Below are positions 1 to 64,000 of a DNA stretch of 64,000 nt, one piece after another (the first letter of the stretch is position 1; every line of letters starts with the position of its first letter). Below the pieces are notes generated by a model. The model had not been told where the DNA came from and did not search any database. It saw only the letters and a list, made by a program, of their open reading frames with translations. Position numbers and translations under genes: made by a program. This DNA comes from Prorocentrum cordatum. Lineage: Eukaryota. The DNA is taken from positions 1-64,000 of the forward strand of contig CAUYUJ010000141.1 of assembly GCA_963575745.1 (NCBI GenBank). Reading direction: 5' to 3'.

Positions 1-28
1 TACACTACTATACTACTACTACTACTAT

Positions 29-76
<48 letters not shown>

Positions 77-77
77 G

Positions 78-110
<33 letters not shown>

Positions 111-150
111 GCTGCTACTGCTACTGCTACTGCTACTGCTACTACTTCTT
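1..150. repeat. (TAC)n/(TGC)n microsatellite
   Basis: Direct trinucleotide run from the window start. Confidence 0.95.
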
Positions 151-689
151 TTACTACCCTCTGAGGCGTCAGTCGCGCCCAGATGCACCAGGAGCGCCAG
201 AGGGAAGCTCATGGAAATACCGAGTAAAGTTGGTAGCCAGCATGGACACCAAACGTCAGGTTGTGGCCCCCTCGATGTGCAATAAGTGCTTTGGAAACTG
301 TGCCATGCATTCTGTGCATGGTGAAATATATACGTTGCAGGCGATGTGGTGAAAGATGCGGTGATGTTAGCGACGTTGGGCGGCCACGGGCGGCCACGGG
401 GCGGCAACCAAAGAAATCCTCGGGTTACCCACCCAATGTCTTGGTAAAACATAGATCAACAATCCTCATTGCAAGCACTGCTTGGGGAAACATCGAGCCC
501 GTTCCAAAACCAAAGTGAACCTCATCCCCAGACTCTGACTGTAGCAGCTTTCCCTTTCATCGGGCATGCTGGAGCGGTGCCTCCACGTGACCGGACACCT
601 CGCCAACCTGGAGGGGGGAGGGGCGGGCGGCGGGCAGCGGCAGGCGCCACGCGCGCCGGCCACGCTCAAGGGGGCGCCTCCTCCGTCGC

Positions 690-1025
690 AGTCCCGCCCA
701 CTCCCTCCTTCGCCCCCTCCCCCTCCTCCTCAAAATCTTCCGCCTCGTCCGCCTCAAGGGGCTTCTCCCCCTGAAAATCTTCCGCCTCGTCCGCCTCCTC
801 CACCGCCTCCTCGCCCCCCTCCTCCCCCTCCTCCTCTTCATCCTCCTCCTCCTCCTCCTCCTCCTCCTCCTCCGCCGCATCCCCCCCCTCCTCCGCCTCC
901 TCTTCCTCTTCCCCGACCCTCCTCCTCCTCCTCCTCCTCCTCCTCCTCCTCCTCATCACCCTCTTTCTCCCACTCCTCCTCCTCCTCCTCCACCTCCTCA
1001 CCATCACCATCATCACCACCACCAC
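690..1025. repeat. (TCC)n pyrimidine-rich microsatellite
   Basis: Degenerate CCT/TCC run ending in CAT/CAC units. Confidence 0.9.
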
Positions 1026-1029
1026 GACC

Positions 1030-1495
1030 AGGCGGGTCGAGCGGGAGGACACTAACGGGCGGGTCGGGGGCGGGCCCAGACGGCCTGGCCGAGCGGGCGG
1101 GTCGCTGAAGCGCCAATCCAACATGATTCGAAAGAAGTTCTGAGTGATTGAGCGATTCCAGAGTACATCGCGAGGAGATACACAGCGAGAGCGTGATTGC
1201 TGAGTGTCGAGGCACGGCGTTTGCATAAATTGCGAAAGTACCACTCAAGGGCGCGATTCCTGGACAACTTCTAAGGAAGTCACGCGCGAGAGCGCGATTT
1301 TGAGTGAATTGCGAAGGAATATCAAGTGGGAGCCGCTGATGCTGTAAAGCGGGAGTCAGCAACCCAATCTGAGGCGCAAAATCTCACATTGGTAAAGATA
1401 TGGTGCAAAGCCCCTGGAGGAGCACTCTAATTGAAAAGTGCCATGGGCACTGGAGGGGATAGACCTACGAAAAAAAGCTTTGGAATCAAGATCTC
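1030..1495. repeat. Dispersed repeat family A, partial diverged copy
   Basis: Shares gagcgggcgggtcgctgaagcg, gcgagagcgtgatt and the caattgaaaa end motif with 1655-2400, 4280-5010 and 7090-7725; followed by (AAC)n. Confidence 0.7.
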
Positions 1496-1536
<41 letters not shown>

Positions 1537-1598
1537 CCACCACCACCACCACCACCAACCAAACAAACAAACTAACTAACTAACTAACTAACTAACTT

Positions 1599-1640
<42 letters not shown>

Positions 1641-1645
1641 CAAGA
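1496..1645. repeat. (AAC)n-(CAC)n-(AACT)n compound microsatellite
   Basis: Direct. Confidence 0.95.
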
Positions 1646-1654
1646 AACAAACAC

Positions 1655-2640
1655 CATGTTAAGACTGTTCGCTCCGATCTGCTCGCGTGCCAATCAAAAC
1701 GTATATCCCCAACCCTCGGTACCCGCCCTCGTCGTCTTCGATAGTACCCCCTTGGGGGTATACCTTCCTTACCTGCCACGTGCATTTAGTGCAGCCACTA
1801 AAACAAGGGAAGAGAGGACGGGTGGAAGGGGAGGGAGAAGAATGGAGCACGAGAGAAATTAGCAGGAGGGGGGCAAGGAGCAGAAAACAAGTGGTAGAAC
1901 CAGACGGGCACATCGGGTGGGCAGACCCATAGCGGGCAGATCGGGAAGGCGGGCCCACGCGACCAGGTCGAGCAGGCGGGTTACTGAAGCGTGGCTCCTG
2001 CATGAATCGCGAGGACGTCTCGAACGATAGCGCGATTCACAAGTAAATCGTGAGAAAAGCCACAGCGAGAGCGTGATTCCTAAGCGCCGAGGGCCCATCG
2101 TTTGAACAAACTCCGAGGAAGTCCCACGCAAGAGCGCGATGCGTATACAACTTGTGAGGAAGCCCCGCGCGAAAGCGCGATGTGCAAATAAATTGCGAGG
2201 AAGAATCCGGCAGGAGCCGTTGTTGCTATTGTTGTAAGCCGTGGGTTAGGGGCCAAGTTTGAGCCCCGTGACTTCCCCTGCTAGAAAATTAAATTACAAG
2301 CCTTGGAGGACGCACTTCAATTGAAAAAAACAATGGCCACCGCAGGGGGGGATCATCCATACTTTTTTCTTCAATAATGAAATCAACAGCAACAATAACG
2401 ACGACAACAACAATGGCACCCGAGAAAAACCCAAACATAATATGTTTCCCCACATGTTTCGTGGGGTTTGGGTTTTCTTCCCACCCGCGTCGAACCCGCG
2501 TTTTTTTGTTCACTTCCTCCTCCCCGTTTCCTCGTCCTTCCTCCCCTCATCCCCGTGTAACACACGCACGGCACGTGCATGAGAAACGCGTCTACATACA
2601 GCCGCACGCATGCACAGGGGGATGCGCCGGGGGTGGGGTC
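1655..2640. repeat. Family A copy plus downstream block; ~1 kb direct repeat of 4280-5330
   Basis: Near-colinear with 4280-5330, e.g. ctcggtacccgccctcgtcgtcttcgat, gcagaaaacaagtggtagaaccagacgggcacatcggg and ggggtttgggttttcttcccacccgcgtcgaacccgcg. Confidence 0.9.
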
Positions 2641-3490
2641 GCTATCCGTCGTACGCTTACAAAACGTGGCAGGCGCGCAGCTTATCGAATCCACCGGGGC
2701 TGTGCAGGGGGTGGGGTCGCTATCCGTCCAAATTACGCTCGAAAACCGTGGCAGGCGTGGCATTTTCCCGATGCCGCGGGGGTTGCGCTGGGGGTTGGGG
2801 CCGTGATCCGTCGTGCGCTCGCAAAGCGTGGCGCGCGTGGCGTTTTCTCGATGCCAGGGATGGGGTGCGCTGGGCGTGGGGTCGCTATCCGTCGTACGCT
2901 CGCAAAGCGTGGCAGACCACAGAAGGGTGCGCACGGGGGTGGGGTCGCTATCCGCCGCACGCATGCAAAGCGTGGCAGGCGCGGTATTTTCTCAAGAGCA
3001 CAAGGGGTGCGTTGCGGCTGGGGTCGCTATCCGTCGTACTCATGCAAAGCGTGGCAGGCGTGCAGTTTCTCGATTCCACCAGGGGTGCGTGGGGTCGCTA
3101 TACGTCGCACGCTCGCACAGCGTGTCAGGCGTTGATGTTTCTCGATGCCACAAGGGGGATGCGCGGGGGGGGGGTCGCTATCCGTCGTACGCTCGCAAAG
3201 CGTGGCAGGCGCGCAGTTTATCGGCACCACAGAGGGGTGCGCTGGGGGGTGGGGTGGCTATCCGCCGCACCCATGCAAAACGTGGCAGGCGTGGCAATGT
3301 CTCGGCAGCACAGAGGGGCGCGCACGGTGGGTATGCGTCGCACGCTCGCAAAGCTCAGCAGGCGTGGCAGGCGTGGCATTCGCTCGATTCCGGACGGCGT
3401 GCGCAGGGGGTGGGGTCGCTGGTCGTTGCATTGGCGCACAGCGTCACCGGCGTGGCAGTTTCTCGACACCAGAAGGTGCGCGCTCGCACG
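2600..3490. repeat. Tandem minisatellite, ~80 bp unit (ggggtcgctatccgtcgtacgctcgcaaagcgtggcaggcg)
   Basis: Motif recurs at about 2635, 2714, 2797, 2877, 2941, 3021, 3091, 3171 and 3251. Confidence 0.9.
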
Positions 3491-3546
3491 CTCGACGCTT
3501 GCCATCAGTTGCATCCAGAACTGCACGCATGGGTAACAGGGAACAC

Positions 3547-3800
3547 CTGGGCTCATTCCGACTCGGCACGCTAGGGTTTTCACGCGGGTGAGCCAGGACT
3601 CCCAATCGGAGGCAGCAAGCGCCCCCGCGCTGTGAGCTTCAGTCATGCCGCCTAAAACTGCCATGGACGCATTGCCTCCCCCACGGCACGGCATGTCAGG
3701 CCCCCAAGGCTTGAACCGCGCCGCCTTCGATGTCAGCGAAGCAACGGCCACGAGCAACATGCTCGCAAGTTCCACGTCAGCTACCATCACGCAAGACACA
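3547..3800 (-). CDS. Putative exon of unknown protein (…VADVELASMLLVAVASLTSKAARFKPW…SDWESWLTRVKTLACRVGMSP)
   Basis: Unique, non-repetitive open frame between two tandem arrays, ending at a CAG|GT donor at 3547. Confidence 0.4.
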
Positions 3801-3832
3801 TGATAAGTATGTGGGGTTCCTCGGTAGCGTAA

Positions 3833-4190
3833 TTAGGGCTATAGGGCTATGAGGCTATAGGGCTTTAGGGCTATAGGGCTATGGGGCAATAGGGCTATAG
3901 GGCTGAAGGGCTATAAGGCTATAGGGCTATAGGGCTATAGGACTATGGGACTATAAGGCTATAAGGCTATAGGGCTCTAGGGCTACAGGGCTATTGAGCT
4001 ATAGGGCTGTAGGGCTATTAGGGCTGTAGGGCTACCGGGCTGTCGGGCTGTAGGGCTATAGGGCTATAGGGCTGTAGGGCTATAGGGCTATAGGTCTATA
4101 GGACTATAGGTCTACCGGGCACCCGGGCACCCATGCACTCGGGCACTCGGGCACCCTGGGCACCCGGGCACCCGGGCAACCGGGAACCTG
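3833..4190. repeat. (TAGGGCTA)n telomere-like 8-mer repeat grading into (CCGGGCA)n
   Basis: Direct; regular GGG tracts on the + strand. Confidence 0.9.
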
Positions 4191-4279
4191 GGCGTGCCGC
4201 CGAAATCAGCGCCGCACCTCGCCTAACCAGATGAATCCGCTGGGACTCCTACAGAGGCAAGCTCTGATTTGGGAACAGC

Positions 4280-5330
4280 GACAATCATTTTAAGACTGTT
4301 AGCTCCTATCTGCTCACGTCCCAATCAATACGTATATCTCGAAACCTCGGTACCCGCCCTCGTCGTCTTCGATCGTACCCCCTTGGGGGTATATCTTCCT
4401 TACCTGCCACGTGCATTTAGTGCAGCCCCTAAAGCAAGGGAAGAGAGGACGTGCGGAAAGGGGAGGGAGAAGAATGGAGCACGAGAGAAATTAGCAGGAG
4501 GGGGGCAAGGAGCAGAAAACAAGTGGTAGAACCAGACGGGCACATCGGGTGGGCAGACCCACAGCGGGCAGGTAGGGAAGGCGGGCCCACGCGACCAGGT
4601 CAAGCAGGCGGGTTGCTGAAGCGTGGGTCCTGCATGAATCGCGAGGAAGTCTCGAACGATAGCACGATTCCCAACCAAATCGTGAGAAAAGCCAAAGCGA
4701 GAGCATAATTCCTGAGCGCCGAGGGCGCATCGTCTGGATAAATTGCGAGGAGGTCCCACGCAAGAGCACGATGCGTACATGAATTGTGAGGACGTCCCGT
4801 GCGAGAGCGCGATTTGGAAATAAACTGTGAGGACATATCAGGCGGGAGCCGCTGTTGTTGTAACTGGGGGCCAGGGGCCAAGCTTGAGCCCCGTGACTTC
4901 CCCTGCTCAAAAATAAGGTACAAGCCCCGGAGGACGCACTTCAATTGAAAAAATACAATGGCAACCGGAGGGGAGGGATCAACAATACTTTTTTCTTCAA
5001 TAATGAAATCAACAACAGCAACAAGGACGACGACGACGACGACGACGACGACAACGACAACAGCAGCAGCAGCAACAACAACAATGATACCCGATAAAAA
5101 CCCAAAGATCTGATTTTTCCCCAGATGTTTCGTGGGGTTTGGGTTTTCTTCCCACCCGCGTCGAACCCGCGTTCTTTTTCACCTCCTCCTCCCCTTTTCC
5201 TCGTCTCTCCGCCCCTCATCCCCGTGTAACACTCGCACGGCACGTACATGAGAAACGCGTCTACATACAGCCACACGCAAGCACAGGGTGGGCGTGCGTT
5301 GGGGTGGGCTCGTTATCCGTCGTACGCCCC
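4280..5330. repeat. Family A copy plus downstream block; direct repeat of 1655-2640
   Basis: See 1655-2640; begins acaatcattttaagactg. Confidence 0.9.
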
Positions 5331-5454
5331 GTGACTTTCCGTGCTGAAAAACAAGGTGCTAGCCCCGAGGGAAGCATTTCAGTTTGAAACAACACTATGA
5401 TCACCGCAGGGGGGATCAACAGTAATTGTTCGTCACTAGTGAGAGTTCAACAAT

Positions 5455-5554
5455 TTCAACAACAACAACAACAACAATCACAACCACCACCACCACCACC
5501 ACCACAACAACAACAACCACAACAACAACATCATCATCATCATCAACAACAACA

Positions 5555-5641
<87 letters not shown>

Positions 5642-5730
5642 AAACATCAACAACAACAACAACAACAACCACAACAACAACAACAACAACAACAGCATCG
5701 TCATCATCATCGACAACAACAACAACTTCT

Positions 5731-5780
<50 letters not shown>

Positions 5781-5788
5781 AACAACAA
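5455..5788. repeat. (AAC)n microsatellite
   Basis: Direct. Confidence 0.95.
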
Positions 5789-6944
5789 TCATTTTACCCG
5801 AACGCTCAGTGTTCTCACCAGTGCCAGGGTTTTCATGCGACGCGAGACAATACCCCCACTTCGTGGGGGGGCAGTTCAAGCTCTACCAAATATCCAAACG
5901 ACTCTTCGCGACCACCCAAACCCAGCTTCCCGCCCTATGACGTTGGGACACTTCACTTCGTGGCGTGCGGACGACCGTGGCTACTACACTGGCGTGGGGT
6001 ACACACCCACAGAACTTGGTCACTTATTCGGGGCGCGCGTGTGCCCAGCATCCTGCAATTGTGACATACAATACATGACACAGACAGACAGAGAGAGAGA
6101 CAGAGAGCAGACAGAGAGAGAGACAGAGAGAGCGGAGTTGGTCACATTTTTGGGGCAAGTTCCTGAGATCGTCGTGTTTTTTGTTGGTCTTGCGCGCGCG
6201 AATGTCCACTTTACTTTTTTTTGCAAGGGAGTATTGAAATTTGATTATGTTAGAACAAGAAAAAGTAGCTCGCGCGAGCTCATGTAACATAAATGTTGAC
6301 AAACCATTGGTTTCGTGGGAGTCGGACAGCGCGCGCGGGATGAAATTTGGACATTTTTTTTTGAAAAACCATTGGGTTTTTGATGTTTTTATGTTGAAAT
6401 CGCTACGAAACCTAAGGTTCTGGAAGGATTTCGTCTTGCGCGCGCGAATGTCCACTTTACCTTATTTTTTGCAAGGGATTATTGAAATTTGATTATGTTA
6501 GAACAAGAAAAAGTAGCTCGCGCGAGCTCATGTAACATAAATGTTGAAAAACCATTGGTTTTGTGGGATTCGGACAGCGCGCGCGGAAGGACATTTTGAC
6601 AATTTTTTCTTAAAAAACCATTGGGTTTTTGATGTTTTTATGTTAAAATCGTTACGAAACCTAAGGTTTTGGAAGGATTTCGTCTTGCGCGCACGAATGT
6701 CCACTTTACCTTATTTTTTGCAAGGGATTCTTGCAATTTGATCAAGTAAGAACAAGAATTTTCATTTTATAGTGTTTTTTGCAAGGGAAAACGGATTACA
6801 ACAAAACAACCGGATCCGGACACAATCCACTTTTCTGAAGCTTTCGCTAGAAAATGAAGGAAATGAGGCTGCGGCCTAGGTTTTGGAGGGGGGTCGCGCA
6901 CCAGGGGTCTCAACAATAATATTTCTTTAGAAGTAATAATGTTC
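5789..6944. mobile_element. Family B element embedded in (AAC)n, with internal ~240 bp tandem repeats
   Basis: Same two ends as 32770-33536 (aacaa|tcattttacccgaacg ... aataatgttc|aacaac). The unit cgtcttgcgcgcgcgaatgtccactttac repeats at about 6190, 6430 and 6680. Confidence 0.7.
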
Positions 6945-6992
<48 letters not shown>

Positions 6993-7012
6993 AACAACAA
7001 CACCAACGACAA

Positions 7013-7043
<31 letters not shown>

Positions 7044-7089
7044 AACAATAAGACCATGACCAAGAACGAGAACAATAGCAATAAGAAAA

Positions 7090-7725
7090 ATGACCATGTG
7101 TCTAAGTTTGCTCGCTCCCAACTGCTCGCGTGCCATTCAACACGCATATCCCAAACCCTCGGTCACCCGCCCTCTTCGTATTCGATCGTACCCACTTCGC
7201 GCAGTCCTGAAAGCAGAGGAAAAGAGAACAGATGGAAGTGGGAGAAAGAAGGATGGAGCACGAGAGAACCTAGCAGGAGAGGGACTCGGAGCAGAAAACA
7301 TGTGGTAGAACCAGAAGGGCAGATCGGGCGGGCAGACCCGAGCGGGCGGGTCGGGAAGGCAGGCCCTGGCGGCCAGGTCGAGCAGGCGAGTTGCTGAAGC
7401 ATGAATCCTGCAGGAGTCGCGAAGAAGTCTCGAGCGATAGCGCGATTCCCAAGTAAATCGTGAGAAAAGCCAGGGCGAGAGCGTGATTCCTGAGTGTCGA
7501 GGGCGCTGTGTCTCAAAAAAATTGCAGGGAGTCCCACGCGAGAGCGTGATTTTGGAATACATTGCAGGGAAATATCTGGCGGGAGCCTTTGTTGTTGTAA
7601 GTCCGAAGGCCAGACGCGCATTTTGACCACGAAAACTCCCCCTGTTACAAAACAGGGTGCGAGCCCCGAGGGGAGCAATTCAATTGAAAAAACACAATGT
7701 GCACCAGTGGGGGGGCTCAACAACA
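7090..7725. repeat. Family A diverged copy
   Basis: Homologous to 1655-2350; preceded by (AAC)n at 6945-7060. Confidence 0.75.
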
Positions 7726-7799
7726 ATCATTTTCAGACTGTTCGCTCTTCCCTGCTCGCGTGCCATAAAACATGTATATCCCAAGTCCTCGATACCCGC

Positions 7800-8135
7800 C
7801 CCTTTCGTCTCCGCTCGTACCCCCGAACGGCCCACGAGGCGCTCAAGAGCGCCCAAGAGGGCCCCAAGACGGCCCCAAGAGAGGCCCATGAGGGGGAACA
7901 AGAATCGACAGTTCGAGCCTTCCGCCCCACGAGGCCCTCAGAGGCCCCCAAGAGAGCCCAAAAGGCCCCACGAGGCCCCCAAGAGGCCGAAAAAGAGGCA
8001 CCCAACGACCCCCAAGAGACCTCTAAACTACCTCCAGGAGGCCCCCGAAGAGGCCTCCCACGATATCCAAACGAACATCCAAGAGGCCTCACCCACAACC
8101 CAGGCACCGTGGCGGGACTGGCCGAAGGCCACTAT
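7800..8135 (+). mobile_element. 'ccccaagaggcc' repeat element with Helitron-like 3' end
   Basis: Ends cacaacccaggcaccgtggcgggactGGCCgaaGGCCactat; the same terminus occurs at 9060-9101. Confidence 0.5.
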
Positions 8136-8539
8136 ACATCCGCAGGTCCCTTTTTTGTTCGGGCCACCAGGCTGCAGGGCGAAGTTGCTGCTCCCTGCAC
8201 CAGTTGCAGTTCCAAGTCTCAAATGTTACAGTCCTGCTTCCCGTCTCCTACTGTAAATTGTTGAACTCCGCGCGAGGAGGGGGAGCCCCAAACCAGTAAT
8301 TTACCACACCGGGATCGCATTCTCTGAATTCATGGGGGGCGTGGGACACGTGCAAATACATGAGATTCACGCCCCCGAGATCATGACCCCTTTGTAAATT
8401 ATGCAAGATGCGTCCCCGAGGCATCAAACCCTGATAAGTTATACAATGTTCGCGTCCCCGAAGCCATGTCATTTATAATTTGCACAATAGTCGCGTCCCC
8501 GAGGCCAGAAACCCTCGCAAGTTACGCCATATGCGCACT

Positions 8540-9101
8540 GTCGATGCCAAGAATGCTCCAAAGCGCCCGAAGATGGCTCCAAGACGGCCCAAGAGGGCCC
8601 CAAGAGGCCCCAAGAGCGCTCCAAGAGGCCTCCCGAGATTGCCCCAAGAGGCCAAAATCGTCGATGCTGCGAAGGTTTTTGAAGGAGTTTGGCCTTCTCG
8701 CATGTTCGACTTTCCGACGCTCCAAGACGGCTCAAGAAGCTCCCAAGACCACCCCAAGACAGCCCAAGACACATCCAAGAGGGCCCCAAGACGGCCCAAG
8801 AGGGCTCCAGGATGGCCCAAGAAGCGGTCCGAGAAGCCCCGAGAAGCCCCCAGGAGGCCCCAAGAGGCCGCCAAGAGGCCCCAAGAGGCCCCAAGAGGCG
8901 CCCAAGACTCGCCCAAGGGGCCTCCAAGAGGCCTCCAAGAGGCCCGACGGATCCCCCCCGAGGCCCCAAGAGACCCCCAAAAGGCGCCCAAACCGCTTCC
9001 AAGAGGCCCCCGAGAGGCTCCCCACGACACCCCAACACATATACAAGAGGCCTCAGACCCACAACCCAGGCACGGTGGCGGGATGGGCTGAAGGCCACTA
9101 G
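8540..9101 (+). mobile_element. 'ccccaagaggcc' repeat element with Helitron-like 3' end (hairpin + CTAG)
   Basis: Ends cacaacccaggcacggtggcgggatgggctgaaggccaCTAG. Related bodies at about 15840-16190, 16630-16700, 17690-18050, 25120-25670, 26750-27130 and 34050-34680. Confidence 0.55.
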
Positions 9102-9269
9102 AATAACGCAAACGTTTCAATATGCGCTGCTGGTTCCCATCCGCACCCGCATGATGTTCCCGAATGCGCCAAGGCAGTGCCGAGACGCACCGACGCTACT
9201 CAGATATATCCCATGATGATGGAAGGGGCCGGCGGCAAGGGGGGAAGCCCTTACGGATATCTACGCATA

Positions 9270-10216
9270 TATGTACATGCATGCATACATACATACATCG
9301 ATGGGGGTGCGTGTGTATGTATATATGCATATGGGTGTGTATGCTTCTATGTATATAAGTATGGTTGACTGTGTGAATATATGTCTGTATGTGTATGTAT
9401 GTACGTATACACGCATGTACGTACGTATGTATGTGTGTACGTATGTATGTATGTATGTATGTATGTATGTATGTATGGATGGATGGATGGATGGATGTGT
9501 ATGTATGTATGTGTATGTATGTGTGAATGTGTATGTATGTATGTATGTATGTATGTATGTATGTATGTGTGTATGTATGTATGTATGTATGTGTGTATGT
9601 ATGTATGTATGTATTCATGTGTGTATGTATGTATGTATGTATGTATGGGTATGCATGTTGTTTTGTGTGTATGCATGTATGTGTGACTGTATGTACGTGT
9701 GTATGTATGTGATGTATGCATGGATGGGTGTATGGATGTGTATGTGTATGTGCGTGCATGTATGAATGTGTGCATGCACGCATGTGTCCATGGTGTATGC
9801 ATGCATGTATGTGTGTGTGGTTGCATGCATATATGCGTGAATGGATGTATGCCTGTGAATGTGTTTGTATGCATGTGTGTGCATGTGTGTATGCATGTAT
9901 GTAGTATGTGTGTGCATGTATGTGTGCTTTTACGTGTCCATGCATGATGTATGTATGCATGTATGCGTATATGTATGTATACGTGGAAGCATGTATGGAT
10001 GTACGTATGTATGTAGATGTGTATCGTACGTATGCATGTGGGGTGCATGTATGTATGTATGTATGTACGTATGTATGTTTATATGTATGCGTAAATGCAT
10101 GTTTGTGTATGTATATATGGGATGTAGATGAACCGAGATGTATGTATGGAGCTATATATATACACATATAAATAGATAGATATATAGAGAAATATAGATA
10201 GATAGATAGATATATT

Positions 10217-10259
<43 letters not shown>

Positions 10260-10260
10260 G
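9270..10260. repeat. Degenerate (TATG)n/(TG)n then (GATA)n microsatellite
   Basis: Direct. Confidence 0.95.
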
Positions 10261-11393
10261 TGTGCATCCCTCCTCCACATTCTCCTATTTCTCCACATAC
10301 GAACGGTAAGAGAGACGATGGCAAGGGGCAGCGTCTGGGTCATCAACAGCATCACTTGTAATGTCGTCGCCTGTATGAAAACTGAAGCGGCTTCACGTCC
10401 AAAACGCGAAAACGCGGCCAAGGCCCAGGCCTTTACCGAGGCTCCAGTCGGAGGAGCTGGAGAGGCTGACTGAAGTCCGACCCTATGACGGTATAGCTCG
10501 AGAGGGGGCCGGAACAACCTCCGAGTGAGAGGGGAAGAGCCAAGGCCGAGGAGCAAGGAGGCAGCAGCGCCCGTGAAGGAGGGGAGGATAAGGAAGAGGG
10601 GAGGGGGGGAGAGGAGGGGAAGAGGAAAACCGAAGGGAGGAAGAAGAAGAGGGGAGGAGGGGAGGAGGGGGGTAATGAGGAGGGGGAGGAAAGAGGGAGG
10701 GAAAGGGAGAGAGAAGAGGACGACGACGACGAGGAGACGACGACGACGACGACGACGACAAAGCGGCCGCCTGCTTAGTGACGTCTGCCACGGAGTCGGC
10801 CACCTTGCCGACCACGCCGTCCATGGACGGCAGCGGCGGGAAGGCCTTCGGGCGCTCGCCCGCAGGCAGGGGGGGGGCGGGATCACACCGCGCTCGGGGG
10901 CCCCCGGGCCAGCTGAAGCCCAGAGGAGCGCTCTGGGCCCGAACTTCTGCTCGTCGCGGACCTGGCGCTCGCACAGATCGGCCGGGCAGGCACGGGGCTG
11001 CCGTGCAACAGATGGGAAAGCTGCACGGATGGAGAGGTGGCTCCTTTCCAAAATGGGGGCGTCGTTTCACATTTCCTCGACCCGCATAACCAGATATGAG
11101 AAGCTGTGCAAGAGCTGCAAGAATGAGGCGGCCCTTTGTCAAAACCAAAATTTCGCAGGACGCCTCGTTGAACTTGCATGATCGTTCCATATGACTCGCT
11201 GGAAGGATGCAAGGCAGTTACTTCCATCTCTGGTTTTGCAAGGGGGCATGTGTGAAAGAGGAAAGGGAGTTTTTAGGGACTTGTGAAGAGGGGACTTGGA
11301 ACGAGAGGGTGTGTTGCAGCAGTATCGTTGAGACATCTTGGCCTTAATCGGGTGTTCTCCTCCTCCTCCTCCTCCTCCTCCTCCTCCTCCTCC

Positions 11394-11662
11394 GAGTGTG
11401 ATGGGAGCAAGTGAGGCCACCCATCCCCGAAGGCCTCTGAGGAGTCGGAGGGACAGCGAGGAAGAGTGGAGACTCCCAGGATTTCCAACGGGAGGGGGGG
11501 GGGACGAGGGAGGGGACCCGTGTCGTGGGAGTGTGATGGGAGCAAGTGAGGCCACCCATCCCCGAAGGCCTCTGAGGAGTCGGAGGGACAGCGAGGAAGA
11601 GTGGAGACTCCCAGGATTTCCAACGGGAGGGGGGGGGGACGAGGGAGGGGACCCGTGTCGTG
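11394..11662. repeat. Tandem duplication of a ~136 bp unit
   Basis: gagtgtgatgggagcaagtgaggccacc...ggggacccgtgtcgtggg is present twice back to back. Confidence 0.95.
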
Positions 11663-12759
11663 GGCCATCACCCCGCGGCGGCGCGACGACGGGGATGTGG
11701 GCGACGGGGGCCTCCTGAGTGAGGAGGCAGGGCGAGCGAGCGAGCGAGCCTGCGGCAAGACTCTGGCTCCCGCGAAGGCCACCGTGGCCCAGGAGGGCCT
11801 GGGGGGAGGCGCTGCTCGGAGTCGGACGGGGGTCGGGTGCCTCGGCGAGGCTTTCTCGGAGGCCTCGGCGAGGCTTTCTCGGAGGGCCACCCCCCTCGCT
11901 CCGCCCGATGCTGCGCGCCGCGAGAGGGGGAAGGTGACGGGGGGGGGCGGCCCAAGATGGAGGATCGGGGGGCGAGCGAGGAACGCAAGTGATCAAGAAA
12001 CTGGGGGGCAAGGTCGAGGACCGAGGGCAAGATCGAGGCTCGGGGAGGCGAGACGAGGGGCGAGACCCAGATCCCGCCCGGCGGGCCCGCGGGGCCTGGC
12101 GGGGCGAAGGAAGCTGCCTCCAGGGCGTAGTGGCCTCCGCGGAGCTCGCCTGGGGGCGCGCGCGGCATCGGGCGCCAGCCGCAGCGGGGCGGGTCCGCTC
12201 GGTTGCCTCCGCCCCGCAGGCCTCCTGCTCCTCCTCCTCCTCCTCCTCCTCCTCCTCCTCCTCCTCCTCCTCCTCCTCCTCCTCCCTCCCTCCTCCTCCC
12301 TCCTCCTCCTCCTCCTCCTCCTCTCCTCCTCCTCCTCCTCCTCCTCCTCCCTCCTCCTCCTCCTCCTCCTCCTCCTCCTCCTCCTCCTCCCTCCCTCCTC
12401 CTCCTCCTCCTCTCCCTCCTCCTCTCCTCCTCCTCCTCCCCCTCCTCCTCCTCCTCCCCCGCTCCCCGGCCGCCTCGGGAAGGAGCTCGGGCAGCAGTTC
12501 CCCGCCCGCCTCCCTCGCCTCTGGAGCCCTCGAAAGGTCTGCAGCTAGGAGGAGGGGGGGGGAGGGGGGGGGGGGGGGAGGAGGGGAGGGGGAAGGGGGG
12601 CGGGGCGGAGGGGGAAGGGGGGAGTGGGGAGAGGAGGAGGGGAGGGAGGGAGGAGGGGGAGAGTGGGGGTGGTAGGCGAGAGCAGTCAGTTCCATGCGGG
12701 TCGAAGGACGCGAGCGGTGACCCAAGCGGCCCCCGCGCACGGGGAGCCTCAATGGTGAC

Positions 12760-12970
12760 CTGCATCAGAATAAGGACATCCTCGGGCGGCTGTCTCTCTC
12801 TCTCTCCGGCGCTCCCGTCGAGGCCCTCCTCTCCGCTCTCATGTGCTGGCTCTTCCCCCCGCTTCTCGAGGCCTAGCTCGGCCTCGATACGCTCGCCCAG
12901 GTCCCTCTTGGATAAGGTGCGCAGTGGGGGCTGCAATGGCAACGTCGCCGTGGCCACCAGAGGATGCAGA
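12760..12970 (-). CDS. Putative exon of unknown protein (LHPLVATATLPLQPPLRTLSKRDLGERIEAELGLEK…EDVLILMQ)
   Basis: cctcAG acceptor at 12972-12971, CAG|GT donor at 12760, open frame and protein-like composition. Confidence 0.55.
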
Positions 12971-13519
12971 CTGAGGGTACGTTCGCACGCCTACCATTTA
13001 CCGATCACCGTAAACGAGCGACAGCAATCAACAAGGCTCGCCGGCCGCTTGTGGCAGAAACTCGCCGAATCCGTCGCACACTGCACAGTGTGTCTGCACA
13101 GAATGCACCGTCAACATGCCGCGGCTGCCACCCCGTCGCAGACAGCTCGCGATACATACGAGACTGTAGTCGACTGGGGTGTCCTCCCCCCTTGCTGCGG
13201 CAACTCATGGTCATGGGAGCCTCCCATATCATGTTGTTGGCTCTTGCGAGTCAACGTTCATCGACACTGGTCGATACGAATCGACACTAAGTCGGCGCTA
13301 AACGAACGACGCCAATTCGACGCCAGTCGAGGCTAATCGACGCGAAATCGGCCCTACCTAGTCAATGACCAAACGCTAATCGACTCGAGTGCCCCGGAAG
13401 AGGCGCGAGGAGGAGCAGGAGCCGGAGCAGGAGCAGCAGAAATGGCGAGACGAAGGAGGTAGCGACGAGCTGCAATTCACGAGGAGGCACCCTCCTGCTG
13501 CTGCAGACGCAGCCGCTCA

Positions 13520-14895
13520 TCCTCCTCCTCCTCCTCCTCCTCCTCCTCCTCTTCCTCCTCCTCCTGTTCCTCCTCCTCATCCTGCTCCGCCTCCTCACCC
13601 TCCTCCTGCGCCTCCTCCTCATCTGCCTGCTCCTCTTCCTCCTCCTCTCTCCTCCTCCTCCTCCTCCTCCTCCTGTTCCTCCTCCTCCTCCTCCTTCCTC
13701 CTCCCTTCCTCCTCCTCCTCCTCCTCCTCCTCCTCCTCCCTCCTCCTCCTCCTCCCTCCTCTCCTCCTCCTCATCCTCATCCTGTTCCTCCTCCTCCTCC
13801 TTCTCCTCCTCCTCCTGTTCCCTCTTCCTGTTCCTCTTCCTCCTCCTCCTCCTCCTCCTCCTCCTCCTCCTCCTCCTCCTCCTCCTCCTCCTCCTCCTCC
13901 TCCTCCTGCTCCTCCTGCTGGTCCGCATTCTCCTCCGACAGTGGCACCACGCAGGGGGGGCGTTCAAGCGTGACTGTGAGTCCGCATTCTTCAGTGCTGA
14001 ACTCCCCCTCGAGCGGCCCCATCTGCTCTCAGGAAGGCGACGAGATCGAGACACTGCCGAGGCCACTTAAGTGCACTTGCTGTCGCGAATCAACTACTTC
14101 CCAATCGTGACGGTCGACTGACTGCCTGCCTTTCCTGAGTCGCCTCGCACGTTGACGGAGGAGGAAGCGCAGAAGGGAGAGAGGAAGGGGGAGAGGGGGA
14201 GGGGAGGGGGGGGAGAAGGAGGAGGAGGAGGAGCAGGAGGAGGAGGAGGAGGATGAAAGGAGGAAAGGAGGAAGAGGAGAAGAAGCAGCAGCAGCAGCAA
14301 CAGACAAAAGCGGGGGAGGGGAGCGGCGCGGAGGAGGAGGGACGGCAAGGAAGAAGGAAAGGGGGAGAACACATGAAACCATCGGGAACGTGAAGGAGGA
14401 GGAGAAGGAGGAGGAGAAAGGACTGGGAGGAGAGAGGGAAGGGAGGAGGGAGGGCCGGAGGCAGGGAAGGGGAGGAGGAGGAGGAGGAAGGGGAGGAGGA
14501 GGAGGAGGAGGAGGAGGAGGAGGAGGAGGAGGAGGAGGAGAAGGAGGAGGAGGAGGAGGAGGAGGAGGAGGAGGGGGGAGGGGACGACGACGAGAGAAGG
14601 AGGAGGAGGAGGAGGAGGAGGAGGAGGAGGAGGAGGAGAAAGAGGAGGAGGAGGAGGAGGAGGAGGAGGAGGAGGAGGAGGAGGAGGAGAACGAGGGCAG
14701 AGGAGGGAGGAGGAGGAAGGAGGAGAAGGAGGGAGGAGAGAGGAGGGAGGAGGGGGGAGGGAGGAGGGAGGAGGGGGGAGGGGGAGGAGAAGGAGGAGGA
14801 GGAGGAGGAGGAAGAGGAGGAGGAGGAGGACGAAGACGAGGAGGAGGAGGAGAAGAAGGATGGAGGAGGGAGGAGGGAGGAAGAGGAAGGAGAAG
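13520..14895. repeat. (TCC)n tract (13520-13915) and (GGA)n tract (14160-14895) flanking a unique island
   Basis: Direct; these tracts are the source of the poly-P/E/G/S ORFs. Confidence 0.9.
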
Positions 14896-16214
14896 ACCAG
14901 ATGATGCCAAAAGTGTTCCTGCCCCAAGATGCCCCCAGCTTTTCGTGCCACTTCGGCGCCCCATGGGATCCTTTCGGTCTCGTGACGGGTGCTTCGGAGG
15001 CCATCTGGGTCTCCCCGGAAAAGCTGTGTCCACCATGCCGGGGAGGCGGAAGACTCGAGGTCGGGGGACTCGGGTTGGCCCGACGGGGCCGTGAAAGAAA
15101 ATGACGGGACCCAGTCTGAAACTTGACTCGACCTCCCGCTCCAAAACGTCCCACGACAGCTGGATCGCCAAAACTCGGGACGGGCCCTCCAACCGGCGTC
15201 GGCAAACCCGAGCTCCCGCGAACTCGACCCCTGCGCCTCCGACCGTGGACCGCGGCCACCTCGGGCAGCACCCCGGGCAGCACCCCGCCGCCCGCTCCTC
15301 GGACGAGCACCGGCATAGCTGCAGCAGTGGCAGCAGCAGCCCCGCTCGCCTAGGACGCGGCGCGCGGGGGGGGGGGAGAGCGCCCCAGCGAGGCGGGGAG
15401 GAGCTCGGTTCGGTTCGGTCGTCCTCGGAGGCACGGGTCCGGCTCGCGACTGCTGGGCGCGTGCCGCGGCCCTGGGAAGCGACAGCCGCGGTAGGCCCAA
15501 AAGGGGCCGGTGCGTCTGGGCCGCATGGGGGACCCGAAGGACTCGATTGCGAGGGAGCGCACAAAAATGTGGCCACACAAAGGCCCCAGTTTGACTGGTA
15601 CGCATCCCGTCTCGTCTCGATCACATTCAAGCGCAGTGCATGCCTGCTGTCTGCTCTGGGATGAAGAAGAGGCCATCGCATCGAACCCCTCTCTCGTGAT
15701 TCGTCGCTAAGGAGCTTGCCATGCCTGTGCAAATGGCGGCACGGGCGACGTGCATCCCTGTTGACGCCAGCACGGGGGACGCCTGTGTGAGGCGCCCACC
15801 TCACCTGGCGGCGGTCCCTCTGCTCTTTGGCCACTCTCTAAGTTGCCCCAAGGCTCCACCATAGACGCAAGCAGACGGCCAGGGGGGCTCAAAAGGCCAG
15901 GAGCGCCCCAAGAAGGCCCAGGAGGACTGATAGAGCCCAAAGCGGCCCAAGACGGCCTCGATATGCTCCAGGGAAACCACAAACATCAACACTATGACGT
16001 GTTCTGCCAGTCGCCCTCTTCACTCTGGAGATGGATTCAAGACGGACCCAGAGAGAGCAAGATAGCTCCAAGACTGCCCACGGGCGCGAGATGCTCTTAA
16101 GACCATACCCGATGACCCAAAAACTCCTTCCAGAGGCGCCAGGATGTCCCCGACAGGCCTTTCCGAGGACCCCAGAGGCTCAAAACAACAACATGTTCAT
16201 TCAGGTTCCAAAAA

Positions 16215-16427
16215 TTTGGACACCCGAAATGGGTACGGAAAGAATGGGCACTATGCCCAACAACAAATGTTGTCCCAAGCCAACAGCGGCCGCTGTTGGG
16301 CAGGCGGCCTTCTGTCTCGAATGGACACAGGCCGCGGCGGCGTGGACAGCGGATCTTGTTCAAAATGAACCAGATCCGCTGTTGGGCATAGTACCCATTC
16401 TTTCGGTACCCATGTCGGGCGTCCAGA
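16215..16427. mobile_element. MITE-like element with ~48 bp imperfect TIRs and candidate 6 bp TSD CAAAAA
   Basis: tggacacccgaaatgggtacggaaagaatgggcactatgcccaaca matches the reverse complement of tgttgggcatagtacccattctttcggtacccatgtcgggcgtcca; caaaaa at 16209-16214 and 16428-16433. Confidence 0.75.
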
Positions 16428-17058
16428 CAAAAACCCCACACTGTTTCGACCGGCGACATTGGCGGCAGGCGCGATCGCCGACGCCAGGCGAGGGGCCCCC
16501 CGGCAGGGCACCTCGGGGAGCTGCGCACTGCTGCGCGCAGCCGACCCTACGAAATCCGCCGCGCTGCCGCCAGCACAACGCAGGTCACCCAAGCGCGGCG
16601 ACGCCTGTCCACGCGCCGGCAGGCGCCGAGAGGCCCCCAAGACAGCCCCAATGCCCCCGCACAGCCCCAAGAGGCCCCCAAGACGGCCCGAAGACTCGGC
16701 GGCGAGCAGGGGGGGAGTGAGGAGGAGGAGGCCTTCTCAAAAAGGCTCGGAAGTCCCATGGCCTTCTGAAAAGTGTTCTGCGCCTGCCCCGAGGACGCCA
16801 AGGTTTGTTTAGAAGGCGCGACGGCTTCTGAGAAGTCCTCCCGCCTTCTGAGAGGGCCGTTTCCTTGTGCCTTCCCCTTTCGCTCGCCGCCAAAACACCG
16901 CACGAGGACTACCCCCCCGAGACGGTCGGAGACCGCCTCCAGGCGGCCCCGAGGCTGACACGAGACCCGCCCGACCACACAGAAGAGGAAATGTTACCAG
17001 ACCCCTTCGCGAGAACCCCGCAGAACAATTGAGCCTGGGACGCACAGATCGAGCTCAC

Positions 17059-17600
17059 CTGGTGGCGCGACGGCGCGATGACTCGCGCCTGCGACGCAAT
17101 GCTACGACTGCCGCCATGCCGCTCGCGCGATTCACGCGCAAACCGACGCCGACCTGTTCCTGCCCACAACGGTGTGCGCCCGCGTGCGCGAGAACCCCAA
17201 GTTTTGGACCTAACCCAACACAAGTTCCTGGGGCTCGCACAGACCCTGTAGAAGTGTGACAACATTCGCCACCCCTGTCGGCGTGTGTGAGAGGGAATAA
17301 TGATGTGTGCGTCTCAGAGTGATAATGCTTTTCGATTCGAAGCTCTCCCCCCTTTCGCTGCGGCCACCAAGCTCGCCAACCCGAAGCGAATCGACCCAGG
17401 TCGCGATCAAGTCGAGGGAAGCCCCTTCCATTCCATCCCTTTCCAGCGATAGGGGGCGTCTCAGGGGGGTCGTCCCAGGGGACCTAGCCCCCCCCTTGAC
17501 ACGAGTGACGCGGGCGATCTCGCAGCCAGGTCGGCCATCTATGAAGCCTAGGCCCTGTTGAGCCTTCTCGGAACCAACCTCGGCCAACTTCGGCGCTTTG
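17059..17600 (-). CDS. Cluster of putative small exons of unknown protein
   Basis: Unique open-frame islands such as LAEVGSEKAQQGLGFIDGRPGCEIARVTRVK and ESFESKSIITLRRTHHYSLSHTPTGVANVVTLLQ; CAG|GTGAGC donor at 17059. Exact boundaries uncertain. Confidence 0.35.
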
Positions 17601-18189
17601 GGGGGCCTCTCGGGCCCCCGTCTTGGAGACAATGGGGGCCACCCCAAAAATCGGCTGTAACTCCTAGGTTTGAAGGGTGAACATTATGGCCGCATCGGTG
17701 GCCAGCGCGCCCAAGAAGCCTATAAAACTGGCCCAAGATGGCCCAAGAGGCCTCCAAGAGGGACCCAAGAGCCTCCAAGACGGCCGCCGACGTAACAGCC
17801 CAAGACGGGTCAACAGGGTCCCAAGACGACCCAAGCGACACCCACGACGGCACAAATATAACCCCCAGAAGGCCCCAGGGGCCTCCGAGACGGCCCTGAA
17901 GCATCCAATAAGGGCCCCAAGACCACCCAGAGAGGCTCCCAAGACGGCCTCTGAAGGTCACGAGGTCCCTTGGAGGCCCGCGCAGGCACCGAAGAGGCCC
18001 TCAAGAGGCCCTCGGAGGCCCCACAAGGCCCCCTGGAAGCACCCAGGAGGCCTTTTCCTCCTTCTCTTCTTCGTCCTCCTCCACCTCCATCCTTTGTCTT
18101 CATAATTGACTCACCCCTTTCGCACCCCGAGGCCAGTCGAAAGGGCGGGCAGGGTCACCATTTACGACCCTGACGCTTAAAAGTGACGA

Positions 18190-19125
18190 ACACCTTCACA
18201 GATGGAGGGCGGGTCGCTTCCAAAATGTGGTTCTCGCCGTAGCGCCGCGCACATCTGTTGAAACAATGCAACAAGAGCTTCACGGATTGAGGGCGAGTCG
18301 TTTTGAAAATGTGGTTCTCGCCTTAGCACACCACAATATTCTCGAAATGTTGCAAGAGCTTCACAGATTGAGGGCGGGTGGTTTTTCTAATGTCTCTCTC
18401 TCGCCTCAGCAGCTCGCACATTCGTTTTGAAAACTGCACGAGCCTCACGGATTGAGGGCGAATGTGGCTCTCGCCGGAGCGGCGAGCACATTCGTTGTAA
18501 AAGTTTGGAAGAGCTTCACAGATTGAGGGCGTGTGGTTTTCAACATGCGGCTCTCGCCTGAGCGCCGCGCACAATCGTCTGAAAATCGTGCAAGAACTTC
18601 ACGGGTTGAGGGCGGGTGGTTTTCAAAATGTGGCTCTCGCCTGAGCGCCGCGCACACTGGTCTTCAAAAAAAAACGAGCTTCACGGAATGAAGGCGGGTC
18701 GTTTTCAAAATGTCGTTTTCGCCTGAGCGGTGCGCACAATCGTTGTAAAAAAACTGAGCAAGAGCTCCACGGAATGAGGACGGGTGTTTTTGTATGTCGC
18801 TCTCGCCTGAGCACCTCGCACATTCGTTTTGGAAGTTTGCAAAGCTTCACGGATTCAGGGCGGCTCGCTTTCAAAATACACTTGTTTTAGCGCCGCGCTT
18901 ATTCGTTCGTAATACGTGCAAAATCTTCACGGATTGAGGGCGGGTGATTTTCAAAATGTGGCTCTCGACTGAGCGCCGCGCACATTACGTGGGAAATGTT
19001 GCCCAGCCTTCGCGGATTGAGGGCCGGTGGTTGGTTAAACGTCGCTCTCGCCTCAGCATTTCGCACATTCATTTTGAAAATGTGCAAGATCTTCACGATT
19101 TGAGGGCGGCTCGTTTCCAAAAACA
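18190..19125. repeat. Tandem minisatellite, ~83 bp unit (gagcttcacggattgagggcgggtggttttcaaaatgtggctctcgcctgagcgccgcgcaca)
   Basis: Units at about 18275, 18356, 18440, 18511, 18594, 18676, 18762 and 18842. Confidence 0.9.
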
Positions 19126-19210
19126 TGATCGACCCACGAACCCGGAAAGGAATATAGACAGATAAGGCATGGCAACGCTTTAAAAACACCTGATTGGGCG
19201 ACGGGCAAAC

Positions 19211-19995
19211 GCAATGCTGAGTGTATCGATCTTGGTGTACCGTGCCGAGGGCTGTGCTGCCCTGCGCCGCGCTGAACTGCGATGTGCCATGCCGCGATTG
19301 TGCTCTATAGCGTTGTGGATCGAGTCCTCCTTTGCATCCGAGTCCTGACCGAACTGATCTGGATCTTAAGCTCGAGCTGCCTCAGCACATAGTAGTCGCG
19401 CCAGAGCTACTTGACAAAAGGACATGCCAGGGGGACGCGCTACGGAACGTCCCAAGGGACGCGCCAGGCGGCGTGCCAGAGGACGTGCCATGGGGACGCA
19501 CCGCAGGACGTGCCAAAGGGACGCGCTACGGAACGTGCCACTGGACGTGCCACGGGATGTGCCAGGGGACGCGCTGCGCGACGTGCCAGGGGGACACCCC
19601 ATGTGACGCGCCACGAAACGTGCAAAAGAACGTGCCAAATTGCAATGCTGTGTATCGATCTTGGTGTACCGTGCCGAGGGCTGTGCTGCCCTGCGCCGCG
19701 CTGAATTGCGATGTGCCATGCCGCGATTGTGCTCTATAGCGTTGTGGATCGAGTCCTCCTTTGCATCCGAGTCCTGACCGAACTGATCTGGATCTTAAGC
19801 TCGAGCTGCCTCAGCACATAGTAGTCGCCCCAGAGCTACTTGACAAAAGGGCATGCCAGGGGGACGCGCCGTGTAACGTCCCTAGGGACGCGCCAGGACG
19901 TGCCAAAGGGACGCGCTACGAAACGTGCCAATGGACGTGCCACGGGACGCGCCGCGCGACGTGCCAGGGGGACTTGCCACGGGACGCGCCAGGGA
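19211..19995. repeat. Tandem duplication (period ~429 bp) containing an exon-like island and ggacgtgcca minirepeats
   Basis: 19211-19430 is nearly identical to 19642-19860. Confidence 0.95.
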
Positions 19996-20391
19996 CCGTG
20001 CTGCCAGGACCACGGTCCTTCGTAAACTACGTTGCGTCCACGCTCCCAGGGCTGTGCTCCCTCGTCTATTACGCTGCGTCCGCGCTCCCAGGGCAACTGT
20101 CCTGAGTAAATTACGTTGCGTTCGGACTCCCAGAACCACCTGGGCATCCTGGGGCGCCCAGGCCCCTCGAGTTCTGTAAAGTGAGCATTTCGCTCGACAC
20201 ATCCCCGAAGCGTCTCGCTCGAGACATCCTCAAGACCTGGGCACGTGAACACACGCAACTCACTTGAGAGATCCTCTGATTTCTCGCCCCCAGGAAAGGA
20301 CAACCTATAACACAAAACAAGCGTTTCGCTCGAGGCATCCTCAACAAATTCTGCGAAAAAACAAGCGCTTCGCTAGGGACATCCTCAAATT

Positions 20392-21392
20392 CCCAACCAT
20401 CATGTGGTGTTGGGTCCTCGTTTTGAAGAGACGGTCCCCGCGTTCCTCTCCTCCTCTTCCCCCTCATCCCCATCCTCCCCCTCCTTCCCTCCCTCCTCCG
20501 TCTTCCATGCGTTTCACCCACCTAGCACAGCGTTTCGTGGCCCCATAGGGAGCTCCACCGAAGCCCCCAGTGGGACCGCCCGCATGCGCGCCCGCCACCA
20601 CCAAGCACAGCCCTTGATCCCTGCGTTGCACCCATCCAGCACAGCGTTTCGTGACCCCATAAGGAGCTCCACAAAAGGCCCCAGTGGCACCGCCCGCATG
20701 CGTCCGCCACCACCCAACACGGCCCTTGCTCCCTTCGTTTCACCCACCCAGTACAGCGCTTCGTGGCCCCATAGGGGGCTCCACCGAAGGACCCAGTGGC
20801 ACCGCCCGCATGCGTCCGCCACCACCCAGCACAGCCCTTGCTCCCTGCGTTTCCCCCACCCAGTACAACGCTTCGTGGCCCCATAGAGGGCTCCACCGAA
20901 GGTCTCAGTGGCACCGCCCACATGCGTCCGCCACCAACCAGCATAGCCCTTGCTCCCTGCGCTTCACCCACCCAGCACAGCGTTTCGTGGCCCGATGAGG
21001 GGGCTCCACCGAAGGTCCCAGCGGCTCCGCCCGCATGCGTCCGCCACCACCCAGTAGTTTCACCCACCCAGTACAGCGCTTCGTGGCCCCATAGGGGGCT
21101 CCACCGAAGGACCCAGTGGCACCGCCCGCATGCGTCCGCCACCACCCAGCACAGCCCTTGCTCCCTGCATTTCACCCACCCAGTACAGCGCTTCGTGGCC
21201 CCATAGGAAGCTCCACGGAAGGTCTCAATGGCACCGCCCGCATGCGTCCGCCACCACCCAACACGGCCCTTGCTCCTTGCGTTTCACCCACCCAGTACAG
21301 CGCTTCGTGGCCCCATAAGGAACGCCACCGAAGAAGATATTCACAATTGCGGTACTCACAACTGCATATGATTGGGTCTTTCGCCAGGCTAA
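20392..21392 (+). mobile_element. Family H1 non-autonomous Helentron/Helitron2-like element, copy 1 (internal ~115-119 bp tandem array)
   Basis: 5' tt|CCCAACCATcatgtggtGTTGGGtcctcgttttgaagagacgg; 3' cacaactgcatATGATTGGGtctttcgccaggCTAA; subterminal inverted repeat CCCAACCAT/ATGGTTGGG. Confidence 0.75.
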
Positions 21393-21593
21393 CTTTAATT
21401 CGCCGGCCCACCTCGACCTCGATACTTATCGCAAAAGAAGTCAAAGCCGGAGGTAAACCAACTAAAAGAGAACCCAGGGCTTATGCCCTTTCCGGGAAAA
21501 CGTGGCTCTCACCTAGGGCAGCGTACATTCGTAAAAAAAACTGACAAGAGTTTCCCCTGGCATCCCGTGGATAGCGTGGCAGAGGTGTTTTTT

Positions 21594-21793
21594 CCCCAAC
21601 CATCCTGTGGTGTTGGGTCCTCGTTTTGAAATAACGGTTCTCCTCCTCCTCCTCCTCCTCCTCCTCCTCCTCCTCCGCCTCCGCCTCCGCCTCCTCCTCC
21701 CCCTCCTCCTCCTCCTCCTCCTCCTCCTCCTCCTCCTCCCTCCTCCTCCTCCTCCTCCTCCTCCTCCTCCTCCTCCTCCCTCTTCATTCCTCA

Positions 21794-21873
<80 letters not shown>

Positions 21874-21972
21874 CATCATCCTCATCACCATCACCATCAC
21901 CATCACCATCACCATCATCATCAGCATTAGCATCAGCATCAGCATCAGCATCAGCATCAGCATCAGCATCAG

Positions 21973-22031
<59 letters not shown>

Positions 22032-22874
22032 CCCGTTTCAGCACACCCCTCCCACGCTGCGTGGCCCCATGGGAAGCCCCACCGAAGGCCCCAGTGCTAC
22101 CGCCCGCATGCGTCTCCCACACCAATTACAGCGTTTCGTGGCCCCCACATCCCTCCTCCCTGCGTTTCACCCACCCAGTACAGCGCTTCGTGGCCCCATA
22201 GGGAGCCCCACCGACGGCCCCAGTGCTACCGCCCGCCAGCGTCCCCCACACCCAGTACAACGTTTCGTGGCCCCCTCCTCCCTCCGCCCTGCGATTCACC
22301 CACCCAGTACAGCGCTTCGTGGCCCCATAGGAAGCCCCAACCGACGGCCCCAGTGCTACCGCCCGCATGCGTCCCCCCCACACACACATTACAGCGTTTC
22401 GTGGCCCCCTCCTCGCCCCTCCCTACGTTTCAACACACCCAGTACAGCGCTTCGTGGCCCCATAGAGGGCCCCACCGAAGGTCCCAGCGCTACCGCCCGC
22501 ATGCGTCCCGCACACCCAGTACAGCGTTTCGTGGCCCCCATCCTTCCTCCTCCCTGCGCTTCACCCTCCCAGTAAAGCGTTTCGTGGCCCCACAGGGAGC
22601 CCCACCGAAGGTCCCAGTGCTACCGCCCGCATGCGTCCCCCACACCCAGTACAGCGTTTCGTGGCCCCCTCCTCCCTCCTCCCTGCGCTTCACCCACCCA
22701 GTACAACGTTTCGTGGCCCCATAGGGTGCCCACCGACGGCCCCAGTGCTACCGCCCGCATGCGTCCCCCCCGTCCTGTGCGGCGCTTCGTGGCCCCATGG
22801 GGAACGCGACCGAAGAAGATATTCACAATTGCGGTACCCACAACTGCATATGGTTGGGCCCTTCGCCAGGATAA
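21594..22874 (+). mobile_element. Family H1 copy 2 (expanded internal (TCC)n(ATC)n plus tandem array)
   Basis: Same termini: tttttt|ccccaaccatcctgtggtgttggg ... atatggttgggcccttcgccaggataa|t. Confidence 0.75.
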
Positions 22875-23193
22875 TGTGTGAAAAAACTCAGGATTGTCGG
22901 GCGCAACAGTCAAGTTGATTCGCTGTGCGGAAGCCCCAGGAATGGTGTTCCTGCACGATTCTGGGTCGCCGAGACAGGACAGTCAGGTTAACTCGTGGCG
23001 GTGAAGTTCTGATTATGGTGCTTTGGTACGGTTAAATATGTTCGCACGGTTGTCCTCCAACGGGCCAGTTCCCTCAGTGAAAATTGCCCCCTGTAAGGGC
23101 ATATGAAGAGAGACTTGGAGGGAGGGTGTATTACAACATCGTTGATAGGTAGTGGTTTTACACTGGTCCTCCCGCTCCTCGCATCGAGGCCCG

Positions 23194-23269
<76 letters not shown>

Positions 23270-24320
23270 TCATCATCATCGTCATCATCATCAGCATCAT
23301 GATCATCATCACCGTCATCATCATCAGAAGCAGCAGCAACAGCCTCATCATCACCAGCAGCGTCACCATCATAATCATCGTCATCATCATTAGCAGCATC
23401 AGCATCATCATGATAATCAGCATCATCATCATTATCGTCATCATCGTCATCAGCATCATCACAATCAGCACTGTCATCCTCCTTCTCATCATCATCAGCA
23501 GCATCAGCATCGTCATCAGCATCATCAACACCATCACTAGCATCATCACCGGCATCATCATTCTCCTCATCATCAGAATCGTCATCGTCGTAAGCATCGT
23601 CGTCATCGTCGTTATCGGCATCGTCATCGTCATCAGTAACATGATAATCATCATCATCCCCATCACCATCACCGTCATTATCATCAGCATCAGCATCATC
23701 ATCGTCATCGTCATCGTCATCGTCAGTTTCAGCATTGGCATCAACATCATCATTGACATCAACATCAGCAGCATAATCGTCAGCATCATCATCAGCAGCA
23801 TCATCATCAGCATCATCAGCGTCAGCATCAGCATCATAATCATCATCATCATCAGCATCAGCATCATCATCCCATATTCATCATAATCATCATTATCAGC
23901 AACATCCACAACAGCATCAGCATCCGCATCATCATCAGCAACAGCATCACCATTAGCATCATCATCATCAGCATCATCGTCATCGTCCTCGTCGTCGTCG
24001 ACATAATCGTCATCCTCATCATCAACAGCATCAGCATCAGCATCATCATGATCATCAGCAGCAGCATCATCATCTGCCGCATCAGGTGCAGTATCGTTAT
24101 CGTCAACATCGCTATCACCAGCACTAGCATAGGAAGCAGCATCCGCATCAGGATCGTCATCATCAGCCAGATCATCATCATCAGCAGCAGCAGCATCAGC
24201 AGCAGCATCATCATCGTCGTCGGTGTCGTCATCATCACCAGCAGCAGCATCAGCATCAGCATCATAATCATCATCAGCGGCAGCAGCATCATAAGCATCA
24301 TCATCGTCATTATATGGATC
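23194..24320. repeat. Degenerate (ATC)n/(AGC)n microsatellite, ~1.1 kb
   Basis: Direct. Confidence 0.95.
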
Positions 24321-27139
24321 ATCCCTCTCCTCATCATCCTCCCCATTTCTCCCCAAAAAGTTCCCCCAAGCGTTTCCACAACAGCAGGGCGGAACACAGA
24401 AAGTCCAATATCTTCGCAAGACGGCGGCCCAACGTTTGGCCACATTGGCGTTTCCAAGAGGCAGGGAGCGGCGGTGGTTCGCGGTAGGCGTCGTTGTTAC
24501 ATTATAGAGGATTGCTAAATCAACTGCAGAGCAACGCAATACACAACCACAACGGAACAATGCGCGAATCCTTACAACATCAAAGTTCAGCGCCTTCTGG
24601 TGCACGATGGTGCAAAACCATAAAGCACGCTAGAACTCAAATGATGACGTAGAAACACACGCTACCATTCAATGAATCATCAACCATGCACAGACGAACT
24701 TGTAAGTAAGAATGCGTGCAGTCCTCCGTTCCGATACAATGCCGTAGTTTGCCCTGTGCCGCAACATCATCCACCACACCCCTCACAAATCTACACGCGA
24801 GCACGGCTACCTACACAGCTTCCGTATAAGCATGTATACCATACAGACACTTTATGGTGTAGCCCATTCCGCACGCTACAATGTTTGGACTCGCGCCCAC
24901 TACTACGATGTGCTCAACGATACCACGCGAGAGCATGCTCACCCACACGTCAAACTTTGGAATTGTAGCAGCTCGCTTCGAGTACCAGTGAGTCCCACCA
25001 GCCCTCTGGGCGGTGGTCTGGAGTGGTTTCTCTTCCAACCCTCTTTATTCCCATTCGGCGAGGAGTGTAACCATCCGCATACCACCTCCCCCTGGATCTG
25101 GACAGGGGGGTTCGCGGGAAGTTCAGAGCGCCCAAGATGGCCCACTCCCGAAGATGACCTCAGAGAGCTCACGATGACCTCCAACATGGCATGTGACAAA
25201 CAGAGAAAGCTTAAGACAGCCTCCACGATGCATCCGAGATACACCAAGATCGTCCCAAGACAGGTTCAAGTGGCCACGTAGCCTCTCAAAGATGCCCCCA
25301 AGAGGCCAAAATCCGTCCAAAACCTGAGGACAGCCAATAAATCTTGCCTTCTCGCCGTTTCGCTCCTGATGGGCTTCTTCTGAGGCCTCAAGATGGCTCC
25401 AGGATGGCCCAAGAGAGGCCCAAGCGGGTTCCAATATGGACCCAGGAACGCCCAAGAGCGCCCCAAGAGGGCCCCGAGAGGCGATTATTGAGGCTCCGTT
25501 CGGGCGAGGCCAATGAAGAGCATCCTCTCCTTTGATCGATGTCCACAAAGATGGCCCCAAGAGGGTGCCCAAGGCCCCGAAGAGTAGCCCGAGAAAGCCC
25601 ATGGAGACCCAAAGGCATCCAACATTGCCCCAAGAGGGCTCCAAGATGGCCCAGGTAAGCTGCCAAGAGGCTCTCTTATTGACCCATCCGCGAAGGCGTT
25701 TATGGTTGACTTCTGGGTCTGCTCAGGCTGATGCCGATCTTCGGTGTGACGGCCACCCAACCCCTCTTCGTTCCACTGCGTGCTCCCACTCCGCCCTGAT
25801 CAACGCAACACGCCTGAGCGTCGTCTCTGGATGGGCTTGTGGAGACACGCGACGCGCGTAGAGCATGTCAACAAGGACACCAGCGCAGGAAGACGACGAG
25901 GGCAGGCGAAGGCGGGAAACGCATCAGCCAGCAACGCTCGCAGAGAAAGACCGAGTCGACGCAGGCCTACGCGATGCGCCTCTTCTCATGCATCCACCAG
26001 CGGCCGCCGGCGCGGCAGCTGGCCTTCGCCCACGGACCGCCCCTCCCCGCCGGGCAGAGAATGCCAGCACTCGTGCTGGCACGTGTGCACGTGCACGCAT
26101 GAGTGCAGGCAGAGGTTCCTCCCGAAAGTGCAGGCAGTATTCGACATTGGGCGGACCGGGGGGGGAGGGGGGGGGTCTGGCTCCGGGCCTTTGCTTAGCG
26201 CGACTGTTTGCAACAGTGCGTCCTGTGGGTGAGACTCCACCTGCTTGAAACAGGCGCCAGAAGCAGCCAAGATCCACTCCATGGGGGGGGGAGGGGGCGC
26301 GAGGGCCCGCGCCGATCGGCAAAACAGTCGGTGAGAAAACGATCAAAAAGGCCAAACCATCAAAACGTGCTTCCGCCATACGTTGCATGCGTGTATTACG
26401 CAGTATTGTTTGAGAGGGGGGAGCGAAGAGCGGGGAAACACTACCGAGCGCACGCACCCTCCCCCAGCCTGCCAGGCCCGACATAAAAAAAAACGCTTAC
26501 GCGGGCAACGAGGCATACACGTGTCACGGAATTGGTGCAAGAACGGCAACACGAGAAGGGAGCAGGAGGAGGAGGAAGAGGAGGAGCGGAAGAGGGAAGA
26601 AGAGGACGACTGACACTAATAAAGTTGCTGATATGCACCGCGAGGTGACAACCTGAACGAACGCAACTGATGGTCTGGGCATTGCAGGCTTGTGTCTGAC
26701 CTATACAGCTTAAAGATGGCCCTGAAATTGCCCACCATGGTGCTGAGGTGGGCCCATAAAGACGACGAAGACCTTCTACAGGCCCACACGAGCACAAAAA
26801 GAGCTCCAAGATCACTCCGAGGGAAGCTTCTCAGTCATCTGACAGTAATGGCGTTGAGCCCTCTTTTTGGCAACCGACGACCTCCGTCATGGCCCGGAAA
26901 GAATCCAAAAGGGCACCCAAAGAAGGACCCAGAAGAGCCCTAAAGGACCCCAACGGGTCATCGACGAAGCGCGAAGGGACCTGCATTGGGCTTGTCGTAA
27001 CTCTCGGAGGGCCCAGAGGTCGCAAGCTTTGGGCATGCTTCCGGGAGCTCTTGGGGGGGGCCTGCGGGTGCTCGGGGTTGGAGGGGGGGGGCTCCCAATA
27101 ACTCCCAGGACTGCCCCGAGCGCAGTGTCCTCCCATAAG

Positions 27140-27392
27140 GACGCGAAGCGGCAGCCAGAAGCAACTGCTCTAAAGTGAAGCAGAGCCAGTGCACAGCACC
27201 GAGCGCCACAGGCGGCAGTACCGAAATTATGCGTCTGCTCGGGCAGTCGCCGAACTCCGCTTGCCTGCCGGGGGCTGGCGAGCCGCGTGAGTCTTCGGCC
27301 GTTCCCCTTCCCCACGTTGCACTTCCGGTGGGTTCACAGTCCTGCTTGAGCAACGGAGACGGGAGTCTCATGAGCTCGTCAAAGCAAGCCCT
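27140..27392 (-). CDS. Two putative exons (ACFDELMRLPSPLLKQDCEPTG; QAEFGDCPSRRIISVLPPVALGAVHWLCFTLEQLLLAA)
   Basis: CAG acceptors precede both islands; unique sequence in an open frame. Confidence 0.35.
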
Positions 27393-27558
27393 GGCAAAGG
27401 TTCCCAGAGGCCCCAGAAAGCCCCACAAGCTGACAGAAACAGCTAGGCCAGATGGTGTCCATGGCTCATTGTATCGCGGCGCGGGATCAGGTAATTCGGG
27501 TCCCCAACACGGTGCGGTGAGGAGCAGTGCGGTAGCCTCAAAATCAAACAAACAAAAA

Positions 27559-28937
27559 TTATCCTGGCGAAGGACCCAACCATATGCAGTTGTGAATGCC
27601 GCAATTGTGAATGCCATCTTCGCCTGCGCTCCCTATGTGGCCACGGCTTCCCGCCGGAGCCCGACATGCTCAGGGACACGTTCGTGGCCGTCTTCGCGGG
27701 CGCCGACGACGACAAGGACGGCGTCCCTCTCACCGAGGAGCAGAAGCAGGAGAAGGCCTTGAGAGCCATGAGGGAGGAGGTGGCGTTGCACGTCGACAAG
27801 GCGGAGTACGACGCCCATGCGCAGTTGTTGAAGCAGCGCAACTATGGGGCCACGATCCTCGTGAGGGATGTGCCGCAATGGCCCGGGGCCGCCATGCGAA
27901 CCCTGCCACTGGCGCCTTCGGTGGAGCTCCAGTGGGGCCACGGTCCTCGTGAGGGGTGTGCCGAAATGGCCCGAGGCCGCCATGCGAACCCTGCCACTGG
28001 GGCCTTCGGTGGAGCTCCCTATGGGGCCACGATCCTCGTGAGGGGTGTGCCGAAATGGCCCGAGGCCGCCATGCGAACCCTGCCACTGGCGCCTTCGGTG
28101 GAGCTCCCTATGGGGCCACGATCCTCGTGAGGGGTGTGCCGAAATGGCCCGAGGCCGCCATGCGAACCCTGCCACTGGCGCCTTCGGTGGAGCTCCCTAT
28201 GGGGCCACGATCCTCGTGAGGGGTGTGCCGAAATGGCCCGAGGCCGCCATGCGAACCCTGCCACTGGGGGCCTTCGGTGGAGCTCCCTATGGGGCCACGA
28301 TCCTCGGGAGGGGTGTGCCGAAATGGCCCGAGGCCGCCATGCGAACCCTGCCACTGGCGCCTTCGGTGGAGCTCCCTATGGGGCCACGATCCTCGTGAGG
28401 GGTGTGCCGAAATGGCCCGAGGCCGCCATGCGAACCCTGCCTCTGGGGCCTTCGGTGGAGCTCCCTATGTGGCCACGATCCTCGTGAGGGTGTGCCGAAA
28501 TGGCCCGAGGCCGCCATGCGAACCCTGCCACTGGCGCCTTCGGCGGAGCTCCCTATGGGGCCACGATCCTCGTGAGGGGTGTGCCGAAATGGCCCGAGGC
28601 CGCCATGCGAACCCTGCCACTGGAGCCTTCGGTGGAGCTCCCTATGGGGCCACGATCCTCGTGAGGGGTGTGCCGAAATGGCCCGAGGCCGCCATGCGAA
28701 CCCTGCCACTGGAGCCGTCGGTGGAGCTCCCTATGGGGCCACGATCCTCGTGAGGGGTGTGCCGAAATGACCCGAGGCCGCCATGCGAACCCTGCCAGTG
28801 GGGCCTTCGGTGGAGCTCCCTATGGGGCCACGAAGCGGTGGGTGAAACGCAGGGATGAGGGGGAGGAGGAGAGGAGGAGAGGAGACGCGGGCCACCGTCT
28901 CTTCAAAACGAGGACCCAACACCACAGGATGGTTGGG
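27559..28937 (-). mobile_element. Family H1 copy 3 (homogeneous 89 bp tandem array at 27843-28832 plus captured coding fragment)
   Basis: On the + strand: aaaaa|ttatcctggcgaaggacccaaccatatgcagttgtg ... ccgtctcttcaaaacgaggacccaacaccacaggatggttggg|aaaaaa. Confidence 0.8.
27645..27845 (+). pseudogene. Coding fragment resembling the DUF6570 region found N-terminal to Helitron-type Rep/helicase proteins
   Basis: GFPPEPDMLRDTFVAVFAGADDDKDGVPLTEEQKQEKALRAMREEVALHVDKAEYDAHAQLLKQRNY; strong G/C third-position bias. The pattern P..P..L.DT...VF.G ... L.V........LK..N.Y was recalled from the family, not searched. Confidence 0.5.
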
Positions 28938-29509
28938 AAAAAATGGCCGCACGCTCGGTCACCGCACTGTCTTGGGGACCCTGGAGGTCCCCGTCGCCCG
29001 AGACACATTCGGAGACCGACTCGAGTCCAAGAACCGTGCGGCGACCCCGCCTGGAGGGCCCCCGGCTCAGCCTCGACAGCCGCGCTAATTATCGCGGGCA
29101 CGGCGCGCTCCCCGCGACGTCACGAGGCACGGCACGACTGCTAGACGGCGACACGCGGCACGGCACTGCATGGCAAGCGCCCCGCGAAGTCACGAGCAGC
29201 GACGCGGCACGGCGAGCGCCCCTCGGGATCGCGAGGCACGGCGCGTCAGAGTACGGCAAGGCGAAGCACGGCACGGCACGCGCCCCACGGAAGCACAGGA
29301 CCCAACACGGCACGGCACGGCCTGGCGGCAGGCGCCCAGCCACAGCACCACGGAACGGCACGGCACGCAACGAGTACGGCGCAGGACCCCCTCCTTGGCC
29401 CCCTGGGGCCCTCGTAAGGAGCCTATCAGGGAATGTGATGGCGCTCTTGGAGCCCCTCGGGGCCACCCTGGGTCACTCTCCCGCCGTCGGAAAGGATTCC
29501 GGGCTCCCT

Positions 29510-29781
29510 GGCGGGCGCGAAGCTGGCCAGATGGAGGTCGGCTCTGCAAGAAGGGTTTACCCAACTGGCGGTTGAAAATCCCAGAATGTAGACCCCCGCT
29601 TGCTTCCCCACTAGGACGTATATGCAGGGCACGCTTGAGTTCAGATTCTTCTGCGACAGTCGGGACACCGCTCGCCGCCGAGCTGTCAAACAAAGTTGGT
29701 AAGTCTGGCATGTTTGTGTATCTATCGACCAATCGAGGCAACCGTCTTGTCTTAAGACTCTCTACCTCGTCCAAGTAGCGA
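29510..29781 (-). CDS. Putative exon (RYLDEVESLKTRRLPRLVDRYTNMPDLPTLFD…), possibly frameshifted
   Basis: ccAG acceptor at 29783-29782; unique protein-like sequence. The second half reads well in another frame (VPCIYVLVGKQAGVYILGFSTASW). Confidence 0.45.
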
Positions 29782-30204
29782 CTGGCCGCCTGCTTGCGCG
29801 TGGCAGACATGTTAGCCACGACGATGGCTAGTCGAAAGACACATGCAATTCACCGACTACAGTTGCGCGGTTGCGTTGCGCCCCCCCCCCCCCCTCACGA
29901 AATCGAGCCCCAGGAACACCTTCTCATCCTAAACAACAACAGCAACAACAAGGCCAACAACAAGGTCAGCACTCACACTGCGGGCCCGGCCCACGGTACC
30001 GCTCACGCCTTCTGCCCCCCCCTTTCCCCGACACCGACACCGACAGTGCTTCGGAATCCCGATGGGAATTCCACTGATGAGAAAATTCTGAAGAACGAAG
30101 CCTTACGGTTATCCTTCCGAGTTTGCAGACGTTGAGACGTGTATGCGCGGGCGAAGCGAGGTTCTGCTGGGCATTCTGTCGCACCATGATGCTGCCGATT
30201 CCTG

Positions 30205-30760
30205 GCGGACTCCTTCCTGAAGCTCCTTTTTACTGGGGATGCCTAAAAGGATTCCCTACTGGAAATCCCCCACAAAAGGATTCGTTACTGCTGAAACATA
30301 CAAAGGATTGGCTACTGGGCATTTCCTACTTAGGATTCATGACTGGGGATGCCTACAAATGACTCCCTACTGAGAGTTATACCCCCTAAAAACGCTACCT
30401 GACTGAAGATGCCCTACTCCTGAATCCTGATTGAGGGTTCCTGAGTAAGGACTCCCTACGAAGGTTTCTTACAAAGGATGCTTTACTAAGGGTATCTCCA
30501 TATGTAAGGATCCACAAACGAAGGCCCCCCCCATACTAGGAATTGTTCGGTCTCCATGGGAATCTCTCGAAATCCTCAGGAATCCTAACAAATCCTTGGG
30601 AATGCCCGGGCATCTTTCGGTATCCTCAGGAATCCTTGAAAATGCCTCGGAATCCTTAGGAACCCCTAGAAAGAATTCTTCGGAATCCAATGGATACAAG
30701 AGGATCCCTTTGAATTCCCTCGGATTCCTTGAGATTCCTGCAGGATCTTTCAGAAACCAC
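30205..30760. repeat. Degenerate GGA(A/T)TCC-type short repeat region
   Basis: Recurring ggaatcct/aggattcc motifs. Confidence 0.7.
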
Positions 30761-30769
30761 GCGCAATCA

Positions 30770-31057
30770 TGATAGTACAAGTATTAGTAATAGTAGTGGT
30801 AGTAGCGATCGTAATAAAAATTTAAGCAGCAGCACTGATAGTAGTAGTAGTAGTAGAAAAAGTAGTACTGGTGGTAGTGGTAGAAAATTCAATAGCCGTG
30901 GTCGTCGTAATTGTAATAGTGGTCGTAGTGGTAGTAGTAATACGACTACGAAGAAGTAGTAGCATCTCGAAAGCAAAAGTGGTAATCGTGGAAGAGAAAG
31001 CTTTACTCGTAATACCTCCAGCAGTAGTAATAGTAGTAGTTGTAGTAGTAGTAGTAA

Positions 31058-31102
<45 letters not shown>

Positions 31103-32312
31103 GTAGTAGTGGTAGTAGTAGTAGTAGTAGTAGTTCTAGTACTGGTACTGGCAGTAGTTGTAGTAATAATAATAAAATTAATAACAGTAGCCGTAGTAGT
31201 AGTGGTAGTAGTAGTAGTAGTGGTTTCGTAGTCGCCTTGATAAGTGTTGAAATGGCAACAATAGTCGCAGTAGTCGTAGAAGTAATAGTGTAATAAAAAG
31301 TTGTAGTACGACTAGTACTAATAGTAATACTACTAAAAATAATAATCGTACTAGTACTAGGAGCTGTCGCTGCTATAGTACGAGTAGCCGTAATCAAAAA
31401 AAAATCGTCGCCGTCGTAGGCGTACTCGTAGCAAGTCCACTTGTACGTACTATAGTTGCGGTAGCAGTCACAATGGCAATGGTAGTAGTAGTAGTAGCAG
31501 CAGCATGAAGCTTGAATAGTAGCAGTTTGTAAGACTACTATTATCACGATAAGCAGCAGTAGTAATAGTAGTAGTAGTAGTAGTAGTTGAAGATAGTCAA
31601 AAAAATACACTAGTAATGGTAGTGGTAGCCGTAGTAGTAGCAGTAGTAATCGTAGTAGTGATCGTAGTAGTAGTAGTAGCAGCAGTAGTAGTAGTAGTAG
31701 TAGTTGTAGAGGCAGTAGTAGTGGTAGCAATATTACTAGCAGTAGAAGCAGCAGTCGTAGTAGTAGTAGTAGCAGTATTGTAACTAACAGTAGCACTAGT
31801 AGAAGTAATAACAAGAACTCTGGTCGTAATCCTAGCAGTAGTAGTAGTAGTAGCAGTCGTCGTCGTCGCGGGAATAATAACAATAGTAGTAGTAGTAGTA
31901 CCAGTAGCAGCAGTAGTAGTAGTAGTAGTAGTAGTAATAGCATGAGCAATCGTATTAGTAATACTAGTAGCAATAGGGCTACGATTCGTAATCATACGAG
32001 TACTGACAATGCGAGCAGCCGTAGGAGTAGTAGCAATACTAGTGGTTATAGTAATGGAAGTGGCAGTAGCAGCCGCCGACGTAGTCGTAGTAATAGTCGC
32101 AGTCGTAGTCGTAGTCGTAATAGTAGGAGTAGTTGGGGGAGTAGTAGTAGTAGTAGTAGTAATAGTAGTAGTAGTAGTAGTAATAATAGTAGTAGTAGTA
32201 GTAGTGGTAGTAGTACGAATAGTAAAAGTAGTAAGACTAGTAGTAGTAGCAGCAGCAGTAGTAGTAGTAGTAGCAGCAGTAGTAGTAGTAGTAGTAGTAG
32301 TGGTAGTAGTGG
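30770..32312. repeat. Degenerate (GTA)n microsatellite, ~1.5 kb
   Basis: Direct. Confidence 0.95.
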
Positions 32313-32319
32313 TCCGAGT

Positions 32320-32531
32320 AGGCTCCGGTCGCGGTGTCCACATGCGCCTCCACCACCCAGCAAGGCGACTCGTGGCCCCATAGGGGTATCCACCTAGGGC
32401 CCCAGTGGCGATGTCCACATGCGTCTTCCCCACCCAGCACGGAGCTTCGTGGCCCCATAGGGAGCTCCACCGAAGGCCCCCGTGGCGGTGTCCACATGCG
32501 TCTCCCCCACCCAGTGCAGCGCTTCGTGGCC
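32320..32531 (+). repeat. Fragment of the H1 internal repeat without termini
   Basis: cgtggccccatagggagctccaccgaaggcccc core. Confidence 0.75.
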
Positions 32532-32549
32532 TAGGGAGGTCCGAAGGGC

Positions 32550-32604
32550 ATTCTCAACAGACCCCCAAGGGGCCGAAGGCCCCCTCTGGGGGTCTGTTGA
32601 GAAT
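32550..32604. other. Long hairpin/inverted repeat
   Basis: ATTCTCAACAGACCCCCA / TGGGGGTCTGTTGAGAAT (18 bp perfect) enclosing GGGGCC-GAA-GGCCCC. Confidence 0.9.
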
Positions 32605-32665
32605 TGGTGGTGTGGTGGGGGGGGGCGGGCCGCCAGCGCACGTGCCCATCAACAACAACAACACT

Positions 32666-32736
<71 letters not shown>

Positions 32737-32769
32737 AAAAAACAACAACAACAACAACAACAACAACAA

Positions 32770-33536
32770 TCATTTTACCCGAACGCTCAGTGTTCTCACC
32801 AGTGCCAGGGTTTTCATGCGACGCGAGACAATACCCCCACTTCGTGGGGGGGCAGTTCAAGCTCTACCAAATATCCAAACGACTCTTCGCGACCACCCAA
32901 ACCCAGCTTCCCGCCCTATGACGTTGGGACACTTCACTTCGTGGCGTGCGGACGACCGTGGCTACTACACTGGCGTGGGGTACACACCCACAGAATTTCG
33001 GCGTGCGCGCGCGAAGAAAAAACGAATGTGTCCCGCATGATATTATTTGACAGGGATGATGGCCCTGGCAGGTGCGCAACCGTTGTCGCAGAAATTCGAA
33101 AAAGTTGCTCGCAAAAGCCCGTTTGACAAAATTGTTTAAAAAGTGTTGGTTTTCCTACGAATCCGCAAGAGCGCGCGGAAGGACATTTTGACAATTTTTT
33201 ATTAAAAAACCATTGGGTTTTTGATGTTTTTATGTTAAAATCGTTACGAAACCTAAGGTTTTGGAAGGATTTCGTCTTGCGCGCACGAATGTCCACTTTA
33301 CCTTATTTTTTGCAAGGGATTCTTGCAATTTGATCAAGTAAGAACAAGAATTTTCATTTTATAGTGTTTTTTGCAAGGGAAAGCGGGGGGGAACAAAACA
33401 ACCGGATCCGGTACTAATCGTTTTGCCTGAGACTTCCTCACGAAAATGATGAAAATGAGGCTGCGGCCTAGGCGCGGCGGGGGGGTCGTGCACCAGGGGT
33501 CCCAACAATAATTATTCTTAAGAAGAAATAATGTTC
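32770..33536. mobile_element. Family B element, second copy, embedded in (AAC)n
   Basis: First ~225 bp appear identical to 5789-6015; 33170-33380 is near-identical to 6578-6790; same right end; flanked by (AAC)n at 32650-32769 and 33537-34050. Confidence 0.75.
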
Positions 33537-33789
33537 AACAACAACAACAACAGCAACAACAGCAACAACAGCAACAGCAACAACAACAAAAAAAAACAAC
33601 AATAACAAAAACCACGGAAACAAAAACAACAACACAAAACAAGACCATAACAACAACAGCGATAAGAACAACAACAGCAACAACAACAGCAGCAACAACA
33701 ACAACAACAAAACAAAAACAACAACGACGACGACGACGACAACGGCAACAACAACCATCACCACCACCAACAACAGCAACAGCAATAAA

Positions 33790-33823
<34 letters not shown>

Positions 33824-34702
33824 ACAACAATAACAACCACAACAACAACGATGACGACAACCACAACGACCATAACAACATCAACAGCAACAATAACAAC
33901 AACAGCAATAATAATAACAGCAGCAACAACAACACTAACAACAACAGCAACAACAACAATAACAACAACAACAGCAACCACAACAACAACAACAACAATA
34001 GCGGCAGCAACAACAACAGCAGCAACAAAAGCAAACACAACATACAAAGCAAAAAAACGCCCCAACATTGCCTGAAGGCCTCCAAGGCGGTCACAAGACG
34101 GAGAAGTTTCCAGCGGCTCCAAGAGGAGCCCAAGATGACCCAAGATAGCCTCAACACGACCCGAGCGGCTCCCAAGACTGCCAAAGCGGGCTCTAAGAGA
34201 ACGCCCACGAGGCCGTCGAGAGCAGAACACCTTGCTTCCTCTTGCGAGCTTTGAACAGATTGAAGCATACTGGCTCCTTCCGGCGTCCGACAGCCCAAGA
34301 CGACCCAACGGTTTCCCAAGAGGCCTCACTGACAGCCCAAACGGGTCCCAAGCGGGCCAAAAGACGGCACTAGAGGGCTCCAAGACTGCACAAGTGACCC
34401 GCAAGACGGCCCACGGCGGCCCCAAGACGGCCCAAGATGCCCCCGAGACTGCCCAAGAGGCCCCAAGAAGGTCCCAAGAGGGGAAAAATCGACCTGGCCT
34501 CAACAGCCTCTTCCTACAGGAGCCACCCAGACCCCCAGCATGCCCCAAGAGGCCCCTAAGAGGCCCGAAGACGCCCCCGAGGGGCCCCGAAAGGCAAAAA
34601 AAAACCCAAGAGGCCTCCCAGAGCTCTCCCTGCAGAACACCAAAGGCCTCCCGAGAGTCGCTCAAGACCGAGACCAGTTCCGGCACACGTCTTGAACTCA
34701 AC

Positions 34703-34819
34703 CTTCTTCACGCTGCTCTGCTCCGCTGGCGCCGTGGCAGGGTCTGCAGAAGGCACCTGGATGGGGAAGGAGAAGGAGTGAGCTGGCAGGGCATATATGC
34801 ATCCTCGCAGGACGGACAC
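34703..34819 (-). CDS. Putative exon (VSVLRGCIYALPAHSFSFPIQVPSADPATAPAEQSSVKK)
   Basis: cccAG|…AAG|GTtgag; 117 nt, phase 0/0, compatible with the upstream exon 35626-35795. Confidence 0.45.
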
Positions 34820-35625
34820 CTGGGACGCTGTCCAGGGCCATCGATGGACAAAGCAAGCCCACCAGGGTGGCAGCACGAGCCACGCCAGTGAGGAGGAATG
34901 GGCGGGGTGGGGCGGAAGGCGGAGGGAGGTGAGAGGAGGGACGAGGGAGGGGATGGGGGACGAGAGAGGAGGCAGGCGAGGAGGAAGGAGGGCGGGGCGC
35001 CAGGGAGCGACGCGAGGCGATCGGAGGGCGAGGGGGGCAACGGGAGCAGCAGAGGGAGCGGGCCGGCAGGTGGAAGGCGAGGCGCGGAGAGGAGGGGAGG
35101 GGCAGAGGGGGGCACGGGGGGGCAGGACGGGGCACAGGGAGCAGAGGAGGGGGAGGGCTGACGAGGAGGGTGGACGCGCGCGACCCCGCTCCTCCCCCCC
35201 CCCCTCCCGGCCGCCCCTCCTCGCACGCAAAAGGCGCGCGCCAGAGAAAAATATGTATGTAGGGGGGACGTGAAGAGAGCAGGTTCTGAGCCAGGGCGGC
35301 GCGCCACGCGCGGACCGCGAAGGGAGGGGGCGGGTGCGCTGGCCGAGGCGGCGCAGGGGGCGCCGCAGGGCCAAACGCTGCCCTCGGGCCCAGGGGGGGG
35401 GGGGGGCTTCCCGCGCCGCTCTCTCGCGCACCGCTCTGCTTCCCCATATCCGTTTCCCTCTCTGCTTTCCCTCCCCTCTCCTCCGTCCTCCCCCGCCCCC
35501 CCTCGCTCCCCCCCCCCGTCCCCTCCCCTGCCTCGGCCCTCTCAGCCTCTCCTCTCCCTCCTCGCCCTCCTCGCTCACCCTCACACCTGTCTGCCCTCGG
35601 AGCTCTCCCGGGGGTGCGACTTCAC

Positions 35626-35795
35626 CTGACTGTCGAAGGGAACCCATCCGCTGCGACGAAAAGCCTCCCAGAGGCACGCACAAACCAAGAAGCGTCCAGT
35701 CACTTCGGTCCTCGACGTTCGGTACTCGACGATCAAAGTGATCCAGATTGCGTGTGCCCTCTGGCCGCAGCGCGCGGCATCCAAAGTGCTCCATG
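35626..35795 (-). CDS. Putative exon (WSTLDAARCGQRAHAIWITLIVEYRTSRTEVTGRFLVCACLWEAFRRSGWVPFDSQ)
   Basis: cgcAG acceptor, CAG|GTgaag donor, open frame. Confidence 0.5.
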
Positions 35796-36129
35796 CTGCG
35801 GGGTAGCTAGATCCGCTGTGGATTCGGCTACCCGCGGCCCCCCTCGTGGTTCCCTGGTGGTGGCGGCGCTCCACGGTCGATGCTGCGGCACCCGCGTGCT
35901 GAGTGGGGCTGTCGACGCACGATTTGGATGCCCGCGGCCCGCCGCGGCCGCCACGTGTCCGTTGCTGATTGCTTGGCGCTTCCTCAATATGAATACTACT
36001 CTCCTCTCTCCCCTGGTGACGTCCGGGAAATGTCCGACCCCACTACGCGTACAGGCTTTTGGCGCACAGGATTCCCGGGAGTCGGGTTTTCGCTCAGGTT
36101 TTTGTTCAGAATGCTGCTCCGCTGAAGCT

Positions 36130-36660
36130 CTGGCTGCACTTTCGGGCCACCGTTCGTTCCGAATCGTGTTCCCACTGCAGCGCTGGCCTCATTTCCGCGT
36201 TTCCGCTCGTTCCGAATCGTGCTCCCGCTGCAGCGCTGGCGTCATTATTTCAATGAAAACCATGCTTTTCGGTCCTGCCAAAGAGGCCCCAAAATCAAAA
36301 AAAATGCCCCCCGAAAAAACAATCGGAAGTGTTTAACTACACATTCGGTGTCGATTCGTTGGGTGTTGGGGCCGCAGAAGTTCCCCCCACTTTGGGGCTT
36401 CGCCACCCCAGGCTATGTCAGGCTACGCGTCCTCGGAATCCCGTTCCCGCTGCAGCGCTGGCCTCATTTCGGCGCTGTCGCTCGTTCCGAATCGTGCTCC
36501 AGCTGCACCGCTGGCGTCGTCATGTTCAGCGCCATGCTACGGCGTGATTTTCGGTCCTTCCAAATAGGCCCCCCGATCGAAAAAAATTGCACCCCGACAA
36601 AAAATATCGGAAGTGAGTGCACATTCGATGTCCATTCGTTGATCCTTTTGGCCGTAGAAA
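36130..36660. repeat. Diverged tandem duplication (~280 bp) with internal cgttccgaatcgtg/ctgcagcgctggc repeats
   Basis: 36170-36370 resembles 36445-36650. Confidence 0.75.
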
Positions 36661-36713
36661 CCCCCCGGGACCTTAAAAAACCATCCGATTGGAAAACACC
36701 AATCCAACTTGAC

Positions 36714-39240
36714 CCCGCGAGGGGTCCAGGGCCAAGTGTGAGCCGATTGTTCAAGAACGCCAAACCATCAAGCCTGGCAGCCAGCCGTACTAGTCCCTGA
36801 CATCCGTCCTCGCCCGCGGCAGCTTCCCCCGCCACCGACGCCGTCGTCGTCTGCGTCGTTGTCGCCGTCGGCAATTTCCGTGCGTTTCCCGGAGTTTCCC
36901 GAAGTCTTCGGGCCATCCGCCACGCCTCGTGCAGAGCTGTCCGGGGAGCCCAGCAAGACTTGGAAAGGGGCACGGAGAACGCAAGGCGGGGCGTCGAACG
37001 GAAGGGGGGGGGGCTCACGCTATTACAGTACCCCTACCAGACGGCACTTGGCATTCGAAAGCGCCCACAGCGGGCAGGCATGGTTGCGCGGGTCATGGGG
37101 CCGGGATTCCGGACAGGCCTTCTCCTTTCGCACACGGGCCATCTACGTTCTAAGCCATGCGGTGCCACGCCATGACAAGCAATGCGATGTTGCGTTATGC
37201 TCCGCAATGCGACGCCATGTTTTCCGACGCTACGCTCTGCGATGCAATGCTACACTACGCAATGCCAAGCCATGCTATAACATTCTCCACCATGCTACGC
37301 CGTGCTTCACCATGCATCGCAAACCCCCTCGGGATCGTTGCCTTGCTCGACATCAGCCTGCGCGCGTAAGGAGGAGATCTGCGCCATGGTAAGGGTTGGG
37401 AGGGGCATGAAGACAGATGTGACGCGAGCGCATCTAGCTTGCCCCCCCCCTCCCGCCCCTCCCCAGCGCGGCCGCGAGCGACCAGCTTGCTCGCACTGCT
37501 TCGCACCGTGACCGCACACGTGCTCGAGGCAGGCCTGGCCGGCTCACGCAGACCTCTCGCCGCCCCGGGTCGGCCCAGCCCCGGCGGCCCGTCCTCGGCC
37601 ACCGAGCCACCAGTGCCAGCCCGAGGCGCACGGCGCCTTCAGCGCGCCACGCGCGACAGGCGCCGCCTGCCCGCCCGCCAGAGCAGGACGCGAGGCCGAA
37701 GCGGCCCTATGAGACCACAGGCGGGCCACCCGAGACGCAGCAAGCTCTGCGCGCAGGGGCGAGGCGATAGGGCTCGGCCCACGCGACACTAGACGAGCGC
37801 GTTCCGCTACTCACAAAGTTACTACTCCCAAGTGAACTGGATCCGCCGCGGGGGGGGTACGATTTATTACGTCGAGGCCCCCCCGACCCTTCCCCCCCCC
37901 CCAGCCGCCCAGAGCCCTCTGCACCCCGCTCCTCGCCGCCCCAACCACTTTATTTCGGCGTCGCACCGCCCCGCCCGCTCCGCCCCCCCCGCCCCTCCAC
38001 CCATCCACCCACACCAAGCACCACCACCACCAGCGCGACCCCCTCCGCCCCGACCAATTTATTTCAGCGTCGCACCGCCCCCCGTCCAGCGCCGCACCCC
38101 GCACCCCCCCAGCCCCGACCACGTCATTTCGGCGCCGCACCGCCCGCACCGCCCCGCCTCCACGACACGCCCCCCCTCCCCACCCGCCCAGTGCACCCCG
38201 CCCCCCTCCGCCCCGACCATTTTTATTCGGCGTCGCACTGCCCCCACAGTCCCGCCCCCCCGACCCTTCCCCCCCCCCAGCCGCCCAGTGCCCTCTGCAC
38301 CCCGCCCCACTCTGCCCCGACCACTTTATTTCGGCGTCGCACCGCCCCCACAGCCCCGCCGCTCCCACCCCTCCACCCACCCGCCCACGCCAACCACCAC
38401 CACCACCAGCGCGACCCCCCCCCCCTCCGACAAATTTATTTCGGCGTCGCACCGCCTGGAGCGGGCGCTGCCTTGGGCCACCGCGGGAGTCTCAAGCCTA
38501 CGCGTAACTAGCATCATGCGAGCTTCTGTCTCAGCCTGCGCGAGCTGGTCTTAAGATATCTGCACTGGCATGATTTTTGCGGTCGGGGGCGCACGGGGAG
38601 GGGGCATTGAGCCGATGCGTCTCCCAAACACATCAAGCGCCTGCATGCGTTGCCTTCGCACGGCGGATGCGCAGTGCCTTGCCGCATTGCTACCTTTGTC
38701 TCTCTCTCTCTCTCTCTCTGGGCCACATGGGGCGCGCGCACAGCAGCATCAGTGATTTCTGTCTGTCATACGCCCTGCGCGGCCATATGGGCCAGGCCCT
38801 CGGCTGCGCGCTCCAGCTGCTCGCTCCCGAGAGGGCCCGCATTCGGACCCGCTGCCGTGCATCTGTTTGGCTTTGGCCTTCACTGCGGCACGTCGGGCGC
38901 TCTGCTTGGCTCTGGGCGGCATGACACTAGGGGGGAGGGCGTACTGGATATAACGAAAGCTCTTCACAGCCCTTCAAGTCCGCTGCGGGTTCGCTGCGGC
39001 TTAAAGAGGGTGCGTCGGGGTAGCGGAGTAAGTAATACAACGACCGACTGAACTATCTCTGCCGGTCGGTTCGCGCGCGGGTGGTTCTGGGCGTCGCTGC
39101 CGGCACTGCCGAGCTACGCGCCTGTTTCCAGATGCATGTGCGCCGTGGCCAAGTAAGCCGCTTCTGTCTATGCGGCCGCCAGCGTCGGCAGCGCCAGCGG
39201 CGTGCCCAGGAGCCGGCGCATCGCGGCCACGGCGGCCATC
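36714..39240 (-). CDS. Cluster of putative 5' exons: 36714-36796, ~37328-37433, ~37815-37836, 38472-38549, 38945-39047, ~39120-39240
   Basis: AG…GT/GC-bounded unique islands translating GLVRLAARLDGLAFLNNRLTLG, VTSVFMPLPTLTMAQISSLRAQADVEQ, DQLAQAETEARMMLVTRRLE and RSLYYLLRYPDAPSLS. Phases were not fully reconciled. Confidence 0.4.
37860..38455. repeat. C-rich minisatellite with core tttatttcggcgtcgcaccgcccc
   Basis: Core at about 37950, 38060, 38125, 38222, 38325 and 38435. Confidence 0.8.
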
Positions 39241-39319
39241 TCGAACGCCTTTTTCGGCGATCTTCTCTCAAACCCTTCTGCTGGAAAGGCGGGAGTGGGT
39301 CCGAAATAATTAATTAGTT

Positions 39320-40925
39320 CAGAGATCCAGCGTCGAACTCGAACTCTCGGCGCCCGTTCGCGCGCACCCTTTGTTCGAGGGCGAAATCCAACGAAATAGT
39401 TCGAGCTCGAAGCGGAACTACGGACGAAGAACTCTGCTGACTGCGGTTCCTTTGAGGGTTCGGGCGCAAACTCGAGCTCAGAGTTCGAGCTCCCGGCCGA
39501 ACTCTGAGCCGAACCTCGGCTCATCAAATTGTTCAACGCGGAGTTCTCGATCGAACCCAGACTTTGACGTAGAAAACAGGCACTTGTTAGCTCTCGGGCT
39601 AGGGTCCGGGCTCGAGCTCGGGGTCGGGCCCAGACAAAGGCTAGGGCTCGGATAGAGCTCCATGCGTTCCGAAGAAAGCTCGAGAGTGGGTCCAGAGTCC
39701 GAATCTGGAGTTTGAGTTTAGGCTCGAAACGCAGACTCTCTGTCGGCGGTTGGCCGCGGAGGGGGGGGGGGGAAATGGAAACAGGAACAACTAGTTCATT
39801 TCCGTTTGAAGAGAGTTTAGGAGTTTAGAGTTGCTCCGGGGGGCTTGAGTCGGGCTCGGGCTTGGGTTCCCGCTCGGGCCCAGCCTCGAGCTTGGGCTCG
39901 GGCCCGGACAGAAGCTAGGGCTCGGATGGAGCTCCCCGAAGAAAGCTCGAGAGTGGGTCCGAAGTCCAACTTCAGAGTACCTCGTGGAGCTCTTCGGCAT
40001 CGATGAGCTTGAGGAATTCCGGCGCGCGGTGGAGCTAGTTGGCCCACCCGGCCCGGGCGGACAATGTGGCAACTTTGGGTCGGCTCTTGGGAGATTGTGA
40101 GAGATTTGACAATTCGTTTTGAGATTCCAGATTCTCATTCCCTGCAGTCGATTACGGCGAGCTTCATGGTGCAATTCTCAGGGCTGTAGCTGCAGCACGA
40201 CTCTCGAAATTAGGGGGACCCGTCGGCCGTCGGGATGCATTTTCCAGGTGATAATGTTTTCTTGAACTTAACTCGAGCGGAGAGCAAGCCACACAGCTCC
40301 AGTATGTTCTGCACCTGTTGTAGGTTATGACGCGTCGGGCCGTTGAATTCTCAGGTCCGTAGCTGCAGTATTACCATCAAACATTTGGCGGAACCAACTT
40401 CGTATACAGCCGAAAAAATACATGATTGGTGTTTTTAAGCTGATATTTAGGGAAGCTTTCTCGTCGTATTCCGAGCACTATTTCGCGTGTCAAGAGCTCT
40501 ACGAGGGCCCCAGCGGATACCTGGTTGACAGTTTACCGCCGGCTCCCAGTCTTTGTTTCGGCTCGAAACTCGAACACTCCCTCGGCGGTTGACTGGAAGG
40601 ACTCGGACTGGCACTGGGGCTCGGATCTGTTCGCGACCTGGCCCAAGATCAAAGTGAGACTGAGGTCTCGCTTCGCGTTTGAGTTCTAGATTCAAACCTG
40701 GACAGACGAAATATCTGGACGCGGAGCCGAGGTCACGGAGAGGACACACGAAGCCGAGATCTGCACGGAGCTGAACTGAGCCAACAGCAGAGTTGTTTGA
40801 TCCGCAGTTTCGCACTGAACTCGAAATGAGAGTTTCATTTCAACTGCGCAGTCAGGTTCGACTTCGGGGCCCTCGAACTGAGGTTCGAGTTCGGAGCCAA
40901 ACTCAGGACTAACTATTCCAGATCC
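39320..40925. repeat. Degenerate ctcgag/ctcggg repeat family, interrupted by an H2 insertion
   Basis: 39590-39755 is homologous to 39860-39977 joined to 40550-40600. Confidence 0.7.
39978..40549 (+). mobile_element. Complete solo H2-family Helitron2-like element (572 bp), no TSD
   Basis: 5' TACCTCGTGGAGCTCttcggcatcgatGAGCTtGAGG; 3' GAGCTCTACGAGG, then hairpin gcggata…ttaccgc, then CCCAG|T. The flanks rejoin to match the uninterrupted repeat at about 39686-39755. Confidence 0.8.
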
Positions 40926-41059
40926 ATTCTGGCAAAGAGAACCAGCCGGGAAAAACCCGGATAGCAGGGGGCACGAAGGGCGTGGAAAGGCCTGGCGAAG
41001 CACTCTAAAAGGACCAGAAGAGGGGAAAGAGGAAGAGGAGGATGCTGTGTCGTACACTC

Positions 41060-44000
41060 TAAGCTCATCTGCAACTCGAATTACATCAAGAAAGGCATCG
41101 TCGTCTGAAAAAGTTGCCGAATGCGCATAGTTGTTGCTTCCAATTCTGGTAGCAGACCGACTTCGGGCATCCAGACACTTGAGACGAGCGCTCCTGGTGA
41201 TTTCCTCTCATACAGCTCTGTAGGTCATCTGCAGCACGAGTTACATCAAGAAACTCATCATCATCTTTTTTACATAAAGAAATTAGCCTGGCGAAGGACC
41301 CAACCATATGCAGTTGTGAATGCCGCAATTGTGCTGGGTGGTGGCGGACGCATGCGGGCGGTGCCACTGGGACCTTCGGTGGAGCTCCCTACGGGGCCAC
41401 GAAACGCTGTACTGGGTGGGTGGGACGCGGTCAACAAGGGCTGTGCTGCGTGGTGGCGGACGCATGCGAGCGGTGCCACTGGGACCTTCGGTGGAGCTCC
41501 CTATGGGGCCACGAAACGCTGTATTGGGTGGGTGAAACGCAGGCAGGGAGCAAGGGCTGTGCAGGGTGGTGGCGGACGCATGCGGGCGGTGCCGCTGGGA
41601 CCTTTGGTGGAGCTCCCTATAGGGCTACGAAGCGCAAGCGCAGGGAACAAGGGCTGTGCTGGGTGGTGGCGGACGCAAGCGGGCAGTGCCACTGGGACCT
41701 TTGGTGGAGCCCATGGGGCCACGATGGGGGGTGTGCCAGAATGAACCGCATGCCAGCGCAGCCACTGGGGCCTTCGGTGGAGCTCCCTACCACTGTGAGG
41801 GGTGTGCCGAAATGCCGCATTGCGGCGTGGAGCTCCCTATGGGGCCACGAGACGTGTGAAGGGCGTGCCGAAAAAGGGGGTGGAACCGCATGCGAGCGCA
41901 GCCACTGGGGCCTTCGGTGGAGCTCTCTATGGGGCCACGAACCGTGTGAGGGGTGTGCCGAAATGGGGGGGGGAACCACATGCGAGCGCAGCCACTGGGG
42001 CGTTCGGTGGAGCTCCCCATGGAGCCACCCACGAAGCGTGTGAGGGGTGTGCCGAAATGGGGGGTGGAACCGCATGCGGGCGCAGCCACTGGAGCGTTCG
42101 GTGGAGCTCCCTATGGGGCCACGAAACGTGTGAGGGGTGTGCCAGAATGGGGGGTGGAACCGCATGCGGGCGCAGCCACTGGGGCCTTCGGTGGAGCTCC
42201 CTATGGGGCCACGAAACGTGTGAGGGGTGTGCCAGAATGGGGGTGGAACCGCATGCGGGCGCAGCCACTGGGGCCTTCGGTGGAGCTCCCTATGGGGCCA
42301 CGAAACGTGTGAGGGGTGTGCCAGAATGGGGGGTGGAACCGCATGCGGGCGCAGCCACTGGGGCCTTCGGTGGAGCTCCCTATGGGGCCACGAAACGTGT
42401 GAGGGGTGTGCCAGAATGGGGGGTGGAACCGCATGCGGGCGCAGCCACTGGGGCCTTCGGTGGAGCTCCCTATGGGGCCACGAAACGTGTGAGGGGTGTG
42501 CCAGAATGGGGGGTGGAACCGCATGCGGGCGCAGCCACTGGGGCCTTCGGTGGAGCTCCCTATGGGGCCACGCGGGCCTTTCGGTGGAGCTCCCTATGGG
42601 GCCACGAAACATGTGAGGGGTATACCAAACTGGGGGGGGGAAACCGCATGCGAGCGCAGCCACTGGGGCCTTCGGCGGAGCTCCCTATGGGGCCACGAAA
42701 CGTGTGAGGGGTGTGCCGAAATGGGTGGCGGAACCGCATGCGAGCGCAGCCACTGGGGTCTTCGGTGGAGCTCCCTATGGGGCCACGAAGCGTTTCAGGG
42801 GTGTGCCAGAATGGGGGGTGGAACCGCATGCGAGCGCAGCCACTGGGGCCTTCGGTGGAGCTACTTATGGGGCCGCGAAACGTGTGAGGGGCGTGCCAGA
42901 ATGGGTGTGGGAGGGGGAGGAGGGGGGGGGAGGGAGGGAGGAAGGAGGCGGGAACGCGGGGCACCGTCTCTTCAAAACGATGACCCAACACCACAGGATG
43001 GCTGGGAAAAAAGTACGCATAATGTTTGAAACGAACTCTGGTAGCAAACCGAGTTCGGGCATCGAGACACTCCAGACTAGCGCCTCTGGTAATGCCCTTC
43101 CGATTTCTGTGCCGAACAGCTCTGTAGCTCATCTGCAGCTCGAGTTACGTTGGGGAAATCATCATCACTCCTCAAAAAAATGAGCTGAGTACGAATATTT
43201 ATTCGTACTATTTGTTCGGACCCAACTTTGATAGCATACCGAGTTCGGGCATCTAGATACTTTAGGCTTGCGCTCCTGATGATTTGCCTTCCATTCCTGT
43301 GCCGAACAGCATTGTAGTTCATCTGCAGCTCGAGTTGGGTGGAGAAAATAATCATAACTCGTCAAAACATAATAGGGTGTGAGTAGTTGTTTCGGACCGA
43401 GCTCTGGTAGCACTTCGAGTTCGGCCGTCTAGATACTTGAGACTAGCGCTTGTGATGATTACCTTCCAATTGGTGTGCCAAAACAGCTTTGTAGCTCATC
43501 TGCAGCTCGCGCTAAGTTAAGAAAACCGACAGCAACTGCCAAGATGACATTAAACATCCGAGCCCGCCCACATGCTTCTTTGCAGTAATATGTACCCGAG
43601 CGACCTGAGATTGACATGGCGAGCGGCAATGAGATCGAATATTTGGATAAAAACGAATGTTCAAATTTCGAGAACATGATTTTAAATTTGTCAAAATGAA
43701 CTTCCGTTGAGATTTGTTCGACAACTAGCCCCCCATGGAAGAGGACTGGAGGAGAACAAAGAGTGAGGAGGAAGGAGATGGAGGAGGCCGAGGAAGAGGA
43801 CGAGGAAGGAGGAGGAGGGGCAGAGGAAGGAGAAGAAGGGTCAAAGAAGGCATTCTCATCTTAGAAAAAATAGTATAGCAAGAATAATTGTTTCCCGGAT
43901 AGCTGCGTGCAGCAGAAGGGTTTGACAGAAGAAGCCAGAAGGTGGTGAGTGGGGGCCCAACCCTCACGCTCGCCGGCACAGAATCGCCGCAGGAGCCTGC

Positions 44001-45470
44001 TTGAGTTCCCAGCGGGTCTGGGAGCGTGGCTTCCTAGCGTTTCCGATTCGCGTGGCTCCAGGGCGCGCGAAGTGCTTCTGCAGAGCTCCGCAAGCGCCGT
44101 GTGCAAGCCCCCCGAAGCGCCGTTTCCAAGCTTTCCGAAGCGTTTTGCGGCAGCTTCTCCACGCCGCTCCAGAATCCCCGCAGGAACTTGTCCAAAGTTG
44201 CAGCGGGTCCCGGAAGCTCCCATTCCAATATGTTCCCCTAGAACGTGTCCCTCAAGAAAATTCGCAGAACACGTATAGTTTTGCGGGCCCAGTTCTGGTA
44301 TCAGACCGAGTTCGGACATCTAGATACTTGAGAGAAACGCGCCTGATCTTTCTAAATGCATTAGTGCCTGCCAGCTCTGTAGCTCATCTGCAGCTCGAGT
44401 TAAGTTGGGAAAACCGAGAGCACCTGACATGACACTAAACAGCCGAGCCAGCCCACATGCTTTTTGGCAGTAATATGTACCCGATCGAGCTGAGACTCAT
44501 GTGGCGAGCGGGAATGAGAGCGCATATTGGGGGAAAATATTAGAGCTCTAACGAATGTTCAACATTCGAGAAATTCGATTTCAATAAATCAAACAGACAG
44601 AAAACTCGGAGCCGGCGTTAAACCGTCAACCTGGTTACCGCTGGGACCTCCGTGGAGCTCTCAGCACAGCAAATGAGCGCTCAGAGAACAGGGAAGAGCG
44701 TCTTCAAGTGTCAGCTTGAAAACTGACAAAATGTATTTTCCGCCTTTTGAACGACGCCGGTTCCTCTTAGTGTTTTCATGGAAATACTGCATCTAGAGCC
44801 CTGACGCTGGGAGCTGGCGGTGAACCGTCAACCTTGGTTAACGAAGGGACCTCGTAGAGCGCGCAAAGCGGGCGCAGCAATCTCGCATTCCGCGCATGCA
44901 AGGGTTCGGTTTCATGGGAGAAGACTGAAGGAGAACAAGGAGTGAGGAGAAAGGCGACGGAGGAGGCAATGAAGAGGAGGAGCAGGAGAAGAAGCAGGAG
45001 GTGGGGAAGGAAGGCGGGGATCACGAAAGGCATCGTCATCTCTGAGAAAAATTAGCAGAGTACAGATAGTTTCTGATTCCAAGCGTGACAAGTTCAGGCA
45101 TCTGGATACTTGAGACTAGCGCGTCTGATGATTTCCTTCCGATCGTTGTGCCGAACAGCTCTGTTGCTCATCTGCAGCTCAAGTTCTCTCAAGAAACTTA
45201 CCATCATCTCTCCTACATTTCAATAGGATACGAACAGATGTTCCAACCCAGCTCTGGTAGCAGACAGAGTCATGACGTCTAGATACTGGAGACCTGCGCT
45301 CCTGATTAGTTCCTGTCGCCTGGTGTGACAAACAGATCTGTAGCAGATCTCCAGCTCCAGCCCAGCCAAGAAAACAATCCCGATCTCAAATAATAGCAGA
45401 GTACCAATAGATTTGTTGCTCTAGCTCCGGTAGCAAACCGAGTTCAGACATCTAGACATTTGAGACGAAC
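41060..45470. repeat. Older, diverged ~177 bp-type monomers (ctctggtagcagaccgagttc…agctctgtagctcatctgcagctcgagtta)
   Basis: Recognisable but degenerate relatives of the monomers in 46.3-64 kb. Confidence 0.75.
41283..43006 (-). mobile_element. Family H1 copy 4 (~119 bp array then homogeneous 90 bp array), inserted in an A-run of the 177 bp-type repeat
   Basis: gaaa|ttagcctggcgaaggacccaaccatatgcag ... cccaacaccacaggatggctggg|aaaaaagtacg; the flanks continue one diverged monomer. Confidence 0.8.
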
Positions 45471-45475
45471 GCGCC

Positions 45476-45670
45476 GCACGCAACCTGATTGGAGTAGAAG
45501 GTGCGGCCCTCTCGGGCCAGTTGGGTGAGCTCGTCGGCCCTGGTGTTATCTTCCCTGTACTCATGTCGAAATATGTCCCGTCCTATGTTCGCCGCGCGGA
45601 TGCTGGCACGGCAGCTCAACTCGTACATTGTCTCCACACACTCCGCAAGCCTGTCGGCATAACCCTGATT
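45476..45670 (-). pseudogene. C-terminal fragment of an RNase HI-like domain (probable retroelement origin)
   Basis: …IGRDIFRHEYREDNTRADELTQLAREG matches the F.H..RE.N..AD.L...A motif of RNase HI-like/RVT_3 domains. Confidence 0.65.
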
Positions 45671-48600
45671 ACTGGGAACTGGCGGTAAACCGTCAACCAG
45701 GATACCGCCGGGCACCTCGTAAAGCTCTTTTGTTGCACAGCGTTCCTCGGAACACATGAAGGAAGCTTCCGAATCAAGAACAGAAAAACTTGAAAAAAAC
45801 ACGATTTTTCGGTTTTCATCCAAAGTTGGTCCCCTCAAGTCTTTCGATAGAAATACTGCAGCTACGGACCTAAAATTTTACTAGCAGACGCGGCATAACC
45901 CACTATAGGTGGGGAAGATCTGGTTTCTCGAAATGAATTGTCAAATATCTCTCAAATCTTAGCACTTGGCAGCGTCCAAAACCCGGAGAGCAAAGAGAAC
46001 ACACACCGGAAAGAACTTGCGCCGGCGGTGAACCGTCAACCTGGTCACCGCCGGTAACCTCGTAGAGCTCCACGGATCATATTGCTAAGAATCGAAATAG
46101 GAAGCTTCTGGAAGCATTTCTCGAAAAAAACAATAATCATATTTTTCATGTCAACGTGAAGTTGGTTTCGCCAAGTGTTTTGATAGTAAACGTGTGCCTA
46201 CAGAGCTCATATTAAGACGCAGAGGCCCTCATAGTTGTCTACAGGTCCGAAAAATCTGCTTTCTTAAAATAAATTGTCAAATATCTTTCAAATCTTAGAA
46301 ACCGACCGAAAGTTGTCACATCTTCTTTTCTGGCCGGGTCGTCCAACTGGGCGCGGGCGGTAAACCATCAACCTTTCTTACCGCCGGGGGACTCGTAGAG
46401 CTTCCTGATAATATACAATGTTGAAAGAAAATTGCAGAGGACGAATAGTTTTACACCTCTCGATGCAACAGCCGAACGCCCCCTAATGCCTCTGGATTGT
46501 CTTCTGTACGAGCTCTGTAGCTCTCCTGCAGCCCGAGATACGTGCGTAAATTGATAGCACCTCTCAAGATGACTCGAACAAAACAAATAGTTTCGCAAAC
46601 CCAGCTCGAGTATCAAACCGAGTTCAGAGCTCTGAATGCGACCGGCGGACGCGTCTGATGATTACCAGCCCTGCAGCCTGCAGCATGAGTTAAGTGCAGA
46701 AAACCGAGAGCACCTCTCAGGATGACTCGAACAATACGAACAGTTTCGCGCATCTAGTTCGGGCAGCAGACCGAGTTCCGAGCTCTGGATTCGACAGACG
46801 GACGCGCCTGATGTCTTCAAATCGATGTATGTGATCACCTGCACTGTAGCCACCTACAGCCCGAGTTAAGTGCAGAAACCCGACAGCACCTCTCAAGATG
46901 ACTCGAACGATACGAATAGTTTCGTGATTTTAGATCGGGCAGCAGACCGAGTTCAGATCCCAAACGCGAATGATTCTGAATCGGTTTCTGTAAGTATCAG
47001 CTCTGTAGCTGTCCTATAGCTCGAGTTTATTACAGAAAACCGAGAGCGCCTGTGAAGATGACTCGAAAAATATGAACAGGTTTACGGACCTAGCTCGGCT
47101 AGCAGACCGAGTTCAGACCTCTAGATGCAACAGACAGACGTGCCTGATCATTCTAAATCGATGAAGTGTGCTTAGCAGCTGTGTAGTTGTCCTGTATCTC
47201 GAGTTAAGGCGAATAAACTAACAGCGCGCATCACGATGACTCGAAACGGCCGATCCCGCCTGGACGCTCTTTGGCAGTGAGAGGTAGCCGATCGAGCTGA
47301 GATCAAGATGGCGAGCGGTAATAAGATCGAATACCACGGGAAAAAATACTAGAGCTCAAACGAATTGAGGAATCTTGAGAACAAAATTTCCAACCGACCA
47401 ACTCGGAGCCGACGGTAAACCGTCAACCAGGTTACCGCTGGGAGCCTCGTAGAGCTCTTTCCCTTGCGCGGCCCTGCTCGAAACACATAGAAGAACTCCA
47501 TCAAGCGTTAACTGTCGATATTAATTAATAACTCGGGAAATGTTGTTTCTGGGTTTTACGCAATGTCAGTTGTTCCTAGTTCTCATGCGGTAAACCGTCA
47601 ACCAGATTACCGCCGTAAGCCTCGTAGAGCTCTGAATGGACGAAGTCGCGAAGCAGAAAAACGCTTCTCAATACCAGCTTGAAAAATAAAGAAATGTTGT
47701 TTTCGGTCGTACACAATGTTGGTCCCCCTAGTGTTTTGATCGAAATACTGCAGCTGGAGCACTGAGAATTGCACCATCGGAAGCGCCATGATTCACTGCA
47801 TAGAATGACAATTCGAATTTGCAAGACAAATTTCAAAATCTCTCGCCATCTTCGAAAAACCGCCCCCAGGTCACCACATTGTCCGCCCGGGCCGGATTGG
47901 CCAACTGGACGCCGGCGGTAAACCGTCAACCTTTCTTACCGCAGGGGGACTCGTAGAGCTTCCTGACAATATATAATGTGGAAAAAATGCAGAGAACGAA
48001 TCGTTTTTCAGCCCAAGCGATTTCAGACCTCTCGATCCAACAGCCGACCGCCCCCAATGCTTTTGGATTGTCTTGTTTACGAGCTCTGCAGCTCTCCTCG
48101 AGTTACGTGCGTAAATCGACAGCACCTCTCAAGATGACTCTACAAAACAAAAGGTTGGAAACCCAGCTCGAGTATCAAACCGAGTTCAGACCTCTGAATG
48201 CGACAGGCGGACGCATCTGATGTCTGCGAATCGATTCCTGTGACTACCAGCACTGTAGCCCCCCCTACAGCCCCAGCTAAGTACAGAAAACCGACAGCAC
48301 CTCTCAGGATGACATACAATAGTTTCGCGATTCTAGTTCGGGCAGCAGACCGAGTTCCGAGCTCTGGATTCGACAGACGGACGCGCCTGATGTCTCCAAA
48401 TCGATTCTTGTGACCACCAGCACTGTAGCCCCCTCAGCCCGAGTTGAGTGCAGAAGACCGAGAGCACTTCTCAAGATGACTCGAACAATACGAATAGATT
48501 CGCGATTCTAGATCGGGCAGCAGACCGAGTTCAGAGCTCCGGATTCAACAGACAACTGCCACTGATGATTCTGAATCGGTTTCTGTCCTATCAGCTCTGC

Positions 48601-51600
48601 AGCTGTCCTGTAGCTCGAGTGAAATACAGAAAATCGAGAGCGTCTGTCAAGATGACTCGAATAATACGAATAGGTTTGCGGACCTAGCTCGGCTAGAAGC
48701 CCGAGTTCAGACCTCTGGATTCAACAGACGAACGCGCCTGATCATTCTGAATCGATTAGCTGTGCTCACCAGCTCTGCAGCTGTCCTAAAGCTCGAGTTA
48801 TGTACAGAAAACCGTCATCTCGTGTCAAGATGACTTAAAACGGCCGATCCCGCCCGTGTGCTTTTTGGAAGTAAAAGATACCCGATCGAGATGAGATCAG
48901 GATGGCGAGCGGGAATAAGATCGAACATCATGGGAAAAAATACTAGAGCTCTAACGAATGTTTGAATTTCGAGAACAAAATTTTCAACCGACCAAAAGTC
49001 AGCAAAAGTTCCGTCGAGATTTTTCTTGCCAACTAGCTCTCCAGCGCCCCGGAATTACTCTTAAGCTTCCAGCAATAACTTGCTAAGGGAAGCTCTACGA
49101 GTTACTGGGCGCCGGCGGTAAACCGTCAACCTTTCTTACCGCCGGGGGACTCGTAGAGCTTCCTGACAATATATAATGTCGAAAAAAATTGTAGAGAACG
49201 AATAGTTTTTCAGCCCAAGTTATTTCAGACCTTTCGATGCAACAACCGAACGCCCCTGATGTTGGATTCTCTTCCATACGAGCTCTGTAGCTCTCCTACA
49301 GCCCGAGTTACGTGCGTAAATCGAAAGCACCTCTTAAGATGACTCGAACAATACGAACAGTTCGGCAAACCTAGCTCGAGTATCAGACCGAGTTCAGACC
49401 TCTGAATGAAAGAGTGGGGCGCGTTTGATGTCTCCGAATCGACTCCTGTGATTACCAGCCCTGCAGCCCACCTACAGCCCGAGTTAAGTGCAGAAAACCG
49501 ACAGCACCTCTCAGGATGACTCGAACAATACGAATAGTGTCGCGGACCTAGTTCGGGCAGCACACCGATTTTCGAGCTCTGGATTCGACAGACGGACGCG
49601 CCTGATGTCTCGAATCGATTCCTGAGATAACCAGCCGTGTAGTCCCCCTACAGCCTGAGTTAAGCACAGAAAACCGATAGCACCTCTCAAGATGACTCGA
49701 ACAATACATATAGTTTCGCGATTCTAGATCGGGCAGCAGACCGAGTTCAGAGCTGTGGATTCAACAGACAATGCGACTGATGATTCTGAATCGGTTTCTG
49801 TAAGTATCAGCTCCGTAGCTGTCATATAGCTCGAGTTAAATACAAAAAACCGAGAGCGCCTGTCAAGATCACTCGAATAATACTAATAGGTTTGCGGACC
49901 TAGCTCGACTAGCAGACCATTCTGAATCGATAAGGTGTGCTCACCAGCTCTGTGACTCTTCTATAGCTCGAGTTATGTTCAGAAAACCGCCACCGCGTGT
50001 CAAGATGACCCGAAACGGCCGATCCCGCCGCAGTGCTTTTTGGCAGTAATATCTACCCGACCGATCTGAGATCAAGACGGCGAGCGGGAATAAGATCGAA
50101 TATCACGAGAAAAATATTAGAGCTCTAACGAATGTTCAAATTTTGAGAACATAATTTTCAACCGAGCAAAAGTCAGCAAAAGGTCCGTCGAGATTTTTCT
50201 TGTCAACTAGCTCTCCAGCGCTCCGGAACTGGGCGCCGGCGGTAACCCGTCAACCTTCCTTACCGCCGGGGGACTCGTAGAGTTTCCTGACAATATATAA
50301 TGTGGAAAAAATGCAGAGAACGAATAGTTTTTCAGCCCAAGCGATTTCAGACCTCTCGATGCAACAGCCGAACGCCCCCAATGCTTCTGGATTGTCTTCT
50401 TTGCGAGCTCTGTAGCTCTCCTACAGCCCGAGTTGCGTGCGTAAATCGACAGCACCTCTCAAGATGACTCTAACATAACGAATAGTTTGGCAAACCTAGC
50501 TCGAGTATCAAACCGAGTTAAGACCTCTGAATGCGACAGGCGGACGCGTCTGATGTCTGCGAATCGACTCCTGTGATTACCAGCCCTGCAGCCCCCCTAC
50601 AGCCCGATTTAAGTGCAGAAAACCGACAGCACCTCTCAGGATGACTCGAACAATACATTAGTTTCGCGGACCTAATTCGGGCAGCAGACCGAGTTCCGAG
50701 CTCTGGATTCGACAGGCGGACGCGCCTGATGTCTTCAAATCGTTTCCTGTGACCACGAGCACTGTAGCCCCCCCCAGCCCGAGTTGAGTGCAGAAAACCG
50801 AGAGCACTTCTCAAGATGACTCGAACAATACGAATAGATTCGCGATTCTAGATCGGGCAGCAGACCGAGTTCAGAGCTCTCGATTCAACAGACAAATGCC
50901 ACTGATGATTCCGAATCGGTTTCTGTAAGTATCAACTCTGTAGCTGTCCCATAGCTCGAGTTAAGTACAGAAAACCGAGAGCGTCTCTCAAGATGACTCG
51001 AAAAATACGAATAGGTTTGCGGACCTAGCTCGGCTAGCGGACCGAGTTCAGACCTCTGGATTCAACAGGCGAACGCGCCTGATCATTCTGAATCCATTAG
51101 CTGTGCTTACTAACTCTGTAGCTGTCCTAAAGCTCGAGTTATGTTCAGAAAACCGTCATCGCGTGTCAAGATGACTTGAAACGGCCGATCCCGCCTGCCT
51201 GCTTTTTGGCAGTAAAAGGTACCCGATCGAGCTGAGATCAAGATGACGAGCGGGAAAAAGATCGAATATCACGGAAAAAAATACTAGAGCTCTAACGAAT
51301 GTTCAAATGTAAACTGGGCACCGGCGGTAAACCGTCAACCTTTCTTACCGCCGGGGGACTCGTAGAGCTTCCTCACAACATATAATATTAGAAAAAATTG
51401 CAGAGAACGCCCAAGCGATTTCAGGCCTCTCGATACAACAGCCGAACGCCGCCCCCAATGCTTCTGGATTGTCTTCTGTACGAGCTCTGTAGCTCTCCTA
51501 CAGCCGTAGTTACGCGCGTAAATCGACAGCACCTCTCCAGATGACTCGAACAATACGAATAGTTTGGCAAACCTAGCTCGAGTATCAGACCGAGTTCAGA

Positions 51601-54411
51601 CCTCTGAATGCGACAGGCGGACGCGTCTGATGTTTCCGAATCGATTCCTGTAATTACCAGCCCTGCAGCCCCCCTACAGCCCGAGTTAAGTGCAGAAAAC
51701 CGAGAGCACCTCTCAGGATGACTCGAACAATACGAATAGTTTCGCGGACCTAGTTCGGGCAGCAGACCGAGTTCGGAGCTCTCGATTCGAGATGCAGACG
51801 CGCCTGATGTCTCCGAATCGATTCCTGTGACCGCGAGCACTGTATCTCTCTTACAGCCCGAGTTAAGTGCAGAAAAGCGACACCTCTCAAGATGACTCGA
51901 ACAATACGAATAGATTCGCGATTCTAGATCGGGCAGCAGATCGATTTCAGAGCTCTGAATTCAACAGACGAACGCGACTGAGCATTCTGAATCGGTGTCT
52001 GTAAGCATCATCTCTGTAGCTGTCCTATAGCTCGAGTTTACTGCAGAAAACCAAGAGCATCTGTCAAGATAACTCGAATAATACGAATAAGTGTGCGAAC
52101 ATAGCACGGCTAACAGACCGAGTTCAGACCTCTAGATGCAACAGACGAACGCGCATGATCATTCTGAATCGATGAGGTGTGCTTACCAGCTCTGTAGCTG
52201 TCCTGTATCTCGAGTTAAGTCCAATATACTGACAGCGCGTATCAAGAAGACTCGAAACGGCCGATCCCGCCCTTGTGCTTTTCGGCAGTAAAAGGTACCC
52301 GATCGAGCTGAGATCAAGATAGCGAGCGCGAATAAGATCGAATATCACGGGAAAAAATACTAGAGCTCTAACGAATGGTTGAATTTTGAGAACAAAACTG
52401 GGCGCAGGCGGTAAACCGTCAACCTTTGTTACCGCCGGAGGACTCGTGGAACTTCCTGACAGCATGTAATGTCGAAAAAAATTACAAAGAAAAAATAGTT
52501 TTTCAGCCAAAGCAATTTCAGGCCTCTCGCATGCAACAGCCGAACGCCCCCGATGCTTCTGGATTGTCTTCTGTACGAGCTCTGTAGCTCTCCTACAGCC
52601 CGAGTTACGTGCGTAAATCGACAGCATCTCTCAAGATGACTCGAACAATACGAATAGTTTAGCAAACCTAGCTCGAGTATCAGACCGAGTTCAGACATCT
52701 GCATACGCGTCTGATGTCTCTGAATCGATTCCTGTGATTACCAGCCCTGCAGTAAGATCGAATATTACGGGAAAACATACTAGAACTCAAACGAATTGAG
52801 GAATTCCGAGAACAAAATTTTCAACCGACCAAAAGTCACCAAAAGGTCCGTCGAGATTTTTCTTGCCAATTAGCTCCCCAGCGACCCGGAAGTAATCTTA
52901 AGCTTCCAGCAAAGGGAAGCTCTACGAGTTATTTTCAACCGACCAAAAGTCAGCAAAAGGTGCGTCGAGATTTTCCTTGCCAACTAGCTCTCCAGCGCGC
53001 CAGAATTACTTTTTTAGCTTCCAGCAACAACTTGCTAGTGGAAGCTCTACGAGTTATTTCAAAAACAAAATTTTCATCCGACCACTTGGTAGCGTCCACT
53101 GGGCGCCGGCGGTAAACCGTCAACCTTCCTTACCGCCGGACGACTCGTAGAGCTTCCAAAGCATATATAACGTCGAAAAAAAATGCAGAGAACGAACAGT
53201 TTTTCATCCTAAACGATTTCAGACCTCTCGATGCAACAGTCAAACGCCCCTCATGCTTCTGGATCGTTTTCTGTGCGCACGAGCTCCGTAGCTCTCCTAC
53301 AGCCCGAGTTACGTGCGAAAATCGACAGCACCTCTCAAGATCACTAGAACAATACAAATAGTTTCGCGAATCTAGCTCGAGTATCAGACCGAGTTCAGAC
53401 ATCTGAATGCAACAGGCGGACGCGCCTGATGTCTCTGAATCGATTCCTGTGACAACCAGCCCTGCAGCCCCCTTACAGCCCGAGTTAAGTGCAGAAAATT
53501 GACAGCACCTCTGACTCGAACAATACGAATAATTTCGCGAACATAACTCGGGCAGCAGGCCGAATTCAGGGCACTGAATGCGACAGATGGACGCGACTGA
53601 TGTCTCCGAATCGATTCAGTGATTACCAACCCTGCAGCCCCCTTACAGCCTGAGTTAAGCGCAGAAAGATGACAGCACTTTTCAAGGTGACTCGACGAAT
53701 AGAAATAGTTTTGCGAACCTAGCTCGGGCAGCACACCGAGTTCCGAGCTCTGGATTCGGCAAGCGGGCGCGCCTGATGTCTCCGAATCGGTCCCTGTGAG
53801 TACGAGCCCTGTAGCCCCCCTACAGCCCGAGTTAAGTGCAGAAAACTGTCAGTACCTCTCAAGACTCCAACAACACGAATAGTTTAACAAACCTAGCTCG
53901 GGCAGCAGACCGAGTTCAGACCTCTAGATGGAACAGACGAACGCGCCTGATGATTCGCAATGGGTTTCTGTGAGAATGAGCTCTGTAGCTGCCCTACAGC
54001 TCGAGTTAAGTACAGAATACCGACAGCGCGTATCAAGATGACTCGAAACAGCCGATCCCGCCGCGATGCTTTTTTGCAGAAATATTTACCCGATCGAGCT
54101 GAGATTAAGATGGCGAGCGGGAATAAGATCGAACATGGTCAGAAAAAATGGAGCTCTAACGAATGGTTGAATTTCGAGAACACCATTTCCAACCGACCAA
54201 AAGTTCCGTCGAGATTTTTCTTGCCAACTAGCTCTCCAGCGCGCCGGAATTACTCTTAAGCTTCCAGCATTAACTTGCTAAGGGAAGCTCTACGAGTTAC
54301 TGGCGCCGGCGGTGGGACGTGAACCTGGTCACCGCCGGAAAGCTCGTAGAGCTTCCCTCACTGGTAAGAGTGCAGAGAATCGACACAGAGTTTTTATATA
54401 TATATATATAA

Positions 54412-54454
<43 letters not shown>

Positions 54455-54786
54455 ATTCTTTTTTTTTTTCGATGTTTATATTCGCTCAGTTCCTGGAAGT
54501 CAACTCATGCAAAAATGCGACGCGCAAATTCTGCTTTCTCACAAAAAAAGGTCGAATATCTTTCAAATTTTCGCAAAGCCACATTGTCCGCCTCGGTCGG
54601 CTGGGCCAACTAGCTCAATCCCGCGCCGGAATTCCTCTAGCTCATCGATGCCGAAGAGCTCTACGAGGTACTGGGCGCCGGCGATAGACCGTCAACCTTT
54701 CTTACCGCCGGGGGACTCGTAGACCTTCCTGACAACATATAATGTCACAAAAAATTACAGAAGAAATAGTTTTTCAGCCTAAGCAA

Positions 54787-54962
54787 CTTGGTAGCGTCCA
54801 AAACCCGGAGAGCGAAGAGACTCTTTGGAACGGGAAATATTTCCTGGAGAGCTCTGGGAAGCTCCCCAGCAGCGCTGCCGAAGCGCTGGCAGAAACTCTT
54901 CCATGCGTGCCTGCACGCGCTACTCTTGAACCCTCTCGGAATTTCAGCGAGCTCTCCGGGAA
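54787..54962 (-). mobile_element. Family H3 mini-element (176 bp) nested in an H2 unit
   Basis: Interrupts the conserved aagcaa|tttc site; CCCGGAGAGC near the left end and GCTCTCCGGG at the right end; terminal hairpin ttgg-tagcgt-ccaa. The same left end occurs at about 45965 and 53085. Confidence 0.75.
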
Positions 54963-56435
54963 TTTCGAACCTCTCGGACGCAATAGCGGAACGCCCCCGA
55001 TGCTTCTGGATTGTCTTCTGTACGAGCTCTGTAGCTCTCCTACAGCCCGAGTTACGTGCGTAAATCGACAGCACCTCTCAAGATGACGCATCAGCTCTGT
55101 AGCTGTCCTGCAGCTCGAGTTAAGTGCAGAAAACCAAGAGCGTCTGTCAAGATGACTCGAATAATACGAATAGGTTTGCGGACCTAGCTTTGCTAGCAGA
55201 TCGAGTTCATACCTCCATGCATGCGGTAGAGCTCTACGAGGTACTGGGCGCCGGCAGTAAACCGTCAACCTTCGTTACCGCCGGGGACTCGTAGAGCTTC
55301 CTGACAACATATAATGTCGAACAAAAATTACACCGACAAAAATAGTTTTTCAGCCCAACCAATTTCAGACCTCTCGGGTGCAACAGCCGAACGCCCCAGA
55401 TGCTTCTGGATTGTCTTCTGCACGAGCTCTGTAGCTCTTCTACAGCCCGAGTAATGTGCGTAAGTCGACAGCACCTCTCAAGATGACTCGAACAATACGA
55501 ATAGTTTGGCAAATCTAGCTCGAGTATCAGACCGAGTTCAAGCCTCTGCATGGGACAGGCAGACGCGTCTGATGTCTCTGCATCGAATCATGTGATTACC
55601 AGCCCTGCAGACCCCCTAGACCCCGAGTTATCGAATAGTTTCGCGGATCTAGTCCTGGCAGCAGACAGAGTTCAGAGCTCTCGATTCGAAAGGCGGACGC
55701 GCCTCATATCTCCGAATCGATTCCAGTGATTACCAGATATGCAGCCCCCCTACAGCCCGAGTTAAGTGCAGAGAGCCGACAGCATCTCTCAAGATAACTC
55801 GAACAATACGAATAGTTTCGCGAATCTAGATCGGAGAGCAGACCAAGTTCAGAGCTCTCGATTCAGCAGACAACGGCATCTATGATTCTGAATCAGATTC
55901 TGTACGTATCAGCTAGGTAGCTGTCCTGCAGCTCGAGTTAAGTACAGAAAACAGAGAGCGTCTGTCAAGATGACTGGAATAATACGAATAGGTATGTGGA
56001 CCTAGCTCGGCTAGCAGACCGAGTTCAGACCTCTGGATTCAACAGGCGAACGCGCCTGATCATTCTGCATCGATTAGCTGTGCTCACCAGCTCTGTAGCT
56101 GTCCTGAAGCTCGAGTTATCTTGATAAAACCGACAGCGCGTATCGATGACTCGAAACAGCCGATCCCGCCTGCCTGCTTTTTGGCAGTAAAAGGTACCCG
56201 ATCGAGCTGATATCAAGATGGCGAGCGGGAATAAGATTGAATATCATGGGAAAAAATACTAAAGCTCTAACGAATGTTGAAATTTTGAGAAAAAAAATCA
56301 ACCGACCAAAAGTCATCAAAAGGTCCGTCGAGCTCTTCGGCATCGATGAGCTAAGAGGAATTCCGGCGCGGGGTGCAGCTAGTTGGCCATTGGCCAACCC
56401 GGCCCGGACGGACAATGTGAGGACCTGGGGTCGGT

Positions 56436-57020
56436 TTTTCGAAGATGGCGAGAGATTTTGAAATTCGTTTTCCAAATTTGAATTTTTATTCTATGCAGTG
56501 AATCATGGCGCTTTCGATGGTGCAATCCCCAGGGTCATAGCTGCATTATTTCGATCAAAAGACTACGGGGAACCAACATTGTGCACGACCGAAAACAACA
56601 TTTCTTCATTTTTCAGCTAGTACTGAGAAGCGTTTTTTTGCTATCATCTCGGAACCGACTCGGTCTATTCAGAGCTCTACGAGGTCCCTGCGGAAAACCT
56701 GGTTGACGGTTTACCGTTGGTTTACCGTTGACTGGGAACCTGCGGTAAACCGTCAACCAGGTTACCGCCGGGACCCTCGTAGAGCTCTGCATAGACCAGA
56801 TCGGTTCCGAGATAACAGCAGAAAAAAGCTTCTGCATACTAGCTTCAAAAATAAAGACATATTTTTTCCGGTCGTACAATGGTGGTTCCCCCTAGTCTTT
56901 TGATCGAAATAATGCAGCTAGGGCCCTGAGAATTGCACCATCGAAAGCGCCATCATTCACTGCATAGAATAAAAATTCAAATTTGAAAAACGAATTTCAA
57001 AATCTCGCCATCTTCGAAAA
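56436..57020. repeat. Long imperfect palindrome (~290 bp arms) formed by two tail-to-tail H2 modules
   Basis: 56436-56725 is the diverged reverse complement of 56732-57020. Confidence 0.9.
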
Positions 57021-60000
57021 ACTGGGCACCGGCGGTAGACCGTCAACCTTTCTTACCGCCGGGGGACGCGTAGAGCTTCCTGACAACATAATGTCGAAGA
57101 AAATTACACCGAAAAAAAAGTTTCTCAGCCCAAGCAATTTCAAACTTCGCGGATGCAACAGCCGAACGTCCCCGATGCTTCTGGATTGTCTTCTGCACGA
57201 GCTCTGTAGCTCTCCTACAGCCCGAGTGACGTGCGTAAATCGACAGCACCTCTCAAGATGACTCGAACAATACGAATAGTTTGGCAAACCTAGCTCGAGT
57301 ATCAGACCGAGTTCAGACCTCTGCATGCGACAGGCGGACGCGTCTGATGTCTCTGAATCGATCCCTGTGATTACCAGCCCTGCAGCCCCCCCTACAGCCC
57401 GAGTTAAGTGCAGGAAACCGACAGCACCTCTCAGCATGACTCGAACAATACGAATAGTTTCGCGGACCTAGTTCGGGCAACAGACCGAGTTCGGAGCTCT
57501 GGATTCGAAAGGCGGACGCGCCTGACGACTCCGAATCGATTCCAGTGATTACCAGCCATGCAGCCCCCCTACAGCCCGAGTTCAGTGCAGAGAACTGACA
57601 GCATCTCGCAAGATGACTCGAACAATACGAATAGTTTCGCGATTCTAGATCGGGCAGCAGACCGAGTTCAGAGCTCAAGATTCAACAGACAACGGCCACT
57701 GATGATTCTGGATCAGATTCTGTACGTATCAGCTCTGTAGCTGTCCTGTAGCTCGAGTTAAGTACAGAAAACTAAGTGCAGAGAACGGACAGCATCTCTC
57801 AAGATGATCTGAACAATACGAATAGTTTCGCGATTCTAGATCGGGCAGCAGACCGAGTTCAGAGCTCTGGATTCAACAGACAACGGCCACTGATTATTCT
57901 GAAGCAGATTCTGTACGTATAAGCTCTGTAGCTGTCCTGTAGCTCGAATTAGGTACAGAAAACAGAGAGCGTCTGGGAAGATGACTCGAATAATACGAAT
58001 AGGTTTGCGGACCTAGCTCGGCTAGCAGACCGAATTCAGACCTCTAGGTTCAACAGGCGAACGCGCCTGATCATTCTGCATCGATTAGCTGTGCTCACCA
58101 GCTCTGTAGCTGTCCTATAGCTCGAGTTATCTATAAAACCTACAGCGCGTATCAAGATGACTCGAAACGGCCGATCCCGCCTGCCTGCTTTTTGGGAGTA
58201 AAAGTTACCCGATCGAGCTGAGATCAAGATGGCGAGCGGGAATAAGATCGAATATCATGGGAACAAATACTAGAGCTCTAACGACTGTTGAGATTTTAAG
58301 AACAAAATTTTCAACCGACCAAAAGTCAGCAAAAGGTTCGTCTAGATTTTTCTTGCCAACTAGCTCTCCAACGCCCCGGAACTGGGCGCCGGCGGTAAAC
58401 CGTCAACCTTGGCTACCGCCCGGGAACTCGTAGAGCTTCCTAGCTCGACTTAAGTTGAGAAAACCGACAGCACCTACCAACATTCTGACTTATAGTGAAT
58501 ATTATTTGACCTCTGAATGCGACAGGCGGACGCGTCTCATGTCTGCGAATCGACTCCTGTCATTACCAGCGCTGCAGCCCCCCTACAGCCCGAGTTAAGT
58601 GCAAAAAACCGACAGCACCTCTCAGGATGACTCGAACAATACAATAGTTTCGCAGACCTAATTCGGGCAGCAGACCGAGTTCCGAGCTCTGGATTCGACA
58701 GACGGACGCGCATGATCTCTTCGAATCGATTCATGTGAGAACCAGCACTGTAGCCTGCTCTCAGCGCAAGTTGAGTGAAGAAAACCGAGAGCATCCCTCA
58801 AGATGACTCGACCAATACGAATAATGTTGCGAGTCTAGATCGGGCAGCTGACCGAGTTCAGGGCTCTGGATTCGACAGACAAACGCAACTGACGATTCTG
58901 AATCAGTTTCTGTAAATATCAGCTTTGTAGCTGTCATACAGCTCGAGATAAGTACAGAAAATGGAGAGTTTCTGTCACAATGACTCGAATACTACGGATA
59001 GGTTTGCGAACCTAGCTCGGCTCACAGACCGAGTTCAGACCTCTAAATTAGACAGGCGAACGCGCCTAATCATTCTACATCGATTAGCTGTGCTCACCAG
59101 CTCTGTAGCTGCTCTACAGCTCGAGTTATGTTCAGAAAACCGTCAGCGCGTATCAAGATGACTCAAAACGGCCGATCCCGCCACAGTGCTTTTCGATAGT
59201 AATATTCACCCGATCGAGCTGAGATCAAGATGGCGAGCGGGAATAAGATCGAATATCACGGGAAAAAATACTAGAGCTCTAACGAATTGTTGAATTTCGA
59301 GAACCAAATTTTCAACCGACCAAAAGTCACCAAAAGTTCCGTCGAGATTTTTCTTGCCAACTGGCGCCGGCGGTGAACCGTCAACCTGGTCACCGCCGGG
59401 AACCTCGTAGAGCTCCTCTCACTGGTATGAGCGCAGAGAATCGACACAGAGTGAAAAATAGAGATTTTTCGAAAATCTTGAAATTCGATTTTTTCGATGT
59501 TCATATTCGCTCAGTTCCTGGAAGTCAACTCATGCAAAAATGCATCGAGAGAGCTGAGCTGCTGTCAGAGAGGAGTTCATACGCCAATGCTCGGCGTAAA
59601 AATCTGCTTTCTCAAAATAAATTGTCAAATATCTTTCAAATTTTCGCAAAACCACCCAAAAGTTATCACATTGTCCGCCTCGGCCGGCTGGGCCAACTAG
59701 CTCCACCCCGCGCCGGAATTCCTCTAGCTCATCGATGCCGAAGAGCTCTACGAGGTACTAGCTCTCCAGCGCGCCGGAATTACTGGGCGCCGGCGGTAAG
59801 CCGTCAACCTTTGTTACCGCCGGGGGACTCGTAGAGCTTCCAGACAGTATATGATGCGGTAAAAAAACTCCAGAGAACGACAAGTTTTTCAGCCCAAGCG
59901 ATTTCAGACCTCTCAAGATAACTGCAACAAAAAACGAACAGTTTGGCAACCCAGTTCGAGTATCAAACCGAGTTCAGAACTTTCAATGCGGCGAATGCTG

Positions 60001-63000
60001 ATGTCTGCGAATCAACGCATCTAATTACCAGCCCTGCAGCCCCCCCCCCCCCTACAGCCCGGGTTCAGTGCAGAAAACCGACAGCAGCTCTCAGGATGAC
60101 TCGAATAATACAATAGTTTCGCGACCCTAGTTCGAGCAGCAGACTGAGATCCGAGCTCTGGGTTCGACAGACGGACGTGCCTGATGTCCCCAAATCGATT
60201 TCTGTGACCAGCAGCACTGTAGCCCGCCCACAGCACAGTTCAGTGCAGAAAACCGAGAGCACTTCTCAAGATAACTCTAACAATACGAATAGTTTCGTGA
60301 ACCTAGCTCGGGCAGCAGACCGAGTTCAGAGCTCTCGATTCAACAGACCAACGCGTCTGATGATTTCCAATCGATATCTGTCACTATGAGCTCTCTAGCT
60401 GCCCTACAGCTCGAATTGAGTACAGAAAACCGAGAGCGTCTGTCAAGATGACTCGAAAAATACGAATAGGTTTGCGGACCTAGTCCAGACCTCTGGGTTC
60501 AACAGGCGAACGCGCCTGATGATTCTGGAAGCGATAGGTGTGCTTACCAGCTCTGTAGCTTTCCTGAAGCTCGAGTTACCTTGAGAAAACCGACACCGTG
60601 TATCAAGATGACTCGAAACGGCCGATCCCGCCATGACGCTTTTCGATAGTAATACCCACCCGATCGAGCTGAGATCAAGATGGCGAGCGGGAATAAGATC
60701 GAATATCACGGGAAAAAATACTAGAGCTCTAACGAATTGTTAAATTTCGAGAACATAATTTTCAACCGAGCCAAAGTTGTCAAAAGTTCAGTCGAGATTT
60801 TTCGAGCCAACTGGGCGCCGGCGGTAAACCGTCAACCTTTCTTACCGCTGGGGGACTCGTAGAGCTTCCTGATAATATGCAAAGTACAAAAAGTTTTTCA
60901 GCCCAAGCGATTTCAGGCCTGCCAACTCTAAATAAAAAACCTAATAATTTGCCAACCCAGCTCGAGTATCAAACGAGTTCAGACCTCTGAGGGCGACAGG
61001 CGGACGCGTCTGATATCTGCGAATCGACTCATGTTAATTACCAGCCCTGCAGCCCCCTACAGCCCGAGTTAAGTGCAGAAAACCGACAGCACCTCTCAGG
61101 ATGACTCGAATAAACTCCGCAGCTCAGAGCAGGAAGTGGCTCTCGGCTCGACAGACGGACGTCCCTGATGTCTCCGAATCGATTTCTGTGACCACCAGCA
61201 CTGTAGCCCTCCCAACACGAGTCAAGTGCAAACCATGAGCACTTCTCAAGAAGACCCGAAGCGTACGAATAGGTTCGCGAACCTAGCTCGGGCAGCAGGC
61301 CGAGTTCAGAGCTCTCGATTCAACAGACGAACGCGCCTGATGATTTCCAATCGATTCCTATGATTATCAGCTCTGTAGCTGCCCTACATCTCGAGTTGAG
61401 TACAGAAAACCGAGAGCGTCCGCTAAGACGACTCGAATAATACATATAGGTTTGCAGAGCTAGCTTGGCTAGCAGACCGAGTTCAGATCTCTGGATTCAA
61501 CAGGCGAACGCGCCTGATCATTCTGAATCGACTAGCTGTGCTCACCAGCTCTGTAGCTGTCATATAGCTCGAGTTATGTTCAGAAAACCGTCGGCCGATG
61601 CCGCCCGGAACTCGGATCCGGCGGTAAACCGTCATCCAGGTAACCGCCGGGAGCCTCGTAGAGCTCTGTTCTCGCGAGGCGCCGCTCGAAGCACACGAAA
61701 AAAGCTTTCTTGAGCAAGAAGAAAGCTCGAAAAATATGTTTTTTATTGTTTATCTTCGCTTTGTGGATCTAGCTCGAGTGCGAGACCGAGTTTGGTCCTC
61801 TCGATGCCGGGAAAAAGACGCGCTGGGTGATACAGGATCCGTTTTGCGTACCAGCTCTGTAGCTCTTCTGCATCTTTAGTTAAGGGAAACCGACAGCACT
61901 CCTTAAAATGTCTCGTATAATACGAATTGTTTCGCAGATCTAGCTCGAGTAGCAAACCGAGCTCAGACCTCTCGATGGAACAGACGAACGCGTCTGCTGA
62001 TTCTAGATCGGTTTCTCTAATTATCAGCTCTGTAGATGTCCCAAGTCTCGAGTGAAGTACAGAAAACCGTCAACGCGTGTCAAGATGACTCGAAACGGCC
62101 GACAGTTCCCTCAAGTCTTTCGATAGAAATACTGCAGCTACAGACCTGAGAATTTAACTGGCAGACGCGGCATAATCCACTACAGGTGGGAAAAATAGCG
62201 GCTCTTAAAGCGAATTTTCAAATTTTACACAGAGACAGAAAAACCGACTCCGAGTCGTCACATTGTCTCATAAGGTCGGGTCGGCCAACTAGCTTCACCC
62301 TGCGCCCGAATTCCTCTTAGCTCATCTTGCCGAAGAGATCCACGAGGTACTGGCGCCGGCGGTGAACCGTCAACCTGGTCACCGCCGGGAACCTCGTAGA
62401 GCTCCTCTCACTAGTAAGAGTGCAGAGAATCGAGAGAGAATCAAAAAATGGAGATTTTTCGAAAATCTTGAAATTCGATTTTTTCGATGTTCACATTCGC
62501 TCAGTTCCCGGAAGTCAACTCACGCAAAAATGCATCGATAGAGCTGAGCTGCTGTCAGAGAGGAGTTCATATGCCAATGCTCGCGTAAAAATCTGCTTCT
62601 TCAAAATAAATGGTCAAATATCTTTGAAATTTTCGCAAAACCACCCAAAAGTTGCCACATTGTCCGCCTCGGCCGGCTGGGCCAACTGGCGCCGGCGGTG
62701 AACCGTCAACCTGGTCACCGCCGGGAACCTCGTAGAGCTCCTCTCACTGGTAAGAGTGCAGAGAATCGACACAGAATCCAAAAATTGAGATTTTTCGAAA
62801 ATCTTCAAATTCGATTTTTTCGATGTTCATATTCGCTCAGTTCCTGGAAGTCAACTCATGCAAAAATGCATCGCGAGAGCTGAGCTGCTGTTAGAGAGGA
62901 GTTTATATGCCAATGCTCGACGTAAAAATCTGCTTCCTCAAAATAAATGGTCAAATATCTTTCAAATTTTCGCAAAACCACCCAAAAGTTACCACATTGT

Positions 63001-64000
63001 CCGCCTCGACCGGCTGGGCCAACTAGCTCCACCCCGCGCCGGAATTCCTCTAGCCCAACGATGCCGAAGAGCTCTACGAGGTACTAGCTCCACCCCGCGC
63101 CGGAATTCCTCTAGCTCATCGATGCCGAAGAGCTCTACGAGGTATTACTGGGCGCCGGCGGTAAACCGTCAACCTTTCTTACCGCCGGGGGACTCGTAGA
63201 GCTTCCTGACAATATATAATGTGGAAAAGAATTTCAGAGAACGACTAGTTTTTCAGCCCAAGCGATTATAGACCTCTCAAGATGACTCTAACAAAACAAA
63301 CGAACAGTTTTCCAATCGAGCTCGAGTATGAAACCGAGTTCAGACCTCTGAATGCGACAGGCGGACGCGTCTGATTTCTGCGGATCGATTCCTGTGATTA
63401 CCAGCTCTGCAGCCCCCCATACAGCCTGAGTTAAGTGAAGAAAACCGAGAGTACCTCTCAGGATGACTCGAATAATACAACAGTTTGGCGGATCCCGGTC
63501 GAGCAGCAGACCGAGTTCCGAGCTCTCGATTCGACGAACGGACGCGCCTGATGTCTCGAAATCGATTCCTGTGACCAGCAGCACTGCAGCCCTCCCCCAA
63601 CACGATTTAAGTACAGAAAACCGAGAGCACTTCTCAAGATGACTCGAACAATACCAATAGGTTCGCGAACCTAGCTCGGGGAGCAGGCCCAGTTCAGAGC
63701 TTTTGATTCAACAGACGAACGCGCCTGATAATTCTCAATCGATTTCTGTGATTATCAGCTCTGTGGCTGCCCTACAGATCGAGTTAAGTACGAAAAACCG
63801 AGAGCGTCTGCTACAATGATTCGAATAATACGAATAGGTTTGCGACCCTAGCTCGGCTAGCAGACCGAGTTCAGACCTCTGGATTCAACAGGCGAACGCG
63901 CCTGATCATTCTGAATGCATTAGCTGTGCTGACCAGCTCTGTAGTTGTCCTGAAGCTCGAGTTATCTTGAGAAAACCGACAGCGCGTATCAAGATGACTC

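What the first reader, a model, noticed from the sequence alone, without database searches (positions are those of the whole stretch)
44605..64000. ~20 kb polarised array of modules with one invariant hairpin end and a variable other end: candidate rolling-circle (Helitron2-like) satellite-building system
Seen: about 20 modules begin at the same base, always A|CTGG on +, followed by a ~10 bp stem (CCGGCGGTAA…TTACCGCCGG) and CTCGTAGAGCT. Complete modules (47905-49104, 53099-54299) end in the complementary GAAGCTCTACGAGTTA, which itself lies in a hairpin. Most others are cut short at different points before the next invariant end. Read on the minus strand this is 5' subTIR+IR … 3' subTIR+hairpin+CCAG|T. 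Established: this is the Helentron/Helitron2 end architecture, and non-canonical Fusarium Helitrons have a fixed 3' end with multiple 5' ends. Inference: the apparent satellite is a concatemer or self-targeted stack of non-autonomous rolling-circle elements.
Basis: partly seen in the sequence, partly recalled or inferred. Interest (0 to 1): 0.8.

Follow-up and report, generated by a model that had tools for sequence, protein, structure and literature searches.

The report
Self-nesting rolling-circle-type transposon pile-up
What looks like a 20-kb satellite is a one-directional pile of small non-coding jumping genes of the Helitron2 type that repeatedly landed at a few fixed spots near the front end of one another, which shows one way such elements can build satellite-like DNA.

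Summary
Between 44604 and 64000 there are 26 same-strand "heads", and 20 of them start ACTGG. Each head has a 10-bp-stem hairpin followed by CTCGTAGAGCT. Ten "tails" end in AGCTCTACGAG(T/G)T.

The anatomy, read on the minus strand, is that of non-autonomous Helitron2/HINE elements:
- a 5' inverted repeat 2 nt from the end
- a 5' hairpin
- 176-bp central repeats
- a 3' inverted repeat followed by a hairpin
- no target duplication
- mostly T^T targets

Modules are interrupted, not truncated. After 5 of 5 informative tails, the sequence resumes the interrupted host at the next base. All 12 insertions into family-A hosts lie 47 to 142 nt from the host's 5' end. Three sites recur: CTAGT^TGG, GTAAT^TCC and AGAGT^AAT. 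These sites sit in sequence blocks conserved across families. The same sites are used in diverged relatives on marine metagenome contigs.

No Rep/helicase gene is in the window or in those contigs, so the enzyme is inferred. Up to 16 elements are still open at 64000, and their closures lie outside the window.

This scan had already reported the same kind of nested array on other DNA of this genome. It is a known kind of element in an unusually orderly, self-targeting arrangement.

The parts
39979..40550 (+). Solo complete element (572 bp, B/C-like) in the opposite orientation, outside the array. Flanks are cagAGT^ and ^Ctttg, with no target duplication.
43390..44603 (-). Family-A-like internal-repeat and tail pieces with no identified head. 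This is the oldest, outermost part of the pile.
44604..46345 (-). Four old, diverged heads (44604, 44806, 45671, 46015), each interrupted by the next. The element at 46015 is cut at the CTAGT^TGG-type site.
46346..47400 (-). Family A copy, open, interrupted at unit position 1091.
47401..47903 (-). B-type head (47401) and B'-type element (47576, with a damaged 3' tip). The latter is interrupted at ...ttggcca^.
47904..49103 (-). Complete family A element, 1200 bp. It has a head with hairpin, about 4.6 copies of a 176-bp repeat, and a tail ending GAAGCTCTACGAGTT.
49104..50227 (-). Family A copy abutting the previous tail. Open, interrupted at ccgga^ (unit position 1150).
50228..53097 (-). Family A copy in two pieces (50228-51312 and 53056-53097) that encloses two nested A copies. 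The first is 51313-52396 plus 52931-53055, complete but split. The second is 52397-52930, complete, with few repeats.
53098..54298 (-). Complete family A element, 1201 bp.
54299..54669 (-). Complete C-variant element, 371 bp, with a low-complexity (TA)n / A35 / T11 expansion.
54670..55242 (-). Complete short element, 573 bp, with a family-A head.
55243..56332 (-). Family A copy, open, broken at unit position 1114.
56333..56730 (+). Inverted B'-type copy lacking its first 11 nt. Its hairpin end abuts the hairpin end of the next element, forming a palindrome whose arms are 92% identical.
56731..57020 (-). B'-type copy, open, interrupted at cttcgaaaa^.
57021..58380 (-). Family A copy, open, interrupted at ccgga^.
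58381..59781 (-). Family A copy in two pieces (58381-59359 and 59757-59781) that encloses the complete family C element 59360-59756 (397 bp). It is interrupted again at ggaatt^.
59782..60809 (-). Family A copy, open, interrupted at gcca^.
60810..63146 (-). Family A copy with an internal deletion, in two pieces (60810-61609 and 63144-63146 'att'). It encloses complete B 61610-62348 (739 bp), split C 62349-62684 plus 63083-63143, and complete C 62685-63082.
63147..64000 (-). Family A copy that runs off the end of the window.

Best explanation
The block is a nest, not a satellite and not a concatemer. It consists of small non-coding elements of at least three related families: A about 1200 bp, B 739 bp, C about 397 bp. 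They have the end structures of Helitron2/HINE rolling-circle transposons.

On its own strand (the window's minus strand), each element reads, 5' to 3':
- two bases
- the inverted repeat CTCGTAGAGC(TTCC), which folds back on ...GAGT as a 5' hairpin
- conserved blocks (GAGTAATTCCGG, GCTAGTTGGC)
- central 176-bp repeats
- the complementary inverted repeat
- a hairpin with the conserved loop ACCGTCAACC
- the end (C)CCAGT

New copies inserted without target duplication after a T, mostly at T^T and often after AGT, on the same strand as resident copies. They landed in the first 47 to 142 nt of the resident copy, or right after its 3' AGT. Each insertion therefore leaves nearly the whole host on one side and a short 5' stub on the other. 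A chain of nested insertions then looks like head-to-tail units that are 'cut short', and the stubs pile up at the far end.

Shown here: the anatomy, precise resumption of hosts, the site preference, the co-orientation and the lack of duplications.

Inferred: the enzyme is a RepHel supplied in trans. It picks these sites because they mimic its own cleavage site (..AGT^) next to structures it binds, on single-stranded DNA. That would also explain the single orientation.
For: Resumption. After tails at 52930, 53055, 59756, 63082 and 63143 the host continues at the next base (5 of 5 informative tails). Rejoined hosts align without a gap across the junction to uninterrupted copies in 3 of 5 tests. 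A fourth aligns at the junction with a 6-nt indel just upstream. The fifth has only 3 nt to judge, and these are the 'att' predicted between two hot sites.

Site preference. All 12 insertions into family-A hosts fall at unit positions 1058-1153 of 1200. Three sites recur with different host/insert combinations. gcca^actag is used 5 times, ccgga^att 3 times and ggaatt^act twice. Of 16 ACT sites in the A unit, only positions 1, 1129 and 1154 are used. Copies are 73-96% identical, so these are separate old events rather than a recent duplication.

Targets. Of 16 insertions with an inferable site, 12 are T^T, 2 T^A, 1 T^C and 1 has an unknown 5'-side base before G.

No duplication. None of 8 complete solo copies has a target duplication of 3 bp or more.

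Orientation. 26 heads lie on + and 1 on - in the array.

Hairpins. In 37 heads from the window and 31 metagenome matches, 13 cells changed on both sides against 1.9 in shuffles (0 of 500 shuffles reach it), with 92% of cells paired. The 5' hairpin is predicted in 7 of 7 elements of different families.

Independent relatives. 32 marine metagenome contigs carry the head. By my reading, 8 of 31 usable heads sit in the same 5' region of another element: 6 at the same two sites, 1 next to one of them, and 1 in the 5' hairpin. L001 and L019 show last-in-first-out closures.

Definitions. Helitron2 from PMC3627910 and HINE/DINE-1 from PMC4067079 (passages). Self-insertion and tandem Helitrons are discussed in PMC5148889 (passages).
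Against: No Rep or helicase domain was found. None of 224 window ORFs of 110 aa or more passes a Pfam cut-off with such a domain. None of 41 metagenome-contig ORFs of 150 aa or more does either. The link to RepHel therefore rests on end structure alone.

Up to 16 elements are unclosed at 64000, so for them truncation cannot be excluded from this window.

The 3' inverted repeat lies 47 nt from the 3' end, further than the 20-30 bp given for Helitron2.

A crude age test did not show inserts to be younger than their hosts: 3 of 8 pairs. It is confounded by indels and subfamilies.

One junction is irregular. The inverted copy at 56333 lacks 11 nt and forms a palindrome.

The older left part (44604-47903) parses less cleanly.

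Short-read contigs of public runs could not confirm the long-range order.
Confidence: 0.8

Rival explanations
1. Rolling-circle concatemer or one-ended products. The array arose by read-through replication of a circle or by abortive transposition, giving units with a fixed 3' end and truly truncated 5' ends.
For: Five tail-to-head junctions are exact. Tandem and truncated Helitron arrays, and multiple 5' termini, are reported in the literature (PMC5148889 and PMC7492417, passages). Sixteen elements have no visible 5' end in the window.
Against: 5 of 5 informative tails are followed by the missing part of the host. Of the 5 exact junctions, 4 join different families (A|C', C'|A-short, A-short|A, B|C). 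The only A|A pair is 83% identical to the reference unit, against 100% for its neighbour. Break points recur at the same three sites in different families and in metagenome relatives.
Confidence: 0.07
2. The elements have Helitron2-like ends but are moved by another single-strand DNA enzyme, for example a one-tyrosine HUH protein without a helicase, or an enzyme not yet described.
For: No RepHel was found in the window or in 32 metagenome contigs. The 3' inverted repeat sits further from the end than described for Helitron2. The very strong conservation of the loop and the AGT^ rule recall hairpin-guided HUH systems such as IS200/IS605 (recalled, not checked here).
Against: Every structural feature published for Helitron2/HINE that could be tested is present. 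A dinoflagellate RepHel of the Helitron2/Helentron clade is on record (PMC8788227, passage). Earlier notes of this scan report helicase remnants in similar elements of this genome (unchecked).
Confidence: 0.1
3. An ordinary complex satellite with higher-order units, spread by unequal crossing-over or segmental duplication.
For: Tandem Repeats Finder reports 176-bp arrays throughout the block. All units share one orientation.
Against: Unit boundaries fall at exact element ends. Three families with different bodies are interleaved. There is no fixed higher-order period. Copies differ by 4-27% with no block pattern. The same ends occur as solo copies with clean flanks here and in metagenomes.
Confidence: 0.03

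Closest known systems
Non-autonomous Helitron2 elements (for example Helitron-1N1_CRe and CRe-1/2/3 of Chlamydomonas; Bao and Jurka 2013, PMC3627910, passages read)
   Same: Short asymmetric terminal inverted repeats. The 5' repeat lies 0-2 nt from the end and forms a 5' hairpin. The 3' repeat lies just upstream of a 3' hairpin. Stems show compensatory changes.
   Different: Here the 3' repeat is 47 nt from the end, against about 20-30. No autonomous partner was seen. The copies pile into one another at fixed sites, which that paper does not describe.
HINE / DINE-1 (Helentron-associated interspersed elements; Thomas et al. 2014, PMC4067079, passages read) and oyster Cg_HINE (PMC7492417, abstract and passages read)
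   Same: About 13-bp subterminal inverted repeats, a short inverted repeat beside the 5' one, a 3' stem-loop, central tandem repeats making up much of the element, TT target preference and no target duplication.
   Different: Those elements are described as dispersed, or as donors of satellite monomers. Here whole elements nest co-oriented into each other's first 47 to 142 nt. Partner Helentrons carry an endonuclease domain, which could not be examined here.
Self-insertion, tandem copies and multiple 5' termini of Fusarium Helitron2-like elements (Chellapan et al. 2016, PMC5148889, abstract and passages read)
   Same: Helitron2-like ends. That paper proposes nested self-insertion as the source of composite elements with several 5' ends.
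   Different: In Fusarium these are single cases with short duplicated 5' pieces. Here there are 27 events in 20 kb, with recurrent sites and visible last-in-first-out closure.
Paramecium chromosome-end Helitrons that appear to insert into one strand of telomeric repeats (PMC13085455, passages read)
   Same: A strand-specific sequence target would explain an absolute orientation bias.
   Different: In Paramecium the target is host telomeric DNA. Here it is the element family's own 5' region.

Membership tests
Helitron2 (structural definition, PMC3627910) | [quoted passage not shown] | tested here: met
   CTCGTAGAGCTTC(C) in family A and CTCGTAGAGCTC in family C, 2 nt from the 5' end. In a fold of a tail-to-head junction the two repeats pair over 15 bp.
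Helitron2 (structural definition, PMC3627910) | 3' inverted repeat subterminal, immediately upstream of a 3' hairpin, about 20-30 bp from the 3' end | tested here: inconclusive
   The repeat lies 5 nt upstream of the hairpin, as required, but 47 nt from the 3' end, because the hairpin is 34 nt and is followed by 8 nt.
Helitron2 (structural definition, PMC3627910) | 5' hairpin formed by the 5' inverted repeat with downstream bases | tested here: met
   Predicted in 7 of 7 elements of different families. Fold z-scores range from -0.3 to -3.4, so the energy alone is weak. The shared geometry, with ACTC paired to GAGT, is the argument.
Helitron2 (structural definition, PMC3627910) | 3' terminal hairpin kept by compensatory changes | tested here: met
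   92% of cells paired. 13 cells changed on both sides against 1.9 in shuffles (0 of 500). Sliding the partner drops pairing to 25-63%.
Helitron2 / Helitron superfamily | Autonomous partner encoding Rep (two-tyrosine HUH) fused to a Pif1-type helicase, with the same termini | not testable with these tools
   No genome is held. No such domain in 224 window ORFs or in 41 ORFs of 32 metagenome contigs.
HINE / DINE-1 (PMC4067079) | Insertion at TT without target site duplication | tested here: met
   12 of 16 inferable sites are T^T on the element strand, 2 are T^A, 1 is T^C and 1 has an unknown 5'-side base before G. No duplication of 3 bp or more in 8 of 8 complete solo copies. Rejoined hosts are gap-free at the junction.
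HINE / DINE-1 (PMC4067079) | Central tandem repeats between conserved flanks | tested here: met
   176-bp repeats, 1.8 to 10.4 copies per array, 66-85% matches. They occupy unit positions of about 110-930 of 1200.
Canonical Helitron (Helitron1) | 5' TC and 3' CTRR ends, insertion between A and T | tested here: not met
   The ends are (A/C)(A/C)CTCG... and ...CCAGT, and targets are mostly T^T.
   The termini here carry inverted, not direct, repeats. The definition is recalled from memory only.

The most novel reading that the evidence does not exclude
The conserved blocks just behind the 5' hairpin (..AGAGT^AAT^TCCGG.. and ..GCTAGT^TGGC..) are copies of the transposase's own cleavage signal (..AGT^). 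They act as built-in landing pads, so the family homes into itself, strand-specifically. This would make it a self-targeting DNA transposon lineage, shared by many families in different marine protists, that grows satellite-like blocks while sparing host genes. The nests would then record the order of insertions.
Probability: 0.3. Interest if true: 0.7.

Novelty: new variant of a known kind. Interest (0 to 1): 0.5.

Why it matters
The block gives a concrete way for rolling-circle-type transposons to build long, polarised, satellite-like DNA. The route is repeated same-strand insertion into the front end of resident copies. It needs neither replication slippage nor unequal exchange. The block also warns that apparently truncated tandem Helitron copies may really be nests. 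The recurrent sites lie beside conserved structures and resemble the element's own 3' cut site. This makes target choice by the (still unseen) enzyme directly testable with oligonucleotides. Such nests could also be used to order insertion events in time.

Tried and rejected
- **Whole genome.** None is held for this window, so no genome-wide search for termini or for RepHel was possible.
- **Pfam on ORFs.** All 224 window ORFs of 110 aa or more gave only sub-threshold chance matches. The 41 metagenome ORFs of 150 aa or more gave housekeeping domains only, plus 2 overlapping L002 ORFs whose tiny-domain matches (DUF1737, PP_kinase_N, UBA_N4BP1) reach the cut-off with no matched stretch and look like chance. 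No Rep or helicase was found.
- **Viral contigs.** 0 matches to the head pattern.
- **Public sequencing runs.** 20 of the 24 listed runs hold part of the stretch, and no RNA holder is listed. The contigs I laid are unitigs of 66-164 nt, so they cannot confirm the long-range order. They do show joints that begin exactly at the first head base (53098) after tail-region sites. They also show joints that leave exactly from the last tail base (54298) into host continuations. The flanking sides are only 19-30 letters, below the tool's own bridging rule, so I do not count them as evidence.
- **Age test.** The test that inserts should look younger than their hosts gave 3 of 8 pairs. It is confounded by indels and subfamilies and is uninformative.
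- **Covariation from window heads alone.** This was weak: 4 cells changed on both sides, with 4 of 500 shuffles as high. It became clear only once the metagenome heads were added.
- **Loose regex for nested metagenome heads.** It flagged 11 of 31. By eye, 3 of these (L009, L010, L018) look false, so I use 8 of 31.
- **HELIANO paper.** My look-up failed on a too-short search term and I did not repeat it.
- **Literature on deep self-nesting.** Searches for Helitron2/Helentron, Helitron + dinoflagellate, and Helitron + self-insertion/tandem/satellite turned up no description of deep self-nesting at fixed 5'-proximal sites. The searches cover open-access text only, and I read no supplements.


Full report
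**Observation**

The reported pattern is real and far beyond chance. CTCGTAGAGCT (up to 1 mismatch) occurs 36 times in the window against 1.19 expected. CCGGCGGTAA occurs 51 times against 3.83 expected.

Between 44604 and 63147 I count 26 heads on the + strand. Each is ACTGG (20 of 26) or a close variant. A hairpin follows: CCGGCGGTAA, then a loop starting ACCGTCAACC, then TTACCGCCGG. About 5 nt later comes CTCGTAGAGCT.

Ten tails end in AGCTCTACGAG(T/G)T. One of these, at 62348, is degenerate. An eleventh apparent tail at 56685 is the inverted repeat of an oppositely oriented head.

It has a 110-nt head, about 4.6 copies of a 176-bp repeat and a 270-nt tail.

At least three families share the ends but not the body:
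- Family A, about 1200 bp.
- Family B, 739 bp (61610-62348).
- Family C, about 397 bp (59360-59756, 62685-63082, and a variant at 54299-54669).

**Interrupted, not truncated**

I cut the region at every head and tail and asked what follows each of the 10 tails. Five are followed at once by a new head.

The other five are followed by sequence that continues, at the very next base, the element that the insert had interrupted:
- 52931-53055 completes the copy that began at 51313.
- 53056-53097 continues the copy that began at 50228.
- 59757-59781 continues 58381.
- 63083-63143 completes 62349.
- The three bases att at 63144-63146 continue 60810. They are exactly the bases that lie between two recurrent sites.

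When the flanks are rejoined in a script and aligned to uninterrupted copies, 3 of 5 align with no gap across the junction. One aligns at the junction with a 6-nt indel a few bases upstream. The fifth is too short to judge.

What Tandem Repeats Finder reports as a 61-bp duplication at 63022-63144 is the tail of an insert followed by the tail of its host.

So 5 of 5 informative cases support nesting, and none supports truncation.

Ten elements are complete within the window, two of them split by inserts. By my parse, up to 16 are still open at 64000. For those, the window cannot decide.

**Ends and target**

On the + strand an element runs from the A of ACTGG to the last T of GAG(T/G)T. The single A/T at the boundary could belong to either end.

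No target duplication is present. Rejoined hosts match uninterrupted copies base for base. None of 8 complete solo copies (one in the window at 39979-40550 and seven on metagenome contigs) has a duplication of 3 bp or more.

On the element's own strand (the window's minus strand), 16 insertions have an inferable site. Of these, 12 lie at T^T, 2 at T^A, 1 at T^C and 1 at an unknown 5'-side base before G.

The base before the cut is T in nearly all cases. On the metagenome contigs, the base after a tail is A in 20 of 21 rows. Often the three bases before the cut are AGT, which is also the element's own 3' end.

**Where inserts land**

All 12 insertions into family-A hosts fall at unit positions 1058-1153 of 1200. 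That is 47 to 142 nt from the host's 5' end.

Three sites recur:

| Site (+ strand) | Site (element strand) | Uses | Events |
|---|---|---|---|
| gcca^actag | CTAGT^TGG | 5 | 46346, 47904, 59360, 60810, 62685 |
| ccgga^att | AAT^TCC | 3 | 50228, 58381, 61610 |
| ggaatt^act | AGAGT^AAT | 2 | 59782, 63147 |

Five more inserts sit directly after the 3' AGT of another element. These are the exact tail-to-head junctions.

The host/insert combinations differ from event to event. Copies are only 73-96% identical in the head, and C copies are about 95% identical. These are therefore separate, old events rather than one duplicated junction.

AGT alone does not explain the choice. The A unit has 16 such sites, and only those at positions 1, 1129 and 1154 are used.

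**Structure around the sites**

Folding the first 70 nt of 7 elements from different families always pairs the 5' inverted repeat with downstream bases. The terminal ACTC pairs with GAGT. The site AGAGT^AAT is therefore the 3' foot of the 5' hairpin, directly across from the 5' end.

I aligned 21 uninterrupted 5' regions, 9 from the window and 12 from metagenome contigs. Beyond the variable hairpin filler, two blocks are conserved: (T/A)AGAG(T/G)AAT(T/A)C(C/G)GG and GAGCTAGTTGGC. These blocks carry the three hot sites.

At a tail-to-head junction the two inverted repeats can pair over 15 bp around the 3' hairpin.

**The 3' hairpin**

Within the window the stem is 92% paired, but evidence for covariation is thin.

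I then added 31 heads from metagenome contigs. The search pattern had fixed only part of the 5' arm and the loop. In this larger set, 13 cells changed on both sides against 1.9 in shuffles (0 of 500 shuffles reach it). Pairing falls to 25-63% when the partner columns are slid.

The loop ACCGTCAACC was fixed by the search pattern in the metagenome set, so its invariance there proves nothing. Within the window it is near-invariant across families.

**Relatives elsewhere**

The head pattern is found on 32 marine metagenome contigs and on no viral contig.

These contigs carry many different bodies, and their flanks range from AT-rich to GC-rich. Some heads sit beside ordinary genes with long open frames, such as GDP-mannose dehydratase, a class I tRNA synthetase and RNase HII. 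The end type therefore occurs in more than one kind of organism.

L025 is family A itself.

By my reading, 8 of 31 usable heads sit in the 5' region of another element:
- L003, L006, L019 and L021 sit at the AAT^ site.
- L001 and L007 sit at AGAGT^AAT.
- L023 sits next to the AAT^ site.
- L012 sits inside the 5' hairpin.

L001 and L019 show two successive closures in last-in-first-out order.

This repeats the site preference in diverged families on independent DNA.

**What could not be shown**

No genome is held. No Rep or helicase domain occurs among 224 window ORFs or among 41 ORFs of the metagenome contigs. The enzyme is therefore inferred from end structure.

Public short-read contigs are too short (66-164 nt) to verify the order of modules. 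Their joints agree with exact ends and with the hot sites, but their flanks are under the tool's bridging rule.

A crude test of whether inserts look younger than their hosts gave 3 of 8 and is uninformative.

One junction is irregular. An inverted B'-type copy at 56333-56730 lacks its first 11 nt and meets the next element hairpin to hairpin. The two arms are 92% identical. This suggests an inverted duplication at the hairpin rather than a normal insertion.

**Mechanism proposed**

Shown here:
- Co-oriented insertion without target duplication.
- Insertion after a T, often after AGT.
- Concentration in the first 47 to 142 nt of resident copies and at their 3' ends.

Inferred, by analogy with Helitrons and other HUH enzymes (established knowledge; not tested here):
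- A RepHel supplied in trans cuts after ..AGT at the 3' end.
- It carries the single strand as a circle.
- It joins the circle into single-stranded target DNA at a site that resembles its own cut site.

Because the mimic sites exist on one strand of the element, next to hairpins that the enzyme presumably binds, inserts land in resident copies in one orientation. Each event leaves a near-full host on the 3' side and a short stub on the 5' side. The chain therefore looks like a polarised tandem array with units cut short.

**Comparison with what is known**

The anatomy meets the structural definitions of two families:
- Helitron2 (PMC3627910, passages).
- HINE/DINE-1 (PMC4067079, passages; oyster Cg_HINE, PMC7492417).

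The one exception is that the 3' inverted repeat lies 47 nt from the end, not 20-30. It does not meet the canonical Helitron definition.

Self-insertion, tandem copies and multiple 5' termini are discussed for Fusarium elements (PMC5148889). A strand-specific target that fixes orientation is proposed for Paramecium Helitrons (PMC13085455). A dinoflagellate RepHel in the Helitron2/Helentron clade is on record (PMC8788227).

My three literature searches found no description of deep, co-oriented self-nesting at fixed sites beside the 5' hairpin. They cover open-access text only.

**Earlier notes of this scan**

The scan has already reported the same kind of nested Helitron2-like array on other pieces of this genome. 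Those notes prompted me to test nesting against my first reading of plain tandem stacking, and the test here is my own. Other notes mention helicase remnants and a RepHel-bearing Helitron in this genome. I could not check them. The notes call the organism a dinoflagellate, which I did not test.

**Verdict**

This is a real feature of a known kind of element in an unusually orderly, self-targeting arrangement. Interest is moderate.

Noticed in passing
window 41330-42905: A different GC-rich satellite with periods of 90, 112 and 269 bp and 88-94% matches. Its unit contains the small palindrome GTGGAGCTCCCTATGGGGCCAC. It lies just left of the transposon pile.
   Followed up: no
window 56333-57020: A palindrome. 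An inverted B'-type copy that lacks its first 11 nt meets a direct copy hairpin end to hairpin end. The arms are 92% identical over 280 nt, and the centre reads GGTTTACCGTTGGTTTACCGTTG|ACTGGG instead of a normal 3' end. It may be an inverted duplication formed at the hairpin.
   Followed up: partly
window 54390-54470: The C-variant copy carries a low-complexity expansion, (TA)n, then a run of 35 A, then T11, where other C copies have ordinary sequence.
   Followed up: partly
L005, L010, L012, L021, L023, L024 (metagenome contigs): Heads of this element type lie beside ordinary genes with long uninterrupted frames: GDP-mannose dehydratase, class I tRNA synthetase, RNase HII, a short-chain dehydrogenase, and Omp85/POTRA. 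The end type therefore also occurs in compact, gene-dense genomes of other organisms.
   Followed up: no
L016 (oriented coordinates 1354, 1732, 2109): Three tail motifs spaced about 378 bp apart, each followed by the same flank. This is a tandem array that repeats an element's 5' end.
   Followed up: no
L025 (oriented 545-579): A family-A tail is followed by 19 nt that match the opposite strand of the 176-bp repeat, and then by a new A head. An insert can therefore also land after ..TTAAGT^ in an oppositely oriented copy.
   Followed up: no
window 1-39900: No ORF of 110 aa or more in this part of the window passes a Pfam cut-off. G+C swings between 42% and 66% in 2-kb steps. The content of this part is unexplained.
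   Followed up: no
window 52300-55300 in public runs X1-X4: The summed word depth of short contigs reaches 10^4 to 10^5 over the heads and tails, in two organism-labelled runs and in marine metagenomes. The family therefore seems very abundant, but summed depth is not a copy number.
   Followed up: partly
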